Shown: one piece after another, positions 1 to 64,000 of the stretch | Position numbering within the stretch: position 1 is the stretch's first letter | Layout of the letters: every line of letters starts with the position of its first letter | Assembly (NCBI GenBank): GCA_000004985.1 | Contig: GG738924.1 | Source of the DNA: Naegleria gruberi | Lineage: Eukaryota | DNA: 64,000 bases | Reading direction: 5' to 3' (one strand) | Program-made: the position numbers and the translations under genes | Notes under the pieces: model-generated | Seen by the model: only the letters and a program-made list of their open reading frames with translations | What the model was told of the DNA's origin: nothing | The model's database searches: none

Positions 1-574
1 GTTGTGTGAGATTGACCAATTTGGTGGAAATGGTACCACATTGCTCTTCAATAAGTTCGACTCCATCGATTGTTAGAGAAAGCACCTTATCCATTTCCAA
101 ATTGGACCGCTCTATAAAGTCTGTCCATTTTTCGAATAAAGTAAAAGAGGGGTGGAGAGCGAGTCTCCCTCTCGTTACTTGGTTCCAATTACTGCACACA
201 TACGCGCATTGAGAAAAGTGCTCTTTAGTCGAGAGAAAGGAAAATATATCCAACAAATTTTCGTCAGGAAGGGAATTGATCCCAACACTACCAGAGCCGC
301 GACTCGCTTTGGCACTACTCTCGGCTTTGCAGGATTTGTCGTCAGGGGGAGTTGTCATTTTTTTTGATTATGATATGTGATGGCAAATTTGACGTGTCAC
401 TCCCACAAGCGGGATCTATTTTTAGTTTGGTTTGAAATTTTAAAAGCGTGCTCCAAAACACCTCCCATAATTTCCGCATGATTAAAATACACCCAGTGTT
501 CGAGACACAATGCCATCGTGGATGATATTTGTCATCTGGTGTTTATTGGAACATTATCAAATAAATGGATTAGA

Positions 575-683
575 CAAAAGTTACCAAAATCTTAGTAGTA
601 CCGTTTCAGTTTTACCTAGTTGTAATAAACATCGGAAATTTATTTATGAATTTACACAAAAAACTCGAGGAAGTTAAATGATC

Positions 684-690
<7 letters not shown>
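575..690 (+). pseudogene. Orphan 3' fragment copied from the C-terminus of the gene at 8336..9214
   Basis: The + strand here translates to ...YQNLSSTVSVLPSCNKHRKFIY. This matches the C-terminal ...YDNLSSTVSVLPSCNKHRKFIYVFNNKS of the minus-strand ORF at 8336..9214. Nucleotides 580-660 are the reverse complement of 8360-8440. There is no upstream ORF, so this is a fragment, not a gene. Confidence 0.45.

Positions 691-716
<26 letters not shown>
687..716. repeat. (AT)15 microsatellite
   Basis: Perfect AT dinucleotide run. A second (AT)n at 8275..8310 sits in the mirror-image position next to the intact copy of the same gene 3' end. Confidence 0.9.
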
Positions 717-718
<2 letters not shown>

Positions 719-732
719 TATTTTCAACATCA

Positions 733-943
733 ATTTGTTCCAGTTAATTTTAAATCCATAGCTCTAAGAACCTCGTTAAAACCATTTGTCTTTTTCTTGT
801 TGTTAAAGTTTTTCCTTGCTTTGATGAAGGATCTGTTAAACTCCAAAACAGTATCATCTAAAAACAATTTTTCCTCTTTGTTCACATCTAATTCAACTAA
901 AGTATCCTTCAGCTTGTATTGTTTTCTAGCAATTGTTACATCT
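733..943 (-). CDS. Terminal coding exon of an unidentified gene
   Basis: The minus-strand frame is open for about 70 codons: ...VQDVTIARKQYKLKDTLVELDVNKEEKLFLDDTVLEFNRSFIKARKNFNNKKKTNGFNEVLRAMDLKLTGTN*. It follows a TTTTCAAG acceptor-like tract. It is not low-complexity. It is absent from the ORF track because it has no in-frame start. I recognise no homology. Confidence 0.3.
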
Positions 944-1606
944 TGTACCTTGAAAATATCATGTTTTTAAAACCACAAAATAATAAAATAATAAATTAAG
1001 ACAAATGGATTAAAAGCTCAAGGATTGAGACACCAATTAGTGAATCAACCTTGGAACCTGCTTTAAAGGATATAAATCTTTATTTAGCAGGTCCCTAGAA
1101 ATTAAAGTCTCAAAATTATGAAAAACTTATCGATAGTTTTGAAGCTAAAGATAAGAAAAAACATAGAGTATGTGAATAAATTGTAAAACCTGTGTCTTCC
1201 ATGAAGAAACAGAAAGCTAATTGAAGGAGAAGAACTTTCCAATTTGGGATATTCGAAACTTCGAGACTAAAGTAGTCAATTTGAGTAAGAAAGTGAAAAG
1301 CAACTGCATACATTGGAAGAATCACCAAAAAGTAAATGAATAACAAATAGAAAGTCCTAAAATCACCATTAATATATAAAAATCTATATGAATTTTCTGA
1401 AACAAATGGAATGAAAAATAAAATGATTCGAATCTATTAGAAACTGTCATCCAAAAAATAAGTTAGTGAATAAATGTAAAAATTGCACATCTTGAATGTA
1501 CACAGCCGCACTCTGAAATTAGCCCACTTACTGGGTGCTAATGAGCGAAATAAAGGCTGAAAAATTGTAAATACTAATTAAGGGTGGGTATGGGTGGGAC
1601 TTTGCC

Positions 1607-2131
1607 TTAATGATGACATGATGTTGAGACTATTTTTTGAGCATAATTTTTAAAATAATATTTTAATAATTTTGTATAAAAACACACTAGTTCTTCACCA
1701 TATTCAGAACTCCCATTGTTCAATTCGTCAATAATCAATTTCAATTCATTTCTACAGGCAATAACTTCTGATGAATTGACAGATAATCCATCATAACCAT
1801 GAATGCATTTTCCCTTGTAAACTTCATTCAATTCTAACGTCTTGTTTAGCATTACAAATTTCTTATTTTTGTAATCTAAAATCTTATCTTCAGTATAATT
1901 TTTGGAATTCGCAGCCATAACCCCAAATGCAATTTCTCCAATTTCTTCGGAGAACATAGTAAAATTTTCCGTAAAAAAGTCATGAAACGTTTTGGACTTC
2001 TTCTTCCAAAATTCAAATAACAAAGATTGGAATATTTCTGCATTCCTATATAAGTTATGTTTTCCCAAAATAAATAGGTATGTTAATACATCTCTAGATA
2101 ATGAAAATTCATTCCAATTTCCAACTCTCAA
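1607..2131 (-). CDS. Hypothetical protein (174-aa ORF), possibly 5'-truncated by the adjacent retroelement
   Basis: Non-repetitive ORF ending at 1607. Its 5' end abuts the retrotransposon junction at 2176-2256. No domain recognised. Confidence 0.3.
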   Translation of the reverse strand: MRVGNWNEFSLSRDVLTYLFILGKHNLYRNAEIFQSLLFEFWKKKSKTFHDFFTENFTMFSEEIGEIAFGVMAANSKNYTEDKILDYKNKKFVMLNKTLELNEVYKGKCIHGYDGLSVNSSEVIACRNELKLIIDELNNGSSEYGEELVCFYTKLLKYYFKNYAQKIVSTSCHH

Positions 2132-2175
2132 TGCATAATAATAACTTCTAAGGGCTGGTAAAATTGTCTCAAAAA

Positions 2176-2254
2176 GAATTGTAAAGTTTTTGGCAGCTAT
2201 TGTAGTAGTTCTAACCTGAATTGTAAAGTTTTTGGCAGCTATTGTAGTAGTTCA
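2176..2254 (+). repeat. Tandem duplication of a 35-bp unit at the left junction of the retroelement
   Basis: aattgtaaagtttttggcagctattgtagtagtt occurs twice, at 2176-2210 and 2220-2254, separated by ctaacctg. It lies immediately before the point where homology to the inverted gag copy begins. Confidence 0.6.
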
Positions 2255-2684
2255 AACACCAAGCAAAGCGAATATCTCCAACATTCGTCAAAGAGTTTCA
2301 GCAAGCAAATCTTCAACTTCTACCTACAAGTCAGGTTACATCCCAGTAACTGACAATGGTAGCTCAGCTTCACTCCCCTCTGTGGTTGACCCAACAAGCA
2401 AAACCTTGGATAACAATCAAGCTGGTTCTGAAAAGAACCTTGATGCTATTTTCAACGCCATCACTTCTTTGGGTGAGAGAATAAAGCATCTCGAAGCTGT
2501 TCCTCCTGTTCTGCAACAAGCTAATCAACTTGATGAAGACCCTGATGAGGAATCCGCTGATGAGGATTTCACTGGTAAACATTGGGGTCTAACTACTATC
2601 AAGGAGATTAGACGTAACTACGAAGTTGGTGATAGACTATCTGTTATAGGCGATAAAAACTCGCACGAAGACCCAGGCAGTTAA
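2232..2684 (+). pseudogene. gag-like ORF1, N-terminal half, interrupted after ...NYEVGDRLS by a nested insertion
   Basis: It is 97% identical at the protein level to residues 15-160 of the intact minus-strand gag at 6911..7978. The reading frame leaves the gag sequence at nt 2642 and resumes at 4064. Confidence 0.5.
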
Positions 2685-4063
2685 ATTCGTTGGTATGAAC
2701 CTTCCAGGCGAAAAATACTTCTAGGATAGATTCCATTAAAATTATCCATCCCTAAAAGTCTGCTATATCAGGGATGGAATTAGGCCTTGCACAAATAGAA
2801 TCCAATTAGACAACACTTATCTGTTAAGGTAGGAATTATCATTAATATGATAAGTCTCATTAAACAAGCTCTATTAGCATGAATTTAGAGCCATTATGTG
2901 TAATATCTTGTTTTATGAACCTATTCAATATCTACTAGGATTTTATGAATTATCAAGTATTAAAGAAGTATATTTAATTGGTAAATAATCACAGATTAGT
3001 TTTTAAAAATTTAAAATCTCCAATTCAATGAATTTAACACAATAAATTAATGTGTGATACAAAAGTACAATGAAATTTATTATTTTGATGTTTTGACATG
3101 GTGAACATCTGGTTAGGCTGAGAACTTGCATGTTTAGAGAGAAATTTAAGATCTTTATGATCTCATCGAAATAAAACGAAATATTTGATATGGTACATCT
3201 ACAATAATACTAATAACAGTTTATTAATGTTTCAAGAAGTTTGGCTATGTACTTTTGGCATGAATCATGATATGTTATCATGAATATTCCGAAGTTGGTA
3301 AAACAACAAAATGATGAAAAACTGATAATAAATATATTGTTTATTATGTATTTGAATAGTAGTTATGAAAGACATTTTCAAAGTTGGTGAAGTACATGTT
3401 GAGTTATGGTCCATGTACATGTTGAAAATATACATGAACCTATCATCATGATAACCAATAGGAAAATGTTCGGAAGTGATTTTACCTGATGGAATCGACC
3501 ATGCTGAACAATACTAGATGAAAGTTTTCCAAATTACCATATGAATCTGGCAGTGATGATGATTTTAGTGAAAATATTGAATTTCACTAAAATATTACTA
3601 TTATCAGATTTATTTCCACAAATATTACTATTATAATGATGATAAATAACAATGATGATGGTTGGAAGTTGTTCCGATGATGGTTTACCAACTTGAATTT
3701 TTCCCAAGTGAAAATTAAATTCCAAATTTATAATCACAATCCAATAATAAAAAATACTACCAGTAATACTATTAGGATGATGTTGAGATGATGATGTGAA
3801 AGTTTGGTGGATTCATGGGGTGAAATCACTCTGAAAATCACCAAAGTGTTCCCAATGTGTGTTTGGGCTGAAATATTTTTTCTTAATGGTGGAAAATAAT
3901 GGAACGTGTATTTGTTCGGTGTTATTAATACATACAAGGCAACACCAAGAACTTTTGTCCATCAAATAAGCACCTTACTATTTTCGCATAGACATTTTAG
4001 GCTATTTTTTTTGGCCTATATATTTTTTGCCTGTTTTTCAGGCGAAAAAAGTAGCCTAGAACA
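2642..4063. mobile_element. Nested 1.42-kb non-autonomous TIR element (MITE-like) inside gag
   Basis: An intact gag is available for comparison at 7540-7560 (reverse complement). Against it, the insertion is flanked by a duplicated TATC (2638-2641 and 4064-4067). Its termini are TGTTATAGGC...GCCTAGAACA, imperfect 10-bp inverted repeats. Subterminal CAGGCGAAAAA motifs occur near both ends. The interior is AT-rich and non-coding, with (ATG)n-like tracts at about 3590-3700. Confidence 0.5.
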
Positions 4064-4131
4064 TATCCGATGGAGATGTCTTAAGTTTTGTCTCAGCCAA
4101 AACACTTCGTCATTACTCTTCCAATGAGGCG

Positions 4132-4698
4132 TTGTTGAGTAGAGTTCAAGTTTTGATGGCTCGATTTGAATCTGTCATTCACAACTCTCGTAACTATCCT
4201 CGTCTGCAAGAAATTCAATCCAAAGGCTTGCAAAAGATGATGGAAATGTTACATTTGAAGTCTAAATTACTTCAGTTTGCTCTGAGCCATCCATTAAATG
4301 TAACCAACATCATTGAAATCACTGAGTTGGTGTTTCTCCTCTCTGAGGTTGAGAAAATCTTTTTAGAAGAAGGTTTGTTCGAAAGTAACTTTGATGTTGC
4401 GAACCAATTTATTCAACCCTTCATCCAAAGCAACACGTTTGCTGATATAACAGAAAAAGCTCGTCAAAAGAAGAGAGAGAAGTCTATAGTAAAACATGCC
4501 ATCACCAGCAAGATCCAAAAACCTCTAAAGATGAAAGAAAAGTTTCAAAAACCGTCCTCTCATCAAGGTGGCATCCCTAACAGCTATTCAAAGCCATTCA
4601 ACAATTACAACAAGAGTGGTTCCTCTTTTCAAAAGTCAGGAGATTCCAAGCCAAAGTACAATAACAATGGTGGAGGATCTTTCAAACAAGACCTCTGA
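4132..4698 (+). CDS. gag-like ORF1, C-terminal part, resuming after the nested insertion
   Basis: Collinear with the C-terminal 190 aa of the intact gag copy (...RVQVLMARFESVIHNSRNYPRLQEIQSKG...GGGSFKQDL). It ends at TGA 4696-4698. The next ORF (4708..6687) continues in the same frame. Confidence 0.55.
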   Translation: MLSRVQVLMARFESVIHNSRNYPRLQEIQSKGLQKMMEMLHLKSKLLQFALSHPLNVTNIIEITELVFLLSEVEKIFLEEGLFESNFDVANQFIQPFIQSNTFADITEKARQKKREKSIVKHAITSKIQKPLKMKEKFQKPSSHQGGIPNSYSKPFNNYNKSGSSFQKSGDSKPKYNNNGGGSFKQDL

Positions 4699-6553
4699 CT
4701 TGGTAGGTTGCCGTCTCAACAAGTTTGTACCTCAGTGGGAGAGTTACAACTTCAACCCATTTATAGTGGATTGGATTCGAAATGGAGTCCCAATCTACTC
4801 AAATCCCACCCTTTGGAAAGAATTCAAACAAAGGAAGAATTTCTCTCCAAAGGAAACCTCTTGGATGGATCAGGAAATCCAAGATATGCTGAGTTCCAAT
4901 GTAATAGAGATTGGAAACAGTTCAACAATATTGAACCCAATAAACATTGTACCCAAGAAGGGTTCGGATCAATTTCGCTTTATTCTAGACCTAAGGAAGG
5001 TCAATTTAGGAATAAAGGACAGTTCCTTCAAGATGGACAACATTCAAAGATGTTTGAAATTTGTTCAGAAGGGAATGTGGGCAACAAAGATAGACCTGAA
5101 GAAGGGTTACTTCCACGTTCCAATCAGGGAGAAACATCGCAATCTTCTTGGATTCCGGTACAAGGACAAGATTTATCAGTTCAAATGCCTACCGTTTGGG
5201 CTAAGTCAAGCTCCCAGAAATTTCACAAAGATTATGAAAGAGTTGGTGACCAAGTGGAGAAAGAAGGGTATTCTAGTATTTATTTACATAGACGATATTT
5301 TGATTCTAAGCAACAGCAAAGAAACTACCCAACTGCTCACAGACATAGTCATGAAGGATCTGGAGACATTGGGATGGATAATCCAGAAAGAGAAAAGCGT
5401 ATTAGCACCGTGTCAACACATAGAGTTTCTCGGTCTGGAACTGGATCTCGTACTTGGCCTTGTGAAAATCCCAGTCAACAAACAATCAACAGCCTTAGAA
5501 ATGATTCAAAAATTCTTATCAGCAAACCAACGGAACAGGTTTGTAGCATGCAAGAAAGTAGCACAATTCCTCGGAAAGATGGAATTTCTAACTCTTTCAA
5601 ACCACTACTTTGCTCCCTTTCTTGCTCGTCTTCGGAAGGATATGGTGAAAGTAGTAAACGACAAATCTTGGCACGCATCAATGAGAATATTCAGAGGTGC
5701 AGCGAAGGATCTAAATATTTTGAAAGATCTGATTCAGGAAAACAGTGGAATTCCCTTCGAACTGAATTCAATGAACCCAATTCGAGTGAATTCAGATGCC
5801 TGCCCAACAGGCTATGGAATTCACGCAGAGTCAACCATTACAATTGGAAGATTCACTTCCTCAGAACACATCAATGTGAAAGAGTTAAAAACACTCCTCA
5901 TTTTCTTCACACAAGCAGATCGGTTAAACCTTTATGGTCCTGGACAAGCATTCGAAATCAGAGGCGACAATGTTACAGCAATTTCCTATATAAGGAGAGG
6001 TTACGGAGTCATAGAAGAACTCTCTCAAATTGCCAGAGACCTCTACAAGATCTTGATGAGAAGAAAATGGTGGATTTCAAAGGTGATTTACATTCCCTCA
6101 AAGGAGAACAATCTAGCAGACAGACTGAGTCGCTTAACAGAATGGAAATCATCTCAAGAACTACTGCATCTAGTTCAGACAGAATTTGGAGAACACCATG
6201 TGGACAGGTTCGCGACATCGGAATCAACCACAACAATTCAATTCAACTCATGGATAGAGAACGACACATTCTTGAATCCATGGGAACAAAATCTGATGAG
6301 TTATTGTGTTCCTCCTCTGGGTCTGATATCTCAAGCTCTAGTTCATTGCATAAAATCAGAAGCGAAAGCGACATTTGTAGTTCCAGACTGGCCCTCTTCG
6401 ATATGGTTTCCAGTCTTGCTAAAGATATCAGAAAGGATAATACCTGTTTCCCGAAAGATGCTTATAATAACGCCCTTGTCAGAGTTGCAAGACAAGTTCG
6501 AGACTTCCAATTTCCTGGTTGTTCAAGTGCATGGCAAGTTGTTCAAGCAATAA
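4568..6553 (+). CDS. Reverse transcriptase / RNase H polyprotein, DIRS type
   Basis: 661-aa ORF in frame 2, overlapping the gag end by 130 nt. It has RT blocks including YIDDIL, and RNase H motifs DACPTGYG...DNVTAISY...IPSKENNLADRLSR. Confidence 0.8.
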   Translation: MASLTAIQSHSTITTRVVPLFKSQEIPSQSTITMVEDLSNKTSDLVGCRLNKFVPQWESYNFNPFIVDWIRNGVPIYSNPTLWKEFKQRKNFSPKETSWMDQEIQDMLSSNVIEIGNSSTILNPINIVPKKGSDQFRFILDLRKVNLGIKDSSFKMDNIQRCLKFVQKGMWATKIDLKKGYFHVPIREKHRNLLGFRYKDKIYQFKCLPFGLSQAPRNFTKIMKELVTKWRKKGILVFIYIDDILILSNSKETTQLLTDIVMKDLETLGWIIQKEKSVLAPCQHIEFLGLELDLVLGLVKIPVNKQSTALEMIQKFLSANQRNRFVACKKVAQFLGKMEFLTLSNHYFAPFLARLRKDMVKVVNDKSWHASMRIFRGAAKDLNILKDLIQENSGIPFELNSMNPIRVNSDACPTGYGIHAESTITIGRFTSSEHINVKELKTLLIFFTQADRLNLYGPGQAFEIRGDNVTAISYIRRGYGVIEELSQIARDLYKILMRRKWWISKVIYIPSKENNLADRLSRLTEWKSSQELLHLVQTEFGEHHVDRFATSESTTTIQFNSWIENDTFLNPWEQNLMSYCVPPLGLISQALVHCIKSEAKATFVVPDWPSSIWFPVLLKISERIIPVSRKMLIITPLSELQDKFETSNFLVVQVHGKLFKQ

Positions 6554-6687
6554 GGGATCTTAGTATCCTTTCATCAATAGCTGAGAAAACATTCAGAACT
6601 TATAATAGAATTTATGGTGGTTTTCTCTGGTTTATCAATGTGTTTGATCTCACCATTGATGATCCTATAGCTATTGAATATTGTTGA
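4708..6687 (+). CDS. 659-codon ORF overlapping the RT ORF in another frame, the same frame as gag (candidate second pol-region ORF)
   Basis: There are no stops for about 2 kb although the region is AT-rich, which is very unlikely by chance. It starts 3 codons after the gag TGA, in the gag frame. Its first 76 codons are also present in the inverted partial copy (6671..6901, minus). DIRS-type elements are known to carry overlapping ORFs. I could not identify catalytic recombinase motifs by eye. Confidence 0.4.
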   Translation: MPSQQVCTSVGELQLQPIYSGLDSKWSPNLLKSHPLERIQTKEEFLSKGNLLDGSGNPRYAEFQCNRDWKQFNNIEPNKHCTQEGFGSISLYSRPKEGQFRNKGQFLQDGQHSKMFEICSEGNVGNKDRPEEGLLPRSNQGETSQSSWIPVQGQDLSVQMPTVWAKSSSQKFHKDYERVGDQVEKEGYSSIYLHRRYFDSKQQQRNYPTAHRHSHEGSGDIGMDNPEREKRISTVSTHRVSRSGTGSRTWPCENPSQQTINSLRNDSKILISKPTEQVCSMQESSTIPRKDGISNSFKPLLCSLSCSSSEGYGESSKRQILARINENIQRCSEGSKYFERSDSGKQWNSLRTEFNEPNSSEFRCLPNRLWNSRRVNHYNWKIHFLRTHQCERVKNTPHFLHTSRSVKPLWSWTSIRNQRRQCYSNFLYKERLRSHRRTLSNCQRPLQDLDEKKMVDFKGDLHSLKGEQSSRQTESLNRMEIISRTTASSSDRIWRTPCGQVRDIGINHNNSIQLMDRERHILESMGTKSDELLCSSSGSDISSSSSLHKIRSESDICSSRLALFDMVSSLAKDIRKDNTCFPKDAYNNALVRVARQVRDFQFPGCSSAWQVVQAIRDLSILSSIAEKTFRTYNRIYGGFLWFINVFDLTIDDPIAIEYC

Positions 6688-7041
6688 ACTGTTTCCAATC
6701 TCTATTACATTGGAACTCAGCATATCTTGGATTTCCTGATCCATCCAAGAGGTTTCCTTTGGAGAGAAATTCTTCCTTTGTTTGAATTCTTTCCAAAGGG
6801 TGGGATTTGAGTAGATTGGGACTCCATTTCGAATCCAATCCACTATAAATGGGTTGAAGTTGTAACTCTCCCACTGAGGTACAAACTTGTTGAGACGGCA
6901 ACCTACCAAGTCAGAGGTCTTGTTTGAAAGATCCTCCACCATTGTTATTGTACTTTGGCTTGGAATCTCCTGACTTTTGAAAAGAGGAACCACTCTTGTT
7001 GTAATTGTTGAATGGCTTTGAATAGCTGTTAGGGATGCCAC
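6574..7041 (-). pseudogene. Truncated N-terminal fragment of the RT ORF in the inverted copy
   Basis: Its first 120 aa are identical to the start of the 4568..6553 ORF (MASLTAIQSHSTITTRVVPLFKSQEIPSQ...NSST). It then diverges at the copy junction. Confidence 0.5.
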
Positions 7042-7940
7042 CTTGATGAGAGGACGGTTTTTGAAACTTTTCTTTCATCTTTAGAGGTTTTTGGATCTTG
7101 CTGGTAATGGCATGCTTTACTACAGACTTCTCTCTCTTCTTTTGACGAGCTTTTTCTGTTATATCAGCAAACGTGTTGCTTTGGATGAAGGGTTGAATAA
7201 ATTGGTTCGCAACATCAAAGTTACTTTCGAATAAACCTTCTTCTAAAAAGATTTTCTCAACCTCAGAGAGGAGAAACACCAACTCAGTGATTTCAATGAT
7301 GTTGGTTACATTTAATGGATGGCTCAGAGCAAACTGAAGTAATTTAGACTTCAAATGTAACATTTCCATCATCTTTTGCAAGCCTTTGGATTGAATTTCT
7401 TGCAGACGAGGATAGTTACGAGAGTTGTGAATGACAGATTCAAATCGAGCCATCAAAACTTGAACTCTATTCAACAACGCCTCATTGGAAGAGTAATGAC
7501 GAAGTGTTTTGGCTGAGACAAAACTTAAGACATCTCCATCGGATAGTCTATCACCAACTTCGTAGTTACGTCTAATCTCCTTGATAGTAGTTAGACCCCA
7601 ATGTTTACCAGTGAAATCCTCATCAGCGGATTCCTCATCAGGGTCTTCATCAAGTTGATTAGCTTGTTGCAGAACAGGAGGAACAGCTTCGAGATGCTTT
7701 ATTCTCTCACCCAAAGAAGTGATGGCGTTGAGAATAGCATCAAGGTTCTTTTCAGAACCAGCTTGGTTGTTATCCAAGGTTTTGGATGTTGGGTCAACCA
7801 CAGAGGGGAGTGAAGCTGAGCTACCATTGTCAGTTACTGGGATGTAACCTGACTTGTAGGTAGAAGTTGAAGATTTGCTTGCTGAAACTCTTTGACGAAT
7901 GTTGGAAATATTCGCCTTGCTTGGTGTTTGAACCATTTCA
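6678..7940 (-). mobile_element. Inverted, 3'-truncated second copy of the DIRS-like element (5' region + gag + first ~280 nt of pol), head-to-head with the long copy
   Basis: The reverse complement of 6680-7940 is collinear with 2257-2641 plus 4064-4933 of the long copy. It has no nested insertion. The two arms meet at about 6677/6690. The copy's own upstream region 7941-8274 runs to the (AT)n at 8275. Confidence 0.7.
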
Positions 7941-7978
7941 ATATACTTAATTTTTTTGAGCATAAAATTATTTATCAA
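6911..7978 (-). CDS. Intact gag-like ORF1 of the inverted copy (355 aa)
   Basis: MVQTPSKANISNIRQRVSAS...GGGSFKQDL* is uninterrupted here. In the + copy the same protein is split into 2232..2684 and 4132..4698. Confidence 0.65.
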   Translation of the reverse strand: MINNFMLKKIKYIEMVQTPSKANISNIRQRVSASKSSTSTYKSGYIPVTDNGSSASLPSVVDPTSKTLDNNQAGSEKNLDAILNAITSLGERIKHLEAVPPVLQQANQLDEDPDEESADEDFTGKHWGLTTIKEIRRNYEVGDRLSDGDVLSFVSAKTLRHYSSNEALLNRVQVLMARFESVIHNSRNYPRLQEIQSKGLQKMMEMLHLKSKLLQFALSHPLNVTNIIEITELVFLLSEVEKIFLEEGLFESNFDVANQFIQPFIQSNTFADITEKARQKKREKSVVKHAITSKIQKPLKMKEKFQKPSSHQGGIPNSYSKPFNNYNKSGSSFQKSGDSKPKYNNNGGGSFKQDL

Positions 7979-8271
7979 CTCAATTTTATTGTTTACAATT
8001 TGTCGTAATACTAACGTTGCATCGTTCCTCGCAACTCTACATTGGAAGTAATAATCTTTATGGTAAATCCAAAGAAAATAAATTCAAAGAAAAAACAAAC
8101 TTTGTAAAAATATTACAAAAACACTGTTATTAGAAGTAGTAAAAGTAGAGTTATGATAGTTGTTTATTAAAACAAAGAAAAACTCTTACAACAAGAAATA
8201 GACAACTAGATTCATGGAGGTTGATGGAGTAGTTTAAAAATAAATGGAACAACTAATATCTAACATCAATT

Positions 8272-8274
<3 letters not shown>

Positions 8275-8310
<36 letters not shown>
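8275..8310. repeat. (AT)18 microsatellite
   Basis: Perfect AT run. It is the mirror partner of the (AT)15 at 687..716. Confidence 0.9.
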
Positions 8311-8312
<2 letters not shown>

Positions 8313-8335
8313 CAAATATCATCATTTGACTACTT

Positions 8336-9214
8336 TCAGCTTTTATTGTTAAAAACATAAATAAATTTCCGGTGTTTATTACAACTAGGTAAAACTGAAA
8401 CGGTACTACTAAGATTATCGTATCTAGTGGGGAACTTATGAAAATTAGGGGTTCTGCTGGCCCATTTGCTGACTTTTTCAATGGTTTCTACTGCTTTTAC
8501 TTTTTCAGCAGATTTAATGGCCTTCTCTTGTTGTTTGGAGGTGATTTGGTCAAGTGAACCTCCTGATTTGTAGCTGTTAGAGAAGTTTTCAGCTGCTTCA
8601 AAGCCATTTTTAATGCCCATTCGAATACAGACTAGATTTAACTCAGAAATATTCTGAATAAATTCAAATCCTTGAAGAATAAGCGGTAAATCAAGGGTAT
8701 CACTCTCTCTCAAACGCTTGCAGATTTGAGAGATGATAAAAGAGTTTGTTAAAAGTAAAGAATAACCTTTACTTTTAATATCTTTTATACCAGATGAATC
8801 TGGAATGGGAGTGTCTACTTCTTTTCTGAACAACAATTCAAGAGCAGCCATTCTATTCTTGAATTCCAAGTTGTCAGCGTATGGAGCATTGGCTGTTTCG
8901 AATAGAAGAGAAACAGCTTCTTCCAACGGCAAATCTTCTTTCAATGACTCACCAAACATTCTTTGGTAAGAGTTGATGACGTGGTTTTTAAACCAATCAT
9001 CTGGTTCATCAGCAACTCTTGCTCTTTTACCAGAAACCTCTTCAGATGGGTTGGACTCAAACAATTCCATCGAAGAAGCGAGAGCAGAAGCACCTTGTGA
9101 ACCAACCTTGGCGGAAGGAGTTAGAACAATGACTCGTTGCTCGCTACCTGCAGAAGGTGAGCTAAGGTCTTTCGTTTTCTTGTTGTTCTTTGGTGTAGTT
9201 GGTGTTGGGGCCAT
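8336..9214 (-). CDS. Hypothetical protein (292 aa)
   Basis: Single ORF with an acidic, S/P-rich N-terminus and a helical C-terminus. Its last 35 codons are duplicated in inverted orientation at 575-690. The motif CATGCTCAAAAAATTATCACA lies immediately upstream of the ATG. Confidence 0.5.
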   Translation of the reverse strand: MAPTPTTPKNNKKTKDLSSPSAGSEQRVIVLTPSAKVGSQGASALASSMELFESNPSEEVSGKRARVADEPDDWFKNHVINSYQRMFGESLKEDLPLEEAVSLLFETANAPYADNLEFKNRMAALELLFRKEVDTPIPDSSGIKDIKSKGYSLLLTNSFIISQICKRLRESDTLDLPLILQGFEFIQNISELNLVCIRMGIKNGFEAAENFSNSYKSGGSLDQITSKQQEKAIKSAEKVKAVETIEKVSKWASRTPNFHKFPTRYDNLSSTVSVLPSCNKHRKFIYVFNNKS

Positions 9215-9922
9215 TGTGATAATTTTTTGAGCATGGAAAAATACTCAACTTATATTTTATTAAGTTTACAATGAAAACAAGTCCATTCTTCACTTCGCTC
9301 AGAATTAGACATTAGAGGGTGTTTGTTCATAAGTGCTAGATAGATATCGTGCAGATGGTGCATTGGGGAATCCAATAACTAGAAAAGAAGGTGATAATTG
9401 CAAGCTAGAAGAAATAGATTTCTTATCCGTATCAATTCTACGAATTATATTAGCTTTTTCTCTTGTTTCAGTTATCCAATTTGGGCAAGGATCAAACTCT
9501 TCAGAAGCAAACAAATCAGTATCCTGTCCGGAAAGAACAAGGTCCCTGGTGGTAACAAATAATTACAGGTATCCACACACATTTCTTCTACTGTTCCTTC
9601 ACATTCGTTTTCATTAGCCATTTTTCTTACTTGTTGTTCCATTTTTTAAAAGTGTTTTTTAACGAGTAATAAGCGTTTCCAATCAAGATTTAAGGCTTGC
9701 TCGAGTTTCAGTATTTATTCGATTAATGTATTCTCTCCTGATAAGAAATAAAGCAATTATTATTCACACAATAAACTCTGGACTTGCCGAAACTTGATAA
9801 ATCTAAGAGGATCAACCATTTGCTTTCAAGTATTCTAATTCATTAAATCTATGCATCCTTAGTAACTGAAAAAGTGGCTGAGGAAAATTTTCATTAAAAT
9901 AAAAATAGACCAGATCAAAAAC

Positions 9923-11011
9923 ATGGGTTGTTATGCTAAAGAGAATAGATTAACCGACCAAGAAGAAATTTTCAATGAGGGAGGAGGAGATGACGTAGCA
10001 GTTATGAAATATTTTGATATTAAGAATTCATCAATATTAGCAGCAACTATTATTTGGCAATTTTCGGATGAACATATGATGTTTTATTCGGGCGAATCTC
10101 GTGAAGAATTTCAAGATAATATGCCCCTCAATGACTTTGCCAATGAATGTATTCCATTGTGGTTACCTGACATTAGAAAGAAAGCTTTCAAAATTTGCAC
10201 TTTGAAAGAATGGTTAGATGAAGATGAAAATAATCCTCTTCATTCTTCTGGATTTCAATTTTCTCCTTCATACATAGGAAGTTCATCAATTGAGAAGGAA
10301 GGTACAATTTATTGTGCTTCAAATGATTTGTTTTCTCCTCATCAAGTAATGATGAAAGAAAAAATTAAGAGAAAGTTTGTGGAATTTTGTGCTTGTACCT
10401 CCTTTGGAAATGGATTGGATATTGAGGGAATTGATTTTTCAATGTTATGTGGAAAGATTTCGGATAACAGCTTGAAAACAGAGTTTATTGTACCATGTGC
10501 TTATAATCAAGTAGAAGAAACTCCTGTTATAGTGATTGGATACCCAACAAGACCTTCCAAGGCTCAAATTCTGAATGCTTATGAAATTCCTCCAAAAAGG
10601 AGGGCATTCGATGCTATATTCTCTTACAATTATAAAACAGCAAGTATAGGAAAGATCAAACACAGCACTAATCCCGATTTCATGTTAATTTCAAATGCGA
10701 CTTGTTTTGGAATGGAAGGTTCTGCTGTATTTTCTATAAAAGGGGAATTAATTGGAATAGTTATGAAAAGAAAGAAGATTTCAAAGTATAACATTGTTTT
10801 AAGTGTAAATCATCCAAGTTTTGTCATTGAATATTTGAGCTACCCAGGAAATGAACTTCTTTCTATGGATAGATCATTATATCTGCCTTTACTAGCTCCA
10901 TATATTGAGAAACACTTTCAACTTTTAACGAAAGCAATCGAAAACAAGTTGTTGAACGAAACTTTGAAGAAGAATGTGAAAAATGTGTTGGACATGGTTA
11001 ATATGAGATAA
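9923..11011 (+). CDS. Hypothetical protein (362 aa), possible trypsin-like fold with a non-canonical active site
   Basis: The C-terminal region NATCFGMEGSAVFSIKGELIGIVMKRKK resembles the GDSGGP...G.LVGIVS block of chymotrypsin-fold proteases, but the catalytic Ser position is not conserved. I have no firm homology. Confidence 0.35.
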   Translation: MGCYAKENRLTDQEEIFNEGGGDDVAVMKYFDIKNSSILAATIIWQFSDEHMMFYSGESREEFQDNMPLNDFANECIPLWLPDIRKKAFKICTLKEWLDEDENNPLHSSGFQFSPSYIGSSSIEKEGTIYCASNDLFSPHQVMMKEKIKRKFVEFCACTSFGNGLDIEGIDFSMLCGKISDNSLKTEFIVPCAYNQVEETPVIVIGYPTRPSKAQILNAYEIPPKRRAFDAIFSYNYKTASIGKIKHSTNPDFMLISNATCFGMEGSAVFSIKGELIGIVMKRKKISKYNIVLSVNHPSFVIEYLSYPGNELLSMDRSLYLPLLAPYIEKHFQLLTKAIENKLLNETLKKNVKNVLDMVNMR

Positions 11012-11087
11012 AGAGTTAAATCATTTTAAATAAATTGATGTATTAATTCTGGGTTTTTAATGGAAACCCAACATTTATTAAGTATAC

Positions 11088-11520
11088 AGGATTGCAGAAT
11101 AATAGAGACATTGTAAAGATATCCATGTAATCCAAAATGTGTCCATGGTCAATGCGTTTCTGGTCAATGTATGTGCTCAAGGATGGATAGGTGAAGCTTG
11201 TAATGTTCCACTTTCTGAATGCAATCCTCAATGAGTTCATGGTAAATGTGTTTCTGGACAATGTAAGTGTAACAATGGATGGGAGCTGAGTGCAATAGTC
11301 CAGAAATCTCCTGCGCTACTCAATGTTTCCATGGTCAATGCATCCAAGGATCTTGTATGTGCCAAATTGGTTGGACTGGTGCTTCTTGCAACAGGCCAGC
11401 CTAGCCAATTTGCACCAATGGTTGTAACAATGGTCATTGTATCAATGTTCTGAAGGTTGGACAGGTGTTTCATGTAATATTCCTTTAGCTCTTAAATGCG
11501 AACCTAAATGTGTAAATTTT
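11088..11520 (+). pseudogene. Degenerate fragment of a tenascin/Notch-type EGF-repeat gene
   Basis: Consecutive repeats CNPKCVHGQCVSGQC-CAQGWIGEACNVPLSE are visible, but they are broken by frameshifts. One TGA replaces a conserved Cys codon (CNPQ*VHGKC). No continuous ORF remains. Confidence 0.45.
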
Positions 11521-11661
11521 AAAATGTATAATATTCCAACTGGAAAAATGAATTAATAAATGGTTTTTCATTATTCATTATAGCTATTCGTTTTATAAAA
11601 TTTGAGCAGTGGTTGAGAAAGTATATAAAGAGGTTTAAGGTATTAAGGAAATCATGAAGCA

Positions 11662-11734
11662 GCTGGCGTAGCTCAGTCGGTAGAGCGTTGGTCTAATAAG
11701 CCATTGGTCGCCGGTTCGATCCCGTCCGTCAGCA
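11662..11734 (+). tRNA. tRNA-Ile (anticodon AAU)
   Basis: 73-nt cloverleaf. Acceptor GCTGGCG/CGTCAGC, D arm GCTCAGTCGGTAGAGC, anticodon loop CTAATAA, T arm GCCGGTTCGATCCCGTC. TTAAGG lies at -19..-14. A TTTT terminator follows 6 nt downstream. Confidence 0.85.
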
Positions 11735-12282
11735 ATGATTTTATACATTACGTTTTGAATCATTAAAACATTCGCGTACTTTGACTCTCAAACAATGTTT
11801 CAAGAAAGCTTATCAACTAGCTTTACAGATTATAGGAAACACTGGTATGTGTTTTGAAGAATAATATCTGATTGAAATAATCCTCTTTTTCTAAAGTAGT
11901 TGATTCTAGTGTTTTCTTCCAAACAATTGTCCGCCAATTAACATTTACTCAAACTGGAATCTTTTAAGGTTTTTCCAAAATACTCTTAATAAAATTAACA
12001 TCTATTTCAATGGTGGACTTGCGTTTCAGAAAAAATATGAAATTGACACACAAAAAGTTTGTGAGTGAAGGTAGTGTCGATCTACCACCTTAGATTCAAC
12101 GGTGAGCGTCTATGTTCTCCCAATTAAACTATTCACCCACAAATTTATCTATTAAACACACAGATCAAGATATGATAATAAGCACTTCCAAAAATAGATT
12201 TGGTTTTGGTTTTGATTAATTTTAAATATAACTTATTGAATTTGACGCTCTATTCAGAATAGAGTTTAGTCAGTGGATTGTT

Positions 12283-13500
12283 TGAAATATGAGTTGATAT
12301 TTGAAAAGTAAATTAGTAAATTGAATCAGTGAAGGTTTCATTAGGGGAAATCAGATTTCCATCCAAATTTGGAACCTTACATCTAACTTTTTGAGTTTGT
12401 TCCAAATGAAAAACTATTCGAAATGGTTTAAATTAGCACCATGTGTTTGAACTTTACTATCCAACAAAAAAAAATGAAAACAAATCTAATCTTTTCAATT
12501 GCAATTCTACTTTTACTTGCAATCCTCTCAGTTCAAGCAAGTGACAGCTATCAAACTAAACCTCCAGTTGTTGACAAGTATCACAAGCCAAGAATTTGTA
12601 AGAGAAAATGTTTAAAGCACAAGTGGATTAAGAAGTGTTTGAAACACAAACTCGTCGGTCAAAAGAAGGTCTGTGATCAATATGCAATTGTCGGTGCTGG
12701 CAAATGTCTCAAACATAAGAAATATTCTAAATGTGACAAGTACAGTAAGGCAACAAAGAAGTGTGTCTTGCATGCATACAAGATTGTTGGATGTGCCAAG
12801 AAGAAGTATTGGAAAGTTTGTGATTCTTATGGAACTAAGAAGATTTGTATCAAGAAGGGTTACAAGAAATTCTGTGCCAAACACAAGATTATCAACAAGT
12901 GCGTCAAGAAGGGATATAAGAAGGTCTGTAAGAAATTCAAGAAGGTTCCAATCAAGAAGTGTGAAAAGAAGAAGATTTGCGACAAGTATACTGTTGATTC
13001 CTATAATAAGAAGGTTGCCAAATGTAGATATGTTAAAAAGTGCAAGATTGTTTCATGGGCAAAGAAATGCGCCAAGTATAAGAAGGTTAAATACTGTAAG
13101 GAGAGAAAATCCATTAAGAAGTGTTGTCTCATTAAGAAGAAATTCTTCTGTGCCAAACATAAGACTATCAAGTTCTGTAAACACAAGAAGACTATTTCCA
13201 AATGTGTGAAATATAACAAGAAGAAGTATTGTGCCAAGTCAATTGTCATTCCACCAAGATGTATCAAGAAGAAGTATTATAAGAAGTGTTTGAAACGTTC
13301 AAAGGGAAAGAAGATTTGTAAGAAATTCAAATTAGTTGGTGGAAAGAAAAAGTGTTGCAAGTCAATCAAGAAGAAGATTTGTATCAAGAGAAAGACATGC
13401 AAAAAGTCATCAAAGCCAATCGTTAAACCATCCTTGTAAATTAATGGCATTTGCTAATACACTCTTAGTAATACGTGAGAAATATTAATAACAAAATAAA
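12283..13500. repeat. Arm A of a 1.2-kb inverted segmental duplication (partner at 55430..56650)
   Basis: The reverse complement of 55430-56650 matches this interval at about 97%. The match includes about 160 bp upstream and about 60 bp downstream of the K/C-rich CDS. Confidence 0.8.
12441..13439 (+). CDS. Secreted polybasic cysteine-repeat protein (332 aa; about 35% Lys, about 15% Cys), copy A
   Basis: N-terminal signal peptide MKTNLIFSIAILLLLAILSVQA. The mature part is tandem KKCxKxKK-type modules with Cys about every 8 residues. Several alternative-frame ORFs from the track (12612..12884, 12673..13209, 13001..13267) are artefacts of this repetitive AAG-rich sequence. Confidence 0.7.
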   Translation: MCLNFTIQQKKMKTNLIFSIAILLLLAILSVQASDSYQTKPPVVDKYHKPRICKRKCLKHKWIKKCLKHKLVGQKKVCDQYAIVGAGKCLKHKKYSKCDKYSKATKKCVLHAYKIVGCAKKKYWKVCDSYGTKKICIKKGYKKFCAKHKIINKCVKKGYKKVCKKFKKVPIKKCEKKKICDKYTVDSYNKKVAKCRYVKKCKIVSWAKKCAKYKKVKYCKERKSIKKCCLIKKKFFCAKHKTIKFCKHKKTISKCVKYNKKKYCAKSIVIPPRCIKKKYYKKCLKRSKGKKICKKFKLVGGKKKCCKSIKKKICIKRKTCKKSSKPIVKPSL

Positions 13501-13520
13501 TTAAACTATTTCACTACAGT

Positions 13521-16382
13521 TTATTTAGAAACTTTGGATGACAATGAGGCAAGAGCCATTTTGGCAAGCTCTCTACACTCATTACCTCCATCATTCTCAC
13601 TAATATCCATCAACCAATCAAATACCGAATGCACCTCCACCTTCACTTCATTCAACAGAGTTTCAGATGTGCAAGAACAGAAGGAGGTATGAAGTGTATT
13701 TAGAATACTAGCTCTAAGACTATTCACTTTTTGGACATCCTTACAGTGTAGAATGAGTGTCCAACAGAATTCGATGGTATTCCTTGCCAATTCTTGTCCA
13801 ACCAATGGAGCAGGATTAGATCCACAACAATATATGAAAATTCCAATGGTGTGAATAATCTTGGAGAGAACTAAACTATCCTCACCAAACATGATGTGAA
13901 TGGTGTTAGACATTTGATTCTTTGTTCTCAGCAGCATGTAGTAGAATCGGTAGGCGTGGAGAAGAAAGTAGTTTGCCTTGGCTACCTTTTCTGTCTTTTT
14001 CTTATTTAGGGAGGAGCCCCATCTTCTAGTGTTGGCTGGATATTGAGGAGTGTAGGTGGTTTTGGAATTCTTTGTTTCGTTAGTGGAGGTTGGAGGTGTA
14101 TCTTCCTTCTTCTTTTCAGATTGAGAGATTGAAGTATTATTCGAAAGATTGAGGGCAGATTTCACAAGTACTGTCAAAATGTCAATTCTTTGAGCTTGGG
14201 TCACTTGGTTGGACCAGAATTTGTTTGTCAAGTATATTAAAACTGTTTCATCTTCAAAGTCAATAGACCTCTGATCTTGCTTATCAAATTGAAGTTCAAT
14301 TACGGATGAACATGTCTTGGTGAGAAGTGCAACCATGGCATTCATTCTATCTGTGAAATAATTATCAATGGTAGTCTCTGAACAGGTCAATAGAGCTGTA
14401 CACAAATTAACACCATTCAATTGGACCACCTTTGGATCTGCTCTTTCAATAATTGTGGTTGCATACTTGAGAGCTGCTTCAATTTTGAACATTTGATCCT
14501 TGTCTTGATCGTTGGCAAATAAAAAGTCAATTACATCCTTGATATAGTATGGTCTGTAAGGATTATTCTCGTGATCATGCTCCTCATCAGACATGTCCAA
14601 AGATTGGAGAGATTCTACTGAAGATGTATCAGAGAGATCTGCTTCTTCCTCTTCAGAGCTACTGCTCTCCTCGTCGTCATCGAGGAGTAATTGATTAGGA
14701 TTGAAAACTTTCTCCTTCTTTTTCTTATCAAGATCCTTCTTTAAATTTGATTTTGGTTCTCCAAATACATTGGGTTTCCTCTCTGAAAAATTGGTACTTG
14801 AATTCTGAATGTTAGATGTGAGCTCATCGAGACAATCCTTGTATTCTTCAAAGAGAACGAGCGGAGGTTGCTTTGGATTAATGCTCTTACTCATTTGTAG
14901 AGAAAGTAACTAGATATTGTTAAATATATATGTATGACAACTAATCAACTTACACATCCACTTTTTCTTACATAGTCAATTGAAGAATGTAATCTTTGCT
15001 GAATTCCTTCAATACAATTTTTCAAGGTATTTGAAATTTCAAACTCTTCCTTGCTCATTAGTGAAATAAGCATAGCAAGACAATACGATACATCTATTAA
15101 ATTATTCCATTATTAGAAAATGCCACATTATTAATAAAAACATACATAATTGCTGTTCCTCATTAGATTGCATAATAAAATAATGTTGTTTCCATATTGA
15201 ACTGATATAATCCGTTACTGATGAAAGGGCAATTGTTGTATTGGTACAAGCTGGTCCGATTGAATCAATTAACATCTTTACAAAAATATACTCATTCCTG
15301 TTTACAACGTGTGGTGCAAAGGCGTACTTGAAAATAAGTGCATTTGAGAATAGTTCATACCACAAAAATGATTTGAGAATCTTCTCATTGAAAAACTTGA
15401 CCAATTCTTCATACCTATCCAAACTTGGTCTACTCTTTAGAACTTTGATGATGAATGATTTTACAATATTTTCCAGTGCACTAATATTGAAACCCTTTCT
15501 ATTTTCCAATGAAGATAATACTCTGTACAATTGATGATTGGATTCTGAAAACCATTTCACAAGTATATCACAACAAATATCTCCATATCCTCTCTTGATG
15601 AATTGTAAAATGAAATTTCCAGCTATGTCAATGGAATAATTGATAATTTCCTCATCCTCAGACTCTATGGAAATTAGTGAATTGATTATGTGTGAAATAT
15701 AGATATCAGAATTGAATAGCTTTGGTAACTTCCACAATGAAGAGTTTGTTCTCATGTATTGAGATTGAGTGCTAAGCTCTCCTTTGAAAACAAGTAGATC
15801 CTCAGATGCTGATGCATGGTCCAGCAATTCTACAATTAAACTATCATTCTTTTTTGACGTAGACCCTTTCGAATCGTCTCGATTTCTATCATCACTCTTA
15901 AAATAGAGTGCACTAATCTTTTCATGAAGAGTTAAAATAATTCTAATGATGGTCTCTTGTTCAATATTGCCAGTTATTGAATTTTTCCCTCCTTCCATAC
16001 AAGATTTCACCATACTGAAATAAAAATCATTTTGTTCCATCATGGGCACCAGTAAATTATGAATAATTATTGGAAAATGCTTATGAGAAAGGACATAATC
16101 CACTAGAAAGCAAAACCTCTCCACAAAATTTGTTGCCTTTTTCTTGTACGAGTTCGACAAAATGATGTGTGGTATTATCAATTGTTTAATTTCCATATCG
16201 GAGAAGAGAGAAATGTGATCAGCAATAATTCTCACAATTTCCGAAAATGATTTTCCCTCAATTTTAAAATTACTATTTGATTCCGAGAGGAGAGAAGTAG
16301 ATGATGATGAATTCATCGAAACAACCCTTCCTAACAAATTCTTCAATTCCGAATTGATATCTTCCTTGTTGAATTGACTCAT
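13521..16382 (-). CDS. TELO2: TELO2 (Tel2) homolog, 3 exons, about 920 aa
   Basis: Exons on the minus strand are 16382..15146, 15093..14954 and 14909..13521. The introns are 52 nt (GTATGT...AATAG) and 44 nt (GTAAGT...TCTAG). The ORF track reports it as two ORFs. The C-terminal part matches human TELO2 blocks. The CK2 acidic Ser cluster plus P.Y(V/I)(R/K)D(C/V)(V/I)(E/D)(A/F)L appears here as DMSDEEHDHENNPYRPYYIKDVIDFL. GEDQLVLGRLAHTLG appears as GEDSLVLSKIIHTIG. LEFVWALRFH appears as IEFCWTLILH. Confidence 0.75.
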
Positions 16383-16491
16383 TTTTTTAATATTAATTTT
16401 TAATTATTTAATCAATATTTCTTCAATAATTAAAAGCTTTTAATTTATTATGAAAAGAAGTACTTTTAATTCAAGTTGATTGAATAAAAGT

Positions 16492-18414
16492 TCAATTTTT
16501 ATGATTATTTCTGTGAATCTTGTGTAATTTTCTGGAAAAATCTCCAATCAAATAAAGTGAGCCAGTCACGAGAACTGAAACTTGTTGAGATTTCATATCC
16601 CACACAAAATCTAAAACTTGATTGATGCTATTGAAGATGGAAACTTTTGATTCGTCACCAGTTAATTCAATCCAAAGCTTCTTCAAGTTGTTAAGCTTTT
16701 CTGACTCGGCCTTTGACATGCCAGTTGATTTGTTTACCAAACTATTCTTTTGTGAATCGGTTGGACAGAAAATGACATAATCGAAATATTCTTTTGAGGT
16801 TGTAAGGGAAGCTAAGAGTTTTCTTGGATCTCTTACACCTGTATAGTTGAAAACAAGGACCTTCTTGTGATCTTTGGAGGATTCAGAATTTTGAGCATCT
16901 ATTCTTCTTTGGAAGGTTAGAGAGGAATTTTCTTCATTGTCACTTGAAATGTAGGAAATGTCTTCGAATTCTTGAGGAGCTTGATCATTCTTGTCAATGC
17001 ATTGAACAAACCACCTTCTACAAAGGTCCAAACTCTCATCAGTGTGAGCTCCATCAATATAGAAATCCAATCCTGGGAAGTTTACTATTTGACACCTACC
17101 TGGCCATCTAGTACTCTTCAACCCTTCAATGAAAGTTTCAGAAAGGTGGAATGGTAAAAAGTTTTTGAGTTCTTCCTTGTGAGTTGTGGTTTCATAATTG
17201 GAGTTGGCCAATGTGAGAGGAGTTTGTGAAATTGGCTCACAAACCTCTCCCTTCAAACACTGATTAAATTTGGTAAGGATATTATTTTCCTCAATAGTGC
17301 TTAAAGATACTGAAACACTTCTATTAGTCCTTTCCAAGAATGTTTTACAAAGGGCAATAGCCAATGCAGCATTCCATCTTTGATGTTCACCCTTTAGCCC
17401 AATTTCAAGCTTGTTAATGCTACCCTTCTCATTGAGAATTCTTTCATAATCCTCAATAGATGGACACATATAAAGAGGTGCGTGTGTTTGCTCTGAGGTC
17501 TTGATGAAAGAGGCCAATGCTTCCTCCTTTTGAGGGCAAGTAATACATGGAACATCCTTCTTCATAATGCCAGCCTTTTGAGCAGATATTTCAGTAATGG
17601 TTTCACCCAATAAATCCATGTGATCGTACCCAATCGATGAGATACCACACACAACTGGATCAATAATATTGGTTGCATCATATTTACCACCAATACCAAC
17701 CTCTATAATGGCTACATCAACCTTCTCGTCAATAAATGCCTTCAGTGAGACGAGAACCATCAATCGGAAATAGGTTGTCATTGGGAATGTTTGTTCAGAA
17801 GTTGTTTCCTGAGTCAATCTATCATAACAATACCAAAATGCATTTGTAAATGTTTCCTTAGAGACCAGACCACCATCAATACGTATTCTTTCTCTAATAT
17901 CAACAAGATGCGGAGAAGTGAACAATCCAGTTTTGAGACCTTGTTTTTTCAGTATATATTCACAGAATGCACAAGTACTTCCCTTTCCTTTGGTACCTGC
18001 CACGTGAATCATTTGTAATTTAGAATGATCCAATCCAATTTTATCACAATATGATTTTGTAATTTCCAAACTCAATTCATGAGCATTTGCATCATGAGGA
18101 GGAGCTTTCCTAGAGATGAGTGAATCGAGAATTTTCAATGCATTCTCATAATTCTTTTCTGTGATATGTTCTTGTGAAGCCATTTCGGAAAGTTGTGTAA
18201 TGGTATTTTGTTGATTTGAAGAGTTATTGTGATGATGAATGGAATAGAATTTGGAGTTTGGAGAAGAGTATGGAATTGTCTCTAATTTTCGGGAGAGTGT
18301 TGGTAGAGCTGTTGATGATGGTTTAATTTTCAATGATTTGCCAAATAAACCTGGAAGGAGAATAGATGATAATACACTTGAACAACAATTATTTCTCCTA
18401 ACAATAGATTTCAT
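16492..18414 (-). CDS. FPGS: Folylpolyglutamate synthase
   Basis: Single 640-aa ORF with P-loop HVAGTKGKGST, GLFTSPHLVDIRERIRIDG and the Mur-ligase/FPGS C-terminal layout. The N-terminal extension is plausibly an organellar targeting sequence. Confidence 0.85.
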   Translation of the reverse strand: MKSIVRRNNCCSSVLSSILLPGLFGKSLKIKPSSTALPTLSRKLETIPYSSPNSKFYSIHHHNNSSNQQNTITQLSEMASQEHITEKNYENALKILDSLISRKAPPHDANAHELSLEITKSYCDKIGLDHSKLQMIHVAGTKGKGSTCAFCEYILKKQGLKTGLFTSPHLVDIRERIRIDGGLVSKETFTNAFWYCYDRLTQETTSEQTFPMTTYFRLMVLVSLKAFIDEKVDVAIIEVGIGGKYDATNIIDPVVCGISSIGYDHMDLLGETITEISAQKAGIMKKDVPCITCPQKEEALASFIKTSEQTHAPLYMCPSIEDYERILNEKGSINKLEIGLKGEHQRWNAALAIALCKTFLERTNRSVSVSLSTIEENNILTKFNQCLKGEVCEPISQTPLTLANSNYETTTHKEELKNFLPFHLSETFIEGLKSTRWPGRCQIVNFPGLDFYIDGAHTDESLDLCRRWFVQCIDKNDQAPQEFEDISYISSDNEENSSLTFQRRIDAQNSESSKDHKKVLVFNYTGVRDPRKLLASLTTSKEYFDYVIFCPTDSQKNSLVNKSTGMSKAESEKLNNLKKLWIELTGDESKVSIFNSINQVLDFVWDMKSQQVSVLVTGSLYLIGDFSRKLHKIHRNNHKN

Positions 18415-19171
18415 AAAGAATCTGATGATAAATTATATATTCAATGATGAGGAGGCTTTAAAATCAAAATTCTCCAATTTAATTTAAATTATCAGGATAA
18501 TATAATTATACTATTAATGGCTGCGATGATGATGATGATGTAAATTTCAAAAGTAAAATTCCATCGAGAGTTGCTGATGAACTAGTATGATCGTTCCTTT
18601 GTTTCAATTTTTTTGAAATTGTTCCTCATCAATAAGAATGGATATGAGCACATGAACGGACTTGCATACGGATTGAGTTTTCATCTTGATAGTGAATGGA
18701 AGAAGAATCTGTATTGAATAGTAGAGTCTCATCGGTGAATTTTGAAGAATATTATTGCTTCTTACAAAATATTGCACAGGTGTCTTGTTGGATTTTATTG
18801 GGTTGGACACGTCGACAGAGTTTTGTAAAGTATTAAAGTAAAGGTCTAGAGCTTAATTAGGCCTTAGGGGAGATTAATTAATTAACCCTTCTTAATTTAT
18901 CAAGGGTTTCATTCATTGAATTTTAATAATATGTATTAATAATCATAAATTTCGGAAGAAACATCATATTGATTTAAAATTATGATCATAATTGAGCAAC
19001 AAATAGAATGAAGAGATCATCACATGAAAATGTTCTCATCAAACTATTCTCTTATCATCATTTGATTTGAAACATAAAACTAGATAATAAATTTATTCAT
19101 TCCATCAGCGTCACTAGATAACCAAGAACACGTAATTTTATTTTAAAATTTAATTAAAATATTTAAATAAA

Positions 19172-20119
19172 ATGCATCAAGAACGTAATTCAGTGTTGTG
19201 GAACAATTCAAACGATCCTTTCTATAATGGTAGTGGTAGCAATGATATGTTGAGTCCATCATCTGCTGCTGGTGTATCATCTGAATATACATTCCAACCA
19301 ATTAGACATGATGATTTTTTCGGAGGAAGAGGACACTCAAGAAATCCATCATTTGATATGGTTGATGTTAATTATAATAGTGGAGGAAGTGCATCAAATA
19401 GTAGACCAACATCACCAATTGGAATTAGAAGCACATCACCATTGGTAGCAAATCAACAACAAATGAGAAAGCAAAATAGTTTGGAACCAGTCATTGATGA
19501 AGTACCTTTATTAGAAGAATTAGGAATTAACTTTACTGATATGTGGGACAGAAGTTTATTTGTTTTAAATCCATTCTCTAGGGAGAGAAGAAAGGCACTT
19601 CACTCCATGATGATTACCAACGATCCACACTATCAAAATCAACAACAACAACAACATCATCGTAATTCCTCTATGAGCAGTGAGGAATCAACTATACAAC
19701 ACCTTTTGAAAGATATGGATTTAGCCGGACCTTTGATCTTTTGTCTGGCTTTAGGATTTACACTTCTTCTCAAAGGAAAGATTCACTTTAATTATATTTA
19801 CGGAGTTGTTGTTATTGGATGTTTATCAATTTATGTTCTTTTGAATTTAATGTGTCCTCTCTCGAAGCACATTGAATTACAACATTGTATTTCTATTCTC
19901 GGATATGGTTTATTACCAATGGTTGTTCTTGGCTTGTTAACAACACTCTTACCATTCCCATATGTGAGCTTGGTGTTGAGTGCTATTGCTGTATTTTGGA
20001 GTACATATGGATCGAGTACAATGTTTGTTGCTGCTCTAGGAATGAGTCATCAGAGAATGCTTGTTTCCTATCCAATAGGATTGGTCTATGCCACTTTTGC
20101 TTTGATTACTGTCTTGTAA
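19172..20119 (+). CDS. Yip1-family Golgi membrane protein (YIPF5/Yip1-like)
   Basis: DEVPLLEELGINF...VLNP...DLAGPLIFCLALGFTLLLKGKIHFNYIYGVVVIGCLSIYVLLNLM... is collinear with the human YIPF5 core and its 5 TM helices. A 45-aa Q-rich insertion is in frame, with no GT donor. Confidence 0.8.
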   Translation: MHQERNSVLWNNSNDPFYNGSGSNDMLSPSSAAGVSSEYTFQPIRHDDFFGGRGHSRNPSFDMVDVNYNSGGSASNSRPTSPIGIRSTSPLVANQQQMRKQNSLEPVIDEVPLLEELGINFTDMWDRSLFVLNPFSRERRKALHSMMITNDPHYQNQQQQQHHRNSSMSSEESTIQHLLKDMDLAGPLIFCLALGFTLLLKGKIHFNYIYGVVVIGCLSIYVLLNLMCPLSKHIELQHCISILGYGLLPMVVLGLLTTLLPFPYVSLVLSAIAVFWSTYGSSTMFVAALGMSHQRMLVSYPIGLVYATFALITVL

Positions 20120-20311
20120 ATGCAATGACATGTTAATAAATTATTATATTAATTACATATATTATGTTGTAAAATAAGTAAATCATTGCGTGTTGTTGTA
20201 CTGTAGTTGAATCTAAAATGACTTTACTATTCCTTGTTGTTACAAAAAACTAGCCGTTTCATAAAAATTTAAATTTAATAAAAATGCAAAACCGTTACAA
20301 AAGCAATTTTT

Positions 20312-20319
20312 TATAAATA
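20312..20319 (+). promoter_or_regulatory. TATA-like element (TATAAATA) 67 nt upstream of the histone H3 ATG
   Basis: Position and sequence only. No experimental support. Confidence 0.3.
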
Positions 20320-20378
20320 GACCAAACCATTCAATTTGGCTCAAACACCAAGTTAAAAAAAAACAACACAATAACAAA

Positions 20379-20795
20379 ATGGCCAGAACCAAGCAAACTG
20401 CCAGAAAGTCCACAGGTGGTAAAGCACCAAGAAAACAATTGGCTTCCAAAGCTGCTAGAAAGTCCGCCAAACAACCATCAACTGGTGGTTTGAAGAAGCC
20501 ACACAGATATAAGCCAGGTACCGTTGCCTTGAGAGAAATCAGAAAGTATCAAAAGTCCACTGAATTGTTGATCAGAAAGTTGCCATTCCAAAGATTGGTC
20601 AGAGAAATTGCTCAAGACTACAAGTCTGACTTGCGTTTCCAATCTAATGCTGTCTTGGCTTTGCAAGAAGCTTCCGAAGCCTATTTGGTTTCCTTGTTTG
20701 AAGATACCAACTTATGTGCCATCCACGCTAAGAGAGTTACTATCATGCAAAAGGATATGCAATTGGCCAAGAGAATTAGAGGTGAAAGAACTTAA
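20379..20795 (+). CDS. Histone H3 (divergent variant, 138 aa)
   Basis: [79 protein letters not shown]...[26 protein letters not shown]4/K9/K27/K36 are conserved. There is a 1-residue insertion (KQPSTGG) in the tail. No histone 3' stem-loop is visible downstream. Confidence 0.9.
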
Positions 20796-21278
20796 TTCAA
20801 TTTTTGCTAACCTTTCATATGATGATGATAATTTGTGTGAGGTGAGTCCTTTTGATTGAACTAACCCCTTTATCTAAATGACCATGTGATTCCCTATTAT
20901 ATTAATTATGTGTGATGAATTAATTATTATTTATTAATGTGATTCCGAAACACAATAGTGATGGTAACGACTTATCCACAAAGTAATCATTGTATCTATT
21001 CCCAACAACAAATCCTAGGCTTCTTGTAAATATAAAAACCCCAAACTATTAATTATTTATAATTCAAAACTTGTTCTTCTCAATCTCTTGGTCTAGAATT
21101 GTTAATATCAAACAATCGAAACTGTGCAGACTATTTGCATGTTTCATATAGTTGTGGAATCATTATCAGTTTGATAACACATTCTTTAAATTTGTCCAAA
21201 TTATTATCAAATCTTTCTTATTCTTTTTAAATCAGCAGCTAGTCTTGCTATGTGAAAACCCAATAGAATGGAATTAGT

Positions 21279-23837
21279 TTATTCAGTTTTTCCAAATGTT
21301 TCAAAACTAAATGGTTGAAACAATGATCCTGTTCCTCCAAAGAATTTACCTTGGAATTCAATCCAGGTCAATCTAATGGCATGCAAGAAGGCAGACAATG
21401 ATTCCATAATTAGTAAAACTCCAATAGTCATGCCAAACCACAAGGCACACAAGAAGAAAACTCCAATACCATAATGAACTAGGATGTCTTCCAATAACGG
21501 ATACGATTCTAAACTATTTAAGAGAATACCCAATGTCATTTGCCAAAAAACTTCAGATAATTGAGCGTGAGCTAGGGAAAGAGCCCACAATCTAAGATAG
21601 GAAGCAGTGTTGGAGACAGTGTTGAGAACGTATTCGATTGTGTGGATGAGTTGTTTGATGAATAATTCAGAGAAGGGTTCAATTTCTGCGTGGTTGGTTA
21701 CTTTTGTTTCGTCTAGTTTGATTTCATGAGATTCTTCTTCACTATTCGAAAGCACTGGTTCACTTTCCAATACCTTTTTCAACTTTCTCTTTTGTTTGTA
21801 ATATTCAATCACTGGTTTTGGAATCAACAAGATTGGAACTGAAATGACAGCAATCAACAATAAAGTCAATTGAGCATAAGTTTGCTTTTTCTGAGCTTCC
21901 TCCACACTTCCACCAAAATAAAACAATGGAGGTTGAGACATCTTCCAAGGACTCAAAAAGAAATCAGTCATTGTTGGTAAAAGTTGTGGAATTTCAATAT
22001 TTACATGAGTTTCGTCTCCCCAATTTACACACCACTTGTAAACAATCATAATTGACATGTATCCGAAAGTACACCATAAAATTAACAATTCTGGAATGAA
22101 TTCAAGGAAAATATCAAGAAAATGACCAAATTGAATCATGTTAACAAGGGAGAAGAGTAATCCTGCTGTCATGTGTCCAACGCCAAAGATAATTGCCATT
22201 TTCATCTTTAAGGAGTTGTAAAATAAGAGTTTGTTTGAGGTGTGGAACCAACCAGGATCGATACCGAAAGGATAAGTTCTAGATTCGTCTTTGTGTCCAA
22301 TTCCATTTTGATCAAAATTGAAAGCAGTTGGGAAGAGGTCAACTGAGAGACCAAAACCATCATTGTATAAGAAACCAGTGTAAATGGAGAAGAGTCCCAT
22401 CAGGATGAGGATGTATCTGCCCTGGAAAATCATGGCAAGCAATTCATTATTCTCAGCAATTGGCTTTAGTCTTCTTTCGAATATAATCATGCAGAAACTA
22501 AAAATGGAAAGCAAGAGTCCATGACCAAAATCTCCAAACATGACAGAGAAGAGAAAAGGAAAGAAAATAACAGAAGCCACAGCTGGATTCATCTCCTTAT
22601 AATTTGGAATACCATACGAGTTGACAATTTGTTGGAAAACTTCAGTAAACTTGTTAGTTTCGAAAAAAGTTGGTGGAGTTTCGTCTGTGTGAATAATATC
22701 GACTAGGGTTGGAATTTCAACGTGCATTTCAAACATGGCTTGTTCCATTTCCCTTCTGACCGTTTCGACATGTCTCTCAGCAACCCAACCAAGAGCTACA
22801 ACTGAGTTTCGAATATCGTAATTGAACATGTTGAGAGTGTGATAGATTGCCTTCTCTCTGAATACATTGTTATTCCATTCACTCATGTTACTTGCAATTT
22901 CACTCAATAAGTCCAACAAACGACTTTTGGAATTCTCAATTGTCATTTCAAGTTCGCGAACTTGCTGATTAACTTTTTTGGAAGATTCTCCTGGAGTTTC
23001 ATCACTTGGAATATCATAGATGGTTGCACCCATTGCTTCACATATCTTTTTAATCTTCTCCTTTGCTGTTGAAGATCCAAAGAAAACTGTAAAAACAAGT
23101 TTGGATACAGTTTTACCTAATTTGGAATCGTAAATTGGAGAAGAAATTTCATAAAGTTTTGGAATGGCATTTCCACGAGTGCTACGATAGATAAGCATGT
23201 TAAAAGCAGACACTTTCTCACTTGGAATAACTCCTGTCAGACAACCAAGAGATGACATTTGACTTTCTCTGTTCAACATTGAGCTAGAGGCACCTGATTG
23301 AGATTCTTCACTTGCCTCACCATCCAAATTACCTGCCAATTCAATTACTTGCAGGAATTCCTCGGCCTTACTCTTTTGAGAAACTAATTGTTCAATGCCA
23401 TCTGACAGATTTCTCAATTCTGCTTCCAATTTGACAAATTCTCTTTCATATCTATCCAACAAATTAACTGAACCTTCTTGCAACTCATTTACATCACCAT
23501 TCATCTTGTCACTTTCCTCAACAAATTTGACATTTGACTTTTCCATCTCTTGCTCAAAGAATCTAATAATTCTCTCCAAGTCCTCACATCTCTTCACTTC
23601 ATTAGCATAATGTCTCTGAAACCCATTTAAATGAGATGACAAATCTTTAAACTCAACCAATCCTAATTGACCTAACCGTTCCACACTTCTGTGAGCAACT
23701 TCTCTCTGCATGGTCATTTCCAATAGAACCATCGTTTCACTTCTCCACGATGAAGCGCTGCCGTCCTTCTTGGAATTTCTATTCGAAACTAATCGAGAAA
23801 GAAAGTTTTGGCCAACACCATTTTCAGCACTGGACAT
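21279..23837 (-). CDS. V-type proton ATPase 116 kDa subunit a
   Basis: Single 852-aa ORF. The N-terminal LFRSEEM-like region is conserved (ETMVLLEMTMQREVAHRSVERLGQLGLVEFKDL). There is a coiled-coil cytosolic half and a C-terminal TM bundle ending ...FSFETF. Confidence 0.9.
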   Translation of the reverse strand: MSSAENGVGQNFLSRLVSNRNSKKDGSASSWRSETMVLLEMTMQREVAHRSVERLGQLGLVEFKDLSSHLNGFQRHYANEVKRCEDLERIIRFFEQEMEKSNVKFVEESDKMNGDVNELQEGSVNLLDRYEREFVKLEAELRNLSDGIEQLVSQKSKAEEFLQVIELAGNLDGEASEESQSGASSSMLNRESQMSSLGCLTGVIPSEKVSAFNMLIYRSTRGNAIPKLYEISSPIYDSKLGKTVSKLVFTVFFGSSTAKEKIKKICEAMGATIYDIPSDETPGESSKKVNQQVRELEMTIENSKSRLLDLLSEIASNMSEWNNNVFREKAIYHTLNMFNYDIRNSVVALGWVAERHVETVRREMEQAMFEMHVEIPTLVDIIHTDETPPTFFETNKFTEVFQQIVNSYGIPNYKEMNPAVASVIFFPFLFSVMFGDFGHGLLLSIFSFCMIIFERRLKPIAENNELLAMIFQGRYILILMGLFSIYTGFLYNDGFGLSVDLFPTAFNFDQNGIGHKDESRTYPFGIDPGWFHTSNKLLFYNSLKMKMAIIFGVGHMTAGLLFSLVNMIQFGHFLDIFLEFIPELLILWCTFGYMSIMIVYKWCVNWGDETHVNIEIPQLLPTMTDFFLSPWKMSQPPLFYFGGSVEEAQKKQTYAQLTLLLIAVISVPILLIPKPVIEYYKQKRKLKKVLESEPVLSNSEEESHEIKLDETKVTNHAEIEPFSELFIKQLIHTIEYVLNTVSNTASYLRLWALSLAHAQLSEVFWQMTLGILLNSLESYPLLEDILVHYGIGVFFLCALWFGMTIGVLLIMESLSAFLHAIRLTWIEFQGKFFGGTGSLFQPFSFETFGKTE

Positions 23838-24333
23838 TTTGTTTTGTTTTTTTCAATTTGGTTTTTGGTAATTGGTGCAAGTGCAGTGGATGTTTTAAAT
23901 TGGATGAAAAATTTAGTGGCGGGAAAATGGTTAGCTCAATGGATTGAGAATCGGGTTTATGAAATTTATTCGATAAAATACCGGTCGTAGGGAAGAGTTG
24001 TTTTTTGGGAGTTTCATTGATACCGATTCCATCAATTTACAATGGATGATTATATAAATATCTATTTTATCAAATTAAGATTTAGAATTTTTAATTTATT
24101 TAATTTTTCAAACTGTCTGACCCTTAATCATTAATAATAATATACTCCGAATTATACATGAACATGTTGATGATTAATTCCCATTCTCAATCATGGAGTG
24201 TAATGCAATTAGAATATATTTCTCAATGCTTAGGACCAATCCTGATTTCCAAATATTAACCAGAAAAACTAATTCTTAAACTTGCTAAGGATTATTGAGG
24301 AGTAATATATATTGTGTTACAAATTATTTAAAT

Positions 24334-27300
24334 TTATTCATTCTTGACGATTAAATTCTTGAAATTTCCACTCAATTGTAGAGAACGAATAGCAGAAACT
24401 ACACTCGATTGCATTGGAAGAGAACAGAGGGGAGAATCAGATTTCAAAACCCTCTCTCTTGAGAAGGATTGCAATATCTGAGAAATGTACTGATCAAGAG
24501 AATTATTGGCTAGTCCAATACTCGCAAATAAATTAAACTTTTCCTTTGACATTTCTAATTTGAGAGTTTTCTGAGATTTTGAAAGTGATCGAGAAAGTGA
24601 TTTTCTTCTCTTACTTGGTGATTGATGAGTTTCGCTTGGAAGGGCTACTGTGATGAATTTCATAGAGTTGGTGAGTGAGATGGCTGGTTCTTGAATGGAT
24701 GACTGAATGTAATCCCACAATGGCTTGATGTTTGGTTGAGAGTCAATCTTTGCCAAGTCCAAGGAAATTAGAGAATATAAATATGGGAATAATTTCTGCA
24801 GAATAATTCTATAAATTTCCATTGTCTCCTTTTCAGATAATTGACCATTCCTACTTGTTGAAAGTAAATCCAAGATTTGACAAACTGTAGAATGGAATTG
24901 GAATAATCTCTTCTCAAATAGAACTGGCTTGAAGTTATTCTCAAAAAAGACTTTGGATAACTCCTCACACAAGAATGCAAAATCACTCGCAAATGCATCG
25001 TTACTCATTGGTGATTTCTCATTGTATGACTGTTTAGCTGTAGCAGAGAAGGAATCGATATGGTGAAGCATTGTGAGAGTTTGTTTGGAATTTCTATTGG
25101 AAATGAATGGACTATGGAAGAAGTCAGTCGAATTTCTATAGATTTGCTCTGGAAGCATCAATTGCATGAGGATTTTCGGCAGCACATTACCTTGATCCAA
25201 AAGGAATTCAATCAATAATTTCATTTGTGCTGTCTCTGTATCAGTTTCATTCAAATTTTTGCTTTTCAGCGAAGGAGAAAATTGATTAAAAGCTTCAAGA
25301 ATTTCCTCGAATTCAGGATTACTGCTCTCGCTCATCAAATCATAGAGAGATCTTCTCATGACCCAGTACTTGTTCTTTGTATTACAAGATATGAGTTGGT
25401 ACAAATTTTCTAACAGAGCTGGATACAATTTTTGAGAACCAGCAATGATATTCGTTGTCTTTTCATCCAAAAAGGTCATATTCTGCTTGTTTGACAAGCT
25501 CCACTTTCCTACAATAATATCCATAAAGCACTTGTAAGTCTCCCGTATCAGAGGATGACTCTTTGTGAGTAGATGAATTCGTTTGTTAATCTTAAAGTTT
25601 CTCACCTGGTTAGAGAGTTTGTAAATCCGTCCTCTACATAGTGCTTGCAGTTGAGTGAGTTGTTCCTCATTGATATTATGTGGAATTATTGGTATAGATG
25701 GCTGAGGAGGTGTAGCAGTGATCTTTGAATCTGAAGTGATGGAACAAGTACTGCTACCGACACTTGTTGTGGAATTTGTGAGGGAAATGTTATTTACATT
25801 ATCTGATTCTTGATTCGTGATGTTATTATTTACATTGGATTCATTTTCTTCTAAATTGATCGAGGAATTATTGCAACTAGAAGTATTAACAATATTACCA
25901 ATTGTGGAAGAAGTGTGAGGTTGTTGAGAGACTTTTTCAGAGTGGAATTGTCTTCTCGTTTGAGATCCAAGAAGTATGGCCTGTACGGTTTCAATACTGT
26001 TCATGGTGCGTTCTCTTCTCATTCTATTGACCTTACCAAAGGCAGCTGTGCAAATGTAGCTCATAAATACGAGGCCCTTGGTTGACTTTTTTCTTTCCAC
26101 ATAACCTCTGAATAGAGATTGAATGACAAGAGATGATTCCTCTTGGAATTTAGCTCTATGACTCGATGAATACATGGTGAGGAAGGCAATTCTTTGTCTC
26201 TCGAGTGTAATTTCTGATACTTTCTTTGGAGTATCAAAGGTTATGCTACTACTATTGTCAATTCCAAGATTTTCCATTAATTTAATACTCTCAGCTCTCA
26301 TTCTCAAGTGTTTCTCTGAGGAATTTCTCGAATTCCAAATCAACAATTGATCAGTATTCCATTCATCATCATTTGAAGGAGTAATTGCAGAACGAGTCAA
26401 TTGACTAATCGGTATTTGAGCTAGAGTAGTTGAAACATCAGAAATGGATCTATTTCTACCTTCTCTAGATCCATAGAATTTTACAATTCCAACATTTGAT
26501 TTTCCACTTTGACTGCTTCTTCTTGGCATTTTCATCTTTTTCCCAAAAATTATTGTCAAATCTTCATCATTTGAAACTGTTGGAATTTCTTCAGGTCTAG
26601 TTTCCTCACCTCCAATCTTATTCACTTGTTTCTTGATATTCGTATTCACTTTGACGAAAATGGACGAAAATTCATCATCGGACAAATCTTGATCTAAAAA
26701 TTCATCATTAAAAGATGATTTCAAACCACCATTAGGAAGAAATGATGATAATTTCAAATCATCACCATTCTCTAACTCATCATCCTCATCTTCATCATAT
26801 AAAGATAGTGAATGATGATTATTTCCACCATTTCCTCCATTATTACAACTGTATAATCTTTCATTATATTCGAAATCATCCTCTAGTTCATCATCTTGAT
26901 CATTGAAATATTTAGGAATGAGAGAGGGATCCAATTCATCATCGTACATGTTGGAATAAACGGAAATATCACTCATATTTCTCAAATGTTTGTTAAAGTT
27001 TCGTTTTGGTGTTGTTTGTTGTTGTTCGAAAGTTAAATTTGTTGTTATTGCTGATGATGAAGCATTATAGTTGCTACTATTGTTATTAGAATGTCCTTTG
27101 AGTTTCGAATTAAAGCAAGGAGATTGATGTTGTGGTGAATCTAGCAGGAAAGGTTTCGAATAATTATTATTATCCACAGCTTTTGGAGGCATTACACTAG
27201 TACTTGATAATGGTAATGACTTGGTTTTGATGGATAATCCTAAATTATCTTCATCATCCATAAATTCGTCCAGAGTTTCGTCTATAATTTCTTCCTCATC

Positions 27301-27717
27301 ATCAGCATCAAGGAAATTTTGTTTCAATCTATTATTCGTATTGATTTTAATCATCGTGTCATCGTCATCGTCTTCATGAAAACTCTTGACACTTGTACTT
27401 TCTCCACAACTGCTTGTACTATTCGAATCTAAAACTGTTGAAGTGGATAACGAAAAATTATTATCCAAAGTTGTTGTTGTTGCTGATGAATTTGCTTGTT
27501 CTTCTTGAGAGAATCTAACTTTTAATTTGTTTGATGGAATGACTAGATGAAAGGAATCATCAGTTTCGTCTGGAGTTTCCAATAGTTTCGTATTTTCTAT
27601 CGGAAAGAATGATGATGGTTGTACCATGTTACTACTAGAGGTTGATGGAAATTGTTTAATTGTTGTTGTTTCTTCCTCTTGAAATCTCTCATATGTTTTT
27701 CTGCAGTCATCTGTCAT
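24334..27717 (-). CDS. Large IQ-motif-containing protein (1127 aa), function unassigned
   Basis: Two IQ-type calmodulin-binding motifs (LVIQSLFRGYVERKK, LQALCRGRIYKLSNQVRNFK). The N-terminus is S/N/D-rich and low-complexity. The C-terminal 450 aa are helical. No motor, GEF or GAP catalytic motif is confidently recognised. Confidence 0.5.
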   Translation of the reverse strand: MTDDCRKTYERFQEEETTTIKQFPSTSSSNMVQPSSFFPIENTKLLETPDETDDSFHLVIPSNKLKVRFSQEEQANSSATTTTLDNNFSLSTSTVLDSNSTSSCGESTSVKSFHEDDDDDTMIKINTNNRLKQNFLDADDEEEIIDETLDEFMDDEDNLGLSIKTKSLPLSSTSVMPPKAVDNNNYSKPFLLDSPQHQSPCFNSKLKGHSNNNSSNYNASSSAITTNLTFEQQQTTPKRNFNKHLRNMSDISVYSNMYDDELDPSLIPKYFNDQDDELEDDFEYNERLYSCNNGGNGGNNHHSLSLYDEDEDDELENGDDLKLSSFLPNGGLKSSFNDEFLDQDLSDDEFSSIFVKVNTNIKKQVNKIGGEETRPEEIPTVSNDEDLTIIFGKKMKMPRRSSQSGKSNVGIVKFYGSREGRNRSISDVSTTLAQIPISQLTRSAITPSNDDEWNTDQLLIWNSRNSSEKHLRMRAESIKLMENLGIDNSSSITFDTPKKVSEITLERQRIAFLTMYSSSHRAKFQEESSLVIQSLFRGYVERKKSTKGLVFMSYICTAAFGKVNRMRRERTMNSIETVQAILLGSQTRRQFHSEKVSQQPHTSSTIGNIVNTSSCNNSSINLEENESNVNNNITNQESDNVNNISLTNSTTSVGSSTCSITSDSKITATPPQPSIPIIPHNINEEQLTQLQALCRGRIYKLSNQVRNFKINKRIHLLTKSHPLIRETYKCFMDIIVGKWSLSNKQNMTFLDEKTTNIIAGSQKLYPALLENLYQLISCNTKNKYWVMRRSLYDLMSESSNPEFEEILEAFNQFSPSLKSKNLNETDTETAQMKLLIEFLLDQGNVLPKILMQLMLPEQIYRNSTDFFHSPFISNRNSKQTLTMLHHIDSFSATAKQSYNEKSPMSNDAFASDFAFLCEELSKVFFENNFKPVLFEKRLFQFHSTVCQILDLLSTSRNGQLSEKETMEIYRIILQKLFPYLYSLISLDLAKIDSQPNIKPLWDYIQSSIQEPAISLTNSMKFITVALPSETHQSPSKRRKSLSRSLSKSQKTLKLEMSKEKFNLFASIGLANNSLDQYISQILQSFSRERVLKSDSPLCSLPMQSSVVSAIRSLQLSGNFKNLIVKNE

Positions 27718-28108
27718 TTTGGACTCTTCGATGTTTGGTGGCTGACAAATTCAAGAGGAGCGATGGCTGTTTTTTTAAAAAAGATGCCTTGGTTTATTAT
27801 CGAACGTTTCTCTCTTTGTAATACTTGATGTTGAGACTCTTTTCGAATGGAGAGTTTCGTATTTACGTTGGTTGATGATTTTTGCCTGTTCGTATGTGGA
27901 GAGTTTCGAATATTCATTTTAGCAAGTTTTCAATGTTCTAAAATCCGACTCATACTTGTTTCTTTGAAATTATTTACGGTTATTGAGAGCTAGTTGGATT
28001 GTGTTTCAATTTCGACAACTGACATTATCTCTTCTATTACTATCTTGCATGATAAATCATTTCAAATAAATTATTTGAAATATAATGATTATTCAATTAT
28101 TGACCTTT

Positions 28109-29661
28109 CTAATAAAATTGTCTAGTCTTGTTGTTCAATTCTAACCATTCCTTATACCAAGAACGATCAGGAAACACTTTCTTATTATCCTCAATAGCTT
28201 GTCTATGTTTATGACAATCAGAAATTTCATGATCTGAAGCTGGCACAGTTCCATTCTTAGTTAAAACATTCAAAGTTTTGGTGAATCCTTTAAATAGTAA
28301 TTTTGCTCTCTTTTTCCAAAATATTTCAGATAATAAATTAGTTTGGAATGGTAAATCAAAATTAGTATAGGTCACGTGAACTAATCTTGTAAATCTATCA
28401 GAAAGTCTGTAGAATAGATAGTAGCTCAGTGAATCTGCCTTGACGTGTCCTTGAGATGGCATTTCTTCTTCTGAGAAATCAGCAGTGTGTAATAGATGAA
28501 ATAAGAGATCAGTTTCTTGGATGGTGGTTGCTACAGATGACAGTTGTCGTTTTTTGACAAGTGGTAGAGATAGGTCAATACCGATTGAAAGACATTGAGT
28601 AGCATAGGAAGAATTAATTCCTTCTGAACCCAAGCCATTCAATCCACTAGGAGGTCTATAATCATGCAATTCGAAACCTTTCGTCTGAGGATCAAACGAA
28701 TTATGATTGTCAGCATCAAATAACATTGTTGACACATCTTCCAATGAAAATGGCAGATACATTACAGCTTTCAACAACTTCATTCCCTTCGATTCTCCAA
28801 AAAAGTAAGTACTGTTCGAAGAGTAACAATATAAATCTTCCCTTTCGTATATTAATTTCCAATCTGGCGTGTCTTGGGCAAGTGTGAAACCAAAGTAAAT
28901 GTGATTGTCGGTAATTAGTTGTTCTTTCAAGTCTTTTGGTTTAAATCTCAAATCGACATTGTATCCTTTGGAAATATCGTATCCAATTGATCTGGTGAAG
29001 GTTTCACCTTTGAGTTTCAGAAAGTTTCGTAATTTTTCTGAACGAACAAATCTTGGAAATTGGTCCATCTTTAAATCTAGTGAACAGATGACATAACTTT
29101 TGAGAATAAAGCATCAGGATGTAATTTTTTCATTATTGCACTTTCTAATTGCTCCAACGAAAGTTGACTATCAGAAGCAACACAAAATGAAAGTCTAGAA
29201 CTACTCTGACTACCACCTGTCAAAGTAATAAACGTATCAAGCAAATCCTCTTTAGCCAGTTTCCAATAATTCAACAGCCAACTCTGACTAGTTCCAATAT
29301 TCAACTCTTTTTCACTATGATATTCAATAAATGTTTGAATAATCTTCTCCACTCGTAAAATAACCTCATTTCTGAACAAATTCTTGTTTTGTTTGGAAGA
29401 ATTTGATGAATTCTTGAGTGAAACCTTTTCTTCATCTGCCCAGCCACCAAAAACCTCCTTCAGCACCTGTTCATACCCACTGAAATACTCAGCATAGGTA
29501 TCGAGGAAAAGTAGAGGTTCTTCATTTCTACAATCTTGAAGAAAGTCTTGAAAGATCTTTCTTGCTTCCTTGTTATCGAGAACTGCTTCATAGTCGATAA
29601 AGTAATTGGAGGGATCGAAGTGGGCTTGTGATGACATTTTTTTGTAGGTGCCATAAAACAA
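28109..29661 (-). pseudogene. Disrupted tandem paralog of the RGS-domain gene at 29772..31337
   Basis: ORF 29077..29661 is paralogous to the N-terminal RGS half, and ORF 28109..29068 to the C-terminal half. At the junction the intact copy reads ...SSVHLDLKMDQFPRF. This copy has a 1-bp deletion plus a substitution that creates TAG after SSVH and shifts the frame. Confidence 0.5.
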
Positions 29662-29771
29662 TTAGGTAAGGCCAAACGTGATGGGAAATTTGACACTCTG
29701 CCATAAATACATTTTTGGATGGGGATTAATATGGAACAATTACATAAGTAGCCAAGTTAAGAACTAGAATG

Positions 29772-31337
29772 TTAATGCTTTAATTCTGTCCATTCGCTGT
29801 ACCACGAACGATTAGGGAAAGCCTTCTTGTTGTCCAACATGGCTTGAATGTGTTTGTGGTTGTCCTGGACTTGAATTCTTTCATGATTAGTGGCATGTAG
29901 TGTTCTGTTTTTGGTAGTAGTATTGAGCGTCTTGTTGAATCCTTTAAACAGTGCTTTGGATCTCTTTTTCCAAAATATTTTGTATAACAGATCGGTTTGA
30001 AATGGTAAATCAAAGCTACTGTAAGTTACATGTACCACTCTGGTAAGATTGTCAGCAATTCTATTGAATAAATAGTAGCTCAGTGAAGCTGCTTTCTTGA
30101 CACGAGGTGATATTGGCATTTCCTCTTCTGGAAAATCAGCAGTATGTAAAACATGTAGTAAGAGATCAGATTCTTGAATGGTGGTTGCAACAGCACATAA
30201 CTGTCGTTTTTTGATAAGTGGCAGAGAAAGATCAACACTAATAGAAAGGCATTGTGTGGCGTATGTTGATTTACTACCCTCGCTGTAATTGTTCAATCCA
30301 CTTGGTGGTCTATAGCTTTGGAGTTTGAATCCATCTTTAGTTTGAGGATCGAATGAGGTATGGTTATCTGTATTGGAAATCATTATAATAAAGTCTTCAA
30401 GTGAAAAAGGGAGATACATAATGGCTTTCAATAGCTTCATTCCCTTCGATTCTCCAAAAAAGTAGGTTGTGTTAGATGAGTAACAACATAGATCCTTTCT
30501 CCCATAAATCAACTTCCAATCGGGCGTATCCTCTGCCAATGTGAAACCAAAATAAATGTGCTTGTCTGTAATGATCTGATCTTTTAAATCTTTTGGTTTA
30601 AATCTCATATCAGCATAATATGCTGCGGAGATGTCGTATCCAATTGATCTGGTAAAGGTTTCGCCTTTGAGTTTAAGGAAATTCAGTAGCTTTTCTGAAC
30701 GGACGAACCTTGGGAATTGGTCCATCTTTAAATCTAAATGTACAGATGACAGTACTTTTGAAAACAAAGCTTCAGGATGTAATCTTCTCATAATTTCACT
30801 TTCTATCTGTTCAGTAACCAGATTATAGTAATCAGAGGAGGTACATGACAGTCTTGTTTTACCTGGTACAGTTGAATCCAGAAACACATCAATGAGGTCT
30901 TCCTTTACATCTTTCCAATAGTTTAATACTATTGTTTGACTCGTTCCAATATTCAACTCTCGTTCACTATAATGTTCTAAGAATGTATTAATAATACTTT
31001 CTGCTCTTCCAATTACTTCAACTCTGAATAAATGATTGTGTTGCTTGGAGGAATTAGATGATTGCTTCAATGAAATTATTTGATAATCTGACCAACCTCC
31101 AAAAACTTCCTTTAAAACATGTTCATAATTGTGGCAGTATTCATTATAATGGTCAAGGAAAACTAGTGGTTCTTCATCTCTATTTTCAATTAAGAATTCA
31201 TGGAATATTCTTCTTGCTTCCTTGTTATCGAGGACGGCATCATAATCAATACAGTAATTTGTAGGATCAAAGTGTTGTGACATTTTTTGTTTGGTGAGAT
31301 AAGACATAACAGTTTGACCAAAGAATAAGAATGACAC
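29772..31337 (-). CDS. RGS-domain protein (521 aa) with an uncharacterised C-terminal domain
   Basis: The N-terminal region FHEFLIENRDEEPLVFLDHYNEY ... YSERELNIGTSQT matches the two conserved RGS blocks in the right order and spacing. RGS4 has [22 protein letters not shown] and ATKEVNLDSCTRE. The C-terminal 300 aa are unassigned. Confidence 0.55.
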   Translation of the reverse strand: MSFLFFGQTVMSYLTKQKMSQHFDPTNYCIDYDAVLDNKEARRIFHEFLIENRDEEPLVFLDHYNEYCHNYEHVLKEVFGGWSDYQIISLKQSSNSSKQHNHLFRVEVIGRAESIINTFLEHYSERELNIGTSQTIVLNYWKDVKEDLIDVFLDSTVPGKTRLSCTSSDYYNLVTEQIESEIMRRLHPEALFSKVLSSVHLDLKMDQFPRFVRSEKLLNFLKLKGETFTRSIGYDISAAYYADMRFKPKDLKDQIITDKHIYFGFTLAEDTPDWKLIYGRKDLCCYSSNTTYFFGESKGMKLLKAIMYLPFSLEDFIIMISNTDNHTSFDPQTKDGFKLQSYRPPSGLNNYSEGSKSTYATQCLSISVDLSLPLIKKRQLCAVATTIQESDLLLHVLHTADFPEEEMPISPRVKKAASLSYYLFNRIADNLTRVVHVTYSSFDLPFQTDLLYKIFWKKRSKALFKGFNKTLNTTTKNRTLHATNHERIQVQDNHKHIQAMLDNKKAFPNRSWYSEWTELKH

Positions 31338-31501
31338 ATGGTGGTGATGTAGGATTGAACGTGATTAATTTGATTTTTAGACCATAATTACAACTCAAAT
31401 CAAATTAGCATTTTAGGATCATACCAATAAAAGGAAATCAGCATGTACAAAAACAGGTTCAAAAGCTCATACATGAGCAAATTCCACAGTTGGAGTTTGA
31501 A

Positions 31502-33152
31502 TTATTCTTGCTTTTTTCTTCGAGGGTAATGCATTCGAAGGGAGAGTGCTCTTTCGTATAATTCGCTCGAAGTTTCCACAAAGCCATGACATTCATAATT
31601 GGCTGCTGCCTTGTAGAGATAGAGCATTTTGTGATATTCTGGATCTTGGAGATAACTCATGTCAGGTTGAGGATTGTCCACTCGTTTGAGCACAATGTCT
31701 GTTCTTATAATATACTTGTGTCCACTTGGGATTGGTCTTCCTTGATGCAATAGAGCATGATCGAATATTAATACTCTGCCTCTTTTAGGTTTCAAAGAAA
31801 ATTCATTAGAGAAACCTCTTTCTAGCTCCTCTCGTACCAATTCTCCCATAGAAGCAGGTTGGTGAGCTCTGAGAAAGTCTGTAGTGCCATCATCAAAATT
31901 GTCATTTAGATAAAGCTATGAGTATAAATCATCAGTAATTGGTAGTTATTAAATAATAATTATTATTATTACCAATAAAATATTAAAAAACACTTACAAT
32001 AATGGTGAACTTTGAACGTTCGTCTACACTCTGAACAAAATTACCATCTCTATGAGGAACGAAACCAACACAAGGACCATTATAACGACAACATCTCATA
32101 CAGTTATTGATTGAGGATGGATTCCATGTCCCTTCGTTATGCCAACCGAATGGTCGTTGCTGGCTCCATAACTTTTCATCTTTTTCAAATATTGGTCTTA
32201 TTCTATTCCAAAGTAGATCAGCAAAATAAGGGAATATCAATAGAGATCTATCGTTATCTCTTTCATAGGAAAGAAATTCATGCTCTAATGTTCTGTATCC
32301 TACCGTTTCAGTCTTTTCGATTATGGCACTGCATTCATCCTCAGTGAGGACATTATCAATGTAGAATGCAACTGGATCTCCAAATTGGCAACACTCTTTT
32401 GGAAGTGGAATATCTACTCTGCTCAATGTATTTCCATCAACATTGGAAAATTTAATTCCCAAATCACCATCAATGTTGTGAAGCAAATTTTTAGTTCTGG
32501 TAAATTTGTGTCTTGGAATTGGTGTTTGATGGAGTGAATATTTGACAACTTCTCTTGCTGTTTTCTCCTTGTAGTATTCTTCCATGATGGAAAATAATTC
32601 TTTCAGAGAGTCAGTATTGATACTCGATAATGTTACACTGTTTGGTACATTTTCCTGGTAACACATATTGTGTGGACAGGATGAATCCAGCACTGTTGTC
32701 TCATCATTGGAATTAAACATTTGTCGACAGATATCTTCAAATAATTGAGAACCCAATACAACAGCCATTGGAAACTTATTCATAAAATAGTTTCTTCCCT
32801 TGAACAATCTTCTCAGAAATGAATCCAAAGCCTTGATCCGATCATTCCACAACTTGACCAACTGATCTACACTATTGACAATTTTCAAATCCTCCAACTG
32901 ATGTAAAACTTTTAATATTTCCTCATGAATTAATTGATTCAATAATGTACAACTATCCCTTTCATCATCCATAATTGCATCATCATCAGTTTGCCCCATT
33001 GCACCAACAATAGGCTTGTCTTGAGTAAGTTCCATAACCTTGTTGTACATGACAATAAAATCCGTGTTGGAAACCTTCTTCCCATTCAACACGAGATTAT
33101 TCACAGATGGTGCGAAGAGTGTAATAAATTCCCTATGATCGGATGAAGACAT
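31502..33152 (-). CDS. 2OG-Fe(II) oxygenase (prolyl 4-hydroxylase-like), 2 exons
   Basis: Exon 1 is 33152..31998 (ends ...VPHRDGNF...SKFTII). An 82-nt intron follows at 31997..31916 (GTAAGT...CATAG). Exon 2 is 31915..31505 (LYLNDNFDDG...RVLIFDHALLHQGRPIPSGHKYIIRTDIV). The HxD...H facial triad and the downstream basic 2OG-binding residue are split across the two exons. Confidence 0.7.
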
Positions 33153-33233
33153 TTTTTTTATTATTTAAAAATTTTCTTAAATTTACTAGAAATTTTACTG
33201 AATTTACAATGATATTTATTAATTCCAAATAAT

Positions 33234-33929
33234 TTATGGATAGAGAGTTGTACTCTTCCAAGAATTATCTTGTTCTTTTTTATATTGAATTCTATTGGCA
33301 AGACGATGATCACCACTCTGCCAAAATTCAATACAATGAGCTCTTACTCTAACTCCTCCCCAATGCTTTGGTCTGACAGGTTCTTGAGCTGACAGTTTTT
33401 GTTCTTCAATGGCATTGAAAAATTCATTCAATAATTGTTCTCTTCCACCAACTAATTCTTGAGATTGTTGACTCACACTGGAGGCAATTCTCGATTCCAA
33501 TGGTCTTGAATTGAATATTTGATCAGATTCCTCATCAGAACAAAATTCAGCCACTCCCTCAATTCTCACTTGTTTAGAACTCATCACTGATCCATAACTC
33601 CAATAGAAATTTAAAGCAATTTTAGAATTTTCTGCAATTTCACTTCCCTTTCTCGAATTAAAATTCGTACAAAATATAAATTCCGATGTTTCCACATTAA
33701 AACTCTTAAGAAAAACATTTCTAGTGGATGGTTGCAATGTTTTTGGATTTACTGTAGCAACTGTCATGGTGGCTGGCTCGGCAGGAAGTAAAAGTTCTGG
33801 AATTTCCTTTTGGAGAGGAATAATTTTCTCTACAGATTTTTCATAATTTGAACAAGCTTCCAAATACCAATCGGAAAAGATTTTCATTGGTGATGGAAAT
33901 GTCATGTTATTGTTTCCTTCTTGTTGCAT
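33234..33929 (-). CDS. PNPO: Pyridoxamine 5'-phosphate oxidase
   Basis: ...MTVATVNPKTLQPSTRNVFLKSF...FIFCTNFNSRKGSEIAENSKIALNFYW...QVRIEGVAEF...ESDQIFNSRPLESRIASSVSQQS...PKHWGGVRV...IEFWQSGDHRLANRIQY matches the PNPOx family consensus throughout. Confidence 0.85.
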   Translation of the reverse strand: MQQEGNNNMTFPSPMKIFSDWYLEACSNYEKSVEKIIPLQKEIPELLLPAEPATMTVATVNPKTLQPSTRNVFLKSFNVETSEFIFCTNFNSRKGSEIAENSKIALNFYWSYGSVMSSKQVRIEGVAEFCSDEESDQIFNSRPLESRIASSVSQQSQELVGGREQLLNEFFNAIEEQKLSAQEPVRPKHWGGVRVRAHCIEFWQSGDHRLANRIQYKKEQDNSWKSTTLYP

Positions 33930-34017
33930 TTTTTTAATAATTATTTGAAAAATTAAATAGTAAATTCAAGTTATTTAAATTTAATATTATAATAATATTA
34001 ATAAATATAGAGATAAA

Positions 34018-34575
34018 TTAAATAATATCAAATGTTTTCAGTGATCTACTATATCGGAGATTATCCTCATCACTTGAACTCCTTTCCGTTACCAAATTGT
34101 CATCCGAATTTTTCACATCTCCCAACACATTAATCCGATCTCCCCTCGAATTCACCACAAATCCCTCATCATTCACAGAATACTTTCCCCTCCATAATCT
34201 CCATCCAACAATCAAGGTAACAATACCAATTCCCAAAAAGAGAATTGAAATTGCAACGAGCAAGGCGTAAATTCCATTTTCAAGATCTGGAAAATCAAAG
34301 AGTGAATCACAAATTGCAAAAGTGATGGTCATACTGATGAGAATGAATGCTAGGAGGAAGGAGATGGCGGTAACTGAGACGATGGTGAGGATGAATTTAG
34401 TTTTCGGGGTGAAGAATGAATTGGAGGGTTTAGAATGGATTTGAGTAGTTTCGGCAGTGCATGTTTCAGTTGGAATGTGTTGTTGGGAGGTTGTATCGAG
34501 TGATGCAGAAGTGTTTGTGGGATCTATTGAAGGTCTTTCAGTTGTACTTTGATTGGTGTCAGTCGTTATCGTCAT
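34018..34575 (-). CDS. Small 2-TM protein, tandem paralog 1 (185 aa)
   Basis: T/Q/S-rich N-terminus, then two hydrophobic helices. Conserved C-terminal block WRGKYSVNDEGFVVNSRGDRINVLGDV, shared with the neighbouring ORF. Confidence 0.45.
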   Translation of the reverse strand: MTITTDTNQSTTERPSIDPTNTSASLDTTSQQHIPTETCTAETTQIHSKPSNSFFTPKTKFILTIVSVTAISFLLAFILISMTITFAICDSLFDFPDLENGIYALLVAISILFLGIGIVTLIVGWRLWRGKYSVNDEGFVVNSRGDRINVLGDVKNSDDNLVTERSSSDEDNLRYSRSLKTFDII

Positions 34576-34706
34576 GCTTTTTTTTTAGTGTGATTCTTCA
34601 CGAATCCTAGTACAATCCACATATAGTAGTGTAAAGTGCTACTAATAAGGATTGTACTTTATTGATGAACTAACAAGAAGTTTGTATTTGATTACAAGAA
34701 TTGATT

Positions 34707-35237
34707 TCAAATGATCATTGAATTGTTTAATTTTACATTAATATCAGTAACTTCTCCCAAATAATTAATTGGTTCACCTGTCGAGTTTACAACTGTCCCT
34801 TCTGAATTCACTGCAAACTTTCCTCTCCACATTTTAATCCCAACCAAAGTAGTAACCAATCCAACAGCAAGAAAGAAGGCAGATATGGAAATCATTAAAG
34901 CATAAATTTCACCATGCGCTTGAGCATAATCAAGAGAATGCATAACTGCAACAATGACAGTTGAAATTAATAAAGAAATTCCTATGAAACATGAAGTACA
35001 CGTTGTGATTATGATAATTAGTGAGAAACGAGTTTTGGAATTGCAACACGAGGAAGTATTTGGGGCGGTGGTTGTAGTTTGGTCAATTTGTATTGGGATA
35101 ATTTCTTGTTGTGGTTGATTGTGATTTGCTTCTTTTTCTTGATGCTTTACCTCCTGATAGGTAACAGCTGTTGTGAGTTGTGGTGGCGTCGCTGGACATG
35201 GTATTATTGTTGATGAAATAGCACTGTCAGTAGTCAT
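34707..35237 (-). CDS. Small 2-TM protein, tandem paralog 2 (176 aa)
   Basis: Same architecture. Shared C-terminal block WRGKFAVNSEGTVVNSTGEPINYLGEV. Confidence 0.45.
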   Translation of the reverse strand: MTTDSAISSTIIPCPATPPQLTTAVTYQEVKHQEKEANHNQPQQEIIPIQIDQTTTTAPNTSSCCNSKTRFSLIIIITTCTSCFIGISLLISTVIVAVMHSLDYAQAHGEIYALMISISAFFLAVGLVTTLVGIKMWRGKFAVNSEGTVVNSTGEPINYLGEVTDINVKLNNSMII

Positions 35238-35707
35238 GACTATTTTTTTTTATAATCTTTTCCTCTTGCAAATTTGGAAATTATAATAGCGAGAGTACCA
35301 AAATGTTCATTGGTTCATGAAATGTGTGATTCACTGTTCTCAATATCCACAATCCTCAATAAATACATATTAATTCGAATAATAAAATCTGTTTCGTTAC
35401 ATTAAAAATTTAATTGAAAAAGTTAAAGTTATGGGAAATATTAATGAAAGTTGTTATCAATAGGTTTCGTCTTGAAATATGGTCCACTGTTCGAATTTAA
35501 ATCCAACTTGTTGATGCTCCCAATTATCTGGACCAACCTTACGAACAATTCTTGAACCTGAACAATAAAGAACATCATTGGGCGATGTTTGTTTTCTATT
35601 GTTCACAAAAGAGGTGTCATGCATTTGATGTGAACTATTTAAATACCTGTCATGTTTGACAGGAACAAAACAACATCAAAAAAATATCTCAAAATCAGAA
35701 CAACAAC

Positions 35708-36772
35708 ATGCCATTCAAAATATTCGATACTTTAGAAGTTACCATTAAAAACGGTGTTGATCTTGAAGCCGCTGACTTTAATGGCTTCAGTGATCCATAG
35801 TATGTTGTGTTAAATATTTAAAATATTGTAACGATCGATTTAGTGTCATTGTTCAAACTAAAGCTCTTGTAGATGAAAAGCTTCCTTCCTATTTGAAAGA
35901 AGCAGCCAAGGGATGGAAGCAAAAAACCTCCATCAAGAAGAAGGATTTAAATCCAACCTGGAATGAAACCAAAACTTTCCACAGTGTTTACTGTCTTGAT
36001 AAAGGTGAAGGAATTAAAGTACTTTTCAAGGTTTTTGATTGGGATATGCTCTCAAGAGATGTAAGTATTGATTGATCAAAAATGAATGTTGATTAATAAC
36101 GGTTTCGAATAATAATAGGATGCTATTGGAAAGGCAGAAATTGTTATCAATTTTGACAAGCTTGAACACAATAAGGAATATTCTGAGACTCTCAAATTAA
36201 CAGATTGTAAATCTGGTAGCTTGAACATTACCTATAAGGTTGTTAACTTTAATCAATGTAGAGTTGAATCTGGTTATCAATATCACAACTTGTTCACTCC
36301 ACCAGTTGCTGAACTTTGTGCTCCAAAAGACTTTTCTCTACTCAGTTCTAGCTCTGTTGGTGTTGCTAGTGTTGCAATCTTTGCCAACATGAAGAAGGGT
36401 TACGTTCTCTTGTCAACTCTCACCAAATTAGAATCAGGTGATTTAGATTTTGCTGCCATTGCCAAGAATATGAGTGAAGATCGTTTCCGTGAAATGAGAA
36501 AGGAATATTCCAAGGTTGATATCAAATCACGTGATGAGAATGTCAACCCAGATCCTCATTGCAAGAATAAGTTCATTACCCACATTTTGGAATTTGTTTT
36601 GAATGTTGAAAAGAAGGGATTGAAGATGATTGGTACTTTGAGAATTGTTGGACATTCTAATGGATATTTGGGTATTTATGTTTATATGGAACCACAAGAA
36701 AGCTTGTACTCTAGTGGTTCAGGTCAAACTGAATTGGCTAGAATATCCGAGAGTACTATCTTTTTGAATTAA
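35708..36772 (+). CDS. C2-domain protein, 3 exons
   Basis: Exons are 35708..35799, 35844..36060 and 36119..36772. Intron 1 is 44 nt (GTATGT...TTTAG), intron 2 is 58 nt (GTAAGT...AATAG). The spliced product MPFKIFDTLEVTIKNGVDLEAADFNGFSDPYVIVQTKALVDEKLPSYLKEAAKGWKQKTSIKKKDLNPTWNETKTF...FDWDMLSRDDAIGKAEIV... is a canonical C2 fold. Before splicing, an in-frame TAG follows SDP. A 215-aa C-terminal region follows. Confidence 0.7.
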
Positions 36773-36834
36773 TAAATTAATAGAAAATAATTGGTTCATT
36801 GCAGCAAGATTCTAAGGTTATTAAGGAAAACACT

Positions 36835-36925
36835 GGTGAGATGGTCGAGTGGTCTAAGACGACACGTTAAGGTATGATTAATACCGTGTTCCGCAAGGGC
36901 GTGGGTTCAAATCCCACTCTCATCA
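36835..36925 (+). tRNA. tRNA-Leu (anticodon AAG) with an 11-nt intron
   Basis: Class II tRNA. Acceptor GGTGAGA/TCTCATC, D arm GTCGAGTGGTCTAAGAC, anticodon stem-loop ACACG-TTAAGG-[ATGATTAATAC]-CGTGT, long variable arm TCCGCAAGGGC, T arm GTGGGTTCAAATCCCAC. TTAAGG at -14..-9. TTTT terminator. Confidence 0.65.
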
Positions 36926-37001
36926 AATTTTGCTTTAGGAATTGATTGGAAACTAATAAGGCTCTTGATATTTAATTAAATTTCGTTAATTAAGGCAAGA
37001 A

Positions 37002-37007
37002 GGGGTT

Positions 37008-37038
<31 letters not shown>

Positions 37039-37074
37039 TGCAGAAGGTCTAGGGTTCGATTCCCTATGACTCCA
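37002..37074 (+). tRNA. tRNA-Ala (anticodon UGC), copy 1
   Basis: GGGGTTATAGCTCAGTTGGTAGAGCGTCTGCTTTGCATGCAGAAGGTCTAGGGTTCGATTCCCTATGACTCCA with the G3:U70 Ala identity pair. TTAAGG at -12..-7. TTTT terminator after CCAA. Confidence 0.9.
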
Positions 37075-37496
37075 ATTTTACCCCATTCGTTGTTTTTATT
37101 GGCCAAATATGTATTATTATATTACTTATCGATTTCATACCCAATACTCTATTATTTCGATGGTTTGAGTGTCAAATCCAACCACTATGAATACTGAGAG
37201 TTGATCTTGGAGTTTTTGGAATTGTTGGAGATGACAACCTTGAACTTTTAAAAAGAAGTGAAAAGACTTGATATTGAAATATAAACATTGAATAGTTTAT
37301 TAACCACTTTTAGATTGTTATGAATTCAAAGTCAATCTATCGCTCATTTTTTTGTATACAAACATTGTAAACTCTGATTTCGATTACTTTCAACAATGAG
37401 TAATTATATTATTAGAAACGTGATTACTAAAAACAATTCAAAAAGCACGTTTCAGAAATTCCCAACAAGAAACAACTTTAAAACAAACAATTCTAA

Positions 37497-37859
37497 ATGG
37501 CAATCACCAGAATCACAGAAATTTGGGTCGTTTCCTACACTATCCAACACAGAAAAACAGAAGTTTCATCCTGTTGCGTTCTAATCCTCTGGATCATCCT
37601 TACATGCATTTCCATTCAAGCAATCTACACTGCATGCGATCAAATTCAAAACAATCCTAAAGATAAAACATTTGGTGATCCAGTTACTGCTATAATCATC
37701 TGGTCAGGGATCTTGGCAATGTTGACATGTTGTTGCTGTTCATGTTGTTGTGGGGTGGTTTGGAAATGTATTAGAAATCCAGTTTCTAATAATTTGCGTA
37801 AAAATAATGGTATGGATGAGAATGCCAACAGTGGATATTATCAGAGTGCTGAATGTTGA
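37497..37859 (+). CDS. Small cysteine-rich membrane protein (candidate ORF)
   Basis: Two hydrophobic helices with a CCCCSCCCG palmitoylation-like cluster. The start and exon structure are uncertain. A second small ORF at 37396..37584 overlaps it in another frame. Confidence 0.3.
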   Translation: MAITRITEIWVVSYTIQHRKTEVSSCCVLILWIILTCISIQAIYTACDQIQNNPKDKTFGDPVTAIIIWSGILAMLTCCCCSCCCGVVWKCIRNPVSNNLRKNNGMDENANSGYYQSAEC

Positions 37860-38308
37860 AGAGGGAAGTTTCGAATGAAAATTGTAAATATACTGTATTC
37901 CAAAAACTAATAAATAAAATTCTAATAAAATAGATCAATTCATAACTGAGGAGTGTTCTACTCATTGGCGAATATTACAAGTTTCCACAATGAAAGAATA
38001 AAAGTTCTTAAAACTAAAAACTTTGCCAAAAATAAATTATAAATTGTTAATATTTCTTCATTCTCATCAAATACTTTTTCAAGATGATCCTCCTTATCAG
38101 CTTTGGAATTTCCTTTAATGAGAGGAAGAACAACTGTTTTCAATGAAGCCGTTCCAGAAATTTTTTGGTTGATGGGCACTCAATATGATCTAATGGTAAC
38201 ATGTATTGTTTTGGAGCATTTTTCTTTCTTTTAGTATTCTACTTGCAATACTTGCAAGAAGACTAAGGCTATAAATGAACTCATTTATAAATCCTAATTA
38301 AGGAAAGA

Positions 38309-38315
38309 AGGGGTT

Positions 38316-38346
<31 letters not shown>

Positions 38347-38381
38347 TGCAGAAGGTCTAGGGTTCGATTCCCTATGACTCC
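38309..38381 (+). tRNA. tRNA-Ala (anticodon UGC), copy 2
   Basis: Identical to the 73-nt copy 1. Shares the upstream ATTAAGGMAAGAA and the downstream CCAATTTT flank. Confidence 0.9.
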
Positions 38382-38514
38382 AATTTTGGTCCCATTAGTT
38401 ATTTTTTATTGAGGCATGCAAGAAGAACATATGGGAAGCGTAATTGGATTGTGGGCTGATTTCACAATCTTAAAAAATCCACAACACAACTGACTCAACA
38501 CTTCACAGGATACA

Positions 38515-39243
38515 ATGAATGGATCTCTCATCAGTAACACCCAGACAATAAAATCCTCCTCTCAATACGCAACACCAAAGAAGATATCCAAAGACACTGA
38601 AGTAAAATGTGAGTTACTGTTTTTATTACCAAATCTTATTCAATGATCTTCTTTTCGGTATTCAATCGTTATTATCTTTGTTCATCACACTTCTAAATTA
38701 CTATTATGAACAGTCTGTAAAGGATACATGAACAAGTTGGGAGCCATTGATACTTGTACAGCAAATATTGGAGGAAATATCATGGTTAGGCAAATTCAGA
38801 AACATCACACTCTCAATCTGATGGCTGTGACAAAAACCGTCGATACTTCTCCGCCTTGGTCATATAGACAGCATCAGTCACCCAAAACCAATACCATTCA
38901 GCAAGTAAATATGATGAGAGCCTCCTTAAATACTACAAGTCCACTAGCAAAGCAAAAATCGTCTAGCAATTTTGAAAAGCTGGATTTAAAGTAGGTTTTC
39001 CAATTGAATCTTATCTCATACTGTTATTTATTGATCAATAGTAAGGAAAATATGATTGATATTGAACAGGAGTTGGACGAACATGATCAGATCATTTACA
39101 AAAACTTTATGGAAATGTTGTCAAAGAGAAAATGTTTTGCAGATGCTCAAATATTGGCAACAATTGCATTGGGAAAGGTTGAAGAAGAATGGGCAGAAAA
39201 ACAACAAATTCCACCATCACAACATGAAGAAATAAATTCGTAA
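38515..39243 (+). CDS. Lineage-specific protein P1, 3 exons, 190 aa, downstream of tRNA-Ala copy 2
   Basis: Exons 38515..38608, 38714..38990, 39042..39243. Intron 1 is 105 nt (GTGAGT...AACAG), intron 2 is 51 nt (GTAGGT...AATAG). The product is MNGSLISNTQ...FCKGYMNKLGAIDTCTANIGGNIMVRQIQKHH...KLDLNKENMIDIEQELDEHDQIIYKNFMEMLSKRKCFADAQILATIALG... It is a paralog of P2. The ORF track shows only fragments. Confidence 0.55.
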
Positions 39244-39295
39244 ACTCTAAGATGGTTAATGCATATATTGATCGATTTTAATATTAAGGCAAGAA

Positions 39296-39301
39296 GGGGT
39301 T

Positions 39302-39332
<31 letters not shown>

Positions 39333-39368
39333 TGCAGAAGGTCTAGGGTTCGATTCCCTATGACTCCA
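39296..39368 (+). tRNA. tRNA-Ala (anticodon UGC), copy 3
   Basis: Identical 73-nt sequence. Upstream ATTAAGGCAAGAA. TTTTTTT terminator. Confidence 0.9.
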
Positions 39369-39645
39369 ATTTTTTTGTTCCGTGAGTACACTCGAATTGT
39401 ATTCTTAATTAACTCTCTTATTCTGAAATAACATTTCAACAATGGTAATGCTTTCTACGTCAATCCAAGGCATTGAGATTTTGTTAAAAGAGAGACGCGA
39501 ACAGTTGATTTAATGGTAATAATCGATTCAGTGGAGAAAGACATTCCAAACATAACGGAAAAAGTTTACGATTTTGTAGTTGGTAGTTTTAAGGGCAACA
39601 ACGATAAAACAGGAGATAGAGAAAATAAAATACAAATAGAAACAA

Positions 39646-41014
39646 ATGAATGGAACCACTACCTCACAGAGTACAAGAAATAACAACAGCAACAACAACA
39701 ACAACAATAACAAGAATAAGAACAATGAGGTTAAAGGTAAGGAAAATGAAGCATATTCATCCCATTAATTTATAAATTGATTTTGTTATTTCAAATAATA
39801 CAAATTTGAAAATATATTGTTTTACGTCATCTCTATGAAATTATTGATTGTTATCCTAATAATACAATATAAAGTATGTCGGAGCTATATGAATAAATTG
39901 GGAACAATTGATGCTTGTACAGCAAACATTGGAGGTAGTATTATGATCGATCAAATCAAGAAGAACCACACTGTAAATATGATGTCCATGAAGAAACGTG
40001 TGGATAATGAATTACCTTGGTCTTATAGGAATGTACCAGCTAATTTCAATTTAAATCGTAGAGTGAGTCCTCTGAAGAAACCAAAAACACTCTCACCAAT
40101 TAATACCAAAGACAATAGAATGGCCACTTTATCAAGCACTCAACAACATCGAGGAGCACACACTGAAAGAGGAGGCTCTAAGAGTAAATTAGATCTGTCG
40201 TAAGTTTCATAATGCTTTGATGGTTTGCTCAATATAATTTCCTTAAACATCATTTGCTGATATTACATGATAATACTATTATAATTTCAATTTACATTGT
40301 TATCAACAAATAATTATTTAAATATAATTTAACAGAAAGGACAATAAGATTGACCCTGTTCAAATATTGGAAGAACCAGAAGATCAGGAAATTTACGAAA
40401 AATTCCTCGATTTACTGAGGAGGAGAAAGACCATTGAGGAGGCTAGAAAGATAGCTTCCTCTGTCTTTTTGGAAGCCGAAGAGCAAATGCTCTTAGGAGC
40501 TTACAGTGGAGTACCTCAATATGTTGAAGGATTTATAAGTAAGGATGACGAACATCAAACCCCTAATGAAGATCTTGAAGAAGATAGAACCCTAGAGAAC
40601 CATGCACAAGAATCAGAAGCTAAGGAAGAAGAATTAAATGAAGGCCAGTACGAAACATCATTTGCAACACTGGAAGAACACGAAGAGAGTATCTCCAATC
40701 CATATGAAGACAACTCTAATCCATACGATGAAGATAACACAATTGAGGAAGGTAAACCTGAGGTGACTGGAAAGTATAAGGAAAAGTCTGGAAAGATTTG
40801 GGTTGTCACAGCTTCCACTGCATCAGCATTTGAGTTGTTCAATGAGAAGGATGGAAGAAAGGCTGAAGGTAAATATATTAAGGATTCCTCAGGAAATTAT
40901 TCCATCACTTTTACTTTCCATGATCCTAATGGTGATGCTGTTTTAACCTCTGTGACATCGAACCTTAACACGATTCCTCTCAGTAATGGAGATGCCTTCA
41001 CAAAAGTTGAATAA
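39646..41014 (+). CDS. Lineage-specific protein P2, 3 exons, about 364 aa, downstream of tRNA-Ala copy 3
   Basis: Exons 39646..39736, 39875..40199, 40336..41014. Introns GTAAGG...ATAAAG and GTAAGT...TTAACAG. Same exon phases as P1 (1, 2). The product is MNGTTTSQSTRNNNSN...VCRSYMNKLGTIDACTANIGGSIMIDQIKKNH...KLDLSKDNKIDPVQILEEPEDQEIYEKFLDLLRRRKTIEEARKIASSVF... plus an acidic C-terminal extension. Confidence 0.55.
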
Positions 41015-41450
41015 AGAAGAGGAGCAAATCAATAGAATAAATTGTACATATTCGATAAACAGTCAGCATTATGTTATAATAACATGAAACACTTCAAATA
41101 ATCCTTTTTTGGAGACAGTATGAATCAAGGACCTCTTCCTTAATAATCCTTATTGAACTTCCACATAACAGAACCTGTAAGTATTGATTTGGTCAAACCG
41201 TACACCTAAAGTTAATAACAAACATTAAGAACAACAACCAACACACCCAACAACACTAGTTTACCATCAAATCGCTTCACAATAACCGTCAACTTCATCA
41301 ACAATTTGGTATCTCTATTAGGAGAGAAAACAACCCCAAATCCCTCTAAATTACATTCTTTCATAAACTGTACAGCAACACTTTTTCAATAGGCCCATTC
41401 CAAAGTTTCCATTTCCGTCCACCAGAACAGAACAACACCAACAAAAGAAA

Positions 41451-43649
41451 ATGAGCAAACCCTACTCTTCCTCAAAATCAAAATCTACAACTTCGACGAC
41501 AATATCAAATAATTCATCTTTCTTGATTGGTAATCATCACCCTCATCATCTCTCGAATGCTCCCTCATCATCATCATCAAGTAGAATTAATCTCTCCTTT
41601 CAATATATGAGCATTGAAAATCCATCTTCAAACTCCAATAATGCTTCTTTTCATTCCTTTCAGCATCGAGGAAGTGGTGCAACCTCTCCGACCATGTTGA
41701 ATTCGACCACATTACCTTCCCTCACTTCCCCAATTAATAAACAGATGAGAAGTGCCTCACCAGCCTCCTTTGAGAACCAACGTCCTGAATCTCCAACCTA
41801 TCTTCCTCTTGGAATTGGTGAGTCAGTGTCATCATCCACCTCATCAAACTCATCCTCTGCTAGAAATACAAATAGAACATATAATATTGGTCAGAGAGCT
41901 CCTTCGGTGCCTGCTGATGCCTTTCATAGAGGGTCCCAACGATCCCTTTTTGAATCGAATGCTCCCACTCTTGTAATGACCAGTACTGCCTCATCAATGC
42001 GACCTCCTAAATCACCCATATCAATGGCTAGTAGTAGTAATAATTTAACAGATACAAGTTCTGTATTGAGCTCTGTCAGTAATGCACAATCCAATTATCA
42101 ACCTGTGGCTTTTGATGATGAAACAACTCTCTTTGTGAATATAATGAAGAAGGATTTGGGATATATTCAAAAGAGAATTAATGAATTAAAATATGAAGAG
42201 AAACACAACTCACAGAGGAGTGATGATATTGGTAATTTTTCAAATTGTATATATCAAAATGATCAGTACAGAACTAGGTATTCATTACTGGAGCTTTTTG
42301 TGGATAAACTTGCTGAAATGCAACAAATTCTAATGCAGAAAACGGACAAGCTAATTCCAGTTTCTAAACGCTTTAAAACCAACAGTTACGAGAAGAAGGT
42401 TTCCATTAGACTGCAAAGATTTGCTGAAGTATCGGATAGAATAATGGATGTTGTGGAAAATAACAAACCTTCTTCTCTTTCTTCTTCACCAAAGAAGGAA
42501 AAAGTTCAAACTTCCAATAAGGAAACTCAAACCAAGGATTCAACATCGAAAAAGGTTGCTTCTCATAAGGAAACTCAAGATGCTGAGGTAAATACTGATA
42601 GGGTTGATAAAACTCCATACGAGGCAGAAATTCAAGAATTGAAAAAATTAGTACGATATTTACAACTAGATAAGGAACAAGCAAACAAGACTATTAAGGA
42701 CTTGAGTGAAACTGTTTCTTCGGCTCATTTCGATAGACAAAAGGAATATGATATCATTATTGGCCAACTTAAGAAGGATATTGAAAAATTAAAACAGGAA
42801 AAGATGCAAATTTTGGAAAATCAAGCTGCAACCATAGAAAGTCACCGAAAAGCTGACTTGCAAAAAATTGAATCTCAAATGAAAGAAAAAGCAACAAAAA
42901 TTGAAAACCTTGAATCGAGACTCTACTTTAAAGGAAAGGAGATTGAAGCCATTCAGGATGAATTGGATTCACTGAGGAGTAAATCAGCTCTCCAAAAAGA
43001 AAAAGATGAAGCAGAAGTTTGGAAAAGCAAATATCAAGAATTGGAAAGGTCAAGAAATGATCTGGAGAGGAAATACAGAGATCTCATTGATGAGTGTGAT
43101 TTGGTAAAGGAAACATTGAAAAAGGAAGAACTCAGACACAAAGAAACTGTTGAAACCATGCGAGAAATGCAAGACCATCAGAATAGATTACATTTAGAGG
43201 CATCCAAACAAGACACCAAAAAGCTTCAAAGCAAATTAGAAGCAGCTGAAAAGATTGCCATGCAGAAGGAGTTTCAATATGAGGATTTAGTTAAAAATTA
43301 TCAAATTCAATCGATAGAGTTGGGAATTAGTAATAAGCAGAATGATAATTTAAAGGATCAAGTGAAAAATCTGAATAGGGAAAAGCAAAAACTTTTGGAA
43401 AATGTTGCTCAAGAACAAAATGTGGATGTGAAACATGAAATTGATATTATCAAGCGAGATTATGAAGAAAAATCAAAGACTATCAATGAAAAGATGAAAG
43501 ATTTACAGATGGGTCATGTCATGCAACTGAAAGCTCTTAACGATACCTTTACACAGGAACGAAAAATGTTACAAAGGAAGGCAGATAAATTCAAACAACG
43601 ATGTGACTTGTTAGAGGCAAGATTGGAGGAGATGGAAAAGAACCGATAA
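41451..43649 (+). CDS. Coiled-coil protein (732 aa) with a Ser-rich N-terminal region
   Basis: The N-terminal 200 aa are S/T/N-rich and low-complexity. The C-terminal 450 aa show heptad-like K/E/L periodicity, typical of long coiled coils. No catalytic domain. Confidence 0.5.
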   Translation: MSKPYSSSKSKSTTSTTISNNSSFLIGNHHPHHLSNAPSSSSSSRINLSFQYMSIENPSSNSNNASFHSFQHRGSGATSPTMLNSTTLPSLTSPINKQMRSASPASFENQRPESPTYLPLGIGESVSSSTSSNSSSARNTNRTYNIGQRAPSVPADAFHRGSQRSLFESNAPTLVMTSTASSMRPPKSPISMASSSNNLTDTSSVLSSVSNAQSNYQPVAFDDETTLFVNIMKKDLGYIQKRINELKYEEKHNSQRSDDIGNFSNCIYQNDQYRTRYSLLELFVDKLAEMQQILMQKTDKLIPVSKRFKTNSYEKKVSIRLQRFAEVSDRIMDVVENNKPSSLSSSPKKEKVQTSNKETQTKDSTSKKVASHKETQDAEVNTDRVDKTPYEAEIQELKKLVRYLQLDKEQANKTIKDLSETVSSAHFDRQKEYDIIIGQLKKDIEKLKQEKMQILENQAATIESHRKADLQKIESQMKEKATKIENLESRLYFKGKEIEAIQDELDSLRSKSALQKEKDEAEVWKSKYQELERSRNDLERKYRDLIDECDLVKETLKKEELRHKETVETMREMQDHQNRLHLEASKQDTKKLQSKLEAAEKIAMQKEFQYEDLVKNYQIQSIELGISNKQNDNLKDQVKNLNREKQKLLENVAQEQNVDVKHEIDIIKRDYEEKSKTINEKMKDLQMGHVMQLKALNDTFTQERKMLQRKADKFKQRCDLLEARLEEMEKNR

Positions 43650-43694
43650 TCAATTGTTTTCTCAATTAGCCTTGGGAATGATTCAGAATACTCT

Positions 43695-44534
43695 TTACAC
43701 CTTTGCTCCATAGTACTCACTGCTCAACCTTTCTTGATAAAATTCTTCTGAAAATTCAAGGTAGAAACCATTTGATCTTACAGCTTCTAACTGGACTTGC
43801 TTGTTCATTTTCAAGATAAAAGGAAGATATTTCAAAGCTAGACCATTCTGTTGTACTGCCATCATTGCTAGCTCTTCTGAAATCAAGTTGTCTTCAATAT
43901 TGCAAACCACCAAACCATTGGTAGAGATCGCCTCTCTGATGAAACTTTCGTCATACTGGTGAGGATTGTTCCAAAAAGTTGCATTATTATATTTGATCAG
44001 TTCCAAATACATGTATCTATCTTCCCAACATGAAAATTCTGGAATAAAAAAGTTAATACGTCCACCTTTAGCAGCATACAAAACAATTTCCTTATCCAAT
44101 CTCAAGTTAAGTGAAAGACATTTGTAATTATGTGGATTCGTTTTCATAATGTGGAGTGCTAACTCTCTATCATTTCGTAAATCGCTCGACAAATAATCAA
44201 CAATAAAACATTGTTCATCCATTTTCTGCTCACAAAGTTCAAATATGAAATCTCTCTCGCTCAATATCGTATTTCTGGTGGAATGGAATTGTTCTGGAAG
44301 CTTTTCCAACATGGAAGGTTTTTTCAAGAGTGCAATTTTGAGAATTTCATCATCCATATAGTTAGCATAATGAACAGAATAGGGATTATGTTTAACTGCC
44401 TCTAATATAACCTCCCTGTCACATTTCAATAGATCTGATGCATATCTAAGGCATGATTGACCAGACACTAGTGGTTTATCGCATCTTACAGCCAGTAAAA
44501 CTATTTCTCTATCATTTTTCATTTCTCCACTCAA
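43695..44534 (-). CDS. DUF4116-repeat protein, 3' portion (279 aa)
   Basis: Repeated units of the type NDREIVLLAVR...L.Y.S..LK.DREVILEAVKHN. Its first 72 codons are about 99% identical at the nucleotide level to the last 72 codons before the assembly gap in the 46035..47055 ORF. Confidence 0.5.
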   Translation of the reverse strand: MSGEMKNDREIVLLAVRCDKPLVSGQSCLRYASDLLKCDREVILEAVKHNPYSVHYANYMDDEILKIALLKKPSMLEKLPEQFHSTRNTILSERDFIFELCEQKMDEQCFIVDYLSSDLRNDRELALHIMKTNPHNYKCLSLNLRLDKEIVLYAAKGGRINFFIPEFSCWEDRYMYLELIKYNNATFWNNPHQYDESFIREAISTNGLVVCNIEDNLISEELAMMAVQQNGLALKYLPFILKMNKQVQLEAVRSNGFYLEFSEEFYQERLSSEYYGAKV

Positions 44535-45984
44535 ATATTGAGGTCATTCAAAAATTAAGTGTTTTTCAACACAAGCAATACACAAATTTTTTTAGTGGTA
44601 ATTGGATTCATTTTTGTTTGTGTTGTGTGTTTGTGTTTTGGCCATTAAAATTACACATACAATACATATTTTTATTCATCGATATCCATGAGATCTGCGA
44701 GAATTAATTTAGTCTTCACTGCGTATTGGGTATTCGTTTAAATAAATATTCGTTAAAATTGCACAAACCAACACAATTACTGGTTGACAACTAATGGAAT
44801 GCCTAAAAAGTTTTGCTAATATTTGAAATCGCTTTAGAAATGCATTTGTGATTTCAATTATAACTCTTTCATATTTCTGTTCATAATTTAGGTAAGATCC
44901 ATCACTCATAGGTTCAATCAGTTTTCCAGGAATTGAGTTGACCGAAAATCCACTGTCAACATTAACTTTGAATTTTGGATTCTTTTGTACTGCTTTATGA
45001 AGTCCAGATAATTTTAAAACAGTGTTATCATTCATTGAACCTCTAAAACCAATACTAATATGTGCTATTATTCCTGTTCTGTAAGTGGTAATTTGTGTGA
45101 TTAGGTCATGTCTTTTATCTTTTCGGTAATTTAAATGTTGAAGATAATTTGTTCTTGAATGTTTGAAGTGTGTAAATAAAGATTTATATCCTTTAAAGCA
45201 GGTTCCAAGGTTGATTCACCATATGGTGTCTCAATCCTTGAGCTTTTAATCCATTTGTCTTAATTTATTATTTTATTATTTTGTGGTTTTAAAAACATGT
45301 GTTAGATTAGTATTTAACAAAGGATGAGTTAATAAATTATCATCATGTAATTTGATAGTTTGACTTGTTATGTTAGTAGCAATATTAGTTAAAATATGAG
45401 GCAAATCAATACTTAATGTTGATAAACTAATACCAAACATTAAACTAATCCAAGTATTAGCAACACCACCCTTTAAATACATTAAAGCAGCTAATAATCA
45501 ATCTTCATTACTTAAAAGTCTTCTTTCTTTCTGTTATTAAATGATTTATGCTTTGATTAATTTAAATTGTGATATTGTTACTCCTGTCAAAGATAAGAAC
45601 AATCCTTTATCTTATTGAAGAACGGAAGTATTGATTCTTTGTATTCTATTTGTTGAAAATCAATGTGAATCTATTAAACCTTCTTTTTGTAGTGTAAATA
45701 GGATCAAATATTAAAGGAGGTGGAATATTAATTAAGTTTAAAATATTATATATTAATTCAAGTTCAGAATTACTGCAACTTGTTATTAGTAATTGTTCTT
45801 TTATAATTAGTAATAGTTTGTTTTGTTTTTGAGAAGATGAAGAATAATTTCTTCCGATAATGGTGTACCATTAATTGGAGGAGGATTTAAAATATCTTGT
45901 GTAACATTTAACAAGTCCTCCAGTATTTGTTGTGTCGAAGGTGATGGTAGTTGTGTCATTTTTTTTCCATTTAGATTTTTTAAT

Positions 45985-46034
45985 NNNNNNNNNNNNNNNN
46001 NNNNNNNNNNNNNNNNNNNNNNNNNNNNNNNNNN
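45985..46034. other. Assembly gap (50 N)
   Basis: Run of N in the sequence. ORF 45807..46076 in the track is translated through it and is an artefact. Confidence 0.95.
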
Positions 46035-47055
46035 AGAGCGCAATTTTGAGAATTTCATCATCCATATAGTTAGCATAATGAACAGAATAGGGATTATGTT
46101 TAACTGCCTCTAATATAACCTCCCTGTCACATTTCAATAGATCTGATGCATATCTAAGGCATGATTGACCAGATACTAGTGGTTTATCGCATCTTACAGC
46201 CAGTAAAACTATTTCTCTATCATTTTTCATTTCTCCACTCAAATATTCCAAGCACATACTATTTGATTTCAAAGCGAGGAAAACAATTTCTCTATCCAAT
46301 CTAAACTCGGATGGAGTTTTTGCTATTATATTTCCATTTCGTTTAACAGCTTCTATCACAATATCCCTGTCAGTTGACCATCTTTTTTCTAAATCTCTCA
46401 ATACCAAACCATCAACCCTGACTGCTTTTAAAATCATTTCCCTATCATTCTTCAGATCATTATTTGCAAAATTTAATGAAAACCCATTGTACTTCACACA
46501 TTCTTCTATTATTAATCTATCACTTCTCACTTTCTCAGTTGCCAACTCTAAGAGAAGTAAAACATTCTTTTCTACCAATCCCTCAAATTTAACAATCTCT
46601 AAAAAGTGCTTTTTATCATCAAATACAGCTCTCATTGATGGATAATATGTCATCAATCTATTTAATATATCTTCTTCTAACAAATGTGCATGACTCTTTA
46701 GGAAATTGGCCACAAATTTCGTGTCATTCATTGTATTTTCCAAAGCCAATACTTGCTTTGAATCCACTCTATCGGTCCACAATAAATATTCCAAAGCAAT
46801 ATCAACATCCAACTTTAACATTGGATCAATCATTTCATAAACCATTTGAGGATTATTCTTCATATTTTCAATGATGAATGATTTATCTTTGGCATATTCT
46901 ATGGGAAAATATTCGTATGATTTTTCCATTCGAACAAACCATAACAGTTTGCCAAATTGTTGGCTTTCAAATTTGAATTTTAAATATTGGAAAGTTGGTT
47001 GAGTGGTGATGGGACGATCCGTAAGAATAATTGTAACTGGTTCTAACTCTGACAT
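46035..47055 (-). CDS. DUF4116-repeat protein, 5' portion (ORF runs into the assembly gap)
   Basis: An N-terminal 190-aa unique region, then DUF4116-type repeats (NDREMILKAVRVDGLVL, TDRDIVIEAVKRNGNII, LDREIVFLALKSNSMCLEYLS, NDREIVLLAVR...). The last 215 nt before the gap duplicate 44320-44534. Confidence 0.5.
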
Positions 47056-47256
47056 TTTTTTGTTCTTTCTAATTTAAATGAACCTGGTTCATTAGTCTAA
47101 TGAGACTGCTTCTGATGTTTGGTGAACTTTACAATATTGCGTTTTGATATAAAAACGTCTGGGATTGGGTTCACACTTAAATTTAAGCAATTTGAAAATA
47201 TTAATCATCAACCATTTTCATTATGTTCTAAGCCAGCATTATCTCAAAACCTGGCA

Positions 47257-47742
47257 TTAATACGACCTTGTTCTTCCATTTTCATATTGCTTGAAGAACT
47301 TTCCAATACCGATGTAACAAGACGAAACCAAAACAACTAACAACCCCACAACAAATAGAACAATCCTCAACAAGAAGAACAGATTAGCATGACGTTCACA
47401 CTGTCTCTTTGTCATGGTGTATGCATATTCATCCTTATAAAACGGAGAATTCATTCTCTGCATGAGAATAAACCCAACGATTCCCGAATAAACTAACAAA
47501 CCCAACACAGAACCAATTGCCCAATTCATTCTCAAGCAAATCCTTCTCGAAGGAACAAACAACACATTAAAAACAATTCCAATCATAAAAACCACTCCAA
47601 CAACCAACATTCCCCACAGAACAATATCCATCAATTGATGATTATCAGTATATGTATAAAAACAAGCTTGTTGCGAGGTGGAAATATTATAAGATACAAC
47701 CAGACAACTCATTCCGAAAATTAAATAGAAAATAATCCACAA
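47257..47742 (-). CDS. Four-TM small membrane protein (161 aa)
   Basis: Four hydrophobic helices separated by short loops. No catalytic motifs. Family not assigned. Confidence 0.4.
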   Translation of the reverse strand: MWIIFYLIFGMSCLVVSYNISTSQQACFYTYTDNHQLMDIVLWGMLVVGVVFMIGIVFNVLFVPSRRICLRMNWAIGSVLGLLVYSGIVGFILMQRMNSPFYKDEYAYTMTKRQCERHANLFFLLRIVLFVVGLLVVLVSSCYIGIGKFFKQYENGRTRSY

Positions 47743-48044
47743 TAACCATCATAATTTGAATCTCGCTGTGATGATGATTTTGATGGTGGAAGGATGAGAA
47801 AGATTCGAGTTGAGCATTTTTCTTTGAGAGTTTTTTCAATTAAATTTGGCGCCAAAAATAGTCATCTTGATTTTGGTGGGAGAATTGTCAAACTACTAAG
47901 GTGTGATTCAAAACAAGCAACAGAACGGATCCATTTCCTTGACAATGTTCTCCTATTTTTGTAATTTCAATTCTTCTAACAACTTGTTCAGCTATTTTAC
48001 AGTTCTTTCAAACTCTGGAAGTGGTTGGAAAAATTAATTAAAAA

Positions 48045-49520
48045 ATGAATAGATATGATTTCTTGTCTAGCTTGCCGTTTTTGCAGCCATTTCATGCTTT
48101 TAATCAATTTTATGAAGAATTTTCTCGGAAGGAACCTTACTCTTCAAAATATGATAATGTACGAGTTGTGGAGTTGTCCAAGTTTTTACAGCAACATTAT
48201 GAACAATATGTTGAAGATGCCTTTATGATATTTAGTGGAAATTCGTGTTTGACTGATGATAGAGATGAATTACACTTCTTTTTTAAAACAGGAGGATCGG
48301 AACAAGAACAATTGAATATTCAGGAGAGTAGTGATCCTGGACAATTGAAAACAAAAATTATATTGATTAAAGCCCATTCTTTAAATTCTGCAGAGGCTGC
48401 TGAAAGGTACTTGTTTGGAGAATGTATTTTGAAATATGATGTACCTCCATCAGAAAAGAAGAGAAAGAAACTGGAATCAACCAAACCAACTACCTTCAAA
48501 GCTACAACAGAAATTGAGATTGAGCATGCCAAGGCTTTGGAACTGAGAGGATTTCTCACATATAATACTAGTACGAAACTCTACGAATTGGTTACAATTT
48601 ACTTTGTAATTATGATGATTGACGGTTTCTGTTTTCTGTACGATCACACAGAAATTGAAAAAATTACCAAACCAATCCTCTCCATCAATAAGACTGAGGT
48701 CACTAATTCAGTTCAATCCTCTCCCTCAGCCAAGACTGCTTCGGCTGCAGATGCTGAGCTCTTGCGAGATGTGGAACTATTTTTGAAAAATAAGGACAAG
48801 GAGAAGGGTTTGAATACTTCTGAAAGTGAAATACATAACGAGGATATTAATATACCATATCTTGGATTGACATCATGCTATACCAATATGAGATTGTATC
48901 ATATTTTGGACACATTTGAAGTTTCTAATGCTGGAGACAAAATTTCAACAAAGGAGGAAAAGTTGGAAGGAATTCATTCAGACTTGGTTGGATGTATGAA
49001 TATGATGTTAAAACATTTGAGACCTATCAATATGGGATTTTTAATCAATCTAATATTTGGAAATTATCTCAAAGATTCCATGACAGATGAGGGTGATTCT
49101 AACTCTTTTCAAAGTTGTGTCTATTCAAAGTGGAATAATTTAGAGAATTTCCTGCACTCTACCAAAACTCATCCAATATTGCTCAGTAGTAGCAACTTGA
49201 AAACATCCTCTCTAAAGAATATACCCACCCAAGATTTGGAAATTTGCTACAATAGTCTATCTGATTTGATTGACCAATATCAGAGTGCACTCATGCCAAT
49301 CAGTTCAACAGCCAACGAACAAGCCTTAAAAAAACTCAAACAAAAGGAATCAGATCACAAACTCAAAATTGAAGAAATGTGCAAACAATTCAACAATGAT
49401 TCCTCACTCACCAACTCAGCAATGTTAGTCGATTTGGATGAAGAAATTGCCAACATGAGAGCTACTCAAGAAATGCTCATTCTCTCGAATTGTGTCCTCA
49501 ACAAGAACTTTTCATTGTAA
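48045..49520 (+). CDS. Hypothetical protein (491 aa)
   Basis: Long non-repetitive ORF flanked by AT-rich non-coding sequence. No domain recognised. Confidence 0.4.
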   Translation: MNRYDFLSSLPFLQPFHAFNQFYEEFSRKEPYSSKYDNVRVVELSKFLQQHYEQYVEDAFMIFSGNSCLTDDRDELHFFFKTGGSEQEQLNIQESSDPGQLKTKIILIKAHSLNSAEAAERYLFGECILKYDVPPSEKKRKKLESTKPTTFKATTEIEIEHAKALELRGFLTYNTSTKLYELVTIYFVIMMIDGFCFLYDHTEIEKITKPILSINKTEVTNSVQSSPSAKTASAADAELLRDVELFLKNKDKEKGLNTSESEIHNEDINIPYLGLTSCYTNMRLYHILDTFEVSNAGDKISTKEEKLEGIHSDLVGCMNMMLKHLRPINMGFLINLIFGNYLKDSMTDEGDSNSFQSCVYSKWNNLENFLHSTKTHPILLSSSNLKTSSLKNIPTQDLEICYNSLSDLIDQYQSALMPISSTANEQALKKLKQKESDHKLKIEEMCKQFNNDSSLTNSAMLVDLDEEIANMRATQEMLILSNCVLNKNFSL

Positions 49521-49663
49521 ATAGATATCTAATTCAAAATTAAATTGTATTATATATTTGTACATGTGATTTTGCAAAATTTGATTTTTCTGCCACTTGA
49601 AATCATCTATTAGCTTCTACTACCATCCACAAAAAAGGAATAGAAAATGTAATTTGAAACTGA

Positions 49664-50308
49664 TTAAAGAGAATCAATTAAACCAGCCATATCAGAAAAT
49701 TCGGAATACATCTTTTTAAATTCACTCAAACTCAAATCAATAGTCTTTCTTTGAGAATTGGTCATTAACAATGTAACAGTGACTTTAGCTGTTTGTAAAT
49801 CCTCACAATCACTTGATGATGTAGAAATACTCAACTTCCAATCCAAATGTTTCAGACGAGGTAATTCAAAATCATCCAAAATTTTCTTTTGTTCACTATT
49901 CTCTGTATTTTCACCATTATCCTCATCTCTAAACTTGGTTTCAGCCAACAAAATTTCATACTCTGGACACATGACTTTAATCTTGTTGACTTGAATTTGT
50001 GTTGTTGATCTTAATAATTTCGGAAATTCAGCAAGTGGTACTCTGTATTGTCTTGCTGTACGGAATATATACAATAAAAGATTAATAACATTTTCTATTT
50101 GTTTTTCGGAAAGTGTTTGATTATTAACTGTAGAAATCCATGATTGATAATCATCAACGTAACATCCCAATCCTCTACCAAGAATAAACATGACTGTCTT
50201 GTGCGACATTTCATTGATAATATCTGGATGAACTCTATTCAAATCATCAACAGCACTGTGGAATCCTTCAGGTACACTTTGAAAACATTGGGCTGGATTT
50301 AAAGACAT
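49664..50308 (-). CDS. COMM-domain protein
   Basis: Helical N-terminal domain. The C-terminal region ...LPRLKHLDWKLSISTSSSDCEDLQTAKVTVTLLMTNSQRKTIDLSLSEFKKMYSEFSDMAGLIDSL has the W-x-L, hydrophobic-strand and acidic-helix layout of COMM domains. Confidence 0.55.
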   Translation of the reverse strand: MSLNPAQCFQSVPEGFHSAVDDLNRVHPDIINEMSHKTVMFILGRGLGCYVDDYQSWISTVNNQTLSEKQIENVINLLLYIFRTARQYRVPLAEFPKLLRSTTQIQVNKIKVMCPEYEILLAETKFRDEDNGENTENSEQKKILDDFELPRLKHLDWKLSISTSSSDCEDLQTAKVTVTLLMTNSQRKTIDLSLSEFKKMYSEFSDMAGLIDSL

Positions 50309-51893
50309 TTTTTCACTTATTAATTATTTAATTGATGATGAAAAAGATTTTTTGCTTGATAGTTGGTTGTGATCAAATAATAATATTATCATCTTTGGCA
50401 GAGTATATTCAATAATTATTCTAACTATTATAACTAAACAATAGTTTGGAAAGAATTAAAAACAATAATTTAATGAGCAAAATTTGAAAAAAGCCGATAA
50501 GGATATCATCCCCTTGTTAGAATCATTAGTCAATGATCAAAATTGTGTTGGAGAAAAAGATTAGAGGTATTGTGTGGTTGTTATGGTGAATGAGACAATG
50601 GTAAATTTCGTTATATGAGAAAATATAACGAGTGTCTCTCACTCTCTTCGGATGACAATGATTGCAAATCCACATGTACAATATCCTGACAACCAGGTGG
50701 TTACACTCAGCTGCAAGGTGACTGTACCTTTGGACAATCACATATTGTCCATCCACAAGTTGTTGCTACTATTATGGCCAACTAATTTCCAATGTTCAAC
50801 TGTTTTTCATCATGATAAACATAACAAGATATCCAGTCGCTGTGGTGATTGCACCACAATTAGGAACTGTCTAATCTTTAGCATTGTTCATCATTCCTCA
50901 GAGTTGACAAATAGCAGCAACAAGTGTTCATGATCAATATCCAGAATTATTTGATACTTTGTTTCGACATGACCATATTCTTTCTATTGATAAGAGCCAT
51001 ATCCAAAATCTTTCCCAACTCACAATGAGATGAAGCCTTGCTTACCGGACGAGTACAACTTGAAACTGGAGTATTAACTTGATGACCATTATTTACCTTT
51101 GTTGGCACATAGGAAGTTCCAATGAATCCCATTTGATTTCTATAGTTTTGAAATTCGAGCATTTTGTATCTTCTAATATATGGTTCAAGCACACAGAGTT
51201 TGTTTGATTGAAAAACTATCAACGTTTTGTCGTTTCGTTGTTGGTTTGTTGTGACGTCGTTTTTTCTTCGGCGCTCTCTTCTGATTGTTGCACTTATTGA
51301 TTTGTTCAGTAAAGTGCTAAAAATTGTTTGATAAAACGCTGCGTTTTCTACCGTTACAAGTGACGGAATTAGAAAAAATCTTAGATAATAATAAAGGCTT
51401 GTCGAATGTTGTGATCGATGGAAAGTTGATGAGGTTGATGAAGGGAACTGAACAAAAGGATCTAATTCAGGTGTACAGATATCACTTGCAATTTTACTGT
51501 AGATGTGAGTTAATTTTAAACTAGAGTCTCTATTAATATTCAATCAATTTTTATTGATGAAAGGTTGAGCTTAAGAGTGAGGATGATTCATAGTTGGCAA
51601 GTTAGAGAGAAGAGATAATTTCCTCAATCGAAAGGTTGAATTGCTTGTTGTGATGTTGATGAAAATCCTCATTGAATTGTACTAATCGGAAAAGTGTCTA
51701 TTGAGATAATTTCTATTACCGTTGTGAGGTCTTAAGAAAATTGTGTTCTTTTGAAGAACATCAAAAGTACTCTCAATTTACCTTGTACTACCGCTAACTT
51801 GAATTCCAACAATATGAACTTGTAGTTCCTTGACTCTCGTTGATGTTCTCTTCAAATCTTATATCATCTCAAAATAATTCACTTACTAGAAAA

Positions 51894-53037
51894 ATGTCAA
51901 CACAAGAACAAGCAGATAAATGGTTTGAAACTAATATGGATGTTTGGTATGATGCCATTGTCGATCTAACATTTAGGTGAGTTGATCTATTATTCTTCTA
52001 TTATTTAATTTGGTTATCATATTATAGAACAAGAATGATATCTCTTTCGGAGGAGCAAATTATGGCCATCATTCTCGATAATGAATATTTCAATGGTGAA
52101 TGCAATCAGGAAGTGTTGGAAACAAGTGGTATTGATATCGTGTCGAGTTTAAATTCCGACACAAGGCGAACAGTATTGGAAACGTTAGAAATTGATGTAA
52201 ATAGAGAGATGAAAGAATTATCTTGTTGTAATGATGAAGGATGTTTTATTAAATTGAGCTGTAGATCTCCGAAGGATGCCTTTGCTGTATGTGCAAAGAT
52301 GAAGGAGTTATTCAATGACAAGATTGAGAAAATTGTAATGGAAAAGAAAGGAGTTTTAGCAACTCCCAATGAAAGGTTGATAGCTGTCAACGAATCATTT
52401 ATACAATCAATGAAGGTGAAGGATTTTGCTGAAGAGTACACATATTTTACCAAGTCAGCAAGAGTATTGGAAGATTTACTGTTATTTCTCAAATATGATA
52501 AGAAGCAACGAGAAGAAAATCCTATCAAGATTATCATTAGAGAGTGGGTTGATATTCCTTCAAAATATGAATTCAGATCATTTGTGAAAAACAAACAATT
52601 GACAGCCATCTCTCAATATTTTGACACTTGTTCTATCCAGATTTGGTTGCAGAGGAAGATTTAATTAAGGAAAAAAACTATACGACTTTTTCACAAACCA
52701 AGTTGCTCATCGAGTTCCCCTAAATGATTACATTTGTGATTTTGCAATTGATTCGAATGGAAGAGTTTACATTGTTGAATTGAATCCATTCTCCACAACA
52801 ACTGATGCATGTCTCTTCAGTGTAAGTTGACTTTAATTCTTGAAAATTTATTTACTAAAATACTTACAATGAAAATAATAGTGGACAAAGGATGGTGAAA
52901 TTTTGAATGGAATACAAATCAAGAATGAAACAAATCAATTGGATCAGATCGAGTTTAGACTCAAAAAGGAAGTTGAAAAGCATTTGAAACATCAAATCAT
53001 TTCAGTGTGGGTTCCTTTTGTCATTCCATCCCAATAA
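51894..53037 (+). CDS. CDC123: CDC123 / D123-family protein, at least 4 exons, with one unresolved frame problem
   Basis: Exon 1 is 51894..51976 and intron 1 is 51977..52027 (GTGAGT...TATAG). Exon 2 starts at 52028 and contains the family motif KLSCRSPKDA. The last intron is 52822..52881 (GTAAGT...AATAG) and the final exon is 52882..53037 (...LFSWTKDGEIL...). Between about 52640 and 52678 the reading frame changes twice around TAA and TGA stops and an A7 run. No GT-AG intron of the right phase fits. See findings. Confidence 0.6.
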
Positions 53038-53146
53038 ATATTTTACAATTTCCAATAATTGAATTGTAAACTATTACCCAAACACAACCATCAACTTACT
53101 TTCTAATTGATTTCCACCATTCATTGAGAAAAATCAATGAAAAAAA

Positions 53147-54316
53147 ATGGGAAATTGGATCGCTAAAACATTTTCCACTTTTTCTACGAGAATCAATAAT
53201 TATTATGATTATGATGATAATGCAGAGAATGGTCGTGATGATGAGCAAACAAAAGGCCATAGAATAATTTGCGATTTATTTCGTGATTACGATCTTGATT
53301 GGGTGATTCCGAATAGTGATGATAATTCCGATATTGATGATCAATATTATCATCAATTAGTTTATAATGAAGAGAATATTGGAGTGTTGGAAGAAAAACT
53401 GCCGTGTGAAATCATTGTTTGCATTTTGACTTTTTTGCCTTTTGAAAGTTTAGTAAAACTTGGCAGAGTTTCGAGGAATTTTAGAAATTACTGGATAGAA
53501 TTGCCACAATTATGGAAATCGAGAAGTGATTCTAAAATAATTTCAGAATGTATGATGCCTTTTTGTCCTGTTTTTTCGAAAATTAATCCAGTGATGAATT
53601 CTCTATTCTTTCAAAAGTCAATGAAAGTCAAAATTAATAATTCATTTGTATATTCTGAAATACGGGAAGCAACGGATTTGAGTAGAATACCAATCGTAAT
53701 ACTGTATGTTTTTGTGGAATATTCAATTACTAACTCTTGGGGTCCTTCGATTAGATTTGTTGGTTTGGATAAATGTGGAAAATCGCAACTCATATCCAAA
53801 GCAATGAAACGAGAGAATTTCACAGATTTTTATATTCCTACTATTGGATTAGATACCTGCTCTTGTAGATATCGATATCAAAACAAATTGTTTCATTTCA
53901 ATACATGGGATACGAGTGGTCAGGAAAGATTTAAATTTGTCAACTCTACACTTCACTCGAAAGCAAAAATTAATTGTTTTTGCTTTAGTTTGAATGATTA
54001 TTCATCTTTTGAAAGGTGTAAGGAAAATTATAACGATTGGAAAAAAAGGAATGCTAATTACAAAGTTATGGAATATTTGGAAAATCATAATGGATGTGTT
54101 TTAATACTTGGATTGAAATCTGATCTAGAGCAGAAGGTTCCATCGCAGGAAATTAAAGAACTTCTATTGGTTGAACCGGCCAACTGCAGGTTATATTCGA
54201 ATAGAGTACAATATTTTGCGCTAAGCTCCAAGAATGATACATTTGAAGATTTGATGATACCATTCCTTTATGCTAGGTCAATAACAGAACAACCACAATT
54301 CTTCAATAATTATTAA
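53147..54316 (+). CDS. N-myristoylatable F-box + Ras-like small GTPase domain protein (389 aa)
   Basis: MGNWIAK (Gly2). F-box LPCEIIVCILTFLPFESLVKLGRVSRNFRNYW. GTPase motifs G1 GLDKCGKS, G2 PTIG, G3 WDTSGQE, G4 LGLKSD, G5 SSK. Confidence 0.6.
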   Translation: MGNWIAKTFSTFSTRINNYYDYDDNAENGRDDEQTKGHRIICDLFRDYDLDWVIPNSDDNSDIDDQYYHQLVYNEENIGVLEEKLPCEIIVCILTFLPFESLVKLGRVSRNFRNYWIELPQLWKSRSDSKIISECMMPFCPVFSKINPVMNSLFFQKSMKVKINNSFVYSEIREATDLSRIPIVILYVFVEYSITNSWGPSIRFVGLDKCGKSQLISKAMKRENFTDFYIPTIGLDTCSCRYRYQNKLFHFNTWDTSGQERFKFVNSTLHSKAKINCFCFSLNDYSSFERCKENYNDWKKRNANYKVMEYLENHNGCVLILGLKSDLEQKVPSQEIKELLLVEPANCRLYSNRVQYFALSSKNDTFEDLMIPFLYARSITEQPQFFNNY

Positions 54317-54348
54317 TAATTGAAAAGTTGTTTGTGAAAATAATTTAT

Positions 54349-55212
54349 TTAACACAAGACAATGACAAATTGAAGAGTTGCCAATAGGAGCAAGCAAGCC
54401 ATATTGAACGTACCCACAGCAGAATTCATCTTGAAGACATATTCTTGTCCAATGTAGGCCCATGATCTTCCATTGTCCTTTCTGGTTGCAACTACATCAA
54501 TATGATAAGCGGCACTCTTCTTCAGATTTAATACGAAACTAGTTGATGAGGTACATCCTTGAAGTTCACTATCTGCAAAGACAGCACATGCACTTCCATG
54601 AACATCTCCATCATCATGTTCTTGTTCAGAGTGAGCATAGACACAATAGTCGATATAGGCAGCATTCTCAACAACTGGATTCCAACTCAATTCAATTTGG
54701 TCACCATTCTGTTTAACAGTGATGGAATCAGAGGATGGGAGGATTGGATATGGATTGGTAGAGGTTGAGTAGAGGAGATTATATCTTGCCTTGACATTAC
54801 CTGAGTTTGTAACCTTGAGATAATAGGTGGAGTTTCCTGGGAGAATACCATAAATACCTTTAAGATTGAATGGAGTAACAACATTTGGAATATCGTCCTT
54901 GGATGATCTGCTCTTATATTTAATTTGTGGAAATATGAAAGAGAATAAGCTATTGCCTGTGGTCAGTTCGCTTGCTTTAGAGACTTGGGATGAGTTGGCA
55001 ATGAACCAATCAATTTTTCCTTCACAAGGAAGAACAAAAACCATCAAATTGGAGCTAGTGACTGGATCTGTTTTAAATTTGTAAAGATTGGTCATACCAT
55101 TCGATTGAATTACTGAAGGAATGGAAACACCCATTTGATCAGAGAGATCAATTTATTGTTGAGCCATTGAAAGAGTAGTAATGAAGCAAATAATGACAAG
55201 CAATATTGCCAT
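54349..55212 (-). CDS. Putative GPI-anchored/TM surface protein with an FN3-like domain (signal-peptide segment separated by an in-frame TAA)
   Basis: ORF 54349..55134 has an FN3-like block (SITVKQNGDQIELSWNPVVENAAYIDYCVYAH) and a C-terminal hydrophobic tail. Upstream at 55212..55156 lies a signal peptide MAILLVIICFITTLSMAQQ in the same frame. It is cut off by TAA at 55153-55155, with no GT donor available. Confidence 0.4.
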
Positions 55213-55429
55213 CAAGGTCTTGAACAGAATTTCTCTGTTGTTTTGAGATTTGTAGAGAAGGAATATATTTTCTTGAACGCTCTTTGGAGAATTATTTTTT
55301 AACCATTTAATTGCCTCTCCACTTTTGGAATTTAATTGGATATTGTGAAATGCAGAGATCGTAACATGTTCAATGTATTTGGTACAGGTTCAATTATTAG
55401 TTGATTTCTGTTATTTATTCGAAACATTA

Positions 55430-56650
55430 AGTGAAATAGTTTAATTTATTTTGTTATTAATATTTCTCACGTATTACTAAGAATCTGTTAACAAATTCAG
55501 TTAATTTACAAGGTTTTGATGATTGGCTTTGATGGCTTTTTACATGTCTTTCTCTTGATACAAATCTTCTTCTTGATTGACTTGCAACACTTTTTCTTTC
55601 CACCAACTAATTTGAATTTCTTACAAATCTTCTTTCCCTTTGAACGTTTCAAACACTTCTTATAATACTTCTTCTTGATACATCTTGGTGGAATGACAAT
55701 TGACTTGGCACAATACTTCTTCTTGTTATATTTCACACATTTGGAAATAGTCTTCTTGTGTTTACAGAACTTGATAGTCTTATGTTTGGCACAGAAGAAT
55801 TTCTTCTTAATGAGACAACATTTCTTAATGGATTTTCTCTCCTTACAATATTTAACCTTCTTATACTTGGCACATTTCTTTGCCCATGAAACAATCTTGC
55901 ACTTTTTAACATATCTACATTTGGCAATCTTCTTATTATAGGAATCAACAGTATACTTATCACAGACTTTCTTCTTTTCACACTTCTTGATTGGAACCTT
56001 CTTGAATTTCTTACAGATCTTCTTGCAACCCTTCTTGACACACTTGTTGACAATCTTGTGTTTGGCACAGAATTTCTTGAAACCCTTCTTAATACAAATC
56101 TTCTTAGTTCCATAAGAATCACAAACTTTCCAATACTTCTTCTTGGCACATCCAACAGTCTTGTATGCATGCAAGACACACTTCTTTGTTGCCTTACTGT
56201 ACTTGTCACATTTGGAATATTTCTTATGTTTGAGACATTTACCAGCACCGACAATTGCATATTGATCACAGACCTTCTTTTGACCGACGAGTTTGTGTTT
56301 CAAACACTTCTTAATCCACTTGTGCTTTAAGCATTTTCTCTTACAAATTCTTGGTTTGTGATACTTGTCAACTACGACAACTGGAGGTTTGGTTTGATAG
56401 CTGTCACTTGCTTGAACTGAGAGGATTGCAAGTAAAAGTAGAATTGCAATTGAAAAGATTAGATTTGTTTTCATTTTTTTGTTGGATAGTAAAGTTCAAA
56501 CACATGGTGCTAATTTAAACCATTTCGAATAGTTTTTCATTTGGAACAAACTCAAAAAGTTAGATGTAAGGTTCCAAATTTGGATGGAAATCTGATTTCC
56601 CTAATGAAACCTTCACTGATTCAATCTACTAATTTACTTTTCAAATATCA
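55430..56650. repeat. Arm B of the 1.2-kb inverted segmental duplication (partner 12283..13500)
   Basis: Reverse-complement match to arm A including both gene flanks. Divergence starts at about 12283/56650 and about 13500/55430. Confidence 0.8.
55506..56474 (-). CDS. Secreted polybasic cysteine-repeat protein, copy B (322 aa)
   Basis: About 97% identical to copy A. Differences are PVVVVDKYHK vs PVVDKYHK, a few K/R/I/V substitutions, and a C-terminus ...CKKPSKPIIKTL. Confidence 0.7.
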   Translation of the reverse strand: MKTNLIFSIAILLLLAILSVQASDSYQTKPPVVVVDKYHKPRICKRKCLKHKWIKKCLKHKLVGQKKVCDQYAIVGAGKCLKHKKYSKCDKYSKATKKCVLHAYKTVGCAKKKYWKVCDSYGTKKICIKKGFKKFCAKHKIVNKCVKKGCKKICKKFKKVPIKKCEKKKVCDKYTVDSYNKKIAKCRYVKKCKIVSWAKKCAKYKKVKYCKERKSIKKCCLIKKKFFCAKHKTIKFCKHKKTISKCVKYNKKKYCAKSIVIPPRCIKKKYYKKCLKRSKGKKICKKFKLVGGKKKCCKSIKKKICIKRKTCKKPSKPIIKTL

Positions 56651-57363
56651 ACTCATATTTCAAATTTAAATAATGTTATATGATTCGTACATTACAATTA
56701 ATTCAAGTTCTTCTTTCACTTTCAAGGTTTAATGCCTTCTTTTGTGTTTCTATTGAATGAGTAATTCATTAAAAATCTTTGGACTCATTCTATGACGTCA
56801 AATATTAATTGACAAGCATTACTTGTTTCTGTGAAAATCACTCGAATATTCACAATACTTCCAATAAGACCAAATCACATGCTTCTTCAGTTGTTGCTAT
56901 TGAAAGTCATGTTTCGTCTGCAAAGAATTGCGACAAGTGCTCGAATGATGATGAAGAGAAAGTTTTGGCAACTCATCGCTGCAAGCAATGTAATTCGTTT
57001 GATTTGTTTTCAAATTGTGAAAGACAATTATTTACAAAAAAAGGATGATGTGCGTAGACAGAAAAAATTGTAATTTGTAATATTGAAAGCAATTTTCACG
57101 TTTCAACCAGTCAGTTATGAGAATTCCATTGAAAAGCTTAAAAAAAAATGACAACCAACAAACCTGTTAGATTTTTCAGTGGCCAAGTCATTGTTACCAA
57201 GAGAACCAATCAATACTTTGAAGTATTTGATTCAGTCTGTGATCAGAAAGCAGACACAGAAACTATGCAAACAGATCAATACAATTATTACATATTTGTT
57301 GCAGTGTTGGCAGATGGAGTGTACAAGTAAAGAATAGAGTAAAGGTGAATGATGTAATCCTAG

Positions 57364-58947
57364 ATGAAATTCATGGTATTAAAGTATATAGAGCATTCGG
57401 AACGAATTATTCCAAACGAACCTTTGCGACTTATTCAACGTGATGAACAATTTGAACACATTGCACAATTCAAAACACTTATAAAAGCAAAGGATGATCC
57501 AAACGATACCAGCTACTTTATGACAACCAAATATTATGAAGGAGGTACTTTAGGTAATACCAAATATGGATTTTCATTTAACTTTGTAATTTCAGTTGGA
57601 AAACAATTAGTTCAAGGTTTGAAAGATATTCACATGAAAATGAGTCTTATCCACAGAGATATAAAGTTAGATAACATTGCTCTTGATCAAGTGGTAGTTG
57701 AAAATAATGAAATTCAAAGCGCAATCATCAAGGTTATTGATTTTGAAAGTGCTGTTTCTATTCAAAATCAGGGAGCTCTTGAAGAAGAAATGTATCATGC
57801 CACTAAAAGTTATCGATGCCCAGATGATATACTACTTTCCACCAAGAGCGAGATTTATGCTCTTGGTTTGATTTTATTTAGAATGTTGTATGGTACCTAT
57901 GGTGAAAGAGACGAATTGCACGTTTCTCAAAATTTCAAAGGTCAACAAGATTACACCGAACAAATGAAAAAAAGCCTTGATGTGAATACAAGATTACACA
58001 GAACAATTATGGATGATTGTAGAATGAAAAGATTATTGAAAAGGATGTTAAGTTACAATCCCCACCAAAGACCAGAATTAGACGAAATAGATTTTGAACT
58101 TAGCATTATTAATACAGCTGTTGATCCACCAATACCACTACCGTGTCTTAGAATCGATGAATCTTATAGACAGAAAAGATGTTTTGAACCTAAATCGGTT
58201 TATTTGGAAGATATTGCTGACATGTTTAATGTTGATGTTCTTTCCATGACACCTGAAAATATTCTCAGCTTTTGTGACAACAATGAATGTGCTGGATTGA
58301 GTTCTGATTACTTTATTCAAGATACATGTGTTATGATTATTTGTAAGATTATGAATGTTGAACCACATCCAGACAAAAATCAAACACGTAAGCTTTGTAA
58401 ACTTGAAAAGGAACATTTAAACAAGTTGGGCTATGCCATGAAAGAATTCGAGTTGAATTTAGGACAAAACCTATCAAGAGTCAACAAACTTTTTGAAAAA
58501 CAAAGAAAAAACAAAAATCCAAAAGAAATATTAGATATGGTAAATGAGAATCTTGAAGTTAATCCAAATTTGAAGAAAACAGCCAGTGATATACTGCAAC
58601 TTGTAGATATGATAAGACCACAGCTTAATCTACTATCGACACCATCCTCAGACACCGAAAACATCGATGATGGCGATTCTCGTTTTCTGAAGTTGTTTCC
58701 AATTTCAAATGGTTCATCAAGTCAAAAACCAACCAAAATTGTAAAAGTGCAATGCTTGAACGGTGGTGATGAAAAAACTATTGATGTAACCAATTTTGAT
58801 GTTATGGGTACTCAATGTCAACAGAGATTTCAAAATGAAAAACTGATTGCAATCTTGAAACAGAACAAATTTGTTGATTTATTGGAAGAATTGCAAGATG
58901 GAGAAACATACGTTGTTATTACAAGAGACTATTTTTTAAACAAGTAA
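57364..58947 (+). CDS. Protein-kinase-like protein (527 aa) with an atypical DFE motif and no in-frame N-lobe
   Basis: Hinge YFMTTKYYEGGTLG, catalytic loop LIHRDIKLDNIALD, DFG replaced by VIDFESA, an activation segment ending PDD, then SEIYALGLILFRMLYG. The Gly-rich loop and VAIK Lys are not found. The upstream ORF 57148..57330 is in the same frame but separated by 5 stops, and no GT-AG solution fits. Confidence 0.55.
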   Translation: MKFMVLKYIEHSERIIPNEPLRLIQRDEQFEHIAQFKTLIKAKDDPNDTSYFMTTKYYEGGTLGNTKYGFSFNFVISVGKQLVQGLKDIHMKMSLIHRDIKLDNIALDQVVVENNEIQSAIIKVIDFESAVSIQNQGALEEEMYHATKSYRCPDDILLSTKSEIYALGLILFRMLYGTYGERDELHVSQNFKGQQDYTEQMKKSLDVNTRLHRTIMDDCRMKRLLKRMLSYNPHQRPELDEIDFELSIINTAVDPPIPLPCLRIDESYRQKRCFEPKSVYLEDIADMFNVDVLSMTPENILSFCDNNECAGLSSDYFIQDTCVMIICKIMNVEPHPDKNQTRKLCKLEKEHLNKLGYAMKEFELNLGQNLSRVNKLFEKQRKNKNPKEILDMVNENLEVNPNLKKTASDILQLVDMIRPQLNLLSTPSSDTENIDDGDSRFLKLFPISNGSSSQKPTKIVKVQCLNGGDEKTIDVTNFDVMGTQCQQRFQNEKLIAILKQNKFVDLLEELQDGETYVVITRDYFLNK

Positions 58948-60607
58948 CGTTTCCTTAATAAAACATTCAAAAAAACGTTTTAAATGTTGTCTAGAATGTT
59001 GTTGAAACCCTTAATTTTCAGAGCCGAAAGGTTACTCTACAATAGCAACTCCACCTAAGAGAGTCTTATTAGAAACGTTACCTTCCCAGTCTAGTCTTCA
59101 TCTCTCCTTTGAGGATCAGCTAATCCCACTCGCAACTGGTGAACAATTTAAGAAAGCACTCCCTTATCATCATATTGCTTGTTAGACAGTTAAAAGCCCT
59201 TGGGTTTTATAAAAAGAGATTCAGTGCAGAGATTGCCAACTGAATACACGACCATTTCTAGTATTGGAATTATCCTGTATGGAATGAAGAGAAATCATAG
59301 GGATAATACATTGTATTAGAGTTATCACAGTGGACCCATCATTGTTGATCTAAATCTGCCTCTTAATTATACGTATTATCTTCAAGAAAATGTTAAAGAA
59401 GATATAAATGGCAATGATTGCATTAGTTGCTCAACACAGAGAAACTTTGCAGAAACCCACAAGTTGATTGATTCAATTGATTCATTTAGTCCAATGAATT
59501 GGCCAGGAGTTAATCCAAGTATGAGAGATACAGAATCCCTTCAAATTATCATGAAAGATATTGAGAAACATAGAATAACTAGTTCTCATGTTTATCATTG
59601 GATGGAAGGAGTTGAATTGAAATATTCAGATGGAGGAAAGATTTGGTTTCATTTTACAATTGAAAATGCATATGTAATGGTTGATTATCAATCTTCTAGT
59701 TTATTTTAGAGAGAGTGGATTGTTATACTAATAGAATAATCAAATTAATAGTAAGAGAAAGATTGAAAAAGTAAAAGTAGGAAGACAGGGAATCAAACTC
59801 TGATCTTTGGAACCACAATCCCACTAAACCATCTCCCTCATTGCATTCTTACATTTAGAATAATTTAAGTATATTAAGGGTTTGGTCAGGCAAATTAGTT
59901 GATATGCAAATGGGAACAATCTTCTTATAAATTACATCTTTCATAATAATCTTGAGTGTGATTTTGCAAATAGATTTGATTAGAAATAGTTTATTCCTTT
60001 TCTTTGTATGATACAATTTTCAATGCTAATAGTTTCGCTCGCAGTTAGCAAATTTGAGGTCTATATTGATCAAGATGATATGCCTATTATTGAATATGTG
60101 TTGTTACTATTACACATAACAATCCGAGCACTTCTTTACCATCTAGCATCCCAAACATCACTATATTCATGTCTATGTGGCAATGATTCAATTCCACTCA
60201 AAGTACAATCCTTTGTAGTCTTTGATAAAACGGAACGAGTCATTGTTCTTCCGGCTCCATGATATTCGGCTTTCCAATACTTGTTAGAGTGAAGTGTTTT
60301 TGTTATTTTTAGATTTTAAAAATAAATTTGAACACTTTGAGTTCTTCTGGTGTTCATTGTAATTATACACATGAATTTTGTTGATAATAAAAGTTGTAGT
60401 CTACATGTGATGAGCAATGATAAATTGTGTTTCTTTTCATGAAGATTAGAATACACAATTAACTTCTTATTATTAGTATGAGCCCATCTTCACATATTTT
60501 TTGAAACAAAAAGCTGGGCTCTGGCGATAATAACATCATCAAGCTGTGCTTTATTTGATGATGAAGTATTTATTAGACTGCTTATTTAAAGCGTATACGA
60601 GCAATCA

Positions 60608-63022
60608 TTGTACAATCTACACAATCATCATTCATCACAACATCAAAAAATGTCTCAACACGATATTAACAACATGTCCATTAGAAATGTTGCAATTTGT
60701 GGTGAACCATCAAGTGGAAAATCCTCTCTTGTCCACTTGTTAATCAACAACAATCATCAAACAAATTCAACACAAATTCTTTTTGAAACTTTTCAATCAC
60801 AACTTTATTCAACAAGCCTAAAATTAAATTCTCATCATGATGTTGAAGTAAATTCTATCCTCAACTTGGTGGATTGTATTGGTAGATTAGAATCACTCTC
60901 CCAAGTCAAGGCAGATCTCAGATTGACTGATGGTTGTATTATGGTAGTTGATGCAAGTTTACCAACATTTGGAAAATATTCGGAATTGGTTTTGAGACAA
61001 ATTTCACAGGAGAACATTCCTCTTGTTGTACTGTTTAACAAATTAGATGAACCTTTGATGGATTGCAATGTTGATTTGGAGGAAATTAACAAATCAATAC
61101 AGAGGATTGTTGATTCAGTTAATTTGGTGATGAGCACATTCAATACTGAGAGTAAATTAAGTTTGGAAAGTATTGTATTTGGATCTACAAAGCAGGGGTG
61201 GGCTTTTACGTTGAAACATTTTGCCATGTTTTATTCGAAACAATTTGGAATGAACCAAGATGAATTATTAGAGAAATTGTGGGGAGATTGTTATTACGAT
61301 GCAGAAAATGGCAAATGGACAAATCAATCTAATGACAACATTTTCCAAAGGAGTTTCTGTCAATTTATTTTAAAGCCTATTAGGAGAGTATTAGCAGCGT
61401 GTGAAAAATCAGAGTTTAATGTGTTAGAAGAGGTGTTAAATCCTTTTGTGAAAAGTCTTTCAAAAACAGAATACACGGATCTCAGCAAGCAAGAATTAAT
61501 CAACTCAACCATGCAAAAATGGCTATCAGCCAACAACTCAATACATGAGTTGATTTTTAATCAATTACCTTCCCCAGAAAAGGCTCCGTATAACAGGGCT
61601 AAAAGTATCTATTCTGGCTCAATTACAGACAAATTCGGAACAGCCATCAAGAATTGTGATCCATGTGGTCCCTTAGTTGTACATGTTTCTTCTAACAAAA
61701 TTATTAATGGAAAGATTTATGCAATTTCAAGAATTTTTTCTGGATCTTTGAAATCTGACACTATTGTAAGAGTATTTAATTCAAAGCAGGTGTTTGAGGA
61801 AAAATCTCTTCGAGGAATTGTAAAGATCAATGGCACGAGTATTGAACCTATTGAAGAGGCAAGTTGTCAATTCAATCCTATTATTGGATTGATTGGAATT
61901 GAATCATGTTTAACAAACAAAGGATCCACAATAACTGAGAGTACAGAATTGGAGGCTAAACCATTTATTTCTGATTCAAAAAGTAATTTACCAATGATTA
62001 ATGTCTATGTAGAGCCTAAGAAACAAGCCTATCTTCCCAAACTTATAAGAGGACTAGAATTAATTTACAAATGCGATTCTTCACTATCTTTCACTTTGGA
62101 TGAATATACTGGAGAGAAGATACTTACAGTTTTTGATGAAAAACATTTGGATTCGGTGCTACACCAATTTAAACAACTTCATCCAAGTATTGAACTCGAG
62201 GTTTCTGGACCCATTGTAAAATATCAAGAAACAGTGACAAGTTCATCTGCAAATATAACACTTGTAAAAACACCAAACAAACACAATAGGCTATGGCTCA
62301 CTACTGAACCTTTAAAAGAGGATGTAATTAGCTATTTTGAATCAGGAAAATTACCTAGCGAGCCTAAACAGAGAGGTAAAATATTGAATGAAAATTTTGG
62401 CTGGGATTTGGTAGATGCAAAAAAGATTTGGTCACTTTGCGAAAATAGTCTAAACGTATTTGTTGACAAGACACAACAAGTTTGTTATTTGAATGAAATC
62501 AAGGATGCAGTAATTCTTGGTTTTCATATTGCAACAAGAGAAGGGCCACTATGTAATGAATTAATGAGAGGCGTACGTTTTAATCTTAAAGATGTAGCCA
62601 TGTACAGTGATGCCATTCATAGAGGCACTGGACAAATAGCACCAACTGTGAAAAGAGGTTGCTATGCTAGTGTATTGGATGCAGAGCCAAGTTTATTAGA
62701 GCCAATTTCTCTAATGGAATTCAAATGTAAAAAATCGGAATTGAGTGCTGTTTATTCAATACTCAATTCAAGAAGAGGAGTTGTGATAGAAGAGCAACAC
62801 ACTTCATCTGTTTTTGGAAAGGCTTTTTTGCCAGTTTCTGAATCGTTTGGGGTTTTGCAATACTTGGATCAGTATAACGTTTCGTCTCAATTTATTTTTG
62901 ATCACTGGCAGCCAATACCTGCTAACTCATCCCAATTTCATGACATTGTGTATAGAACTCGCCTCAGAAAAGGTCTACCAGAAAAGTTACCTTGCCATTC
63001 TGAACTAGTAGACAAACTTTGA
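60608..63022 (+). CDS. eEF2-family GTPase paralog with a divergent G domain (804 aa)
   Basis: Domains II-V are collinear with eEF2, including the diphthamide loop SDAIHRGTGQIAPT and the C-terminal ...EPISLMEFKC...SESFGVLQYL...FIFDHWQPIP. G motifs are present but atypical for the family: GEPSSGKSS instead of AHVDHGKST, then DCIG, NKLD. Confidence 0.7.
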   Translation: MYNLHNHHSSQHQKMSQHDINNMSIRNVAICGEPSSGKSSLVHLLINNNHQTNSTQILFETFQSQLYSTSLKLNSHHDVEVNSILNLVDCIGRLESLSQVKADLRLTDGCIMVVDASLPTFGKYSELVLRQISQENIPLVVLFNKLDEPLMDCNVDLEEINKSIQRIVDSVNLVMSTFNTESKLSLESIVFGSTKQGWAFTLKHFAMFYSKQFGMNQDELLEKLWGDCYYDAENGKWTNQSNDNIFQRSFCQFILKPIRRVLAACEKSEFNVLEEVLNPFVKSLSKTEYTDLSKQELINSTMQKWLSANNSIHELIFNQLPSPEKAPYNRAKSIYSGSITDKFGTAIKNCDPCGPLVVHVSSNKIINGKIYAISRIFSGSLKSDTIVRVFNSKQVFEEKSLRGIVKINGTSIEPIEEASCQFNPIIGLIGIESCLTNKGSTITESTELEAKPFISDSKSNLPMINVYVEPKKQAYLPKLIRGLELIYKCDSSLSFTLDEYTGEKILTVFDEKHLDSVLHQFKQLHPSIELEVSGPIVKYQETVTSSSANITLVKTPNKHNRLWLTTEPLKEDVISYFESGKLPSEPKQRGKILNENFGWDLVDAKKIWSLCENSLNVFVDKTQQVCYLNEIKDAVILGFHIATREGPLCNELMRGVRFNLKDVAMYSDAIHRGTGQIAPTVKRGCYASVLDAEPSLLEPISLMEFKCKKSELSAVYSILNSRRGVVIEEQHTSSVFGKAFLPVSESFGVLQYLDQYNVSSQFIFDHWQPIPANSSQFHDIVYRTRLRKGLPEKLPCHSELVDKL

Positions 63023-63617
63023 TGAAACAAATTAATGAAAATTTAAAAAAAATGGAAAATATTTTACTGGGTAAAGAATTATGTCATCATGAAGAGAAGG
63101 AATTAAATAGATTTCAGTTCTATTCTTCTTGATTTGAAGAGAGTAACTAAACTCAAGCGAAGATTGAAGCGTAGATCTAATTAGTATTTCAATGTTTCCT
63201 ATTACAACAATATTGTCATCATACATAGAAATGTGGATAATATTCGATGGATTAAAGTTATGACAGTGTTGATATTACAAGAGCAAAATATAGGTACTTT
63301 AGAACTCTTCTAATTCCGTTTAAAATTATTGTAAAGACCAATAATCAATCAACAAGACCAATAATTGTAATTGAGGTTTTAGCAGAAACGAGAAAATTCA
63401 ATCATCATTCGTTTATTGTTGAAAAAATTAGGAAATGATTGAAAATTTATTATCAATAACTGATATCAAAATATTGGATCAAGCAAGAACTCCCAGAATA
63501 TTTATCCAACAACAAGAGGAATAAATATTTCAAAAATTTAAACATCTAATAAATTTGATTAAAAAAAATTCATAATTTAAGGTTTTGATCATTAATCTTG
63601 TCCATCAACAAAATTAA

Positions 63618-64000
63618 ATGGAAAATCTTGGAGCAGAGCTTTGTTATTTGGCACAATTACCACCGGAAGAACAATTCACAATTCGACTTGTAATAATTTG
63701 GGAATTAGACAATAATAAGTTTCTTGTTTGTAGAGCAAAGCCAGACAATGCCTATCCATTTCTCAATGAGGATATGGAGTATTCTAATGCGGATATTGTT
63801 TATTTCAGCCCAATTGAAGTGTATACACATACACCTGTAATAACAGGAGATGTAGTGGAAGTTGGAAGAATTTTAATTATTGATAATGCATTGCATCTTG
63901 ACTCAGTGACGTTTATTGAGAAAGCAAACACTATGCCAGGTAGGATAGAGTATATGACTGAAACTATGAATGATATTTGGATTCAAAAGGAGTATGTGAG
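63618..64000 (+). CDS. 5' part of an ORF running off the window end (at least 127 aa)
   Basis: An ATG at 63618 opens a stop-free frame to the window edge (MENLGAELCYLAQLPPEEQFTIRLVIIWELDNNKFLVCRAKPDNAYPFLNEDMEYSNADIVYF...). It is not in the ORF track because no stop lies in the window. Confidence 0.35.
   Translation, partial: MENLGAELCYLAQLPPEEQFTIRLVIIWELDNNKFLVCRAKPDNAYPFLNEDMEYSNADIVYFSPIEVYTHTPVITGDVVEVGRILIIDNALHLDSVTFIEKANTMPGRIEYMTETMNDIWIQKEYV

What the first reader, a model, noticed from the sequence alone, without database searches (positions are those of the whole stretch)
575..8445. 140-bp inverted repeats (a gene 3' end plus (AT)n) bracket the whole 7.6-kb TE island
At 8336..8445 lie the last 35 codons and 3' flank of the minus-strand gene 8336..9214, followed by (AT)18. 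The same segment occurs again at 580..716 in the opposite orientation, with its own (AT)15. Nucleotides 580-660 are the reverse complement of 8360-8440. It is unattached to any gene.

So the TE island, plus an unrelated ORF (1607..2131) and a terminal exon (733..943), sits between inverted copies of a host gene 3' end. This fits a palindromic or inverted duplication, or a breakpoint, mediated by the microsatellite or the retroelement. A simple insertion would not give this.
Basis: seen in the sequence. Interest (0 to 1): 0.5.

Follow-up and report, generated by a model that had tools for sequence, protein, structure and literature searches.

The report
Decayed inverted copy of a gene tail
The inverted repeat is real, but it is an old, decayed inverted copy of the tail end of a small Naegleria-specific gene, later pushed apart and partly overwritten by young DIRS-type retrotransposons, which makes it an ordinary rearrangement scar.

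Summary
The window is Naegleria gruberi. The inverted repeat exists and is longer than reported: 579-872 pairs with 8425-8119 (about 300 bp, 74% identity, E about 1e-49). Identity is uneven: a 58-nt tract (591-648 / 8413-8356) matches 57/58, and the rest matches 60-73%.

The right-hand "host gene" (8336-9214) is the gag-like ORF1 of a truncated DIRS1-like retrotransposon. Its own sequence stops at 8414, and its last 25 codons read through into the repeat.

The duplicated gene tail belongs to the left gene. The "terminal exon" (733-959) and the "unrelated ORF" (1607-2131) are two halves of one orphan gene, H, split by a 754-bp DIRS-like insertion. The left arm is H's native last 46 codons, stop, (AT)n and 3' flank. 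The right arm is a decayed inverted copy carrying an in-frame stop and frameshifts.

A relative from another organism has the same order, coding end then (AT)n then flank. So the microsatellite is ancestral to the gene family, not a breakpoint mediator. The retrotransposon copies (98-99% identical to other copies) are much younger than the arms (about 26% diverged).

How the old duplication arose is unresolved. The repeat is not a transposon terminus and very unlikely an assembly artefact.

The parts
1..358 (-). 5' part of an F-box-like host gene (ATG at 358). This is the left neighbour of the region; the left arm begins about 220-230 bp upstream of its start codon.
   Evidence: Translation (LPDENLLDIFSFL... 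F-box-like motif, recognised by eye, not scanned against Pfam).
579..590 (.). 12 nt of host DNA matching 9/12 the last 12 nt of the ORF1 fragment (8414-8425). Read as microhomology at the ORF1|repeat junction, not as part of the old duplication.
   Evidence: Read.
591..872 (-). Left arm: the native 3' end of gene H. It holds the last 46 codons and stop (872->733), (AT)14, and about 100 nt of 3' flank including the 58-nt near-identical tract.
   Evidence: the repeat. (continuity with the H ORF). (same layout in L006).
591..648 (.). Near-identical tract: 57/58 matches to 8413-8356. It abuts the ORF1|repeat junction in the right arm. It is also the best-conserved part of the flank in L006 (73%).
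688..715 (.). (AT)14 microsatellite, 18 nt downstream of the H stop codon.
   Evidence: L006 has (AT)8 right after its stop codon.
733..959 (-).
   Evidence: P0012 residues 81-153 match 963->745 (42%, E 8e-10). Reconstruction.
960..1713 (-). 754-bp insertion splitting gene H, with ATG on both sides. It carries a DIRS-like 5' leader-like end (about 1716->1585, containing ATGCTCAAAAAA at 1644-1633), a 166-bp fragment of a fatty-acid-hydroxylase gene (1355->1190), and a 127-nt piece (1086->960) also found at 45173-45299.
1714..2249 (-). It is truncated at about 2240-2250 by retrotransposon copy X1 and contains a 42-bp tandem duplication (2176-2257).
   Evidence: homologues. (P0012 72%, P0014 42%). 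(L006 34-562 matches 2249->1716, 73%). (tandem duplication).
2250..6682 (+). DIRS1-like copy X1. It is 5'-truncated within ORF1 and 3'-truncated at the start of the recombinase region. It carries pol (4568-6553) and a long overlapping second ORF (4708-6687). ORF1 is interrupted by a 1,422-bp insertion (2642-4063).
6674..8042 (-). DIRS1-like copy X2: an exact 5' end (ATGTAGAGTTGCG... at 8042), leader, intact ORF1 (341 aa from the ATG at 7936; the listed ORF is 6911-7978) and the first part of pol. It is inverted relative to X1 and joined to it at a 6-nt microhomology (6677-6682).
8043..8118 (.). 76 nt of unknown origin between the X2 5' end and the right arm. It has no similarity to gene H or to anything else in the window.
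8119..8413 (+). Right arm: H', a decayed inverted copy of the last 46 codons of H, the stop, (AT)18 and the 3' flank. It has an in-frame TAG and 1-, 3- and 1-nt indels.
   Evidence: L006 649-931 matches 8118-8403 (61%).
8275..8310 (.). (AT)18 microsatellite of the right arm.
8414..9312 (-). 5' fragment of a second DIRS1-like family ('A'): 5' end ATGTCTAATTCTGA at 9312, leader, and ORF1 codons 1-267. The annotated ORF 8336-9214 (NAEGRDRAFT_54068) continues for 25 more codons into the right arm.

Best explanation
The two arms are (left) the native 3' end of an orphan Naegleria gene, H, and (right) an old, decayed, inverted partial copy of that 3' end. The duplicated piece covers the last 46 codons, the stop codon, an (AT)n tract that belongs to the gene family's 3' flank, and about 100 nt of downstream DNA.

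Shown:
- H is one gene on the minus strand (2249->1714 plus 959->733). It is split by a 754-bp DIRS-like insertion and cut at its 5' end by retrotransposon copy X1.
- The right copy carries an in-frame stop and frameshifts.
- The right-hand 'gene' is ORF1 of a truncated DIRS1-like element. Its own sequence ends at 8414, and it then reads through the repeat to the first stop.

Inferred order of events:
1. An old local event copied about 300 bp of the H tail in inverted orientation. If the insertions are simple, the copy lay only about 0.7 kb away. The event was a small inversion with one staggered break, or a template switch during replication or repair.
2. The copies diverged by about 26%.
3. 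Much later, DIRS1-like elements invaded: the 754-bp element into H, the 5.8-kb X1/X2 complex between the arms, and element A beside the right arm.
4. A break then removed the 3' part of A and the outer part of the right arm. It was sealed at a 9/12-nt microhomology.
5. While sealing, repair copied about 58 nt from the left arm. This would explain why the only near-identical tract (57/58) lies against that junction.
For: Organism.

Repeat extent and identity profile.

H is one gene:
- An exhaustive phmmer search of the 174-aa ORF finds P0012, P0014 and P0017.
- P0012 residues 1-82 match 1957->1712 (72%) and residues 81-153 match 963->745 (42%).
- Deleting 960-1713 restores one 254-codon ORF whose junction ELNN-DIFK-VQDV is colinear with P0012's ELNN-NVLR-VQSC.

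The left arm is native, and the (AT)n is ancestral: contig L006 carries coding end, (AT)8 and flank in the same order, and it aligns to both arms.

The right arm is decayed: KTKKNSYNKK-stop against KARKNFNNKKK, plus indels.

The right 'gene' is a retrotransposon ORF1:
- Homologues sit directly upstream of RT and recombinase ORFs.
- L007 is 99% identical and its homology stops at 8414.
- The natural tail is RQAGYNYNNNN....

Ages: X1 vs X2 are 98-99% identical. A vs L007 are 99% identical. The arms are 74% identical.

Microhomology junctions: 9/12 at A|repeat and 6 nt at X1|X2.

Homology does not extend beyond the arms, outward or inward.

The right copy stops 76 nt before the X2 end, and those 76 nt are unrelated to H. 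This favours a fragment duplication over a full paralogue cut by X2.
Against: The duplicating event itself cannot be reconstructed. No un-rearranged homologous locus was available, because N. gruberi scaffolds are not in the contig index.

The gene-conversion reading of the 58-nt tract is inferred. The same tract is also the best-conserved part of the flank in a distant relative (73% against 44% in the spacer). Selection on a functional element could therefore contribute.

The '0.7 kb original spacing' assumes the X complex and the 754-bp element were simple insertions. H lacks its 5' end exactly at the X1 junction, so a deletion may have accompanied X.
Confidence: 0.6

Rival explanations
1. 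Remnant of a complete head-to-head paralogue. H and H' were once two full-length inverted gene copies. Retrotransposon insertions and deletions erased all of H' except its last 46 codons and flank.
For: H belongs to a family with several diverged members in other samples. The region has clearly suffered TE-associated truncations: H at about 2250 and element A at 8414.
Against: The 76 nt between the right arm and the exact X2 5' end (8043-8118) show no similarity to the part of H that should be there (46% identity, which is random). An extra deletion or replacement event is therefore needed. No other H-like sequence exists in the window.
Confidence: 0.2
2. Inversion-coupled duplication (the staggered-break model of Ranz et al. 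2007). The segment between the arms was inverted, and the 300 bp between two staggered nicks ended up at both ends in inverted orientation.
For: The geometry fits: inverted copies of unique gene sequence flank a segment. The size also fits; such duplications have a median of 321 bp and range from 46 bp to 1.9 kb (PMC1885836). This is one of the two mechanisms allowed within the best explanation.
Against: No outgroup order is available, so the inversion itself is untested. The second N. gruberi model P0018 has ORF1 and H in the same relative orientation as the window, so it is not the un-inverted state. The model needs the outer edge of the right arm to be an ancestral continuity, but that edge is now a young TE junction.
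Confidence: 0.25
3. The arms are the termini of one mobile element: inverted terminal repeats of a DIRS1-like element, or terminal inverted repeats of a DNA transposon spanning 579-8425.
For: DIRS1-like elements have inverted terminal repeats of 66-316 bp with conserved and divergent parts (PMC3266345). The outer part of the arms is the better conserved.
Against: - The X family's 5' end is at 8042. An independent copy (L005) loses homology there, so the right arm lies outside X2.
- No internal complementary region exists; there is no third copy of the arm ends.
- The arms are gene H coding sequence plus its flank.
- There is no target-site duplication, and the two outer flanks are unrelated.
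Confidence: 0.02
4. One reading: the tail of the right-hand host gene plus (AT)n was copied to the left, mediated by the microsatellite or by the retroelement.
For: The last 25 codons of ORF 8336-9214 do lie in the repeat.
Against: That ORF is a retrotransposon ORF1 whose own sequence ends at 8414. The left arm is contiguous with its own gene and with the family's ancestral layout. The (AT)n is internal to the arms and ancestral. The TE copies are younger than the arms.
Confidence: 0.03
5. Assembly artefact: a chimeric join or a mis-assembled haplotype.
For: The N. gruberi assembly holds redundant small scaffolds of this locus (P0002 on 2.2 kb, P0018 on 15.3 kb). It also has a gap elsewhere in the window (45985-46034).
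Against: The arms differ at about a quarter of positions, so they are not one sequence placed twice. There are no Ns in 1-10000. The A|repeat junction is encoded identically in an independent scaffold's model (P0002). The left-arm layout is reproduced in L006.
Confidence: 0.03

Closest known systems
Inverted duplications of unique gene sequence at inversion breakpoints (Drosophila; Ranz et al. 2007, PMC1885836)
   Same: Inverted copies of a few hundred bp of a gene end flank a segment. One copy stays attached to its gene while the other decays. The size (about 300 bp) matches their median of 321 bp.
   Different: The inversion itself is not demonstrated here because no outgroup is available. 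The arms are more diverged (74% against about 88%). The interval has since been filled by retrotransposons.
DIRS1-like tyrosine-recombinase retrotransposons and their nests (Dictyostelium DIRS-1; Piednoel et al. 2011, PMC3266345)
   Same: The elements in and around the repeat show a gag-like ORF1, an RT-containing pol ORF with a weak Dam-type methyltransferase match, and a long overlapping ORF that ends in a tyrosine recombinase in relatives. Fragments lie in both orientations.
   Different: The repeat under study is not part of these elements. Their inverted terminal repeats and internal complementary regions could not be identified here. Each element starts with ATG about 100 nt before ORF1.
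Microhomology-mediated junctions with short templated patches (alternative end joining or template-switch repair)
   Same: The junctions show 6-nt and 9/12-nt microhomology. A 58-nt near-identical tract lies next to one junction.
   Different: This is inferred from sequence only. The tract could instead be a conserved element.

Membership tests
DIRS1-like retrotransposon (for elements X and A, not for the repeat) | pol ORF with reverse transcriptase, RNase H and a Dam-like methyltransferase domain | tested here: met
   4568-6553 hits RVT_1 (E 4.8e-25) and Dam (E 9e-6, just under the curated cutoff). RNase H was not separately scored.
DIRS1-like retrotransposon (for elements X and A, not for the repeat) | [quoted passage not shown] | tested here: met
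   The overlapping 659-aa ORF is 4708-6687. In L005 (87% identical to X1) the same frame is 881 aa, with a Phage_integrase match at residues 746-875. L001 and L003 also match (E 3e-5 to 3e-4, just below the cutoff). The window copies themselves are truncated before the recombinase domain.
DIRS1-like retrotransposon (for elements X and A, not for the repeat) | Inverted terminal repeats plus internal complementary regions | tested here: inconclusive
   No complete 3' end was available. No inverted copy of the 5' termini was found in the window.
Terminal inverted repeats of a mobile element (for the 300-bp repeat) | The arms are the ends of the element: homology to independent copies reaches the arms, with an internal complementary region or a target-site duplication present | tested here: not met
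   An independent X copy (L005) ends at 8042, 76 nt short of the arm. No third copy of the arm ends exists. There is no target-site duplication and the flanks are unrelated. The arms are gene H sequence.
Inversion-coupled inverted duplication (Ranz model) | Inverted copies of ancestrally unique sequence at both ends of a segment | tested here: met
   The sequence is a gene 3' end.
Inversion-coupled inverted duplication (Ranz model) | The enclosed segment is inverted relative to an outgroup or the ancestral order | not testable with these tools
   N. gruberi scaffolds and other Naegleria genomes are not retrievable. The metagenome scans gave only short contigs.
Gene-conversion tract between the arms | A sharply bounded tract with far higher identity than the flanking homologous sequence | tested here: met
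   57/58 matches within arms that are 60-73% identical elsewhere. The alternative, selection, is not excluded: the same tract is 73% conserved in L006 against 44% in the spacer.

The most novel reading that the evidence does not exclude
The 58-nt tract (591-648 / 8356-8413) may be a functional non-coding element in the 3' flank of H-family genes, or in the promoter of the downstream F-box gene. It is kept nearly identical in both arms and recognisably conserved in a distant relative. It is the best-conserved part of the flank in L006 (73%, against 44% in the spacer and 59% in the coding tail). No Rfam family or stable fold was found.

A related possibility concerns the nested inverted repeats. 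A transcript starting at the intact X2 leader would run into antisense X1 and fold into a 1.27-kb hairpin RNA. That RNA could feed RNA interference against this DIRS family.
Probability: 0.12. Interest if true: 0.4.

Novelty: new member of a known kind. Interest (0 to 1): 0.22.

Why it matters
The main value is a corrected annotation.

- An annotated N. gruberi 'predicted protein' (NAEGRDRAFT_54068) is a truncated DIRS1-like gag-like ORF fused to unrelated DNA.
- Two apparently separate ORFs are halves of one TE-disrupted orphan gene.
- The inverted repeat is a scar of an old small rearrangement, not a structure built by the transposons or the microsatellite.

The region also gives clean, intact-ORF examples of DIRS1-like elements in Naegleria. 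[quoted passage not shown] The examples here include their 5' ends and microhomology junctions.

None of this changes current understanding of genome rearrangement.

Tried and rejected
- **Yeast origin.** I guessed this from base composition. One search rejected it (Naegleria gruberi).
- **The repeat as the inverted terminal repeat of the X element.** Rejected because L005 defines the X 5' end at 8042 and no internal complementary region exists.
- **The 'terminal exon' as the C-terminus of a tyrosine recombinase.** Rejected: the full recombinase seen in L003 has no similarity to it.
- **The repeat as the 3' terminus of DIRS-like elements.** No inverted match to any 5' terminus was found.
- **An old larger palindrome.** Homology does not extend outside the arms, even across the ORF1 fragment.
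- **A known RNA gene in the near-identical tract.** No Rfam match at E <= 1, no tRNA, and folding energies no better than shuffles.
- **A mutational bias such as RIP in the arms.** None was seen.
- **A concatenated-protein search.** It missed the H family that exhaustive phmmer later found. Its negative result for N. gruberi annotation should not be trusted.
- **Metagenome scans.** The scan for the core found nothing. The scan with the RT gave only two short contigs.
- **Exact look-ups of N. gruberi proteins.** All failed because the genome is not indexed.


Full report
**Observation.** The window is from Naegleria gruberi. ORF 8336-9214 is 100% identical to a 'predicted protein [Naegleria gruberi]', NAEGRDRAFT_54068, on a 196,593-bp scaffold.

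The inverted repeat is real. Self-blastn gives 579-828 vs 8425-8163 (76.8%, E 1.7e-48). A more sensitive setting extends it to 579-872 vs 8425-8119 (313 columns, 74.4%). A shuffle control gives a local score of 233 against a null maximum of 44. Homology does not continue outward or inward, not even on the far side of the ORF1 fragment.

Identity along the arms is very uneven:
- 591-648 matches 8413-8356 at 57 of 58 positions.
- The adjacent 33 nt match at 73%.
- The microsatellite region aligns trivially.
- The inner 150 nt match at 64-73%.

Each arm has an AT microsatellite: (AT)14 at 688-715 and (AT)18 at 8275-8310. These are the only two such tracts in the 64 kb, and there is no assembly gap in 1-10000.

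**The right-hand 'gene' is a retrotransposon ORF.** A 56%-identical homologue (P0003) lies on a metagenome contig (L001). There it sits directly upstream of a 645-aa RT-containing ORF and a recombinase-like ORF. That RT region is 53% identical to the window's 4925-6688 in translated comparison (tblastx, 588 columns).

A conserved leader ending in ATGCTCAAAAAA precedes ORF1 in L001. In the window it occurs only at 9234, 7963 and 1644, all on the minus strand.

Contig L007 comes from an N. gruberi-like strain and is 99.1-99.3% identical. It carries the intact element: a 361-aa ORF1 followed by two further ORFs of 576 and 263 aa, which were not classified (no significant Pfam match). Its homology to the window ends exactly at 8414.

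The natural ORF1 tail is ...PTRYDN-RQAGYNYNNNNNHNNN... (P0019). The window ORF instead continues ...PTRYDN-LSSTVSVLPSCNKHRKFIYVFNNKS. The last 25 codons of the annotated protein are therefore read-through into the repeat.

The 12 nt on the element side of the junction (8414-8425) match the 12 nt beyond the left arm (579-590) at 9 of 12 positions (read). This is a microhomology junction.

**The elements are DIRS1-like.**
- ORF 4568-6553 hits RVT_1 (E 4.8e-25) and, weakly, Dam methyltransferase.
- A second 659-aa ORF (4708-6687) overlaps it in another frame.
- In L005 (82-87% identical to X) that overlapping frame runs 881 aa and ends in a Phage_integrase match. The recombinase ORFs of L001 and L003 match too.

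This is the 'long ORF overlap' architecture described for DIRS1-like elements (PMC3266345). That survey listed seven DIRS1-like sequences in N. gruberi but called them uncertain.

The island holds two X copies in inverted orientation:
- X1 (about 2250-6682, plus strand) lacks its first ~107 nt and stops at the start of the recombinase region.
- X2 (8042->6674, minus strand) has an exact 5' end, an intact ORF1 and the first part of pol.

They are 98-99% identical over 1,274 nt and are joined at a 6-nt microhomology, AATATT. L005 loses homology to the window at 8042. The right arm (8119-8413) therefore lies outside X2. With no third copy of the arm ends anywhere, the idea that the arms are DIRS termini is refuted.

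**The left arm is the native tail of a gene.** An exhaustive phmmer search with the 174-aa ORF (2131->1607) found a small family with no Pfam domain.

The closest member, P0012, matches the window in two pieces:
- Residues 1-82 match 1957->1712 at 72%.
- Residues 81-153 match 963->745 at 42% (E 8e-10).

Its junction ...IIDELNN-DIFK-VQDVTIARKQYKL... is colinear, residue for residue, with P0012's ...VINELNN-NVLR-VQSCTISKKQYKL....

The 754-bp block starts with a DIRS-like leader. It contains a 166-bp fragment of a fatty-acid-hydroxylase gene, 97.6% identical to contig L002. It ends with a 127-nt piece that recurs at 45173-45299. H is also cut at about 2250 by X1: L006 homology reaches 2249, and P0014's first 64 residues are missing.

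The left arm is thus H's last 46 codons, its stop, the (AT)14 tract 18 nt later, and the following flank.

Contig L006 carries P0012 from another organism. It shows the same order, coding end then (AT)8 then flank, and it aligns to both arms (533-931 to 992->601; 649-931 to 8118->8403; about 61%). So the microsatellite and the flank are ancestral features of this gene family.

**The right arm is a decayed copy.** In H's reading frame the right arm reads KTKKNSYNKK-stop where H has KARKNFNNKKK. It then loses the frame through 1-, 3- and 1-nt indels. It ends at 8119, and the 76 nt up to the X2 end are unrelated to H.

**History.** The arms are about 26% diverged. The retrotransposon copies are 98-99% identical to other copies. 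The duplication therefore long predates the present elements.

Remove the 754-bp element and the X complex, and assume both were simple insertions. The arms then stood only about 0.7 kb apart. This calls for a small, local event:
- a small inversion with one staggered break, which in Drosophila leaves inverted duplications with a median of 321 bp (PMC1885836); or
- a template switch during replication or repair.

I cannot tell these apart without an un-rearranged relative.

The one young feature of the arms is the 58-nt tract, which lies directly against the young ORF1|repeat junction. The simplest reading is that the break which truncated element A was repaired using the left arm as template for a short stretch, then sealed at the 9/12 microhomology.

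An alternative or additional cause is selection. The tract is also the best-conserved part of the flank in L006 (73%, against 44% in the spacer and 59% in the coding tail). No known RNA family, tRNA or unusually stable fold was found.

**Assembly.** An artefact is unlikely.
- The arms are clearly different sequences.
- The ORF1|repeat junction is encoded identically in a second gene model on an independent 2.2-kb scaffold (P0002, NAEGRDRAFT_54940).
- L006 independently reproduces the left-arm layout.

A third model, P0018 (NAEGRDRAFT_76405, on a 15.3-kb scaffold), joins ORF1 codons 1-237 to gene H. The locus is therefore represented more than once in the assembly. Comparing those scaffolds is the obvious next step, but they could not be fetched.

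**Verdict.** It is an old inverted partial duplication of the tail of an orphan gene, later separated and trimmed by young DIRS1-like retrotransposons. It is an ordinary kind of scar, of modest interest mainly for annotation and for documenting DIRS1-like elements in Naegleria.

Noticed in passing
window 2250-8042 (arms 2240-2641 + 4064-4935 vs 6674-7943): Two DIRS1-like X copies form a 1.27-kb inverted repeat (98-99% identical) around a 1.74-kb loop. They are joined at a 6-nt microhomology (AATATT, 6677-6682). X2 keeps its exact 5' end and leader, so a transcript starting there would run into antisense X1 and could fold into a long hairpin RNA.
   Followed up: partly
window 2642-4063: A 1,422-bp insertion sits in ORF1 of X1 and is absent from X2. 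It has 10-bp terminal inverted repeats (TGTTMTAGGC) and a 4-bp duplication (TATC at 2638-2641 and 4064-4067). Part of it (3727-3830) is 73% identical to the DNA flanking the A-like element in contig L001 (4-107). It looks like a non-autonomous DNA transposon family shared with another Naegleria.
   Followed up: partly
window 960-1713; also 45173-45299: A 754-bp element inserted in gene H has ATG on both sides. It has a DIRS-like 5' leader, an internal 166-bp fragment of a fatty-acid-hydroxylase gene (1190-1355, 97.6% to contig L002), and a 127-nt 3' piece ending ...AAAAACATG that recurs at 97.6% identity at 45173-45299. It may be a non-autonomous DIRS derivative carrying a captured gene fragment.
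   Followed up: partly
window 9312, 8042, 1716 (minus strand); L001 ~113; L005 ~634: All three DIRS-like 5' ends in the window, and the X-like copy in L005, begin with ATG about 100 nt upstream of ORF1; the A-like copy in L001 has ATC at that position. All share a leader ending in ATGCTCAAAAAA 9-18 nt before the ORF1 start codon. Similarity between families does not extend further upstream.
   Followed up: partly
N. gruberi gene models outside the window (P0018 = NAEGRDRAFT_76405, 15,284-bp scaffold; P0002 = NAEGRDRAFT_54940, 2,227-bp scaffold): P0018 fuses ORF1 codons 1-237 of element A to the H exons. Two of its residues (HP) cannot be derived from the window sequence. P0002 is the same ORF1 with a 38-aa segment that the window copy has lost, and it has the same read-through tail. 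The locus is present more than once in the assembly, either as haplotigs or as a recent duplicate.
   Followed up: partly
window 12281-13515 and 55430-56664: A second, larger inverted repeat: 1,241 nt at 96% identity, with the arms 42 kb apart. Each arm carries a 322-332-aa lysine- and cysteine-rich ORF with no Pfam match.
   Followed up: no
window 2176-2257: A 42-bp tandem duplication (98% identical) lies inside the coding sequence of gene H, right at its junction with X1.
   Followed up: no
window 44327-46247: A 50-bp run of N (45985-46034) is immediately followed by the second copy of a 213-bp direct repeat (44327-44539 / 46035-46247, 99% identical), inside genes with repeated 'DREIVL'-type motifs. 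This is probably an assembly-gap duplication.
   Followed up: no
window 36834-39373: Three tRNA-Ala(TGC) genes lie within repeated flanks, plus one odd ARAGORN call with a 2-nt anticodon at 36834-36926.
   Followed up: no
window 28109-31337: Tandem paralogous genes on the minus strand: 28134-29660 vs 29779-31306, 72% nucleotide identity.
   Followed up: no

What the first reader, a model, noticed from the sequence alone, without database searches (positions are those of the whole stretch)
2176..8310. DIRS-like retrotransposon island: a long copy, a head-to-head inverted partial copy, overlapping pol-region ORFs and a gag stop followed by a same-frame ORF
The RT/RNase H ORF (4568..6553) carries DIRS/Ngaro-type motifs (FKMDNIQ, YIDDIL). 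This class also uses a tyrosine recombinase rather than an integrase.

A 659-codon ORF (4708..6687) overlaps the RT ORF in another frame. It is in the same frame as gag and starts 3 codons after the gag TGA (4696-4698). This suggests stop-codon readthrough, or an overlapping recombinase-type ORF, as in DIRS-1.

The right-hand 1.26 kb (6678..7940, minus strand) is a clean inverted copy of the element's 5' region, gag and pol start. It contains the only intact gag, whereas the + copy's gag is split by a nested insertion.

The + copy lacks its gag ATG. Homology begins 2 nt into the coding sequence, next to a tandem 35-bp duplication (2176..2254).
Basis: partly seen in the sequence, partly recalled or inferred. 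Interest (0 to 1): 0.6.

Follow-up and report, generated by a model that had tools for sequence, protein, structure and literature searches.

The report
Two broken DIRS1-like retrotransposon copies
This is a dead, rearranged pair of copies of a tyrosine-recombinase (DIRS1-type) retrotransposon in the amoeba Naegleria gruberi. The long second reading frame over its polymerase gene is a real, conserved feature of this transposon class: the lead-in to the recombinase gene, probably reached by ribosomes reading through a leaky UGA stop at the end of gag.

Summary
The sequence observations are confirmed, with corrections. The window is Naegleria gruberi NEG-M.

**What the island contains**
- A + copy of a DIRS1-like element. 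Gag is cut off at its ATG and split by a 1,422-bp insertion. RT/RH/Dam-like pol is intact. The copy breaks just inside the recombinase ORF.
- A younger 5' fragment on the minus strand, joined to it tail-to-tail (not head-to-head) at a 6-nt AATATT microhomology.
- No recombinase catalytic domain anywhere in the window.

**The 662-codon overlapping frame is not fortuitous**
- Synonymous shuffles of pol predict about 37 stops in it; there are none.
- It is also stop-free in 4 close and about 50 distant metagenomic relatives, where it runs on into a Phage_integrase domain.
- This is the "long pol/YR ORF overlap" already described for DIRS1-like elements.
- Only openness is conserved. The peptide is no more conserved than pol forces it to be, and it has no conserved ATG.

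**The gag stop**
- It is TGA-C here and in 21 of 31 lineages, and never TAA.
- One clade has no stop at all and encodes a continuous gag-X-YR ORF.
- I therefore infer Gag-X-YR synthesis by UGA readthrough. This is inferred, not shown.

Verdict: an ordinary, dead TE copy of a known kind. The comparative hint about how the class is expressed is the only modestly new point.

The parts
2176..2259 (.). 42-bp tandem duplication spanning the junction between flanking DNA and the 5'-truncated + copy
   Evidence: family D3: 2176-2215 and 2218-2257, 98%; sequence. The repeat unit includes the first gag bases (GTTCAAAC), so the duplication arose after the truncation.
2250..2641 (+). + copy, gag 5' part (from codon 2; ATG replaced by GTA)
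   Evidence: I2, 98% to 7542-7943; one search lists the differences.
2642..4063 (.). Nested non-coding insertion with a 4-bp target duplication TATC (2638-2641 / 4064-4067) and termini TGTTATAGGC...GCCTAGAACA (TG..CA). It looks like a solo LTR or a MITE; unclassified.
   Evidence: no ORF longer than 73 aa; absent from the minus copy.
4064..4698 (+). + copy, gag 3' part ending in TGA (4696-4698) followed by C (4699)
   Evidence: Host genes in the window end in TAA in 23 of 26 cases and never in TGA-C.
4535..6553 (+). pol ORF, in the +1 frame relative to gag. RT lies at about 4949-5443, the RNase H region at about 5790-6140 (motif level only), and the Dam-like MT at about 6140-6448. The conserved N-terminal motif (VGCRL, equivalent to PLGGRL) begins 4 nt after the gag stop.
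4699..6684 (+). X: the stop-free gag-frame stretch overlapping all of pol. It is the 5' part of the tyrosine-recombinase ORF (ORF2). Here it is cut off at about 6682, inside the N-terminal region of YR, and closed by a fortuitous TGA at 6685-6687.
   Evidence: (P0039 continues ...PIAIEYYISYLL... where the window has ...PIAIEYC*).
6677..6682 (.). Junction of the two copies: 6-nt palindromic microhomology AATATT
6677..7943 (-). Minus-strand partial copy: intact gag (7936..6911, NAEGRDRAFT_54067) plus the first ~120 codons of pol and the start of X. About 0.9% diverged from the + copy.
7944..8162 (-). Presumed 5' UTR and left terminus of the minus copy. The true end is not defined.
   Evidence: Inference only. 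There is no homology to the region upstream of the + copy. Homology to the 579-828 flank repeat begins at 8163.

Best explanation
**What it is**

The island is two defective copies of one recently active DIRS1-like (tyrosine-recombinase) retrotransposon family of Naegleria gruberi.

- The older + copy has lost its 5' end up to the gag ATG.
- It has taken a 1.4-kb nested insertion in gag.
- It has lost everything 3' of the first few codons past the end of pol: the YR catalytic domain, the ICR and the right ITR.
- A younger 5' fragment (5' UTR, gag, start of pol) abuts it in convergent orientation at an AATATT microhomology.
- Neither copy can transpose on its own, although pol is still intact.

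**The overlapping ORF ('X')**

X is the pol-overlapping 5' portion of the element's recombinase ORF (ORF2 of DIRS1-like elements).

**How it works (inferred)**

1. Ribosomes translating gag mostly stop at a deliberately weak UGA-C.
2. A fraction read through it and traverse the whole pol region in the gag frame.
3. They emerge into the recombinase domain and make a Gag-X-YR fusion.
4. Because X shares its nucleotides with pol, its sequence is dictated by pol. It is selected only to stay free of stops, so it acts as a long, S/R-rich, probably disordered spacer.
5. Pol sits in the +1 frame, and its conserved sequence starts right at the gag stop. It is presumably made by a +1 frameshift or by internal initiation in the 164-nt gag/pol overlap. 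This step is unresolved.
For: **Identity**
- Exact protein matches place the window in N. gruberi NEG-M.
- Pol has RVT_1 plus Dam-like MT and no integrase or protease. The closest solved structure is Ty3 RT.
- Sister copies in N. gruberi: P0040, and P0039 with a Phage_integrase hit at E=3.5e-5.
- Relatives L001 and L002 are arranged gag / pol / YR.
- The more distant relatives L007 and L010 have canonical ITRs plus an ICR.
- The literature already describes a long pol/YR ORF overlap, with the catalytic domain in the non-overlapping 3' end (PMC3266345).

**X is under selection to stay open**
- X has 0 stops against 29-37 expected in each of the 5 close elements.
- Across 58 loci it has 0 stops against 9-43 expected.
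- It is also open in an N. lovaniensis copy.

**Only openness is conserved**
- X amino-acid identity for the window against its relatives is 26-30%, against a null of 25-28% (z = 0.2-2.0).
- It tracks pol identity along the whole length.
- There is no Pfam domain.
- The first Met falls at codon 117, 19, 41, 42 and 39 in the five elements.

**Readthrough**
- The junction stop in 31 non-redundant lineages is TGAC 21, TGAG 5, TGAA 1, TGAT 1, TAGG 2, TAGC 1 and TAA 0.
- The pol and YR stops of the same loci are TGAC in 2 of 95 and TAA in 28 of 95 (Fisher p = 2e-14, not corrected for phylogeny).
- 16 of 26 TGAC sites read UGA-CUN.
- A clade (L015, L020, L031, L085 and others) has no stop at all. 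It encodes one 1,300-1,430-codon gag-X-YR ORF with pol nested in the +1 frame.

**Two separate insertions**
- The minus-copy gag is identical in protein to P0039 residues 1-307. The + copy has private L>F, V>I and N>S changes.
Against: - There is no direct expression evidence of any kind.
- No conserved or unusually stable RNA structure follows the UGA (z about 0 in the five close elements). Any readthrough would rest on the stop-codon context alone.
- TGA-C could also serve as a +1 frameshift site, since the next +1 codon is always GAC. The C could then be constrained for that reason instead.
- Some lineages carry extra in-frame stops. L007/L008 have a TAA-A 105 codons upstream of the TGA-C, and L009 has a TAG inside X.
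- The stop-codon statistics are not corrected for phylogeny.
- Four close relatives have an ATG overlapping the pol stop (ATGA), which could give YR by termination-reinitiation without X. The N. gruberi family has ATA there.
- The termini (ITR/ICR) of this family were not seen, so DIRS1-like versus PAT-like is not formally settled.
Confidence: 0.75

Rival explanations
1. The 659-codon frame is a fortuitous open frame produced by pol's composition or codon usage.
For: No Pfam domain. The peptide is not conserved beyond what pol imposes.
Against: Shuffles that preserve codon usage give 29-37 stops (minimum 16-24) against 0 observed in five elements sharing only 52-58% pol identity. The same holds in 58 loci. 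The other alternative frame has 58-68 stops.
Confidence: 0.01
2. X is translated on its own, from an internal AUG or non-AUG start or after reinitiation. Either it is an independent overprinted protein, or it is simply an N-terminal extension of YR without Gag. The gag stop would then be an ordinary terminator.
For: DIRS literature treats ORF2 as a separate ORF. Relatives have a Met 19-42 codons into X. L007 has a strong TAA-A stop within the gag frame upstream.
Against: The window family has no ATG for 117 codons, yet the frame is open from the gag stop onward. The junction stop is never TAA and is mostly the leakiest context, UGA-C. A whole clade fuses gag and X-YR with no stop. A 1-kb gag full of AUGs makes leaky scanning implausible (general knowledge of eukaryotic initiation).
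Confidence: 0.17
3. YR is made from a spliced subgenomic mRNA that joins gag to the end of X plus YR, as in the JGI gene model NAEGRDRAFT_60086. That model joins gag residue 307 directly to ...DAYNNALV... and removes about 1.87 kb of pol.
For: The model exists (P0039). Both sides are in the same frame.
Against: Splicing would remove any need to keep about 620 codons of the 'intron' open, yet they are open in nearly 60 lineages. The model is an automatic prediction, and no transcript evidence was available here. N. gruberi introns are typically short (general knowledge).
Confidence: 0.05
4. The convergent arrangement arose in place as a fold-back (template-switch) inverted duplication of one element at the AATATT palindrome, rather than from two insertions.
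For: There is a 6-nt palindromic microhomology exactly at the junction. The arms are 98-99% identical. An older inverted repeat also flanks the island (579-828 / 8163-8425, 77%).
Against: The minus copy has the ATG and a 5' UTR that the + copy lacks. Its gag protein is identical to other genomic copies, whereas the + copy has private changes. The outer flank repeats are asymmetric (about 1.4 kb from the + copy, and 0-0.2 kb from the minus copy) and far more diverged.
Confidence: 0.25
5. The element is a Ty3/gypsy-type LTR retrotransposon.
For: The RT is closest to Ty3 RT among solved structures. This is expected for DIRS RT.
Against: There is no integrase, protease or LTRs. A Dam-like MT domain is present and YR is found in family members. 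ITR/ICR are present in relatives.
Confidence: 0.01

Closest known systems
DIRS1-like retrotransposons (DIRS-1 of Dictyostelium discoideum; superfamily surveyed by Piednoel et al. 2011, PMC3266345)
   Same: ORF1 is gag. Pol is RT-RH-Dam-like MT. There is a tyrosine recombinase but no protease or DDE integrase. The YR ORF overlaps pol at length, with the catalytic domain in the non-overlapping 3' end. N. gruberi was already listed there as carrying 7 degenerate copies in 6 families.
   Different: In this window both copies lack the YR catalytic domain and the 3' ICR/ITR, so the diagnostic termini cannot be seen. The published survey called the N. gruberi elements too degenerate to classify. This family has an intact gag and pol, plus an intact YR elsewhere in the genome (P0039).
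PAT-like / kangaroo / TOC elements (sister group of DIRS1-like)
   Same: Same protein set, including the MT domain.
   Different: They are defined by split direct repeats rather than ITR + ICR. This is not decidable here. The nearest relatives whose termini are visible (L007, L010) have ITR + ICR.
Ngaro / VIPER YR retrotransposons
   Same: RT-RH plus YR.
   Different: They lack the MT domain and usually lack ORF overlaps (PMC3266345). Here the MT-like domain and the overlap are both present.
Type II programmed stop-codon readthrough (UGA-C / UGA-CUA, e.g. the alphavirus nsP3/nsP4 opal codon; MuLV gag-pol UAG readthrough) - from general knowledge
   Same: A leaky UGA followed by C (often CUN) separates a structural ORF from an in-frame enzyme ORF. 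Related lineages replace the stop with a sense codon, as some alphaviruses do.
   Different: No downstream structure was detected. The read-through region is about 620 codons of sequence-unconstrained spacer overlapping another gene. Nothing has been shown experimentally.
+1 frameshift sites at slow stop or rare codons (antizyme UCC-UGA-U, RF2 CUU-UGA-C, Ty1/Ty3) - from general knowledge
   Same: Pol is in the +1 frame, and its conserved sequence begins with the GAC embedded in TGAC. Several distant lineages have UCC-UGA-C.
   Different: There is no consistent P-site codon. The pol frame is open for 164-233 nt upstream of the stop. The mechanism is untested.

Membership tests
DIRS1-like retrotransposon | Ty3/gypsy-related reverse transcriptase | tested here: met
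   RVT_1 E=4.8e-25. The best solved match is Ty3 RT, 4ol8, E=3e-19.
DIRS1-like retrotransposon | RNase H domain after RT | tested here: inconclusive
   The window ORF has no Pfam RNase H hit. One of 7 aligned relatives hits RT_RNaseH (5.9e-5) and one hits RVT_3. Invariant D410/E439/D467/D518 columns fit the DEDD pattern (motif reading from general knowledge).
DIRS1-like retrotransposon | Dam-like methyltransferase domain at the C-terminus of pol | tested here: met
   PF05869 E=9.2e-6, 25.9 bits (cut-off 28.1), residues 525-627. Five of 7 aligned relatives match.
DIRS1-like retrotransposon | Tyrosine recombinase ORF | tested here: not met
   Not met in this window. The X frame has no domain, and there is no YR fragment anywhere in the 64 kb. 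It is met for the family: P0039 from another N. gruberi scaffold (Phage_integrase E=3.5e-5) and L001 (2.6e-10). The window copies are truncated members.
DIRS1-like retrotransposon | No aspartic protease and no DDE integrase | tested here: met
   No such Pfam hits in gag, pol or X.
DIRS1-like retrotransposon | Inverted terminal repeats plus an internal complementary region (versus the split direct repeats of PAT-like elements) | not testable with these tools
   Both window copies lack the 3' end. DNA of the other N. gruberi copies could not be fetched. Close relatives L001-L004 are truncated contigs. ITR + ICR were seen only in the distant relatives L007 and L010.
DIRS1-like retrotransposon | Long overlap of the YR ORF with pol (present in about half of described elements) | tested here: met
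   literature.
Programmed stop-codon readthrough (type II, UGA-C) | Leaky stop context, with an in-frame downstream ORF under selection | tested here: met
   TGA-C in the window and in 21 of 31 lineages; 0 TAA. The downstream frame is kept open. A clade has the stop replaced by sense.
Programmed stop-codon readthrough (type II, UGA-C) | Demonstrated synthesis of the extended protein | not testable with these tools
   No expression data were available.
Programmed stop-codon readthrough (type II, UGA-C) | Downstream stimulatory RNA structure (present in some, not all, known cases) | tested here: not met
   No consensus structure. Fold z-scores are about 0 in the five close elements.
Ty3/gypsy LTR retrotransposon | LTRs, protease and DDE integrase | tested here: not met
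   None found.

The most novel reading that the evidence does not exclude
In DIRS1-like elements with the 'long ORF overlap', the recombinase is not a separate ORF2 product. It is made as a Gag-X-YR fusion by programmed readthrough of a UGA-C at the end of gag.

The ~620-codon stretch overlapping pol would be a sequence-unconstrained, stop-free spacer that exists only so that ribosomes can cross pol in the gag frame.

Together with a +1 shift into pol at or near the same stop, one leaky stop codon would then set the ratio of three products: Gag, Gag-Pol and Gag-X-YR. All of this would happen in a retroelement that has no protease. I found no paper in the searchable library proposing this.
Probability: 0.45. 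Interest if true: 0.6.

Novelty: new member of a known kind. Interest (0 to 1): 0.35.

Why it matters
For the window itself it matters little. It is a dead, rearranged transposon remnant, and the gene model NAEGRDRAFT_54067 ('predicted protein') is simply its gag.

It does show that N. gruberi hosts, or recently hosted, an intact DIRS1-like family. The 2011 survey could not classify its elements.

The wider value is comparative. The 'long ORF overlap' of DIRS1-like elements has been described but never explained. Four observations give a concrete, testable model of how a protease-less retroelement delivers its recombinase:
- the frame is in phase with gag;
- it is kept open but not conserved;
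- it is separated from gag by a UGA-C and never by a TAA;
- it is fused to gag outright in one clade.

It would also be an extreme example of an overlapping reading frame that is selected only for translatability.

Tried and rejected
1. **Pfam scan of the X frame, both gag pieces and the flanking ORFs.** Nothing was found in X or gag.
2. **Search for a conserved or stable RNA structure after the gag UGA.** None was found.
3. **Fetching DNA of the other N. gruberi copies (P0039, P0040) to define the termini.** They are not on record in the contig index.
4. **Alignment of the region upstream of the + copy to the 5' UTR of the minus copy.** There is no homology, so the + copy really is 5'-truncated.
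5. **Test for selection on the X peptide** (pairwise identity against stop-free synonymous shuffles, plus a sliding window).
   - No clear excess for the window pairs.
   - A small excess in closer pairs is attributable to unsaturated synonymous sites.
   - There is a weak rise in wobble conservation in the last ~100 codons.
6. **Search for a second copy or a YR fragment elsewhere in the window.** None was found.
7. **Literature searches linking DIRS to readthrough or frameshifting.** Nothing relevant was found in the open library. Subscription papers (Cappello 1985; Goodwin and Poulter 2001; Poulter and Goodwin 2005) could not be checked.
8. **Selenocysteine decoding or a variant genetic code for the UGA.** Considered and set aside. 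Host genes in the window use standard stops, mostly TAA, and some lineages use TAG at the junction.
9. **A fixed +1 slippery motif at the stop.** The P-site codons vary (AAG, CAA, AAA, UCC, CUC and others), so the pol mechanism is left unresolved.

Full report
**Source and setting**

Six long ORFs of the window are exact matches to annotated proteins of Naegleria gruberi strain NEG-M, all on one 196,593-bp scaffold. The window is about 33% G+C, and the island rises to 39%.

**Checking the observation**

- ORF listing and stop-free span analysis confirm the RT ORF (4568..6553; the frame is open from 4535). They also confirm the gag 3' piece ending in TGA at 4696-4698, and a frame in phase with gag that is stop-free from 4699 to 6684.
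- Repeat finding confirms two inverted arms, 4064-4935 / 6674-7545 (99%) and 2240-2641 / 7542-7943 (98%). They share 4 nt in the minus copy.
- The + gag is therefore interrupted by a 1,422-bp insertion (2642-4063) with a TATC target duplication.
- The insertion is non-coding and ends TG...CA with a 10-nt imperfect inverted terminus.
- The + copy has GTA where the minus copy has the gag ATG, and nothing upstream of it resembles the minus copy's leader.
- The tandem duplication at the left edge has a 42-bp period and includes the first gag bases, so it arose after the truncation.

One description needs correcting. The + copy reads left to right and the partial copy reads right to left, and their broken 3' ends meet. 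They are therefore convergent (tail-to-tail), not head-to-head. The + copy is recognisable up to 6682 and the minus copy from 6677. The shared AATATT is a 6-nt palindromic microhomology.

**What the element is**

- Pol has a strong RVT_1 domain and a Dam-like methyltransferase domain just under Pfam's cut-off. Five of seven aligned relatives also match that domain.
- There is no protease or integrase. The closest solved protein is Ty3 reverse transcriptase.
- The intact gag of the minus copy is the annotated 'predicted protein' NAEGRDRAFT_54067.
- Two further N. gruberi proteins fall in its 90% cluster.
  - One is a second 341-aa gag.
  - The other is P0039, a 631-aa automatic gene model. It joins gag residues 1-307 to the last ~75 residues of the overlapping frame and continues into a tyrosine-recombinase domain.
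- P0039 shows exactly where the window copy breaks. Intact copies read ...PIAIEYYISYLL..., while the window reads ...PIAIEYC-stop.
- No recombinase fragment exists anywhere else in the 64 kb.
- Four metagenomic relatives share 52-57% pol identity. Both contigs that extend past pol (L001, L002) carry a Phage_integrase ORF immediately downstream.
- More distant relatives whose contigs include both ends (L007, L010) show the canonical DIRS1 architecture. They have inverted terminal repeats plus an internal region complementary to both termini.
- The published survey of DIRS1-like elements lists N. gruberi with 7 copies in 6 families, judged too degenerate to classify (PMC3266345).

**The overlapping frame**

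The same survey states that the YR ORF (ORF2) can overlap pol considerably. It places the catalytic domain in the non-overlapping 3' end, and found long overlaps in half of 28 annotated elements. The 4699..6684 frame is that feature. I tested it independently in four ways.

- Shuffles: permuting synonymous codons within pol (amino acids and codon usage kept) gives 29-37 stops in this frame, with a minimum of 16-24 in 2,000 shuffles. Zero are observed in the window and in each of the four close relatives. The third frame has 58-68 stops.
- Breadth: a scan of metagenome contigs returned 80 more DIRS-like loci.
  - In 58 of about 90 loci overall, the frame at -1 to pol covers at least 80% of pol with no stop, against 9-43 expected.
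  - It usually runs 800-1,000 nt beyond pol, which is the recombinase.
  - An annotated N. lovaniensis protein is a chimera of the pol frame and this frame.
- Peptide conservation: X identity between the window and its relatives is 26-30%, against 25-28% expected from pol's constraint plus stop avoidance (z = 0.2-2.0). It tracks pol identity along the whole length.
- Content: X has no Pfam domain. It is S/R/Q-rich with few hydrophobic residues and has no conserved ATG. The window family has none for 117 codons.

So the selection is for translatability, not for a particular protein sequence.

**The gag stop**

- In the window and in all four close relatives the gag stop is TGA followed by C.
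- Host genes in the window end in TAA in 23 of 26 cases and never in TGA-C.
- In 31 non-redundant lineages that have a recognisable same-frame upstream ORF, the junction stop is TGAC 21, TGAG 5, TGAA 1, TGAT 1, TAGG 2, TAGC 1 and TAA 0.
- The pol and YR stops of the same loci are TGAC in 2 of 95 and TAA in 28 of 95 (Fisher p = 2e-14, not corrected for phylogeny).
- Sixteen of 26 TGAC sites read UGA-CUN. From general knowledge, UGA-C and UGA-CUA are the leakiest eukaryotic contexts and the alphavirus-type readthrough motif.
- One clade (L015, L046, L085, L020, L031, L030 and others; 50-57% pol identity to each other) has no stop at the junction.
  - It encodes a single ORF of 1,300-1,430 codons that starts with a Met near the 5' end.
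  - The ORF runs through a gag-like region with a QPFRG / RGG tail, then X, then YR, with pol nested in the +1 frame.
- Alternation between a stop and a sense codon at one position across related elements is the classical comparative signature of readthrough.
- I found no conserved or unusually stable RNA structure after the stop.

**Pol expression**

- Pol is in the +1 frame. Its first conserved motif ((P)LGGRL; VGCRL in the window) begins 4-34 nt after the gag stop in the close family. The codon embedded in TGAC is always GAC.
- The pol frame is nevertheless open for 164-233 nt upstream of the stop and contains ATGs. The codon before the stop varies among lineages.
- A +1 frameshift at or near the stop and internal initiation both remain possible. 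I could not separate them.

**How the island formed**

- After excluding the edges, the two copies differ at 11 of about 1,260 positions (0.9%).
- The minus copy's gag protein equals P0039 residues 1-307. The + copy carries private L>F, V>I and N>S changes, the nested insertion and the 5' truncation.
- I therefore favour two insertions of a recently active family, an older + copy and a younger minus copy, followed by deletion. DIRS-1 in Dictyostelium is known for such nested, fragmentary clusters.
- A fold-back duplication at the AATATT palindrome is not excluded.

**Flanks**

- The island lies within what is a three-exon gene model in a paralogue or allele (NAEGRDRAFT_76405, on another scaffold). 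Its parts map to 9214-8504, 1840-1688 and 954-733, all on the minus strand.
- The window's own model NAEGRDRAFT_54068 is a truncated version of that gene.
- A 77%-identical inverted repeat with (AT)n tracts (579-828 / 8163-8425) brackets the region.

**Verdict**

- The object is an ordinary, dead member of a known transposon class, and the overlapping ORF is a described property of that class.
- What may be new is the comparative evidence that this frame is a stop-free spacer reached by UGA-C readthrough from gag. This is an inference resting on sequence statistics alone.

Noticed in passing
window 2642-4063: A 1,422-bp non-coding insertion inside the + gag. It has a 4-bp target duplication (TATC), termini TGTTATAGGC...GCCTAGAACA (TG..CA) and a subterminal AGGCGA(A/T)AAAA motif at both ends. 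It looks like a solo LTR or a non-autonomous element. There is no other copy in the window.
   Followed up: partly
window 579-828 and 8163-8425: A 77%-identical inverted repeat, each arm containing an (AT)n microsatellite, brackets the island and its neighbouring host exons. The right arm supplies the last ~30 codons of gene model NAEGRDRAFT_54068. Its origin is unresolved: an old inverted duplication of the host gene's 3' end, or a dispersed repeat.
   Followed up: partly
window 9214-8504, 1840-1688, 954-733 (all minus strand): The paralogue or allele NAEGRDRAFT_76405 (on a 15-kb scaffold) is built from three segments that map to these places. In the window the transposon island therefore sits between 'exon 1' and 'exon 2', and the local model NAEGRDRAFT_54068 is a truncated version. 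The other scaffold may be the empty site.
   Followed up: partly
window 960-1086 and 45173-45299: A 127-bp repeat, 97.6% identical and in inverted orientation, lies 44 kb away. It is probably a small dispersed element.
   Followed up: no
P0039 (NAEGRDRAFT_60086) and P0011 (N. lovaniensis C9374_003761): Two public gene models are artefacts of the overlapping frames. P0039 'splices' gag to the end of X plus YR across about 1.87 kb of pol. P0011 switches from the pol frame to the X frame part-way through.
   Followed up: yes
L001-L004: pol stop / YR start (e.g. L001 ~3059-3064): In the four close metagenomic relatives an ATG overlaps the pol stop (ATGA). This is a termination-reinitiation-like arrangement at the start of the recombinase. 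The N. gruberi family has ATA-AGG and a TAA pol stop instead.
   Followed up: partly
L005/L006 and L010: Other DIRS-like lineages use different layouts. In L005/L006, gag and pol are fused in one 1,060-codon ORF and the YR ORF overlaps only the last ~205 codons in the -1 frame. L010 has three nearly separate ORFs. Thirty-one of about 90 loci lack the long overlap.
   Followed up: partly
L007/L008 (1467-1787): In this distant relative the gag frame carries a strong TAA-A stop 105 codons before the TGA-C. The short ORF between them encodes the basic RG-rich tail. Two contigs from different samples share this, so it is not a one-off mutation. It does not fit a simple single-readthrough model.
   Followed up: no
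window 4699-6550, frame +1 relative to pol: The third frame over pol has more stops than synonymous shuffles predict (58-68 against 46-54 in all five close elements). This may be a by-product of the codon choices that keep the X frame open.
   Followed up: no

Follow-up and report, generated by a model that had tools for sequence, protein, structure and literature searches.

A precisely delimited 1,422-bp insertion in the gag of a DIRS-like element of Naegleria gruberi, a candidate non-autonomous DNA transposon

Results

The insertion interrupts one of two inverted arms of a DIRS-like element

We analyzed a 64-kb window, by which we mean the whole stretch of 64,000 nucleotides taken from contig GG738924.1 of the Naegleria gruberi assembly. 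Five of its eight long ORFs are identical to NEG-M proteins, for example the V-ATPase subunit a EFC36897 and the folylpolyglutamate synthetase EFC36896. Near the beginning of the window lies a retroelement whose gag is interrupted by the insert that is the subject of this work. A preliminary description, made from the letters of the sequence, had called the host a retrotransposon with a gag; this is correct as far as it goes and can be refined to a DIRS-like element, as the ORF at positions 4568-6553 contains an RVT_1 domain (E 5e-25) and, after it, a Dam-like methyltransferase domain. The closest relatives of this RT ORF are four metagenomic RTs (P0001-P0004) with 52-57% identity, and a Naegleria lovaniensis protein shares 52% identity over 26% of the query. 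An earlier survey detected DIRS-like sequences in N. gruberi without settling whether they are DIRS1-like (PMC3266345). The features of the locus are listed in Table 1.

Self-comparison of the window revealed that the DIRS-like element is present as two inverted arms, which are 98-99% identical. To the left of the insert, positions 2240-2641 (+) match positions 7943-7542 (-) with 97.8% identity (9 of 402 positions differ), and to its right, positions 4064-4935 (+) match positions 7545-6674 (-) with 99.3% identity (6 of 872 positions differ). Positions 7542-7545 of the uninterrupted arm are covered by both matches, an overlap of four bases. In a side-by-side alignment, no difference from the uninterrupted copy is seen in the 42 nt to either side of the insert, and the 19-mer that represents the empty site, GATAGACTATCCGATGGAG, has its single occurrence in the window at 7534-7552 (-). 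These data bear out the proposal of the preliminary description that the insertion in the gag can be compared exactly with an intact copy.

TATC is found twice at the insert, once on either side, and once at the empty site, in agreement with the target-site duplication (TSD) claimed previously. Because the bases that precede the left and right TATC differ, as do the bases that follow them, the duplication is exactly 4 bp long. The insert is a genuine and precisely delimited transposition footprint nested in another transposable element. As a nested-transposon event in a DIRS gag, it is ordinary biology.

The comparison also bears on the age of the event. The identity of the insert flanks with the empty site, together with the small number of differences between the arms, indicates that the insertion most likely took place around or after the time at which the arms were duplicated. 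That the other arm once carried the insert and lost it by precise excision is less likely.

Table 1. Positions of the DIRS-like arms, the insert and its internal features in the 64-kb window
Feature	Position	Strand	Remarks
Interrupted arm of the DIRS-like element	2240-4935	+	gag split at 2641/4064, then start of RT ORF
TSD, left copy (TATC)	2638-2641	+	filled/empty-site comparison
Inserted element	2642-4063	.	1,422 bp, 29.7% G+C, non-coding
Left terminal inverted repeat TGTTATAGGC	2642-2651	+	contains TAGGC at position 6
Left subterminal CAGGC	2674-2678	+	33 nt from tip; mirrors right-end copy at 31 nt
Left subterminal motif CAGGCGAAAAA	2705-2715	+	motif scan of window
Internal core with matches in environmental contigs L001 and L002	3337-3844	-	~500 bp, 69-76% identity, no codon-position bias
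Right subterminal TAGGC/CAGGC cluster	3995-4061	+	both orientations; nested inverted repeats, outer stem 3995-4011 / 4045-4061
Hairpin TTTTTTGCCTG-TTTTT-CAGGCGAAAAAA	4023-4050	+	13 nt short of right tip; folding energy (DNA) -9.1 kcal/mol, z -5.1
Right terminal inverted repeat GCCTAGAACA	4054-4063	+	pairs with TGTTATAGGC, 9/10
TSD, right copy (TATC)	4064-4067	+	filled/empty-site comparison
Uninterrupted inverted arm	6674-7943	-	intact 355-aa gag ORF at 6911-7978 (-)
Single TATC, empty site of the inverted copy	7542-7545	-	filled/empty-site comparison

Since the tips of the insert carry GT and AG, an introner-like element that is spliced from the gag transcript could in principle be proposed. 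With the outermost GT (2643) and AG (4059) as splice sites, nine extra in-frame bases would be left behind, adding three residues to the protein (DRLS-NIS-DGD). Splicing at these sites would thus not give back the exact ORF, and GTTATA appears to be a poor 5' site. Judged from the sequence of the junctions, an introner-like origin appears extremely improbable.

The interior is AT-rich and non-coding

The interior had been described as AT-rich and non-coding. The insert contains 29.7% G+C compared with 33.8% for the 64-kb window, its ORFs do not exceed 73 aa, and it gave no credible Pfam match, all of which agrees with that description. Rfam and tRNA scans of the insert returned nothing above chance, and we noticed no tandem repeats of note. 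An exact look-up of 10 insert ORFs in protein records found none of them present. A concatenate of the six-frame ORFs had no match among 5.8 G proteins, a search in which the query was insensitive, as it also missed P0028, a metagenomic relative described below.

One minus-strand frame of the interior attracted attention, having only 6 stops in 324 codons, compared with 25-26 in the other two frames. A decayed gene was considered as the source of this pattern and rejected, because there is no Pfam match and the substitutions between three homologues are spread evenly over the codon positions (e.g. 0.38/0.34/0.32, no bias). The homologues repeat the same frame-wise pattern of stops, which fits runs rich in ATC and CAT and suggests that the low-stop frame is compositional. 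The description of the interior as non-coding thus holds.

Inverted repeats and mirrored subterminal motifs mark both ends

The 10-bp imperfect terminal inverted repeats (TIRs) noted earlier are readily recognized: the two ends are complementary at nine of ten positions, and the probability of nine or more matches is 1.1e-4 for the base composition of the insert and fixed boundaries. Further inward than 10 nt, the only similarity between the ends is a displaced 13-nt motif recovered by local alignment. Elsewhere in the window, the terminal 10-mer has only one-mismatch matches at the level of chance.

Subterminal motifs had likewise been mentioned, and we found CAGGCGAAAAA at both ends. In addition to the left copy, it occurs at 4039-4049 (+), and an inverted copy with one mismatch lies at 4023-4033 (-). 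These three are all the CAGGCGAAAAA-like sites of the 64-kb window, and each falls no more than 75 nt from an end of the insert. A shorter pattern, YAGGC/GCCTR, shows the same confinement. The window as a whole holds 0.61 copies per kb, from which ~0.13 copies would be expected in the outer 2 x 110 nt of the insert; we counted eight there, a roughly 60-fold excess, and two in the 1,202-nt insert interior. The inward-pointing YAGGC copies stand at positions 6, 33, and 64 from the left tip and at positions 6, 31, and 46 from the right tip. The first two sites of each end, at positions 6 and 31-33 from the tip, are therefore mirror images of each other.

The right end also carries YAGGC copies in the reverse orientation. 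They produce a hairpin at 4023-4050 that is nested within 3995-4061 and stands out in DNA folding (z -4.5 to -5.1). No comparable hairpin was found at the left end (DNA fold z +0.3).

A one-sided, GC-containing hairpin located a few nucleotides upstream of CTAG is also characteristic of the 3' terminus of Helitrons. In Helitrons, the hairpin stands ~10 nt upstream of the 3' end, and the distance to the right tip of the insert, 13 nt, agrees with this. The same junctions can be parsed, as a matter of arithmetic, as an insertion of 1,426 bp that lies between A and T (GACTA|TCCG) and has no duplication, with 5'-TC and a 3' subterminal hairpin followed by CTAG; the hairpin at 4023-4050 is strong (z -5.1), and CTAG follows it 5 nt later, at 4056-4059. 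The 3' end under the A|T parse, however, is ...AACATA and not CTRR, and the six extra bases after CTAG require special pleading. A Helitron-like insertion would also leave the 9/10 TIR (P 1e-4) and the mirrored arrays as unexplained coincidences, whereas the insert as we delimit it has TIRs and a 4-bp TSD that set it apart from a Helitron. We consider this parse of the junctions to be highly improbable.

The core of the insert belongs to a dispersed repeat family

BLASTN with a word size of 7 detected no second copy of the insert in the 64-kb window beyond chance. Using a 92-residue translation of the interior, HMMER retrieved two metagenomic "proteins" of very small size (P0028 and P0031), and a profile search with three homologous peptides returned the same two and no others. 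At the nucleotide level, the two environmental contigs that encode these proteins share an internal core with the insert. Contig L001 (3,528 bp, ENA ERZ929261) matches positions 3337-3797 with 68.7% identity (E 2e-39), and contig L002 (513 bp, ENA ERZ12289979) matches positions 3510-3844 with 76% identity (E 8e-60).

L001 is N. gruberi-like: over 119 aa, its 144-aa ORF shares 98% identity with NAEGRDRAFT_76785, a protein predicted on two NEG-M scaffolds, those carrying EFC35560 and EFC36324. In L001, the core is flanked by sequences that have no relation to the DIRS gag and that include a short RT fragment (RVT_1 E 0.14). This fragment contains a Q-GF-R-S-D motif, which we take to be typical of LINE-type RTs. 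The presence of core relatives in different flanking contexts indicates that the interior of the insert is a dispersed and diverged repeat and not unique sequence.

How far the similarity extends was assessed with a tile test. Homology was found for window positions ~3264-3863 (z 6-18, with one weak tile of z 1.6), the terminal 100 nt on the right gave a borderline z of 4, and the left 620 nt of the insert showed no homology. Neither terminus of the insert is recognizable in L001 or L002, the start of L002 is unlike the right end of the insert, and candidates for a TIR/TSD boundary in L001 were no better than chance. Exact patterns of either terminus, of the hairpin, and of a conserved core block had zero matches in JGI metagenome contigs, IMG/VR, and GTDB genomes. 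Among the relatives found, none bears a transposase or has the same termini, and a search of the literature found no description of N. gruberi elements with these tips. The diverged core relatives at other loci argue against a one-off rearrangement and are silent on the termini.

These observations also allowed us to weigh an origin that involves no DDE transposition at all, either as filler from double-strand-break repair or as circular DNA integrated by a site-specific recombinase via a TATC core. Integration of circular DNA through a short shared core has been proposed for Cryptons and DIRS elements. The host locus is itself a nest of DIRS-type elements, which use a tyrosine recombinase; the 4-bp junction repeat could represent a microhomology or a crossover core, and the window holds no second copy with the same termini. 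Several features speak against such an origin. The TIR and the symmetric motif arrays are placed exactly at the junctions, and the interior is part of a dispersed repeat family. Moreover, the target is unlike the tips of the element, whereas a recombinase site would require similarity, and the crossover regions used by tyrosine recombinases measure 6-8 bp. Overall, we regard repair filler or recombinase-mediated integration as very unlikely.

The ends resemble those of integrase-type transposons

A duplication of 4 bp is shared by several groups of transposable elements, Sola elements among them, and we compared the ends of the insert with those of named superfamilies. Both piggyBac and Kolobok elements have a 4-bp TSD like that of the insert, and both have been reported from Naegleria (PMC9587614, PMC6125883). 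They were rejected because they are specific for TTAA and have CC..GG or RR..YY tips, compared with TATC and TG..CA here.

Ginger1 and Ginger2 (TDD) are cut-and-paste elements with TGT... tips and TSDs of 4 bp in Ginger1 and 4-5 bp in Ginger2, as in the insert (PMC2836005). Ginger2 prefers AT-rich targets (PMC2836005), and its target RTATAY matches the insert target cTATCc at four of six positions. Ginger1 was rejected, as its TSD is specific for CCGG/CCGT (PMC2836005) and the target here is TATC. The TIRs of Ginger elements are 40-270 bp long, and Ginger2/TDD fails on this point, its TIRs of ~50-180 bp contrasting with 10 bp in the insert. With respect to the TGTNR pattern, the left tip (TGTTA) fits, whereas the right tip (TGTTC) departs from it.

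The IS481EU group, which includes Banshee and is found in Trichomonas and other parabasalids, is characterized by TNT..AYA / TG..CA termini, TIRs mostly shorter than 50 bp, TSDs of 4 bp in several families, and non-autonomous derivatives (PMC10045372). The insert agrees with this description on three points, namely the TGT...ACA tips, the 10-bp TIR, and the 4-bp TSD, an agreement of structure only. IS481EU elements have been described from parabasalids and also include 15/25-bp TSD classes (PMC10045372), whereas the insert is heterolobosean and known from a single copy without a transposase. As Ginger1, Ginger2, piggyBac, and Kolobok fail and the fit to IS481EU is structural only, the insert cannot be filed in a named superfamily. 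By analogy with the Ginger and IS481EU groups, it would nevertheless work like an integrase-type transposon.

Discussion

Our results show that a 1,422-bp segment entered the gag of one arm of a DIRS-like element and duplicated TATC. On balance, we think it probable that this segment is a non-autonomous, non-coding TIR transposon (class II, cut-and-paste) belonging to an N. gruberi family. The preliminary description had likewise called it a non-autonomous DNA transposon. The structural part of that claim, a delimited footprint with a TSD, TIRs, and subterminal repeats, is well founded; the class assignment is less secure, as TG...CA tips combined with a TSD of 3-6 bp are also the signature of an LTR. 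The inverted repeat of the insert is just 10 bp long, within the range seen at the tips of LTRs, and the relatives in L001 and L002 share the core alone.

Two options for the class of the element are therefore live, and the DNA transposon is the more likely of them. The other is a solo LTR: a Gypsy, BEL, or Copia-type element would have integrated in the DIRS gag, and subsequent LTR-LTR recombination would have left behind a 1.42-kb LTR. A Ty3/Gypsy solo LTR is like the insert in its TG...CA tips, short inverted repeat, 4-bp TSD, lack of coding capacity, and kilobase size. Together with a 4-bp duplication and an inverted repeat that is short and imperfect, tips of this kind form the canonical LTR signature, and the segment is wholly non-coding. 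A conserved core with an unalignable remainder, as observed in the comparison with L001 and L002, is common among diverged LTRs. Published data bear on both options. TSDs are 3-6 bp long in LTR retroelements and 6 bp long in Polintons; those of several IS481EU families measure ~4 bp (PMC10045372), and TG..CA tips are common to these groups (PMC10045372, PMC2836005). The TGTNR pattern is shared with Gypsy LTRs (PMC2836005), and Gypsy elements have been annotated in N. lovaniensis (PMC6125883).

The evidence that leads us to favor a DNA transposon comes above all from the ends, where the mirrored subterminal repeats are confined. Class II elements usually have their transposase-binding sites laid out in this way, whereas such arrays have no role in LTRs. 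As only the extreme tips of an LTR serve as integrase substrates, dense mirrored YAGGC arrays with a 60-fold enrichment in the outer 110 nt would be unexpected there. In addition, we could link no paired LTR, PBS/PPT, or gag-pol to the insert. The repeat table of N. lovaniensis, a sister species, also speaks for this reading, with DNA transposons that equal or outnumber the Gypsy fragments (PMC6125883). The DNA-transposon reading is further favored by the environmental relative, since no retroelement sequence adjoins the core in L001; internal sequence of an LTR element is absent there, and the sole RT-like piece on that contig is presumably LINE-like. Finally, a solo LTR requires an additional step, the LTR-LTR recombination, for which there was little time, as the arms are still 98-99% identical. 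For these reasons, we regard the solo LTR as the less probable reading and still a serious rival.

From the combination of TGT...ACA tips and a 4-bp stagger it is fairly safe to infer that a DDE enzyme of the retroviral-integrase group made the insertion, whichever of the two elements was its vehicle. On the DNA-transposon reading, a course of events can be proposed. The insert would have been mobilized in trans by such an enzyme, as in Ginger1/2, IS481EU, and IS3/IS481. The enzyme may bind the YAGGC-containing terminal site TGTTNTAGGC together with the repeated subterminal YAGGC and CAGGCGAAAAA sites, which are placed as mirror images at the two ends. It would pair these ends and expose a 3'-OH at each terminal ...CA. 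The 3'-OH ends would then be joined to the two target strands, 4 bp apart, at TATC in the DIRS-like gag ORF, and repair of the two 4-nt gaps would yield the duplicated TATC. In this scheme, the class of the enzyme, the binding role of the motifs, cut-and-paste as opposed to copy-out transposition, and the dependence on an autonomous partner are what we infer from the structure of the insert and by comparison with known elements.

We found no report of Ginger or IS481EU elements in Heterolobosea in the literature. More tentatively, the insert could be a member of an undescribed cut-and-paste lineage of Heterolobosea that is similar to Ginger and IS481EU in its TG..CA tips and 4-bp stagger and has unusual ends. 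What we call unusual in this end architecture is the combination of a 10-bp TIR, mirrored YAGGC arrays (putative binding sites), and a one-sided hairpin. If it exists, this lineage would extend the group of integrase-type transposases to Discoba.

The importance of one nested insertion is modest. The case illustrates that "TIR plus 4-bp TSD" does not by itself distinguish DNA transposons from solo LTRs. Naegleria genomes have a small and poorly classified repeat content. With the empty site as an internal control, the locus defines both the tips and the 4-bp stagger of a repeat family that is otherwise uncharacterized, and the insert could seed the annotation of this family, and of its enzyme, across the genus. 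Should a transposase of the Ginger or IS481EU type turn out to be the partner, the host range of integrase-related DNA transposons would widen.

Coding potential and relatives of the insert

The 1,422-bp insert in the gag gene of the DIRS-like element contains, between positions 3003 and 3974 on the minus strand, one frame with only 6 stops in 324 codons, compared with 25-26 in its sister frames; dinucleotide shuffling gave P ~0.0015 for this scarcity, a post hoc value. The same stop pattern was found in the homologous environmental contigs L001 and L002, and comparison of the insert with these homologues showed no codon-position bias. Together, these comparisons indicate that the stop-poor frame probably has a compositional cause.

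In L001, an N. gruberi-like contig, the repeat core, a counterpart of the ~500-bp internal core of the insert, is flanked by a reverse transcriptase (RT) fragment (1196-1390), which ends abruptly at ~1390, and by sequence of the NAEGRDRAFT_76785 type (2902-3338). Judged from its motif (…QRGFRRLASTTDQL…), the RT fragment looks LINE-like. NAEGRDRAFT_76785 is a two-copy "predicted protein"; the position of the repeat core between it and the RT fragment suggests that the gene model itself is located in repeated DNA.

Repeats and duplicated genes in the window

Repeated features are collected in the table. An odd tRNA-like sequence was also reported by ARAGORN at 36834-36926.

Repeats, duplicated genes, and an associated ORF in the window
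Feature	Position	Description
DIRS-like locus	2240-7943	inverted repeat, arms 1.27 kb
Second, older inverted pair	579-828 and 8163-8425	77% identical; outside the DIRS arms
ORF, 292 aa	8336-9214 (-)	without Pfam domain
1.24-kb inverted pair	12281-13515 and 55430-56664	96% identical; 42 kb apart
127-bp repeat	960-1086 and 45173-45299	inverted orientation; 97.6% identical
213-bp direct repeat	44327-44539 and 46035-46247	99% identical
tRNA-Ala(TGC) genes, n = 3	36987-39373	in ~115-bp repeats; spacing 1.0-1.3 kb
Paralogous genes in tandem	28134-29660 and 29779-31306	DNA identity 72%

Each copy of the 1.24-kb pair carries an ORF of 322-332 aa in which no Pfam domain was found, and no target-site duplication was seen at the edges of either copy. 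The 127-bp repeat, with no obvious target-site duplication, may be a small dispersed repeat. The 213-bp copies lie inside or adjoin two DUF4116 genes, and the second abuts a 50-N assembly gap (45985-46034); either a tandem gene duplication or an assembly artifact is therefore possible.

Architecture of the DIRS-like locus

With the insert removed, 2240-4935 pairs with 7943-6674, and both arms contain the entire gag together with ~120 codons from the start of the RT ORF. The 1.74 kb between them (4936-6673) is unique and consists of RT/RNase H/methyltransferase sequence. At 2240-7943, no ORF for a tyrosine recombinase was seen. The locus is either a rearranged tail-to-tail pair or a DIRS derivative with an unusually long ITR.

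A (TA)n tract lies within the older inverted pair, into which the 292-aa ORF extends with its 3' end. The spacer between this pair and the DIRS arm measures ~1.4 kb on the left (829-2239) but 220 bp on the right (7944-8162), and this inequality suggests that a further indel or insertion may have occurred there. A collinear alignment of the ORF to the DIRS gag spans 254 aa at 22% identity (E 0.079); judged from it, the ORF may encode the gag of a second DIRS-like element that has diverged. If so, the locus would be a nest of transposable elements.

What the first reader, a model, noticed from the sequence alone, without database searches (positions are those of the whole stretch)
36780..41014. 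tRNA cluster with a shared TTAAGG upstream motif, and a tandemly duplicated tRNA-Ala + three-exon-gene cassette
Five Pol III genes (Ile at 11662, Leu at 36835, Ala at 37002, 38309 and 39296) all carry TTAAGG(A/C)AA ending 7-14 nt upstream of the mature 5' end, and a T4-7 terminator within 8 nt downstream. This points to a lineage-specific upstream promoter element for tRNA genes.

The three tRNA-Ala copies are 100% identical, with conserved 5' flanks. Copies 1 and 2 also share a conserved 3' flank. Copies 2 and 3 are each followed by one copy of a paralogous 3-exon protein gene with no recognised family (P1 38515..39243, P2 39646..41014; same intron phases; conserved YMNKLG.ID.CTANIGG and E.IY..F...L..RK motifs). 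So a tRNA+gene unit has duplicated in tandem.

The tRNA-Leu carries an 11-nt anticodon-loop intron.
Basis: partly seen in the sequence, partly recalled or inferred. Interest (0 to 1): 0.55.

Follow-up and report, generated by a model that had tools for sequence, protein, structure and literature searches.

The report
Naegleria tRNA cluster with shared upstream box
In this stretch of the amoeba Naegleria gruberi, all five tRNA genes carry the same 10-base box (ATTAAGG[A/C]AA) where RNA polymerase III should start, which suggests a lineage-specific promoter element, but five genes in one window cannot show it is genome-wide.

Summary
The window is Naegleria gruberi NEG-M nuclear DNA.

**tRNA genes.** There are five on the + strand: Ile-AAU, Leu-AAG with a canonical 11-nt intron, and three identical Ala-UGC. 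Each has ATTAAGG(A/C)AA upstream, with TTAAGG starting at -19, -14 or -12 from the mature 5' end. Each has a T4-T7 run 1-4 nt downstream.

**Is the box chance?** No. The 9-mer occurs 10 times against 2.5 expected, and five of those sit at tRNAs. Three random 25-mers share a 9-mer in 2 of 400,000 draws. None of 165 control tRNAs carries it.

**Reading.** It lies where Pol III normally initiates, so I read it as a start-site-proximal promoter element. It is a sequence variant of the plant/yeast TATA+CAA arrangement.

**Limits.**
- No further independent Naegleria tRNA gene could be fetched.
- The one orthologous copy recovered, from a near-identical strain, lacks the GG.
- One Acrasis tRNA lacks the box.

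**P1 and P2.** They are true paralogues (41% identity) with intron positions conserved in two other Naegleria. They belong to an unannotated Discoba-wide family, with no GoLoco match and a faint CFAP97-like motif.

**The cassette.** A tRNA+gene duplication is plausible but unproven. No DNA similarity survives, sister species have one P gene and no tRNA, and the tree is ambiguous.

The parts
11642..11651 (+). ATTAAGGAAA box upstream of tRNA-Ile. TTAAGG starts at -19. A second TTTAAGG lies at 11634-11640.
11662..11734 (+). tRNA-Ile(AAU). A T4 run lies at 11739-11742.
   Evidence: ARAGORN; Rfam 59.9 bits; flank
36813..36829 (+). TAAGGTTATTAAGGAAA: a double TAAGG box upstream of tRNA-Leu. The main TTAAGG starts at -14.
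36835..36925 (+). tRNA-Leu(AAG) with an 11-nt intron at the canonical 37/38 site, about 36873-36883. A T4 run lies at 36928-36931.
   Evidence: Rfam 48.3 bits; ARAGORN intron mode and spliced re-test
36987..37079 (+). tRNA-Ala(UGC) copy 1, as the conserved 93-nt unit that runs from the ATTAAGGCAA box (36989-36998) through the tRNA (37002-37074) to the T4 run.
   Evidence: (family D1)
38295..38387 (+). tRNA-Ala(UGC) copy 2, same 93-nt unit: box ATTAAGGAAA 38297-38306, tRNA 38310-38382, T4 run. About 20 nt of its 3' flank is shared with copy 1.
38515..39243 (+). P1, a three-exon gene (38515-38608, 38714-38990, 39042-39243) of 190 aa. It is a divergent, C-terminally shortened paralogue of P2 and lacks the family's LLxxYxG motif.
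39281..39373 (+). tRNA-Ala(UGC) copy 3, same 93-nt unit: box ATTAAGGCAA 39283-39292, tRNA 39296-39368, T7 run 39370-39376. It starts 52 nt after the P1 stop codon.
39646..41014 (+). P2, a three-exon gene (39646-39736, 39875-40199, 40336-41014) of 364 aa. It is the conserved member of a Discoba family and carries an added C-terminal 8-stranded beta-barrel domain.

Best explanation
The region is an ordinary type-2 RNA polymerase III gene cluster in the compact nuclear genome of Naegleria gruberi. It holds tRNA-Leu(AAG) and three tRNA-Ala(UGC) genes, with a fifth tRNA (Ile) 25 kb away. The tRNAs are interleaved with protein-coding genes.

Each tRNA gene has internal A and B boxes and a T-run terminator. 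Each also has a shared 10-nt box, ATTAAGG(A/C)AA, placed 12-19 nt upstream of the mature 5' end.

I read the box as a start-site-proximal core promoter element. TFIIIC bound to the A and B boxes would place TFIIIB upstream. Pol III would then start in or just after the box, probably at the T/A step of TTAA. That gives leaders of about 10-17 nt.

The 93 nt conserved among the three Ala copies (-15 to +5) would then be exactly the transcription unit, from start site to terminator.

What is shown: the genes, the box, its position, and its non-random association with tRNAs. What is inferred: that it acts in transcription initiation.

The two protein genes behind Ala2 and Ala3 are DNA-level duplicates with introns retained. 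They belong to a small Discoba-specific protein family. The most economical history is a tandem duplication of a tRNA-Ala+P unit in the N. gruberi lineage, followed by fast divergence of P1.
For: **Organism.** Five window ORFs are exact N. gruberi NEG-M proteins.

**Genes.** The tRNAs are.

**The box is not chance.**
- 10 hits against 2.46 expected, with 5 of the 10 at tRNAs.
- Three random 25-mers from the window share an exact 9-mer in 2 of 400,000 draws.
- tRNA-Ile, tRNA-Leu and tRNA-Ala are unrelated bodies, and Ile lies 25 kb away.
- Ile and Leu share a longer double-TAAGG version of the box.

**Negative control.** Of 165 other tRNAs on 120 metagenomic contigs, none has the 9-mer and one has TTAAGG within 30 nt upstream.

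**Sharp conservation boundary.** Among the Ala copies -15..-1 scores z 5-10, while -60..-16 and everything beyond +45 are at background. P1 and P2 are only 41% identical. If the tRNAs were copied along with P1 and P2, their flanks have had that long to randomise.

**Position.** The box sits where Pol III starts in other eukaryotes: transcription begins 9-12 nt upstream of the mature end, and a CAA motif lies at -7 to -3 in plants and yeast (PMC3082873).

**P genes.** The intron positions are shared with N. lovaniensis and a second Naegleria species.
Against: - Only three independent tRNA families support the box, all from one 64-kb window.
- None of about 90 kb fetched from N. fowleri, N. lovaniensis, Willaertia and another Naegleria holds a tRNA. 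The box could therefore not be tested in another Naegleria species or genome-wide.
- The orthologous Ala3 in a strain about 99.5% identical reads TTAAATCATGAA instead of TTAAGGCAAGAA. That contig starts only 20 nt upstream of the tRNA and could be another haplotype or a mis-join.
- One Acrasis kona tRNA-Leu has no box.
- No transcript 5' ends are available, so a role in the transcribed leader cannot be separated from a role in DNA.
- For the cassette: there is no residual DNA similarity, the sister species lack both P1 and the tRNAs, and P1 and P2 come out as sisters in only 17 of 500 bootstraps.
Confidence: 0.45

Rival explanations
1. The box is part of the transcribed 5' leader and acts at the RNA level, for example in pre-tRNA processing, protein binding or leader-trailer pairing. 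In this reading Pol III starts upstream of the box.
For: The box lies within 19 nt of the mature end, so it would be transcribed if the start site is a little further upstream. The conserved unit of the Ala copies runs up to the terminator, as expected for a transcript-level unit.
Against: Its distance to the mature end varies from -12 to -19, which fits poorly with a processing determinant read from the cleavage site. Inspection of the sequence shows no convincing leader-trailer pairing. Typical leaders of 9-12 nt (PMC3082873) would begin inside the box rather than upstream of it.
Confidence: 0.2
2. The shared box has no function. It reflects local sequence history (duplication, gene conversion, or retro-copying of primary transcripts) plus coincidence.
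For: - The three Ala copies are not independent.
- Their conserved block (-15 to +5) is also what retro-copying of a primary transcript, or a short conversion tract, would leave behind.
- A near-identical strain has lost the GG at Ala3 while the tRNA body is unchanged.
- tRNA flanks are known to mutate fast (PMC6130373).
Against: This does not explain why unrelated tRNA-Ile (25 kb away) and tRNA-Leu carry the same 10-mer on the same strand at a similar position. It also does not explain why Ile and Leu share a 17-nt double version. The chance estimate is about 5e-6.
Confidence: 0.15
3. The box is a binding site for a factor unrelated to Pol III initiation. Examples are a boundary or chromatin factor, or a signal serving the neighbouring Pol II genes (promoter or 3'-end signal) that happens to sit in the short intergenic regions where tRNAs reside.
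For: Five further copies of the 9-mer lie away from tRNAs. Two of them sit within 3 nt of stop codons of protein genes, at 52665 and 58950. The Ala3 box is 41 nt after the P1 stop codon.
Against: The five non-tRNA copies are close to the chance expectation of 2.5 and show no common strand or context. The strict strand and distance relation applies to the tRNA, not to the neighbouring genes.
Confidence: 0.1
4. On the cassette only: P duplicated long ago, before the Naegleria species split. The tRNA-Ala copies spread into the intergenic regions later and independently, so no tRNA+gene unit was ever copied.
For: - In the NJ tree P1 branches outside (P2, N. lovaniensis, Naegleria sp.). P1 and P2 are sisters in 17 of 500 bootstraps.
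- Ala1 has no P gene behind it.
- The Ala1-Ala2 flanks are more alike than Ala2-Ala3.
- P2 keeps a conserved upstream element that P1 lacks.
Against: - No P1 orthologue was found in any other species.
- P1 and P2 share residues that differ in the other Naegleria. For two of them, the C in CTAN and the I in ANIGG, the Willaertia outgroup agrees with the other Naegleria. The third is the M in YMNK.
- P1 is a long branch, which distance trees tend to pull towards the root.
Confidence: 0.4

Closest known systems
Upstream TATA plus CAA (start-site) motifs of plant and yeast tRNA genes
   Same: These are short conserved elements just upstream of type-2 Pol III genes, close to the transcription start. 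CAA lies at -7 to -3 and the start site at about -9 to -12 (PMC3082873). They act together with the internal A and B boxes and the T-run terminator. Ala1 and Ala3 even read CAA at -6 to -4.
   Different: The conserved sequence here is ATTAAGG(A/C)AA, not CAA. Ala2, Leu and Ile have no CAA at that place. The box is longer (10 nt, doubled in Ile and Leu). A fixed TATA element about 30 nt upstream could not be separated from the AT-rich background. No function has been tested.
Isoacceptor-specific 5' flank motifs of animal tRNA genes
   Same: [quoted passage not shown] This matches the near-identical -15..-1 of the three Ala copies.
   Different: Here the same box is also shared across three different amino-acid families.
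Fast-evolving flanks of active tRNA genes (transcription-associated mutagenesis)
   Same: Between the window and a strain about 99.5% identical, 11 differences cluster within -20..+31 of tRNA-Ala3, while the tRNA itself is unchanged (PMC6130373).
   Different: The excess here is larger than I recall being described for other species (from memory, not checked in the paper), and it comes from the end of one metagenome contig. An assembly or haplotype effect is not excluded.
CFAP97 / Hemingway domain proteins (Pfam PF13879; CFAP97D1 in sperm axoneme structures 8otz, 9v10)
   Same: The N-terminal motif of the P family, H..RM..VKP.VD..PW, aligns with the start of the CFAP97 domain in three separate searches. 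Naegleria and the diplonemid and heterolobosean homologues are flagellated.
   Different: All the scores are below threshold (10.9 and 17.9 bits against a cut-off of 25.6; PDB E 0.17). Only about 25-40 residues align. The rest of the P family has no counterpart there.

Membership tests
Eukaryotic type-2 Pol III gene (nuclear tRNA) | Cloverleaf tRNA with internal A box (TRGYNNA..GG) and B box (GGTTCRANYCC) | tested here: met
   Rfam tRNA model scores 48-72 bits against a threshold of 29 for all five genes. ARAGORN agrees. Both boxes can be read in the sequence.
Eukaryotic type-2 Pol III gene (nuclear tRNA) | Run of at least 4 T shortly after the 3' end, acting as terminator | tested here: met
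   T4 to T7 runs start 2-5 nt after the discriminator base at all five genes.
Eukaryotic type-2 Pol III gene (nuclear tRNA) | Intron, if present, lies between positions 37 and 38 | tested here: met
   tRNA-Leu(AAG) has an 11-nt intron one base 3' of the anticodon. The spliced form is a normal 80-nt tRNA.
Upstream promoter element of tRNA genes (as in plants and yeast) | Position-specific enrichment upstream of most tRNA genes of the genome | tested here: inconclusive
   5 of 5 genes in the window, from 3 independent families, carry the box. Against that, 0 of 165 control tRNAs have it. One orthologous copy in another strain and one Acrasis tRNA lack it. No genome-wide set could be obtained.
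Upstream promoter element of tRNA genes (as in plants and yeast) | CAA at -7 to -3 and a TATA-like element about 30 nt upstream | tested here: not met
   CAA at -6..-4 occurs only in Ala1 and Ala3. Ala2, Leu and Ile lack it. TATA-like strings are present (TATATAAA before Ile, TATAAAT before Ala2) but at no fixed distance, and the background is 67% A+T.
Upstream promoter element of tRNA genes (as in plants and yeast) | Mutation of the element changes start site or transcription rate | not testable with these tools
   This needs 5'-end mapping of pre-tRNAs or transcription assays.
Tandem segmental duplication of a tRNA+gene unit | Adjacent paralogous genes in the same orientation with the same intron positions | tested here: met
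   P1 and P2 are 41% identical, E 4e-36. Their intron phases are 1 and 2 at homologous codons.
Tandem segmental duplication of a tRNA+gene unit | Similarity of non-coding DNA across the two units, or a recognisable junction | tested here: not met
   Only -15..+5 around the tRNA is alike. -60..-16 and +46..+150 are at background.
Tandem segmental duplication of a tRNA+gene unit | The two paralogues are each other's closest relatives | tested here: inconclusive
   NJ with bootstrap places P1 basal; P1 and P2 are sisters in 17 of 500 replicates. Shared derived residues point the other way. Sister species have a single P gene and no nearby tRNA.
GoLoco motif | Match to the Pfam GoLoco model | tested here: not met
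   Neither P1 nor P2 gives a GoLoco hit, even at E up to 1.
CFAP97 / Hemingway (PF13879) | Score above the Pfam gathering threshold of 25.6 bits over the 100-position domain | tested here: not met
   P1 scores 10.9 bits and the family member P0141 scores 17.9 bits, on profile positions 1-40 only. A family profile against PDB CFAP97D1 gives E 0.17.

The most novel reading that the evidence does not exclude
ATTAAGG(A/C)AA is a Naegleria-specific, sequence-defined start-site/core promoter element used by most Pol III tRNA genes. That would be the first such element described in Heterolobosea. It differs in sequence from the plant and yeast TATA+CAA arrangement. I found no report of it in the searchable literature.
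Probability: 0.4. Interest if true: 0.55.

Novelty: new variant of a known kind. Interest (0 to 1): 0.4.

Why it matters
Upstream control of tRNA genes is well described only in yeast, plants and a few animals. Almost nothing is known for Discoba.

- A defined 10-nt box at the start site would give a handle on TFIIIB/Pol III start-site selection in a deep-branching eukaryote.
- It would give a practical signature for finding other Pol III genes in Naegleria.
- It would provide a candidate Pol III promoter for guide-RNA or small-RNA expression in N. gruberi and the pathogen N. fowleri, if the box is shared.

The P genes add two unannotated genes to N. gruberi and define a small Discoba-wide protein family that may be linked to flagella.

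If the box turns out not to be general, this is simply an ordinary tRNA cluster.

Tried and rejected
**Getting more Naegleria tRNA flanks** largely failed; only the second copy of Ala3 noted below was recovered.
- Loci around orthologues of the P gene, FPGS and TEL2 contain no tRNA. These came from N. lovaniensis, N. fowleri, Willaertia and an unnamed Naegleria (checked).
- The contig that should have reached the tRNA-Ile site ends about 130 nt past the neighbouring gene.
- None of the N. gruberi products tried was on record in the contig index.
- One contig from a near-identical strain did yield a second copy of Ala3.

**Collection scans.**
- A metagenome scan for box + A box + B box returned only prokaryotic, phage and one insect contig. 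It served as a negative control only.
- A scan of prokaryotic genomes for the tRNA-Ala body found nothing.

**Ideas rejected.**
- GoLoco resemblance in exon 3: no hit.
- Paralogy between the genes ending near 36609 and 37859, suggested by two short repeats (D12 and D16). The matches lie in different reading frames at different spacing.
- A conserved TAAGGCT at about -50 of the Ala copies: not significant.
- A piggyBac-type TTAA target or a tRNA-carrying mobile element: inspection shows no matching inverted end downstream.
- Other Pol III genes next to the five non-tRNA copies of the box: a permissive Rfam scan finds none there.
- The fold-search library afdb50 was unavailable.

Full report
**Source.** Five long ORFs of the window are exact matches to NCBI proteins of Naegleria gruberi strain NEG-M, all on one 196,593-bp scaffold. 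The window is 33% G+C and densely packed with genes. It is therefore nuclear DNA of a heterolobosean amoeboflagellate.

**The tRNA genes.** ARAGORN and the Rfam tRNA model agree on five genes, all on the + strand:
- Ile(AAU) 11662-11734
- Leu 36835-36925
- Ala(UGC) 37002-37074, 38310-38382 and 39296-39368

In intron mode ARAGORN calls the Leu gene as tRNA-Leu(AAG) with an 11-nt intron one base after the anticodon. Deleting those 11 nt gives a normal 80-nt tRNA-Leu. The three Ala genes are identical, and the sequence shows the G3:U70 pair. T4 to T7 runs begin 2-5 nt after each 3' end.

**The upstream box.**
- TTAAGGMAA occurs 10 times in the window against 2.46 expected, and no shuffle reaches 10.
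- Five of the ten are directly upstream of the five tRNAs, on the tRNA strand. TTAAGG starts at -19 (Ile), -14 (Leu) and -12 (all Ala).
- All five share the 10-mer ATTAAGGMAA.
- Ile and Leu also carry a second TAAGG 8-9 nt further upstream: TTTAAGGTATTAAGGAAA and TCTAAGGTTATTAAGGAAA.

The three Ala copies are not independent, so I counted three families. Three random 25-mers from the window share an exact 9-mer in 2 of 400,000 draws.

As an outside control I used the 120 metagenomic contigs returned by a motif-plus-tRNA scan. They are almost all prokaryotic or phage. Of 165 other tRNAs on them, none has the 9-mer and one has TTAAGG within 30 nt upstream.

The association in this window is real.

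**What constrains the box.** Among the Ala copies, similarity is confined to a 93-nt unit from -15 to +5, that is, from the box to the T run.
- The -15..-1 segment scores z 5-10 against shuffles.
- -60..-16 and +46..+150 are at background.
- Only Ala1 and Ala2 share about 20 nt of 3' flank, which includes a second T run.

The genes behind Ala2 and Ala3 are only 41% identical at protein level. If the tRNAs were copied with them, the flanks have had ample time to randomise. The box-to-terminator block survived either by selection or by homogenisation.

**Position and mechanism.** In plants and yeast, Pol III starts 9-12 nt upstream of the mature 5' end, and a CAA motif lies at -7 to -3 behind a TATA-like element (PMC3082873). 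The Naegleria box covers exactly that zone.

My best reading is a start-site-proximal core promoter element. TFIIIC on the A and B boxes places TFIIIB upstream, and the polymerase starts in or just after the box, probably at the T/A step of TTAA. This step is inference. No transcript ends are available, and a role in the transcribed leader cannot be excluded.

Full-text searches for Naegleria with tRNA upstream regions, with Pol III promoters, or with the motif itself found nothing relevant.

**Attempts to generalise, and the counter-evidence.** I fetched orthologous or neighbouring loci from N. lovaniensis, N. fowleri, Willaertia magna, an unnamed Naegleria and Acrasis kona, about 110 kb in all. 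None of the Naegleria or Willaertia loci contains a tRNA. None of the N. gruberi products I tried was on record in the contig index.

Two extra data points argue for caution.
- **A second strain.** A 1.7-kb metagenome contig from a strain about 99.5% identical to the window carries the orthologous tRNA-Ala3 with an identical body. Its upstream 20 nt read TTTTTACCTTAAATCATGAA, so TTAAGGCAA has become TTAAATCAT. Five more differences lie in the first 31 nt downstream.
  - This looks like the fast flank evolution described for active tRNA genes (PMC6130373), or another haplotype.
  - The contig begins only 20 nt upstream of the tRNA, so the result is fragile.
  - If real, it shows the box can be lost at one of several redundant copies.
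- **Acrasis kona.** Its only tRNA in the fetched locus has no such box.

**The protein genes.** The hand-built exon models hold.
- Both genes splice GT-AG into open frames of 190 aa (P1) and 364 aa (P2), with intron phases 1 and 2.
- The same two intron positions are present in the annotated N. lovaniensis orthologue and in a second Naegleria contig.
- Neither gene is in the N. gruberi protein set. The search returned only the N. lovaniensis protein, exon-sized fragments, and an unrelated N. gruberi protein that shares P2's C-terminal domain.

A profile search finds 18 relatives. They include proteins of Willaertia, Percolomonas and the diplonemids Lacrimia and Hemistasia. The family is therefore Discoba-wide. 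It has two conserved blocks:
- N.EN[IV]GGR....H..RM..VKP.VD..PW
- Y..FV..L....E.EE..LL..Y.GV.P

Pfam gives no significant hit and no GoLoco. The first block repeatedly but weakly touches the start of the CFAP97/Hemingway domain. That is a lead only.

**Was a tRNA+gene unit duplicated?**
- For: the layout Ala2-P1-Ala3-P2 fits a tandem duplication, and the introns show it was a DNA-level event.
- For: N. lovaniensis has one P gene and no tRNA within 10 kb. The other Naegleria contig has one P gene and no tRNA on its 3.4 kb. No P1 orthologue was found anywhere. All this favours a gain in the N. gruberi lineage.
- Against: no non-coding similarity remains.
- Against: Ala1 has no P-like sequence behind it.
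- Against: a distance tree puts P1 outside all Naegleria P2 orthologues, with P1 and P2 sisters in 17 of 500 bootstraps. P1 is a long branch, and P1 and P2 share derived residues.

I rate the cassette model at about even odds.

**Verdict.** The promoter reading is reasonable and, as far as the searchable literature shows, undescribed, but it rests on three tRNA families in one window, with one contrary orthologue. If general, it is a new sequence variant of a known kind of element.

Noticed in passing
L128:1-130 compared with window 39276-39400: In a metagenome contig from a strain about 99.5% identical, the tRNA-Ala3 body is unchanged. However, 6 of 20 nt upstream and 5 of 31 nt downstream differ, against a few differences in the remaining 1.6 kb. 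This is either strongly localised flank divergence of the kind linked to transcription-associated mutagenesis, or a haplotype/assembly effect. The variant leader AAATCATGAA also occurs in the window's tRNA-Ile leader (11649-11658).
   Followed up: partly
window 38515-39243 and 39646-41014: P1 and P2 are absent from the public N. gruberi protein set. They belong to an unnamed family of proteins of about 200 aa found in Heterolobosea and diplonemids. The family has a faint CFAP97-like N-terminal motif.
   Followed up: partly
[not shown]
   Followed up: partly
window ~39553-39575; L001 ~9949-9970; L126 ~1738-1760: A conserved element, ATAAC(C/G)GAAAAA followed by GTAAAT or GTTTAC, lies 60-90 nt upstream of the P start codon in N. 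lovaniensis, a second Naegleria and N. gruberi P2. It is absent from P1. It could be the gene's own promoter element.
   Followed up: no
window 59778-59838 (-): A tRNA-like sequence scores just below the Rfam threshold (27.3 against 29 bits). It is only 61 nt long, has a fully paired acceptor stem and a T4 run 3 nt downstream, and has no TTAAGG box. It may be a decayed or unusual tRNA gene.
   Followed up: no
window 44078-44185 (-): A weak U6atac-like match (25.3 bits, E 0.033, threshold 33) includes AGAGAGTTAGCACTCC. It lies inside a 279-aa ORF and is probably a chance match.
   Followed up: no
window 34018-34575 (-) and 34707-35237 (-): Two adjacent ORFs encode clearly related small membrane proteins with the shared motif W+GK..VN.EG.VVNS.G..IN.LG.V. 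This is another local tandem duplication.
   Followed up: no
L127:2644-2740 (Acrasis kona): A tRNA-Leu(UAG) is recognised only after 15-17 nt are removed from the D loop. As it stands, ARAGORN miscalls it tRNA-Trp and Rfam misses it. It may be a non-canonical D-loop intron or insertion.
   Followed up: partly
L002:12269-21121 (N. fowleri): Between FPGS and TEL2, which are adjacent in N. gruberi, N. fowleri has about 9 kb of extra genes. One of them is a reverse transcriptase/RNase H ORF, so a retroelement has probably inserted there.
   Followed up: no
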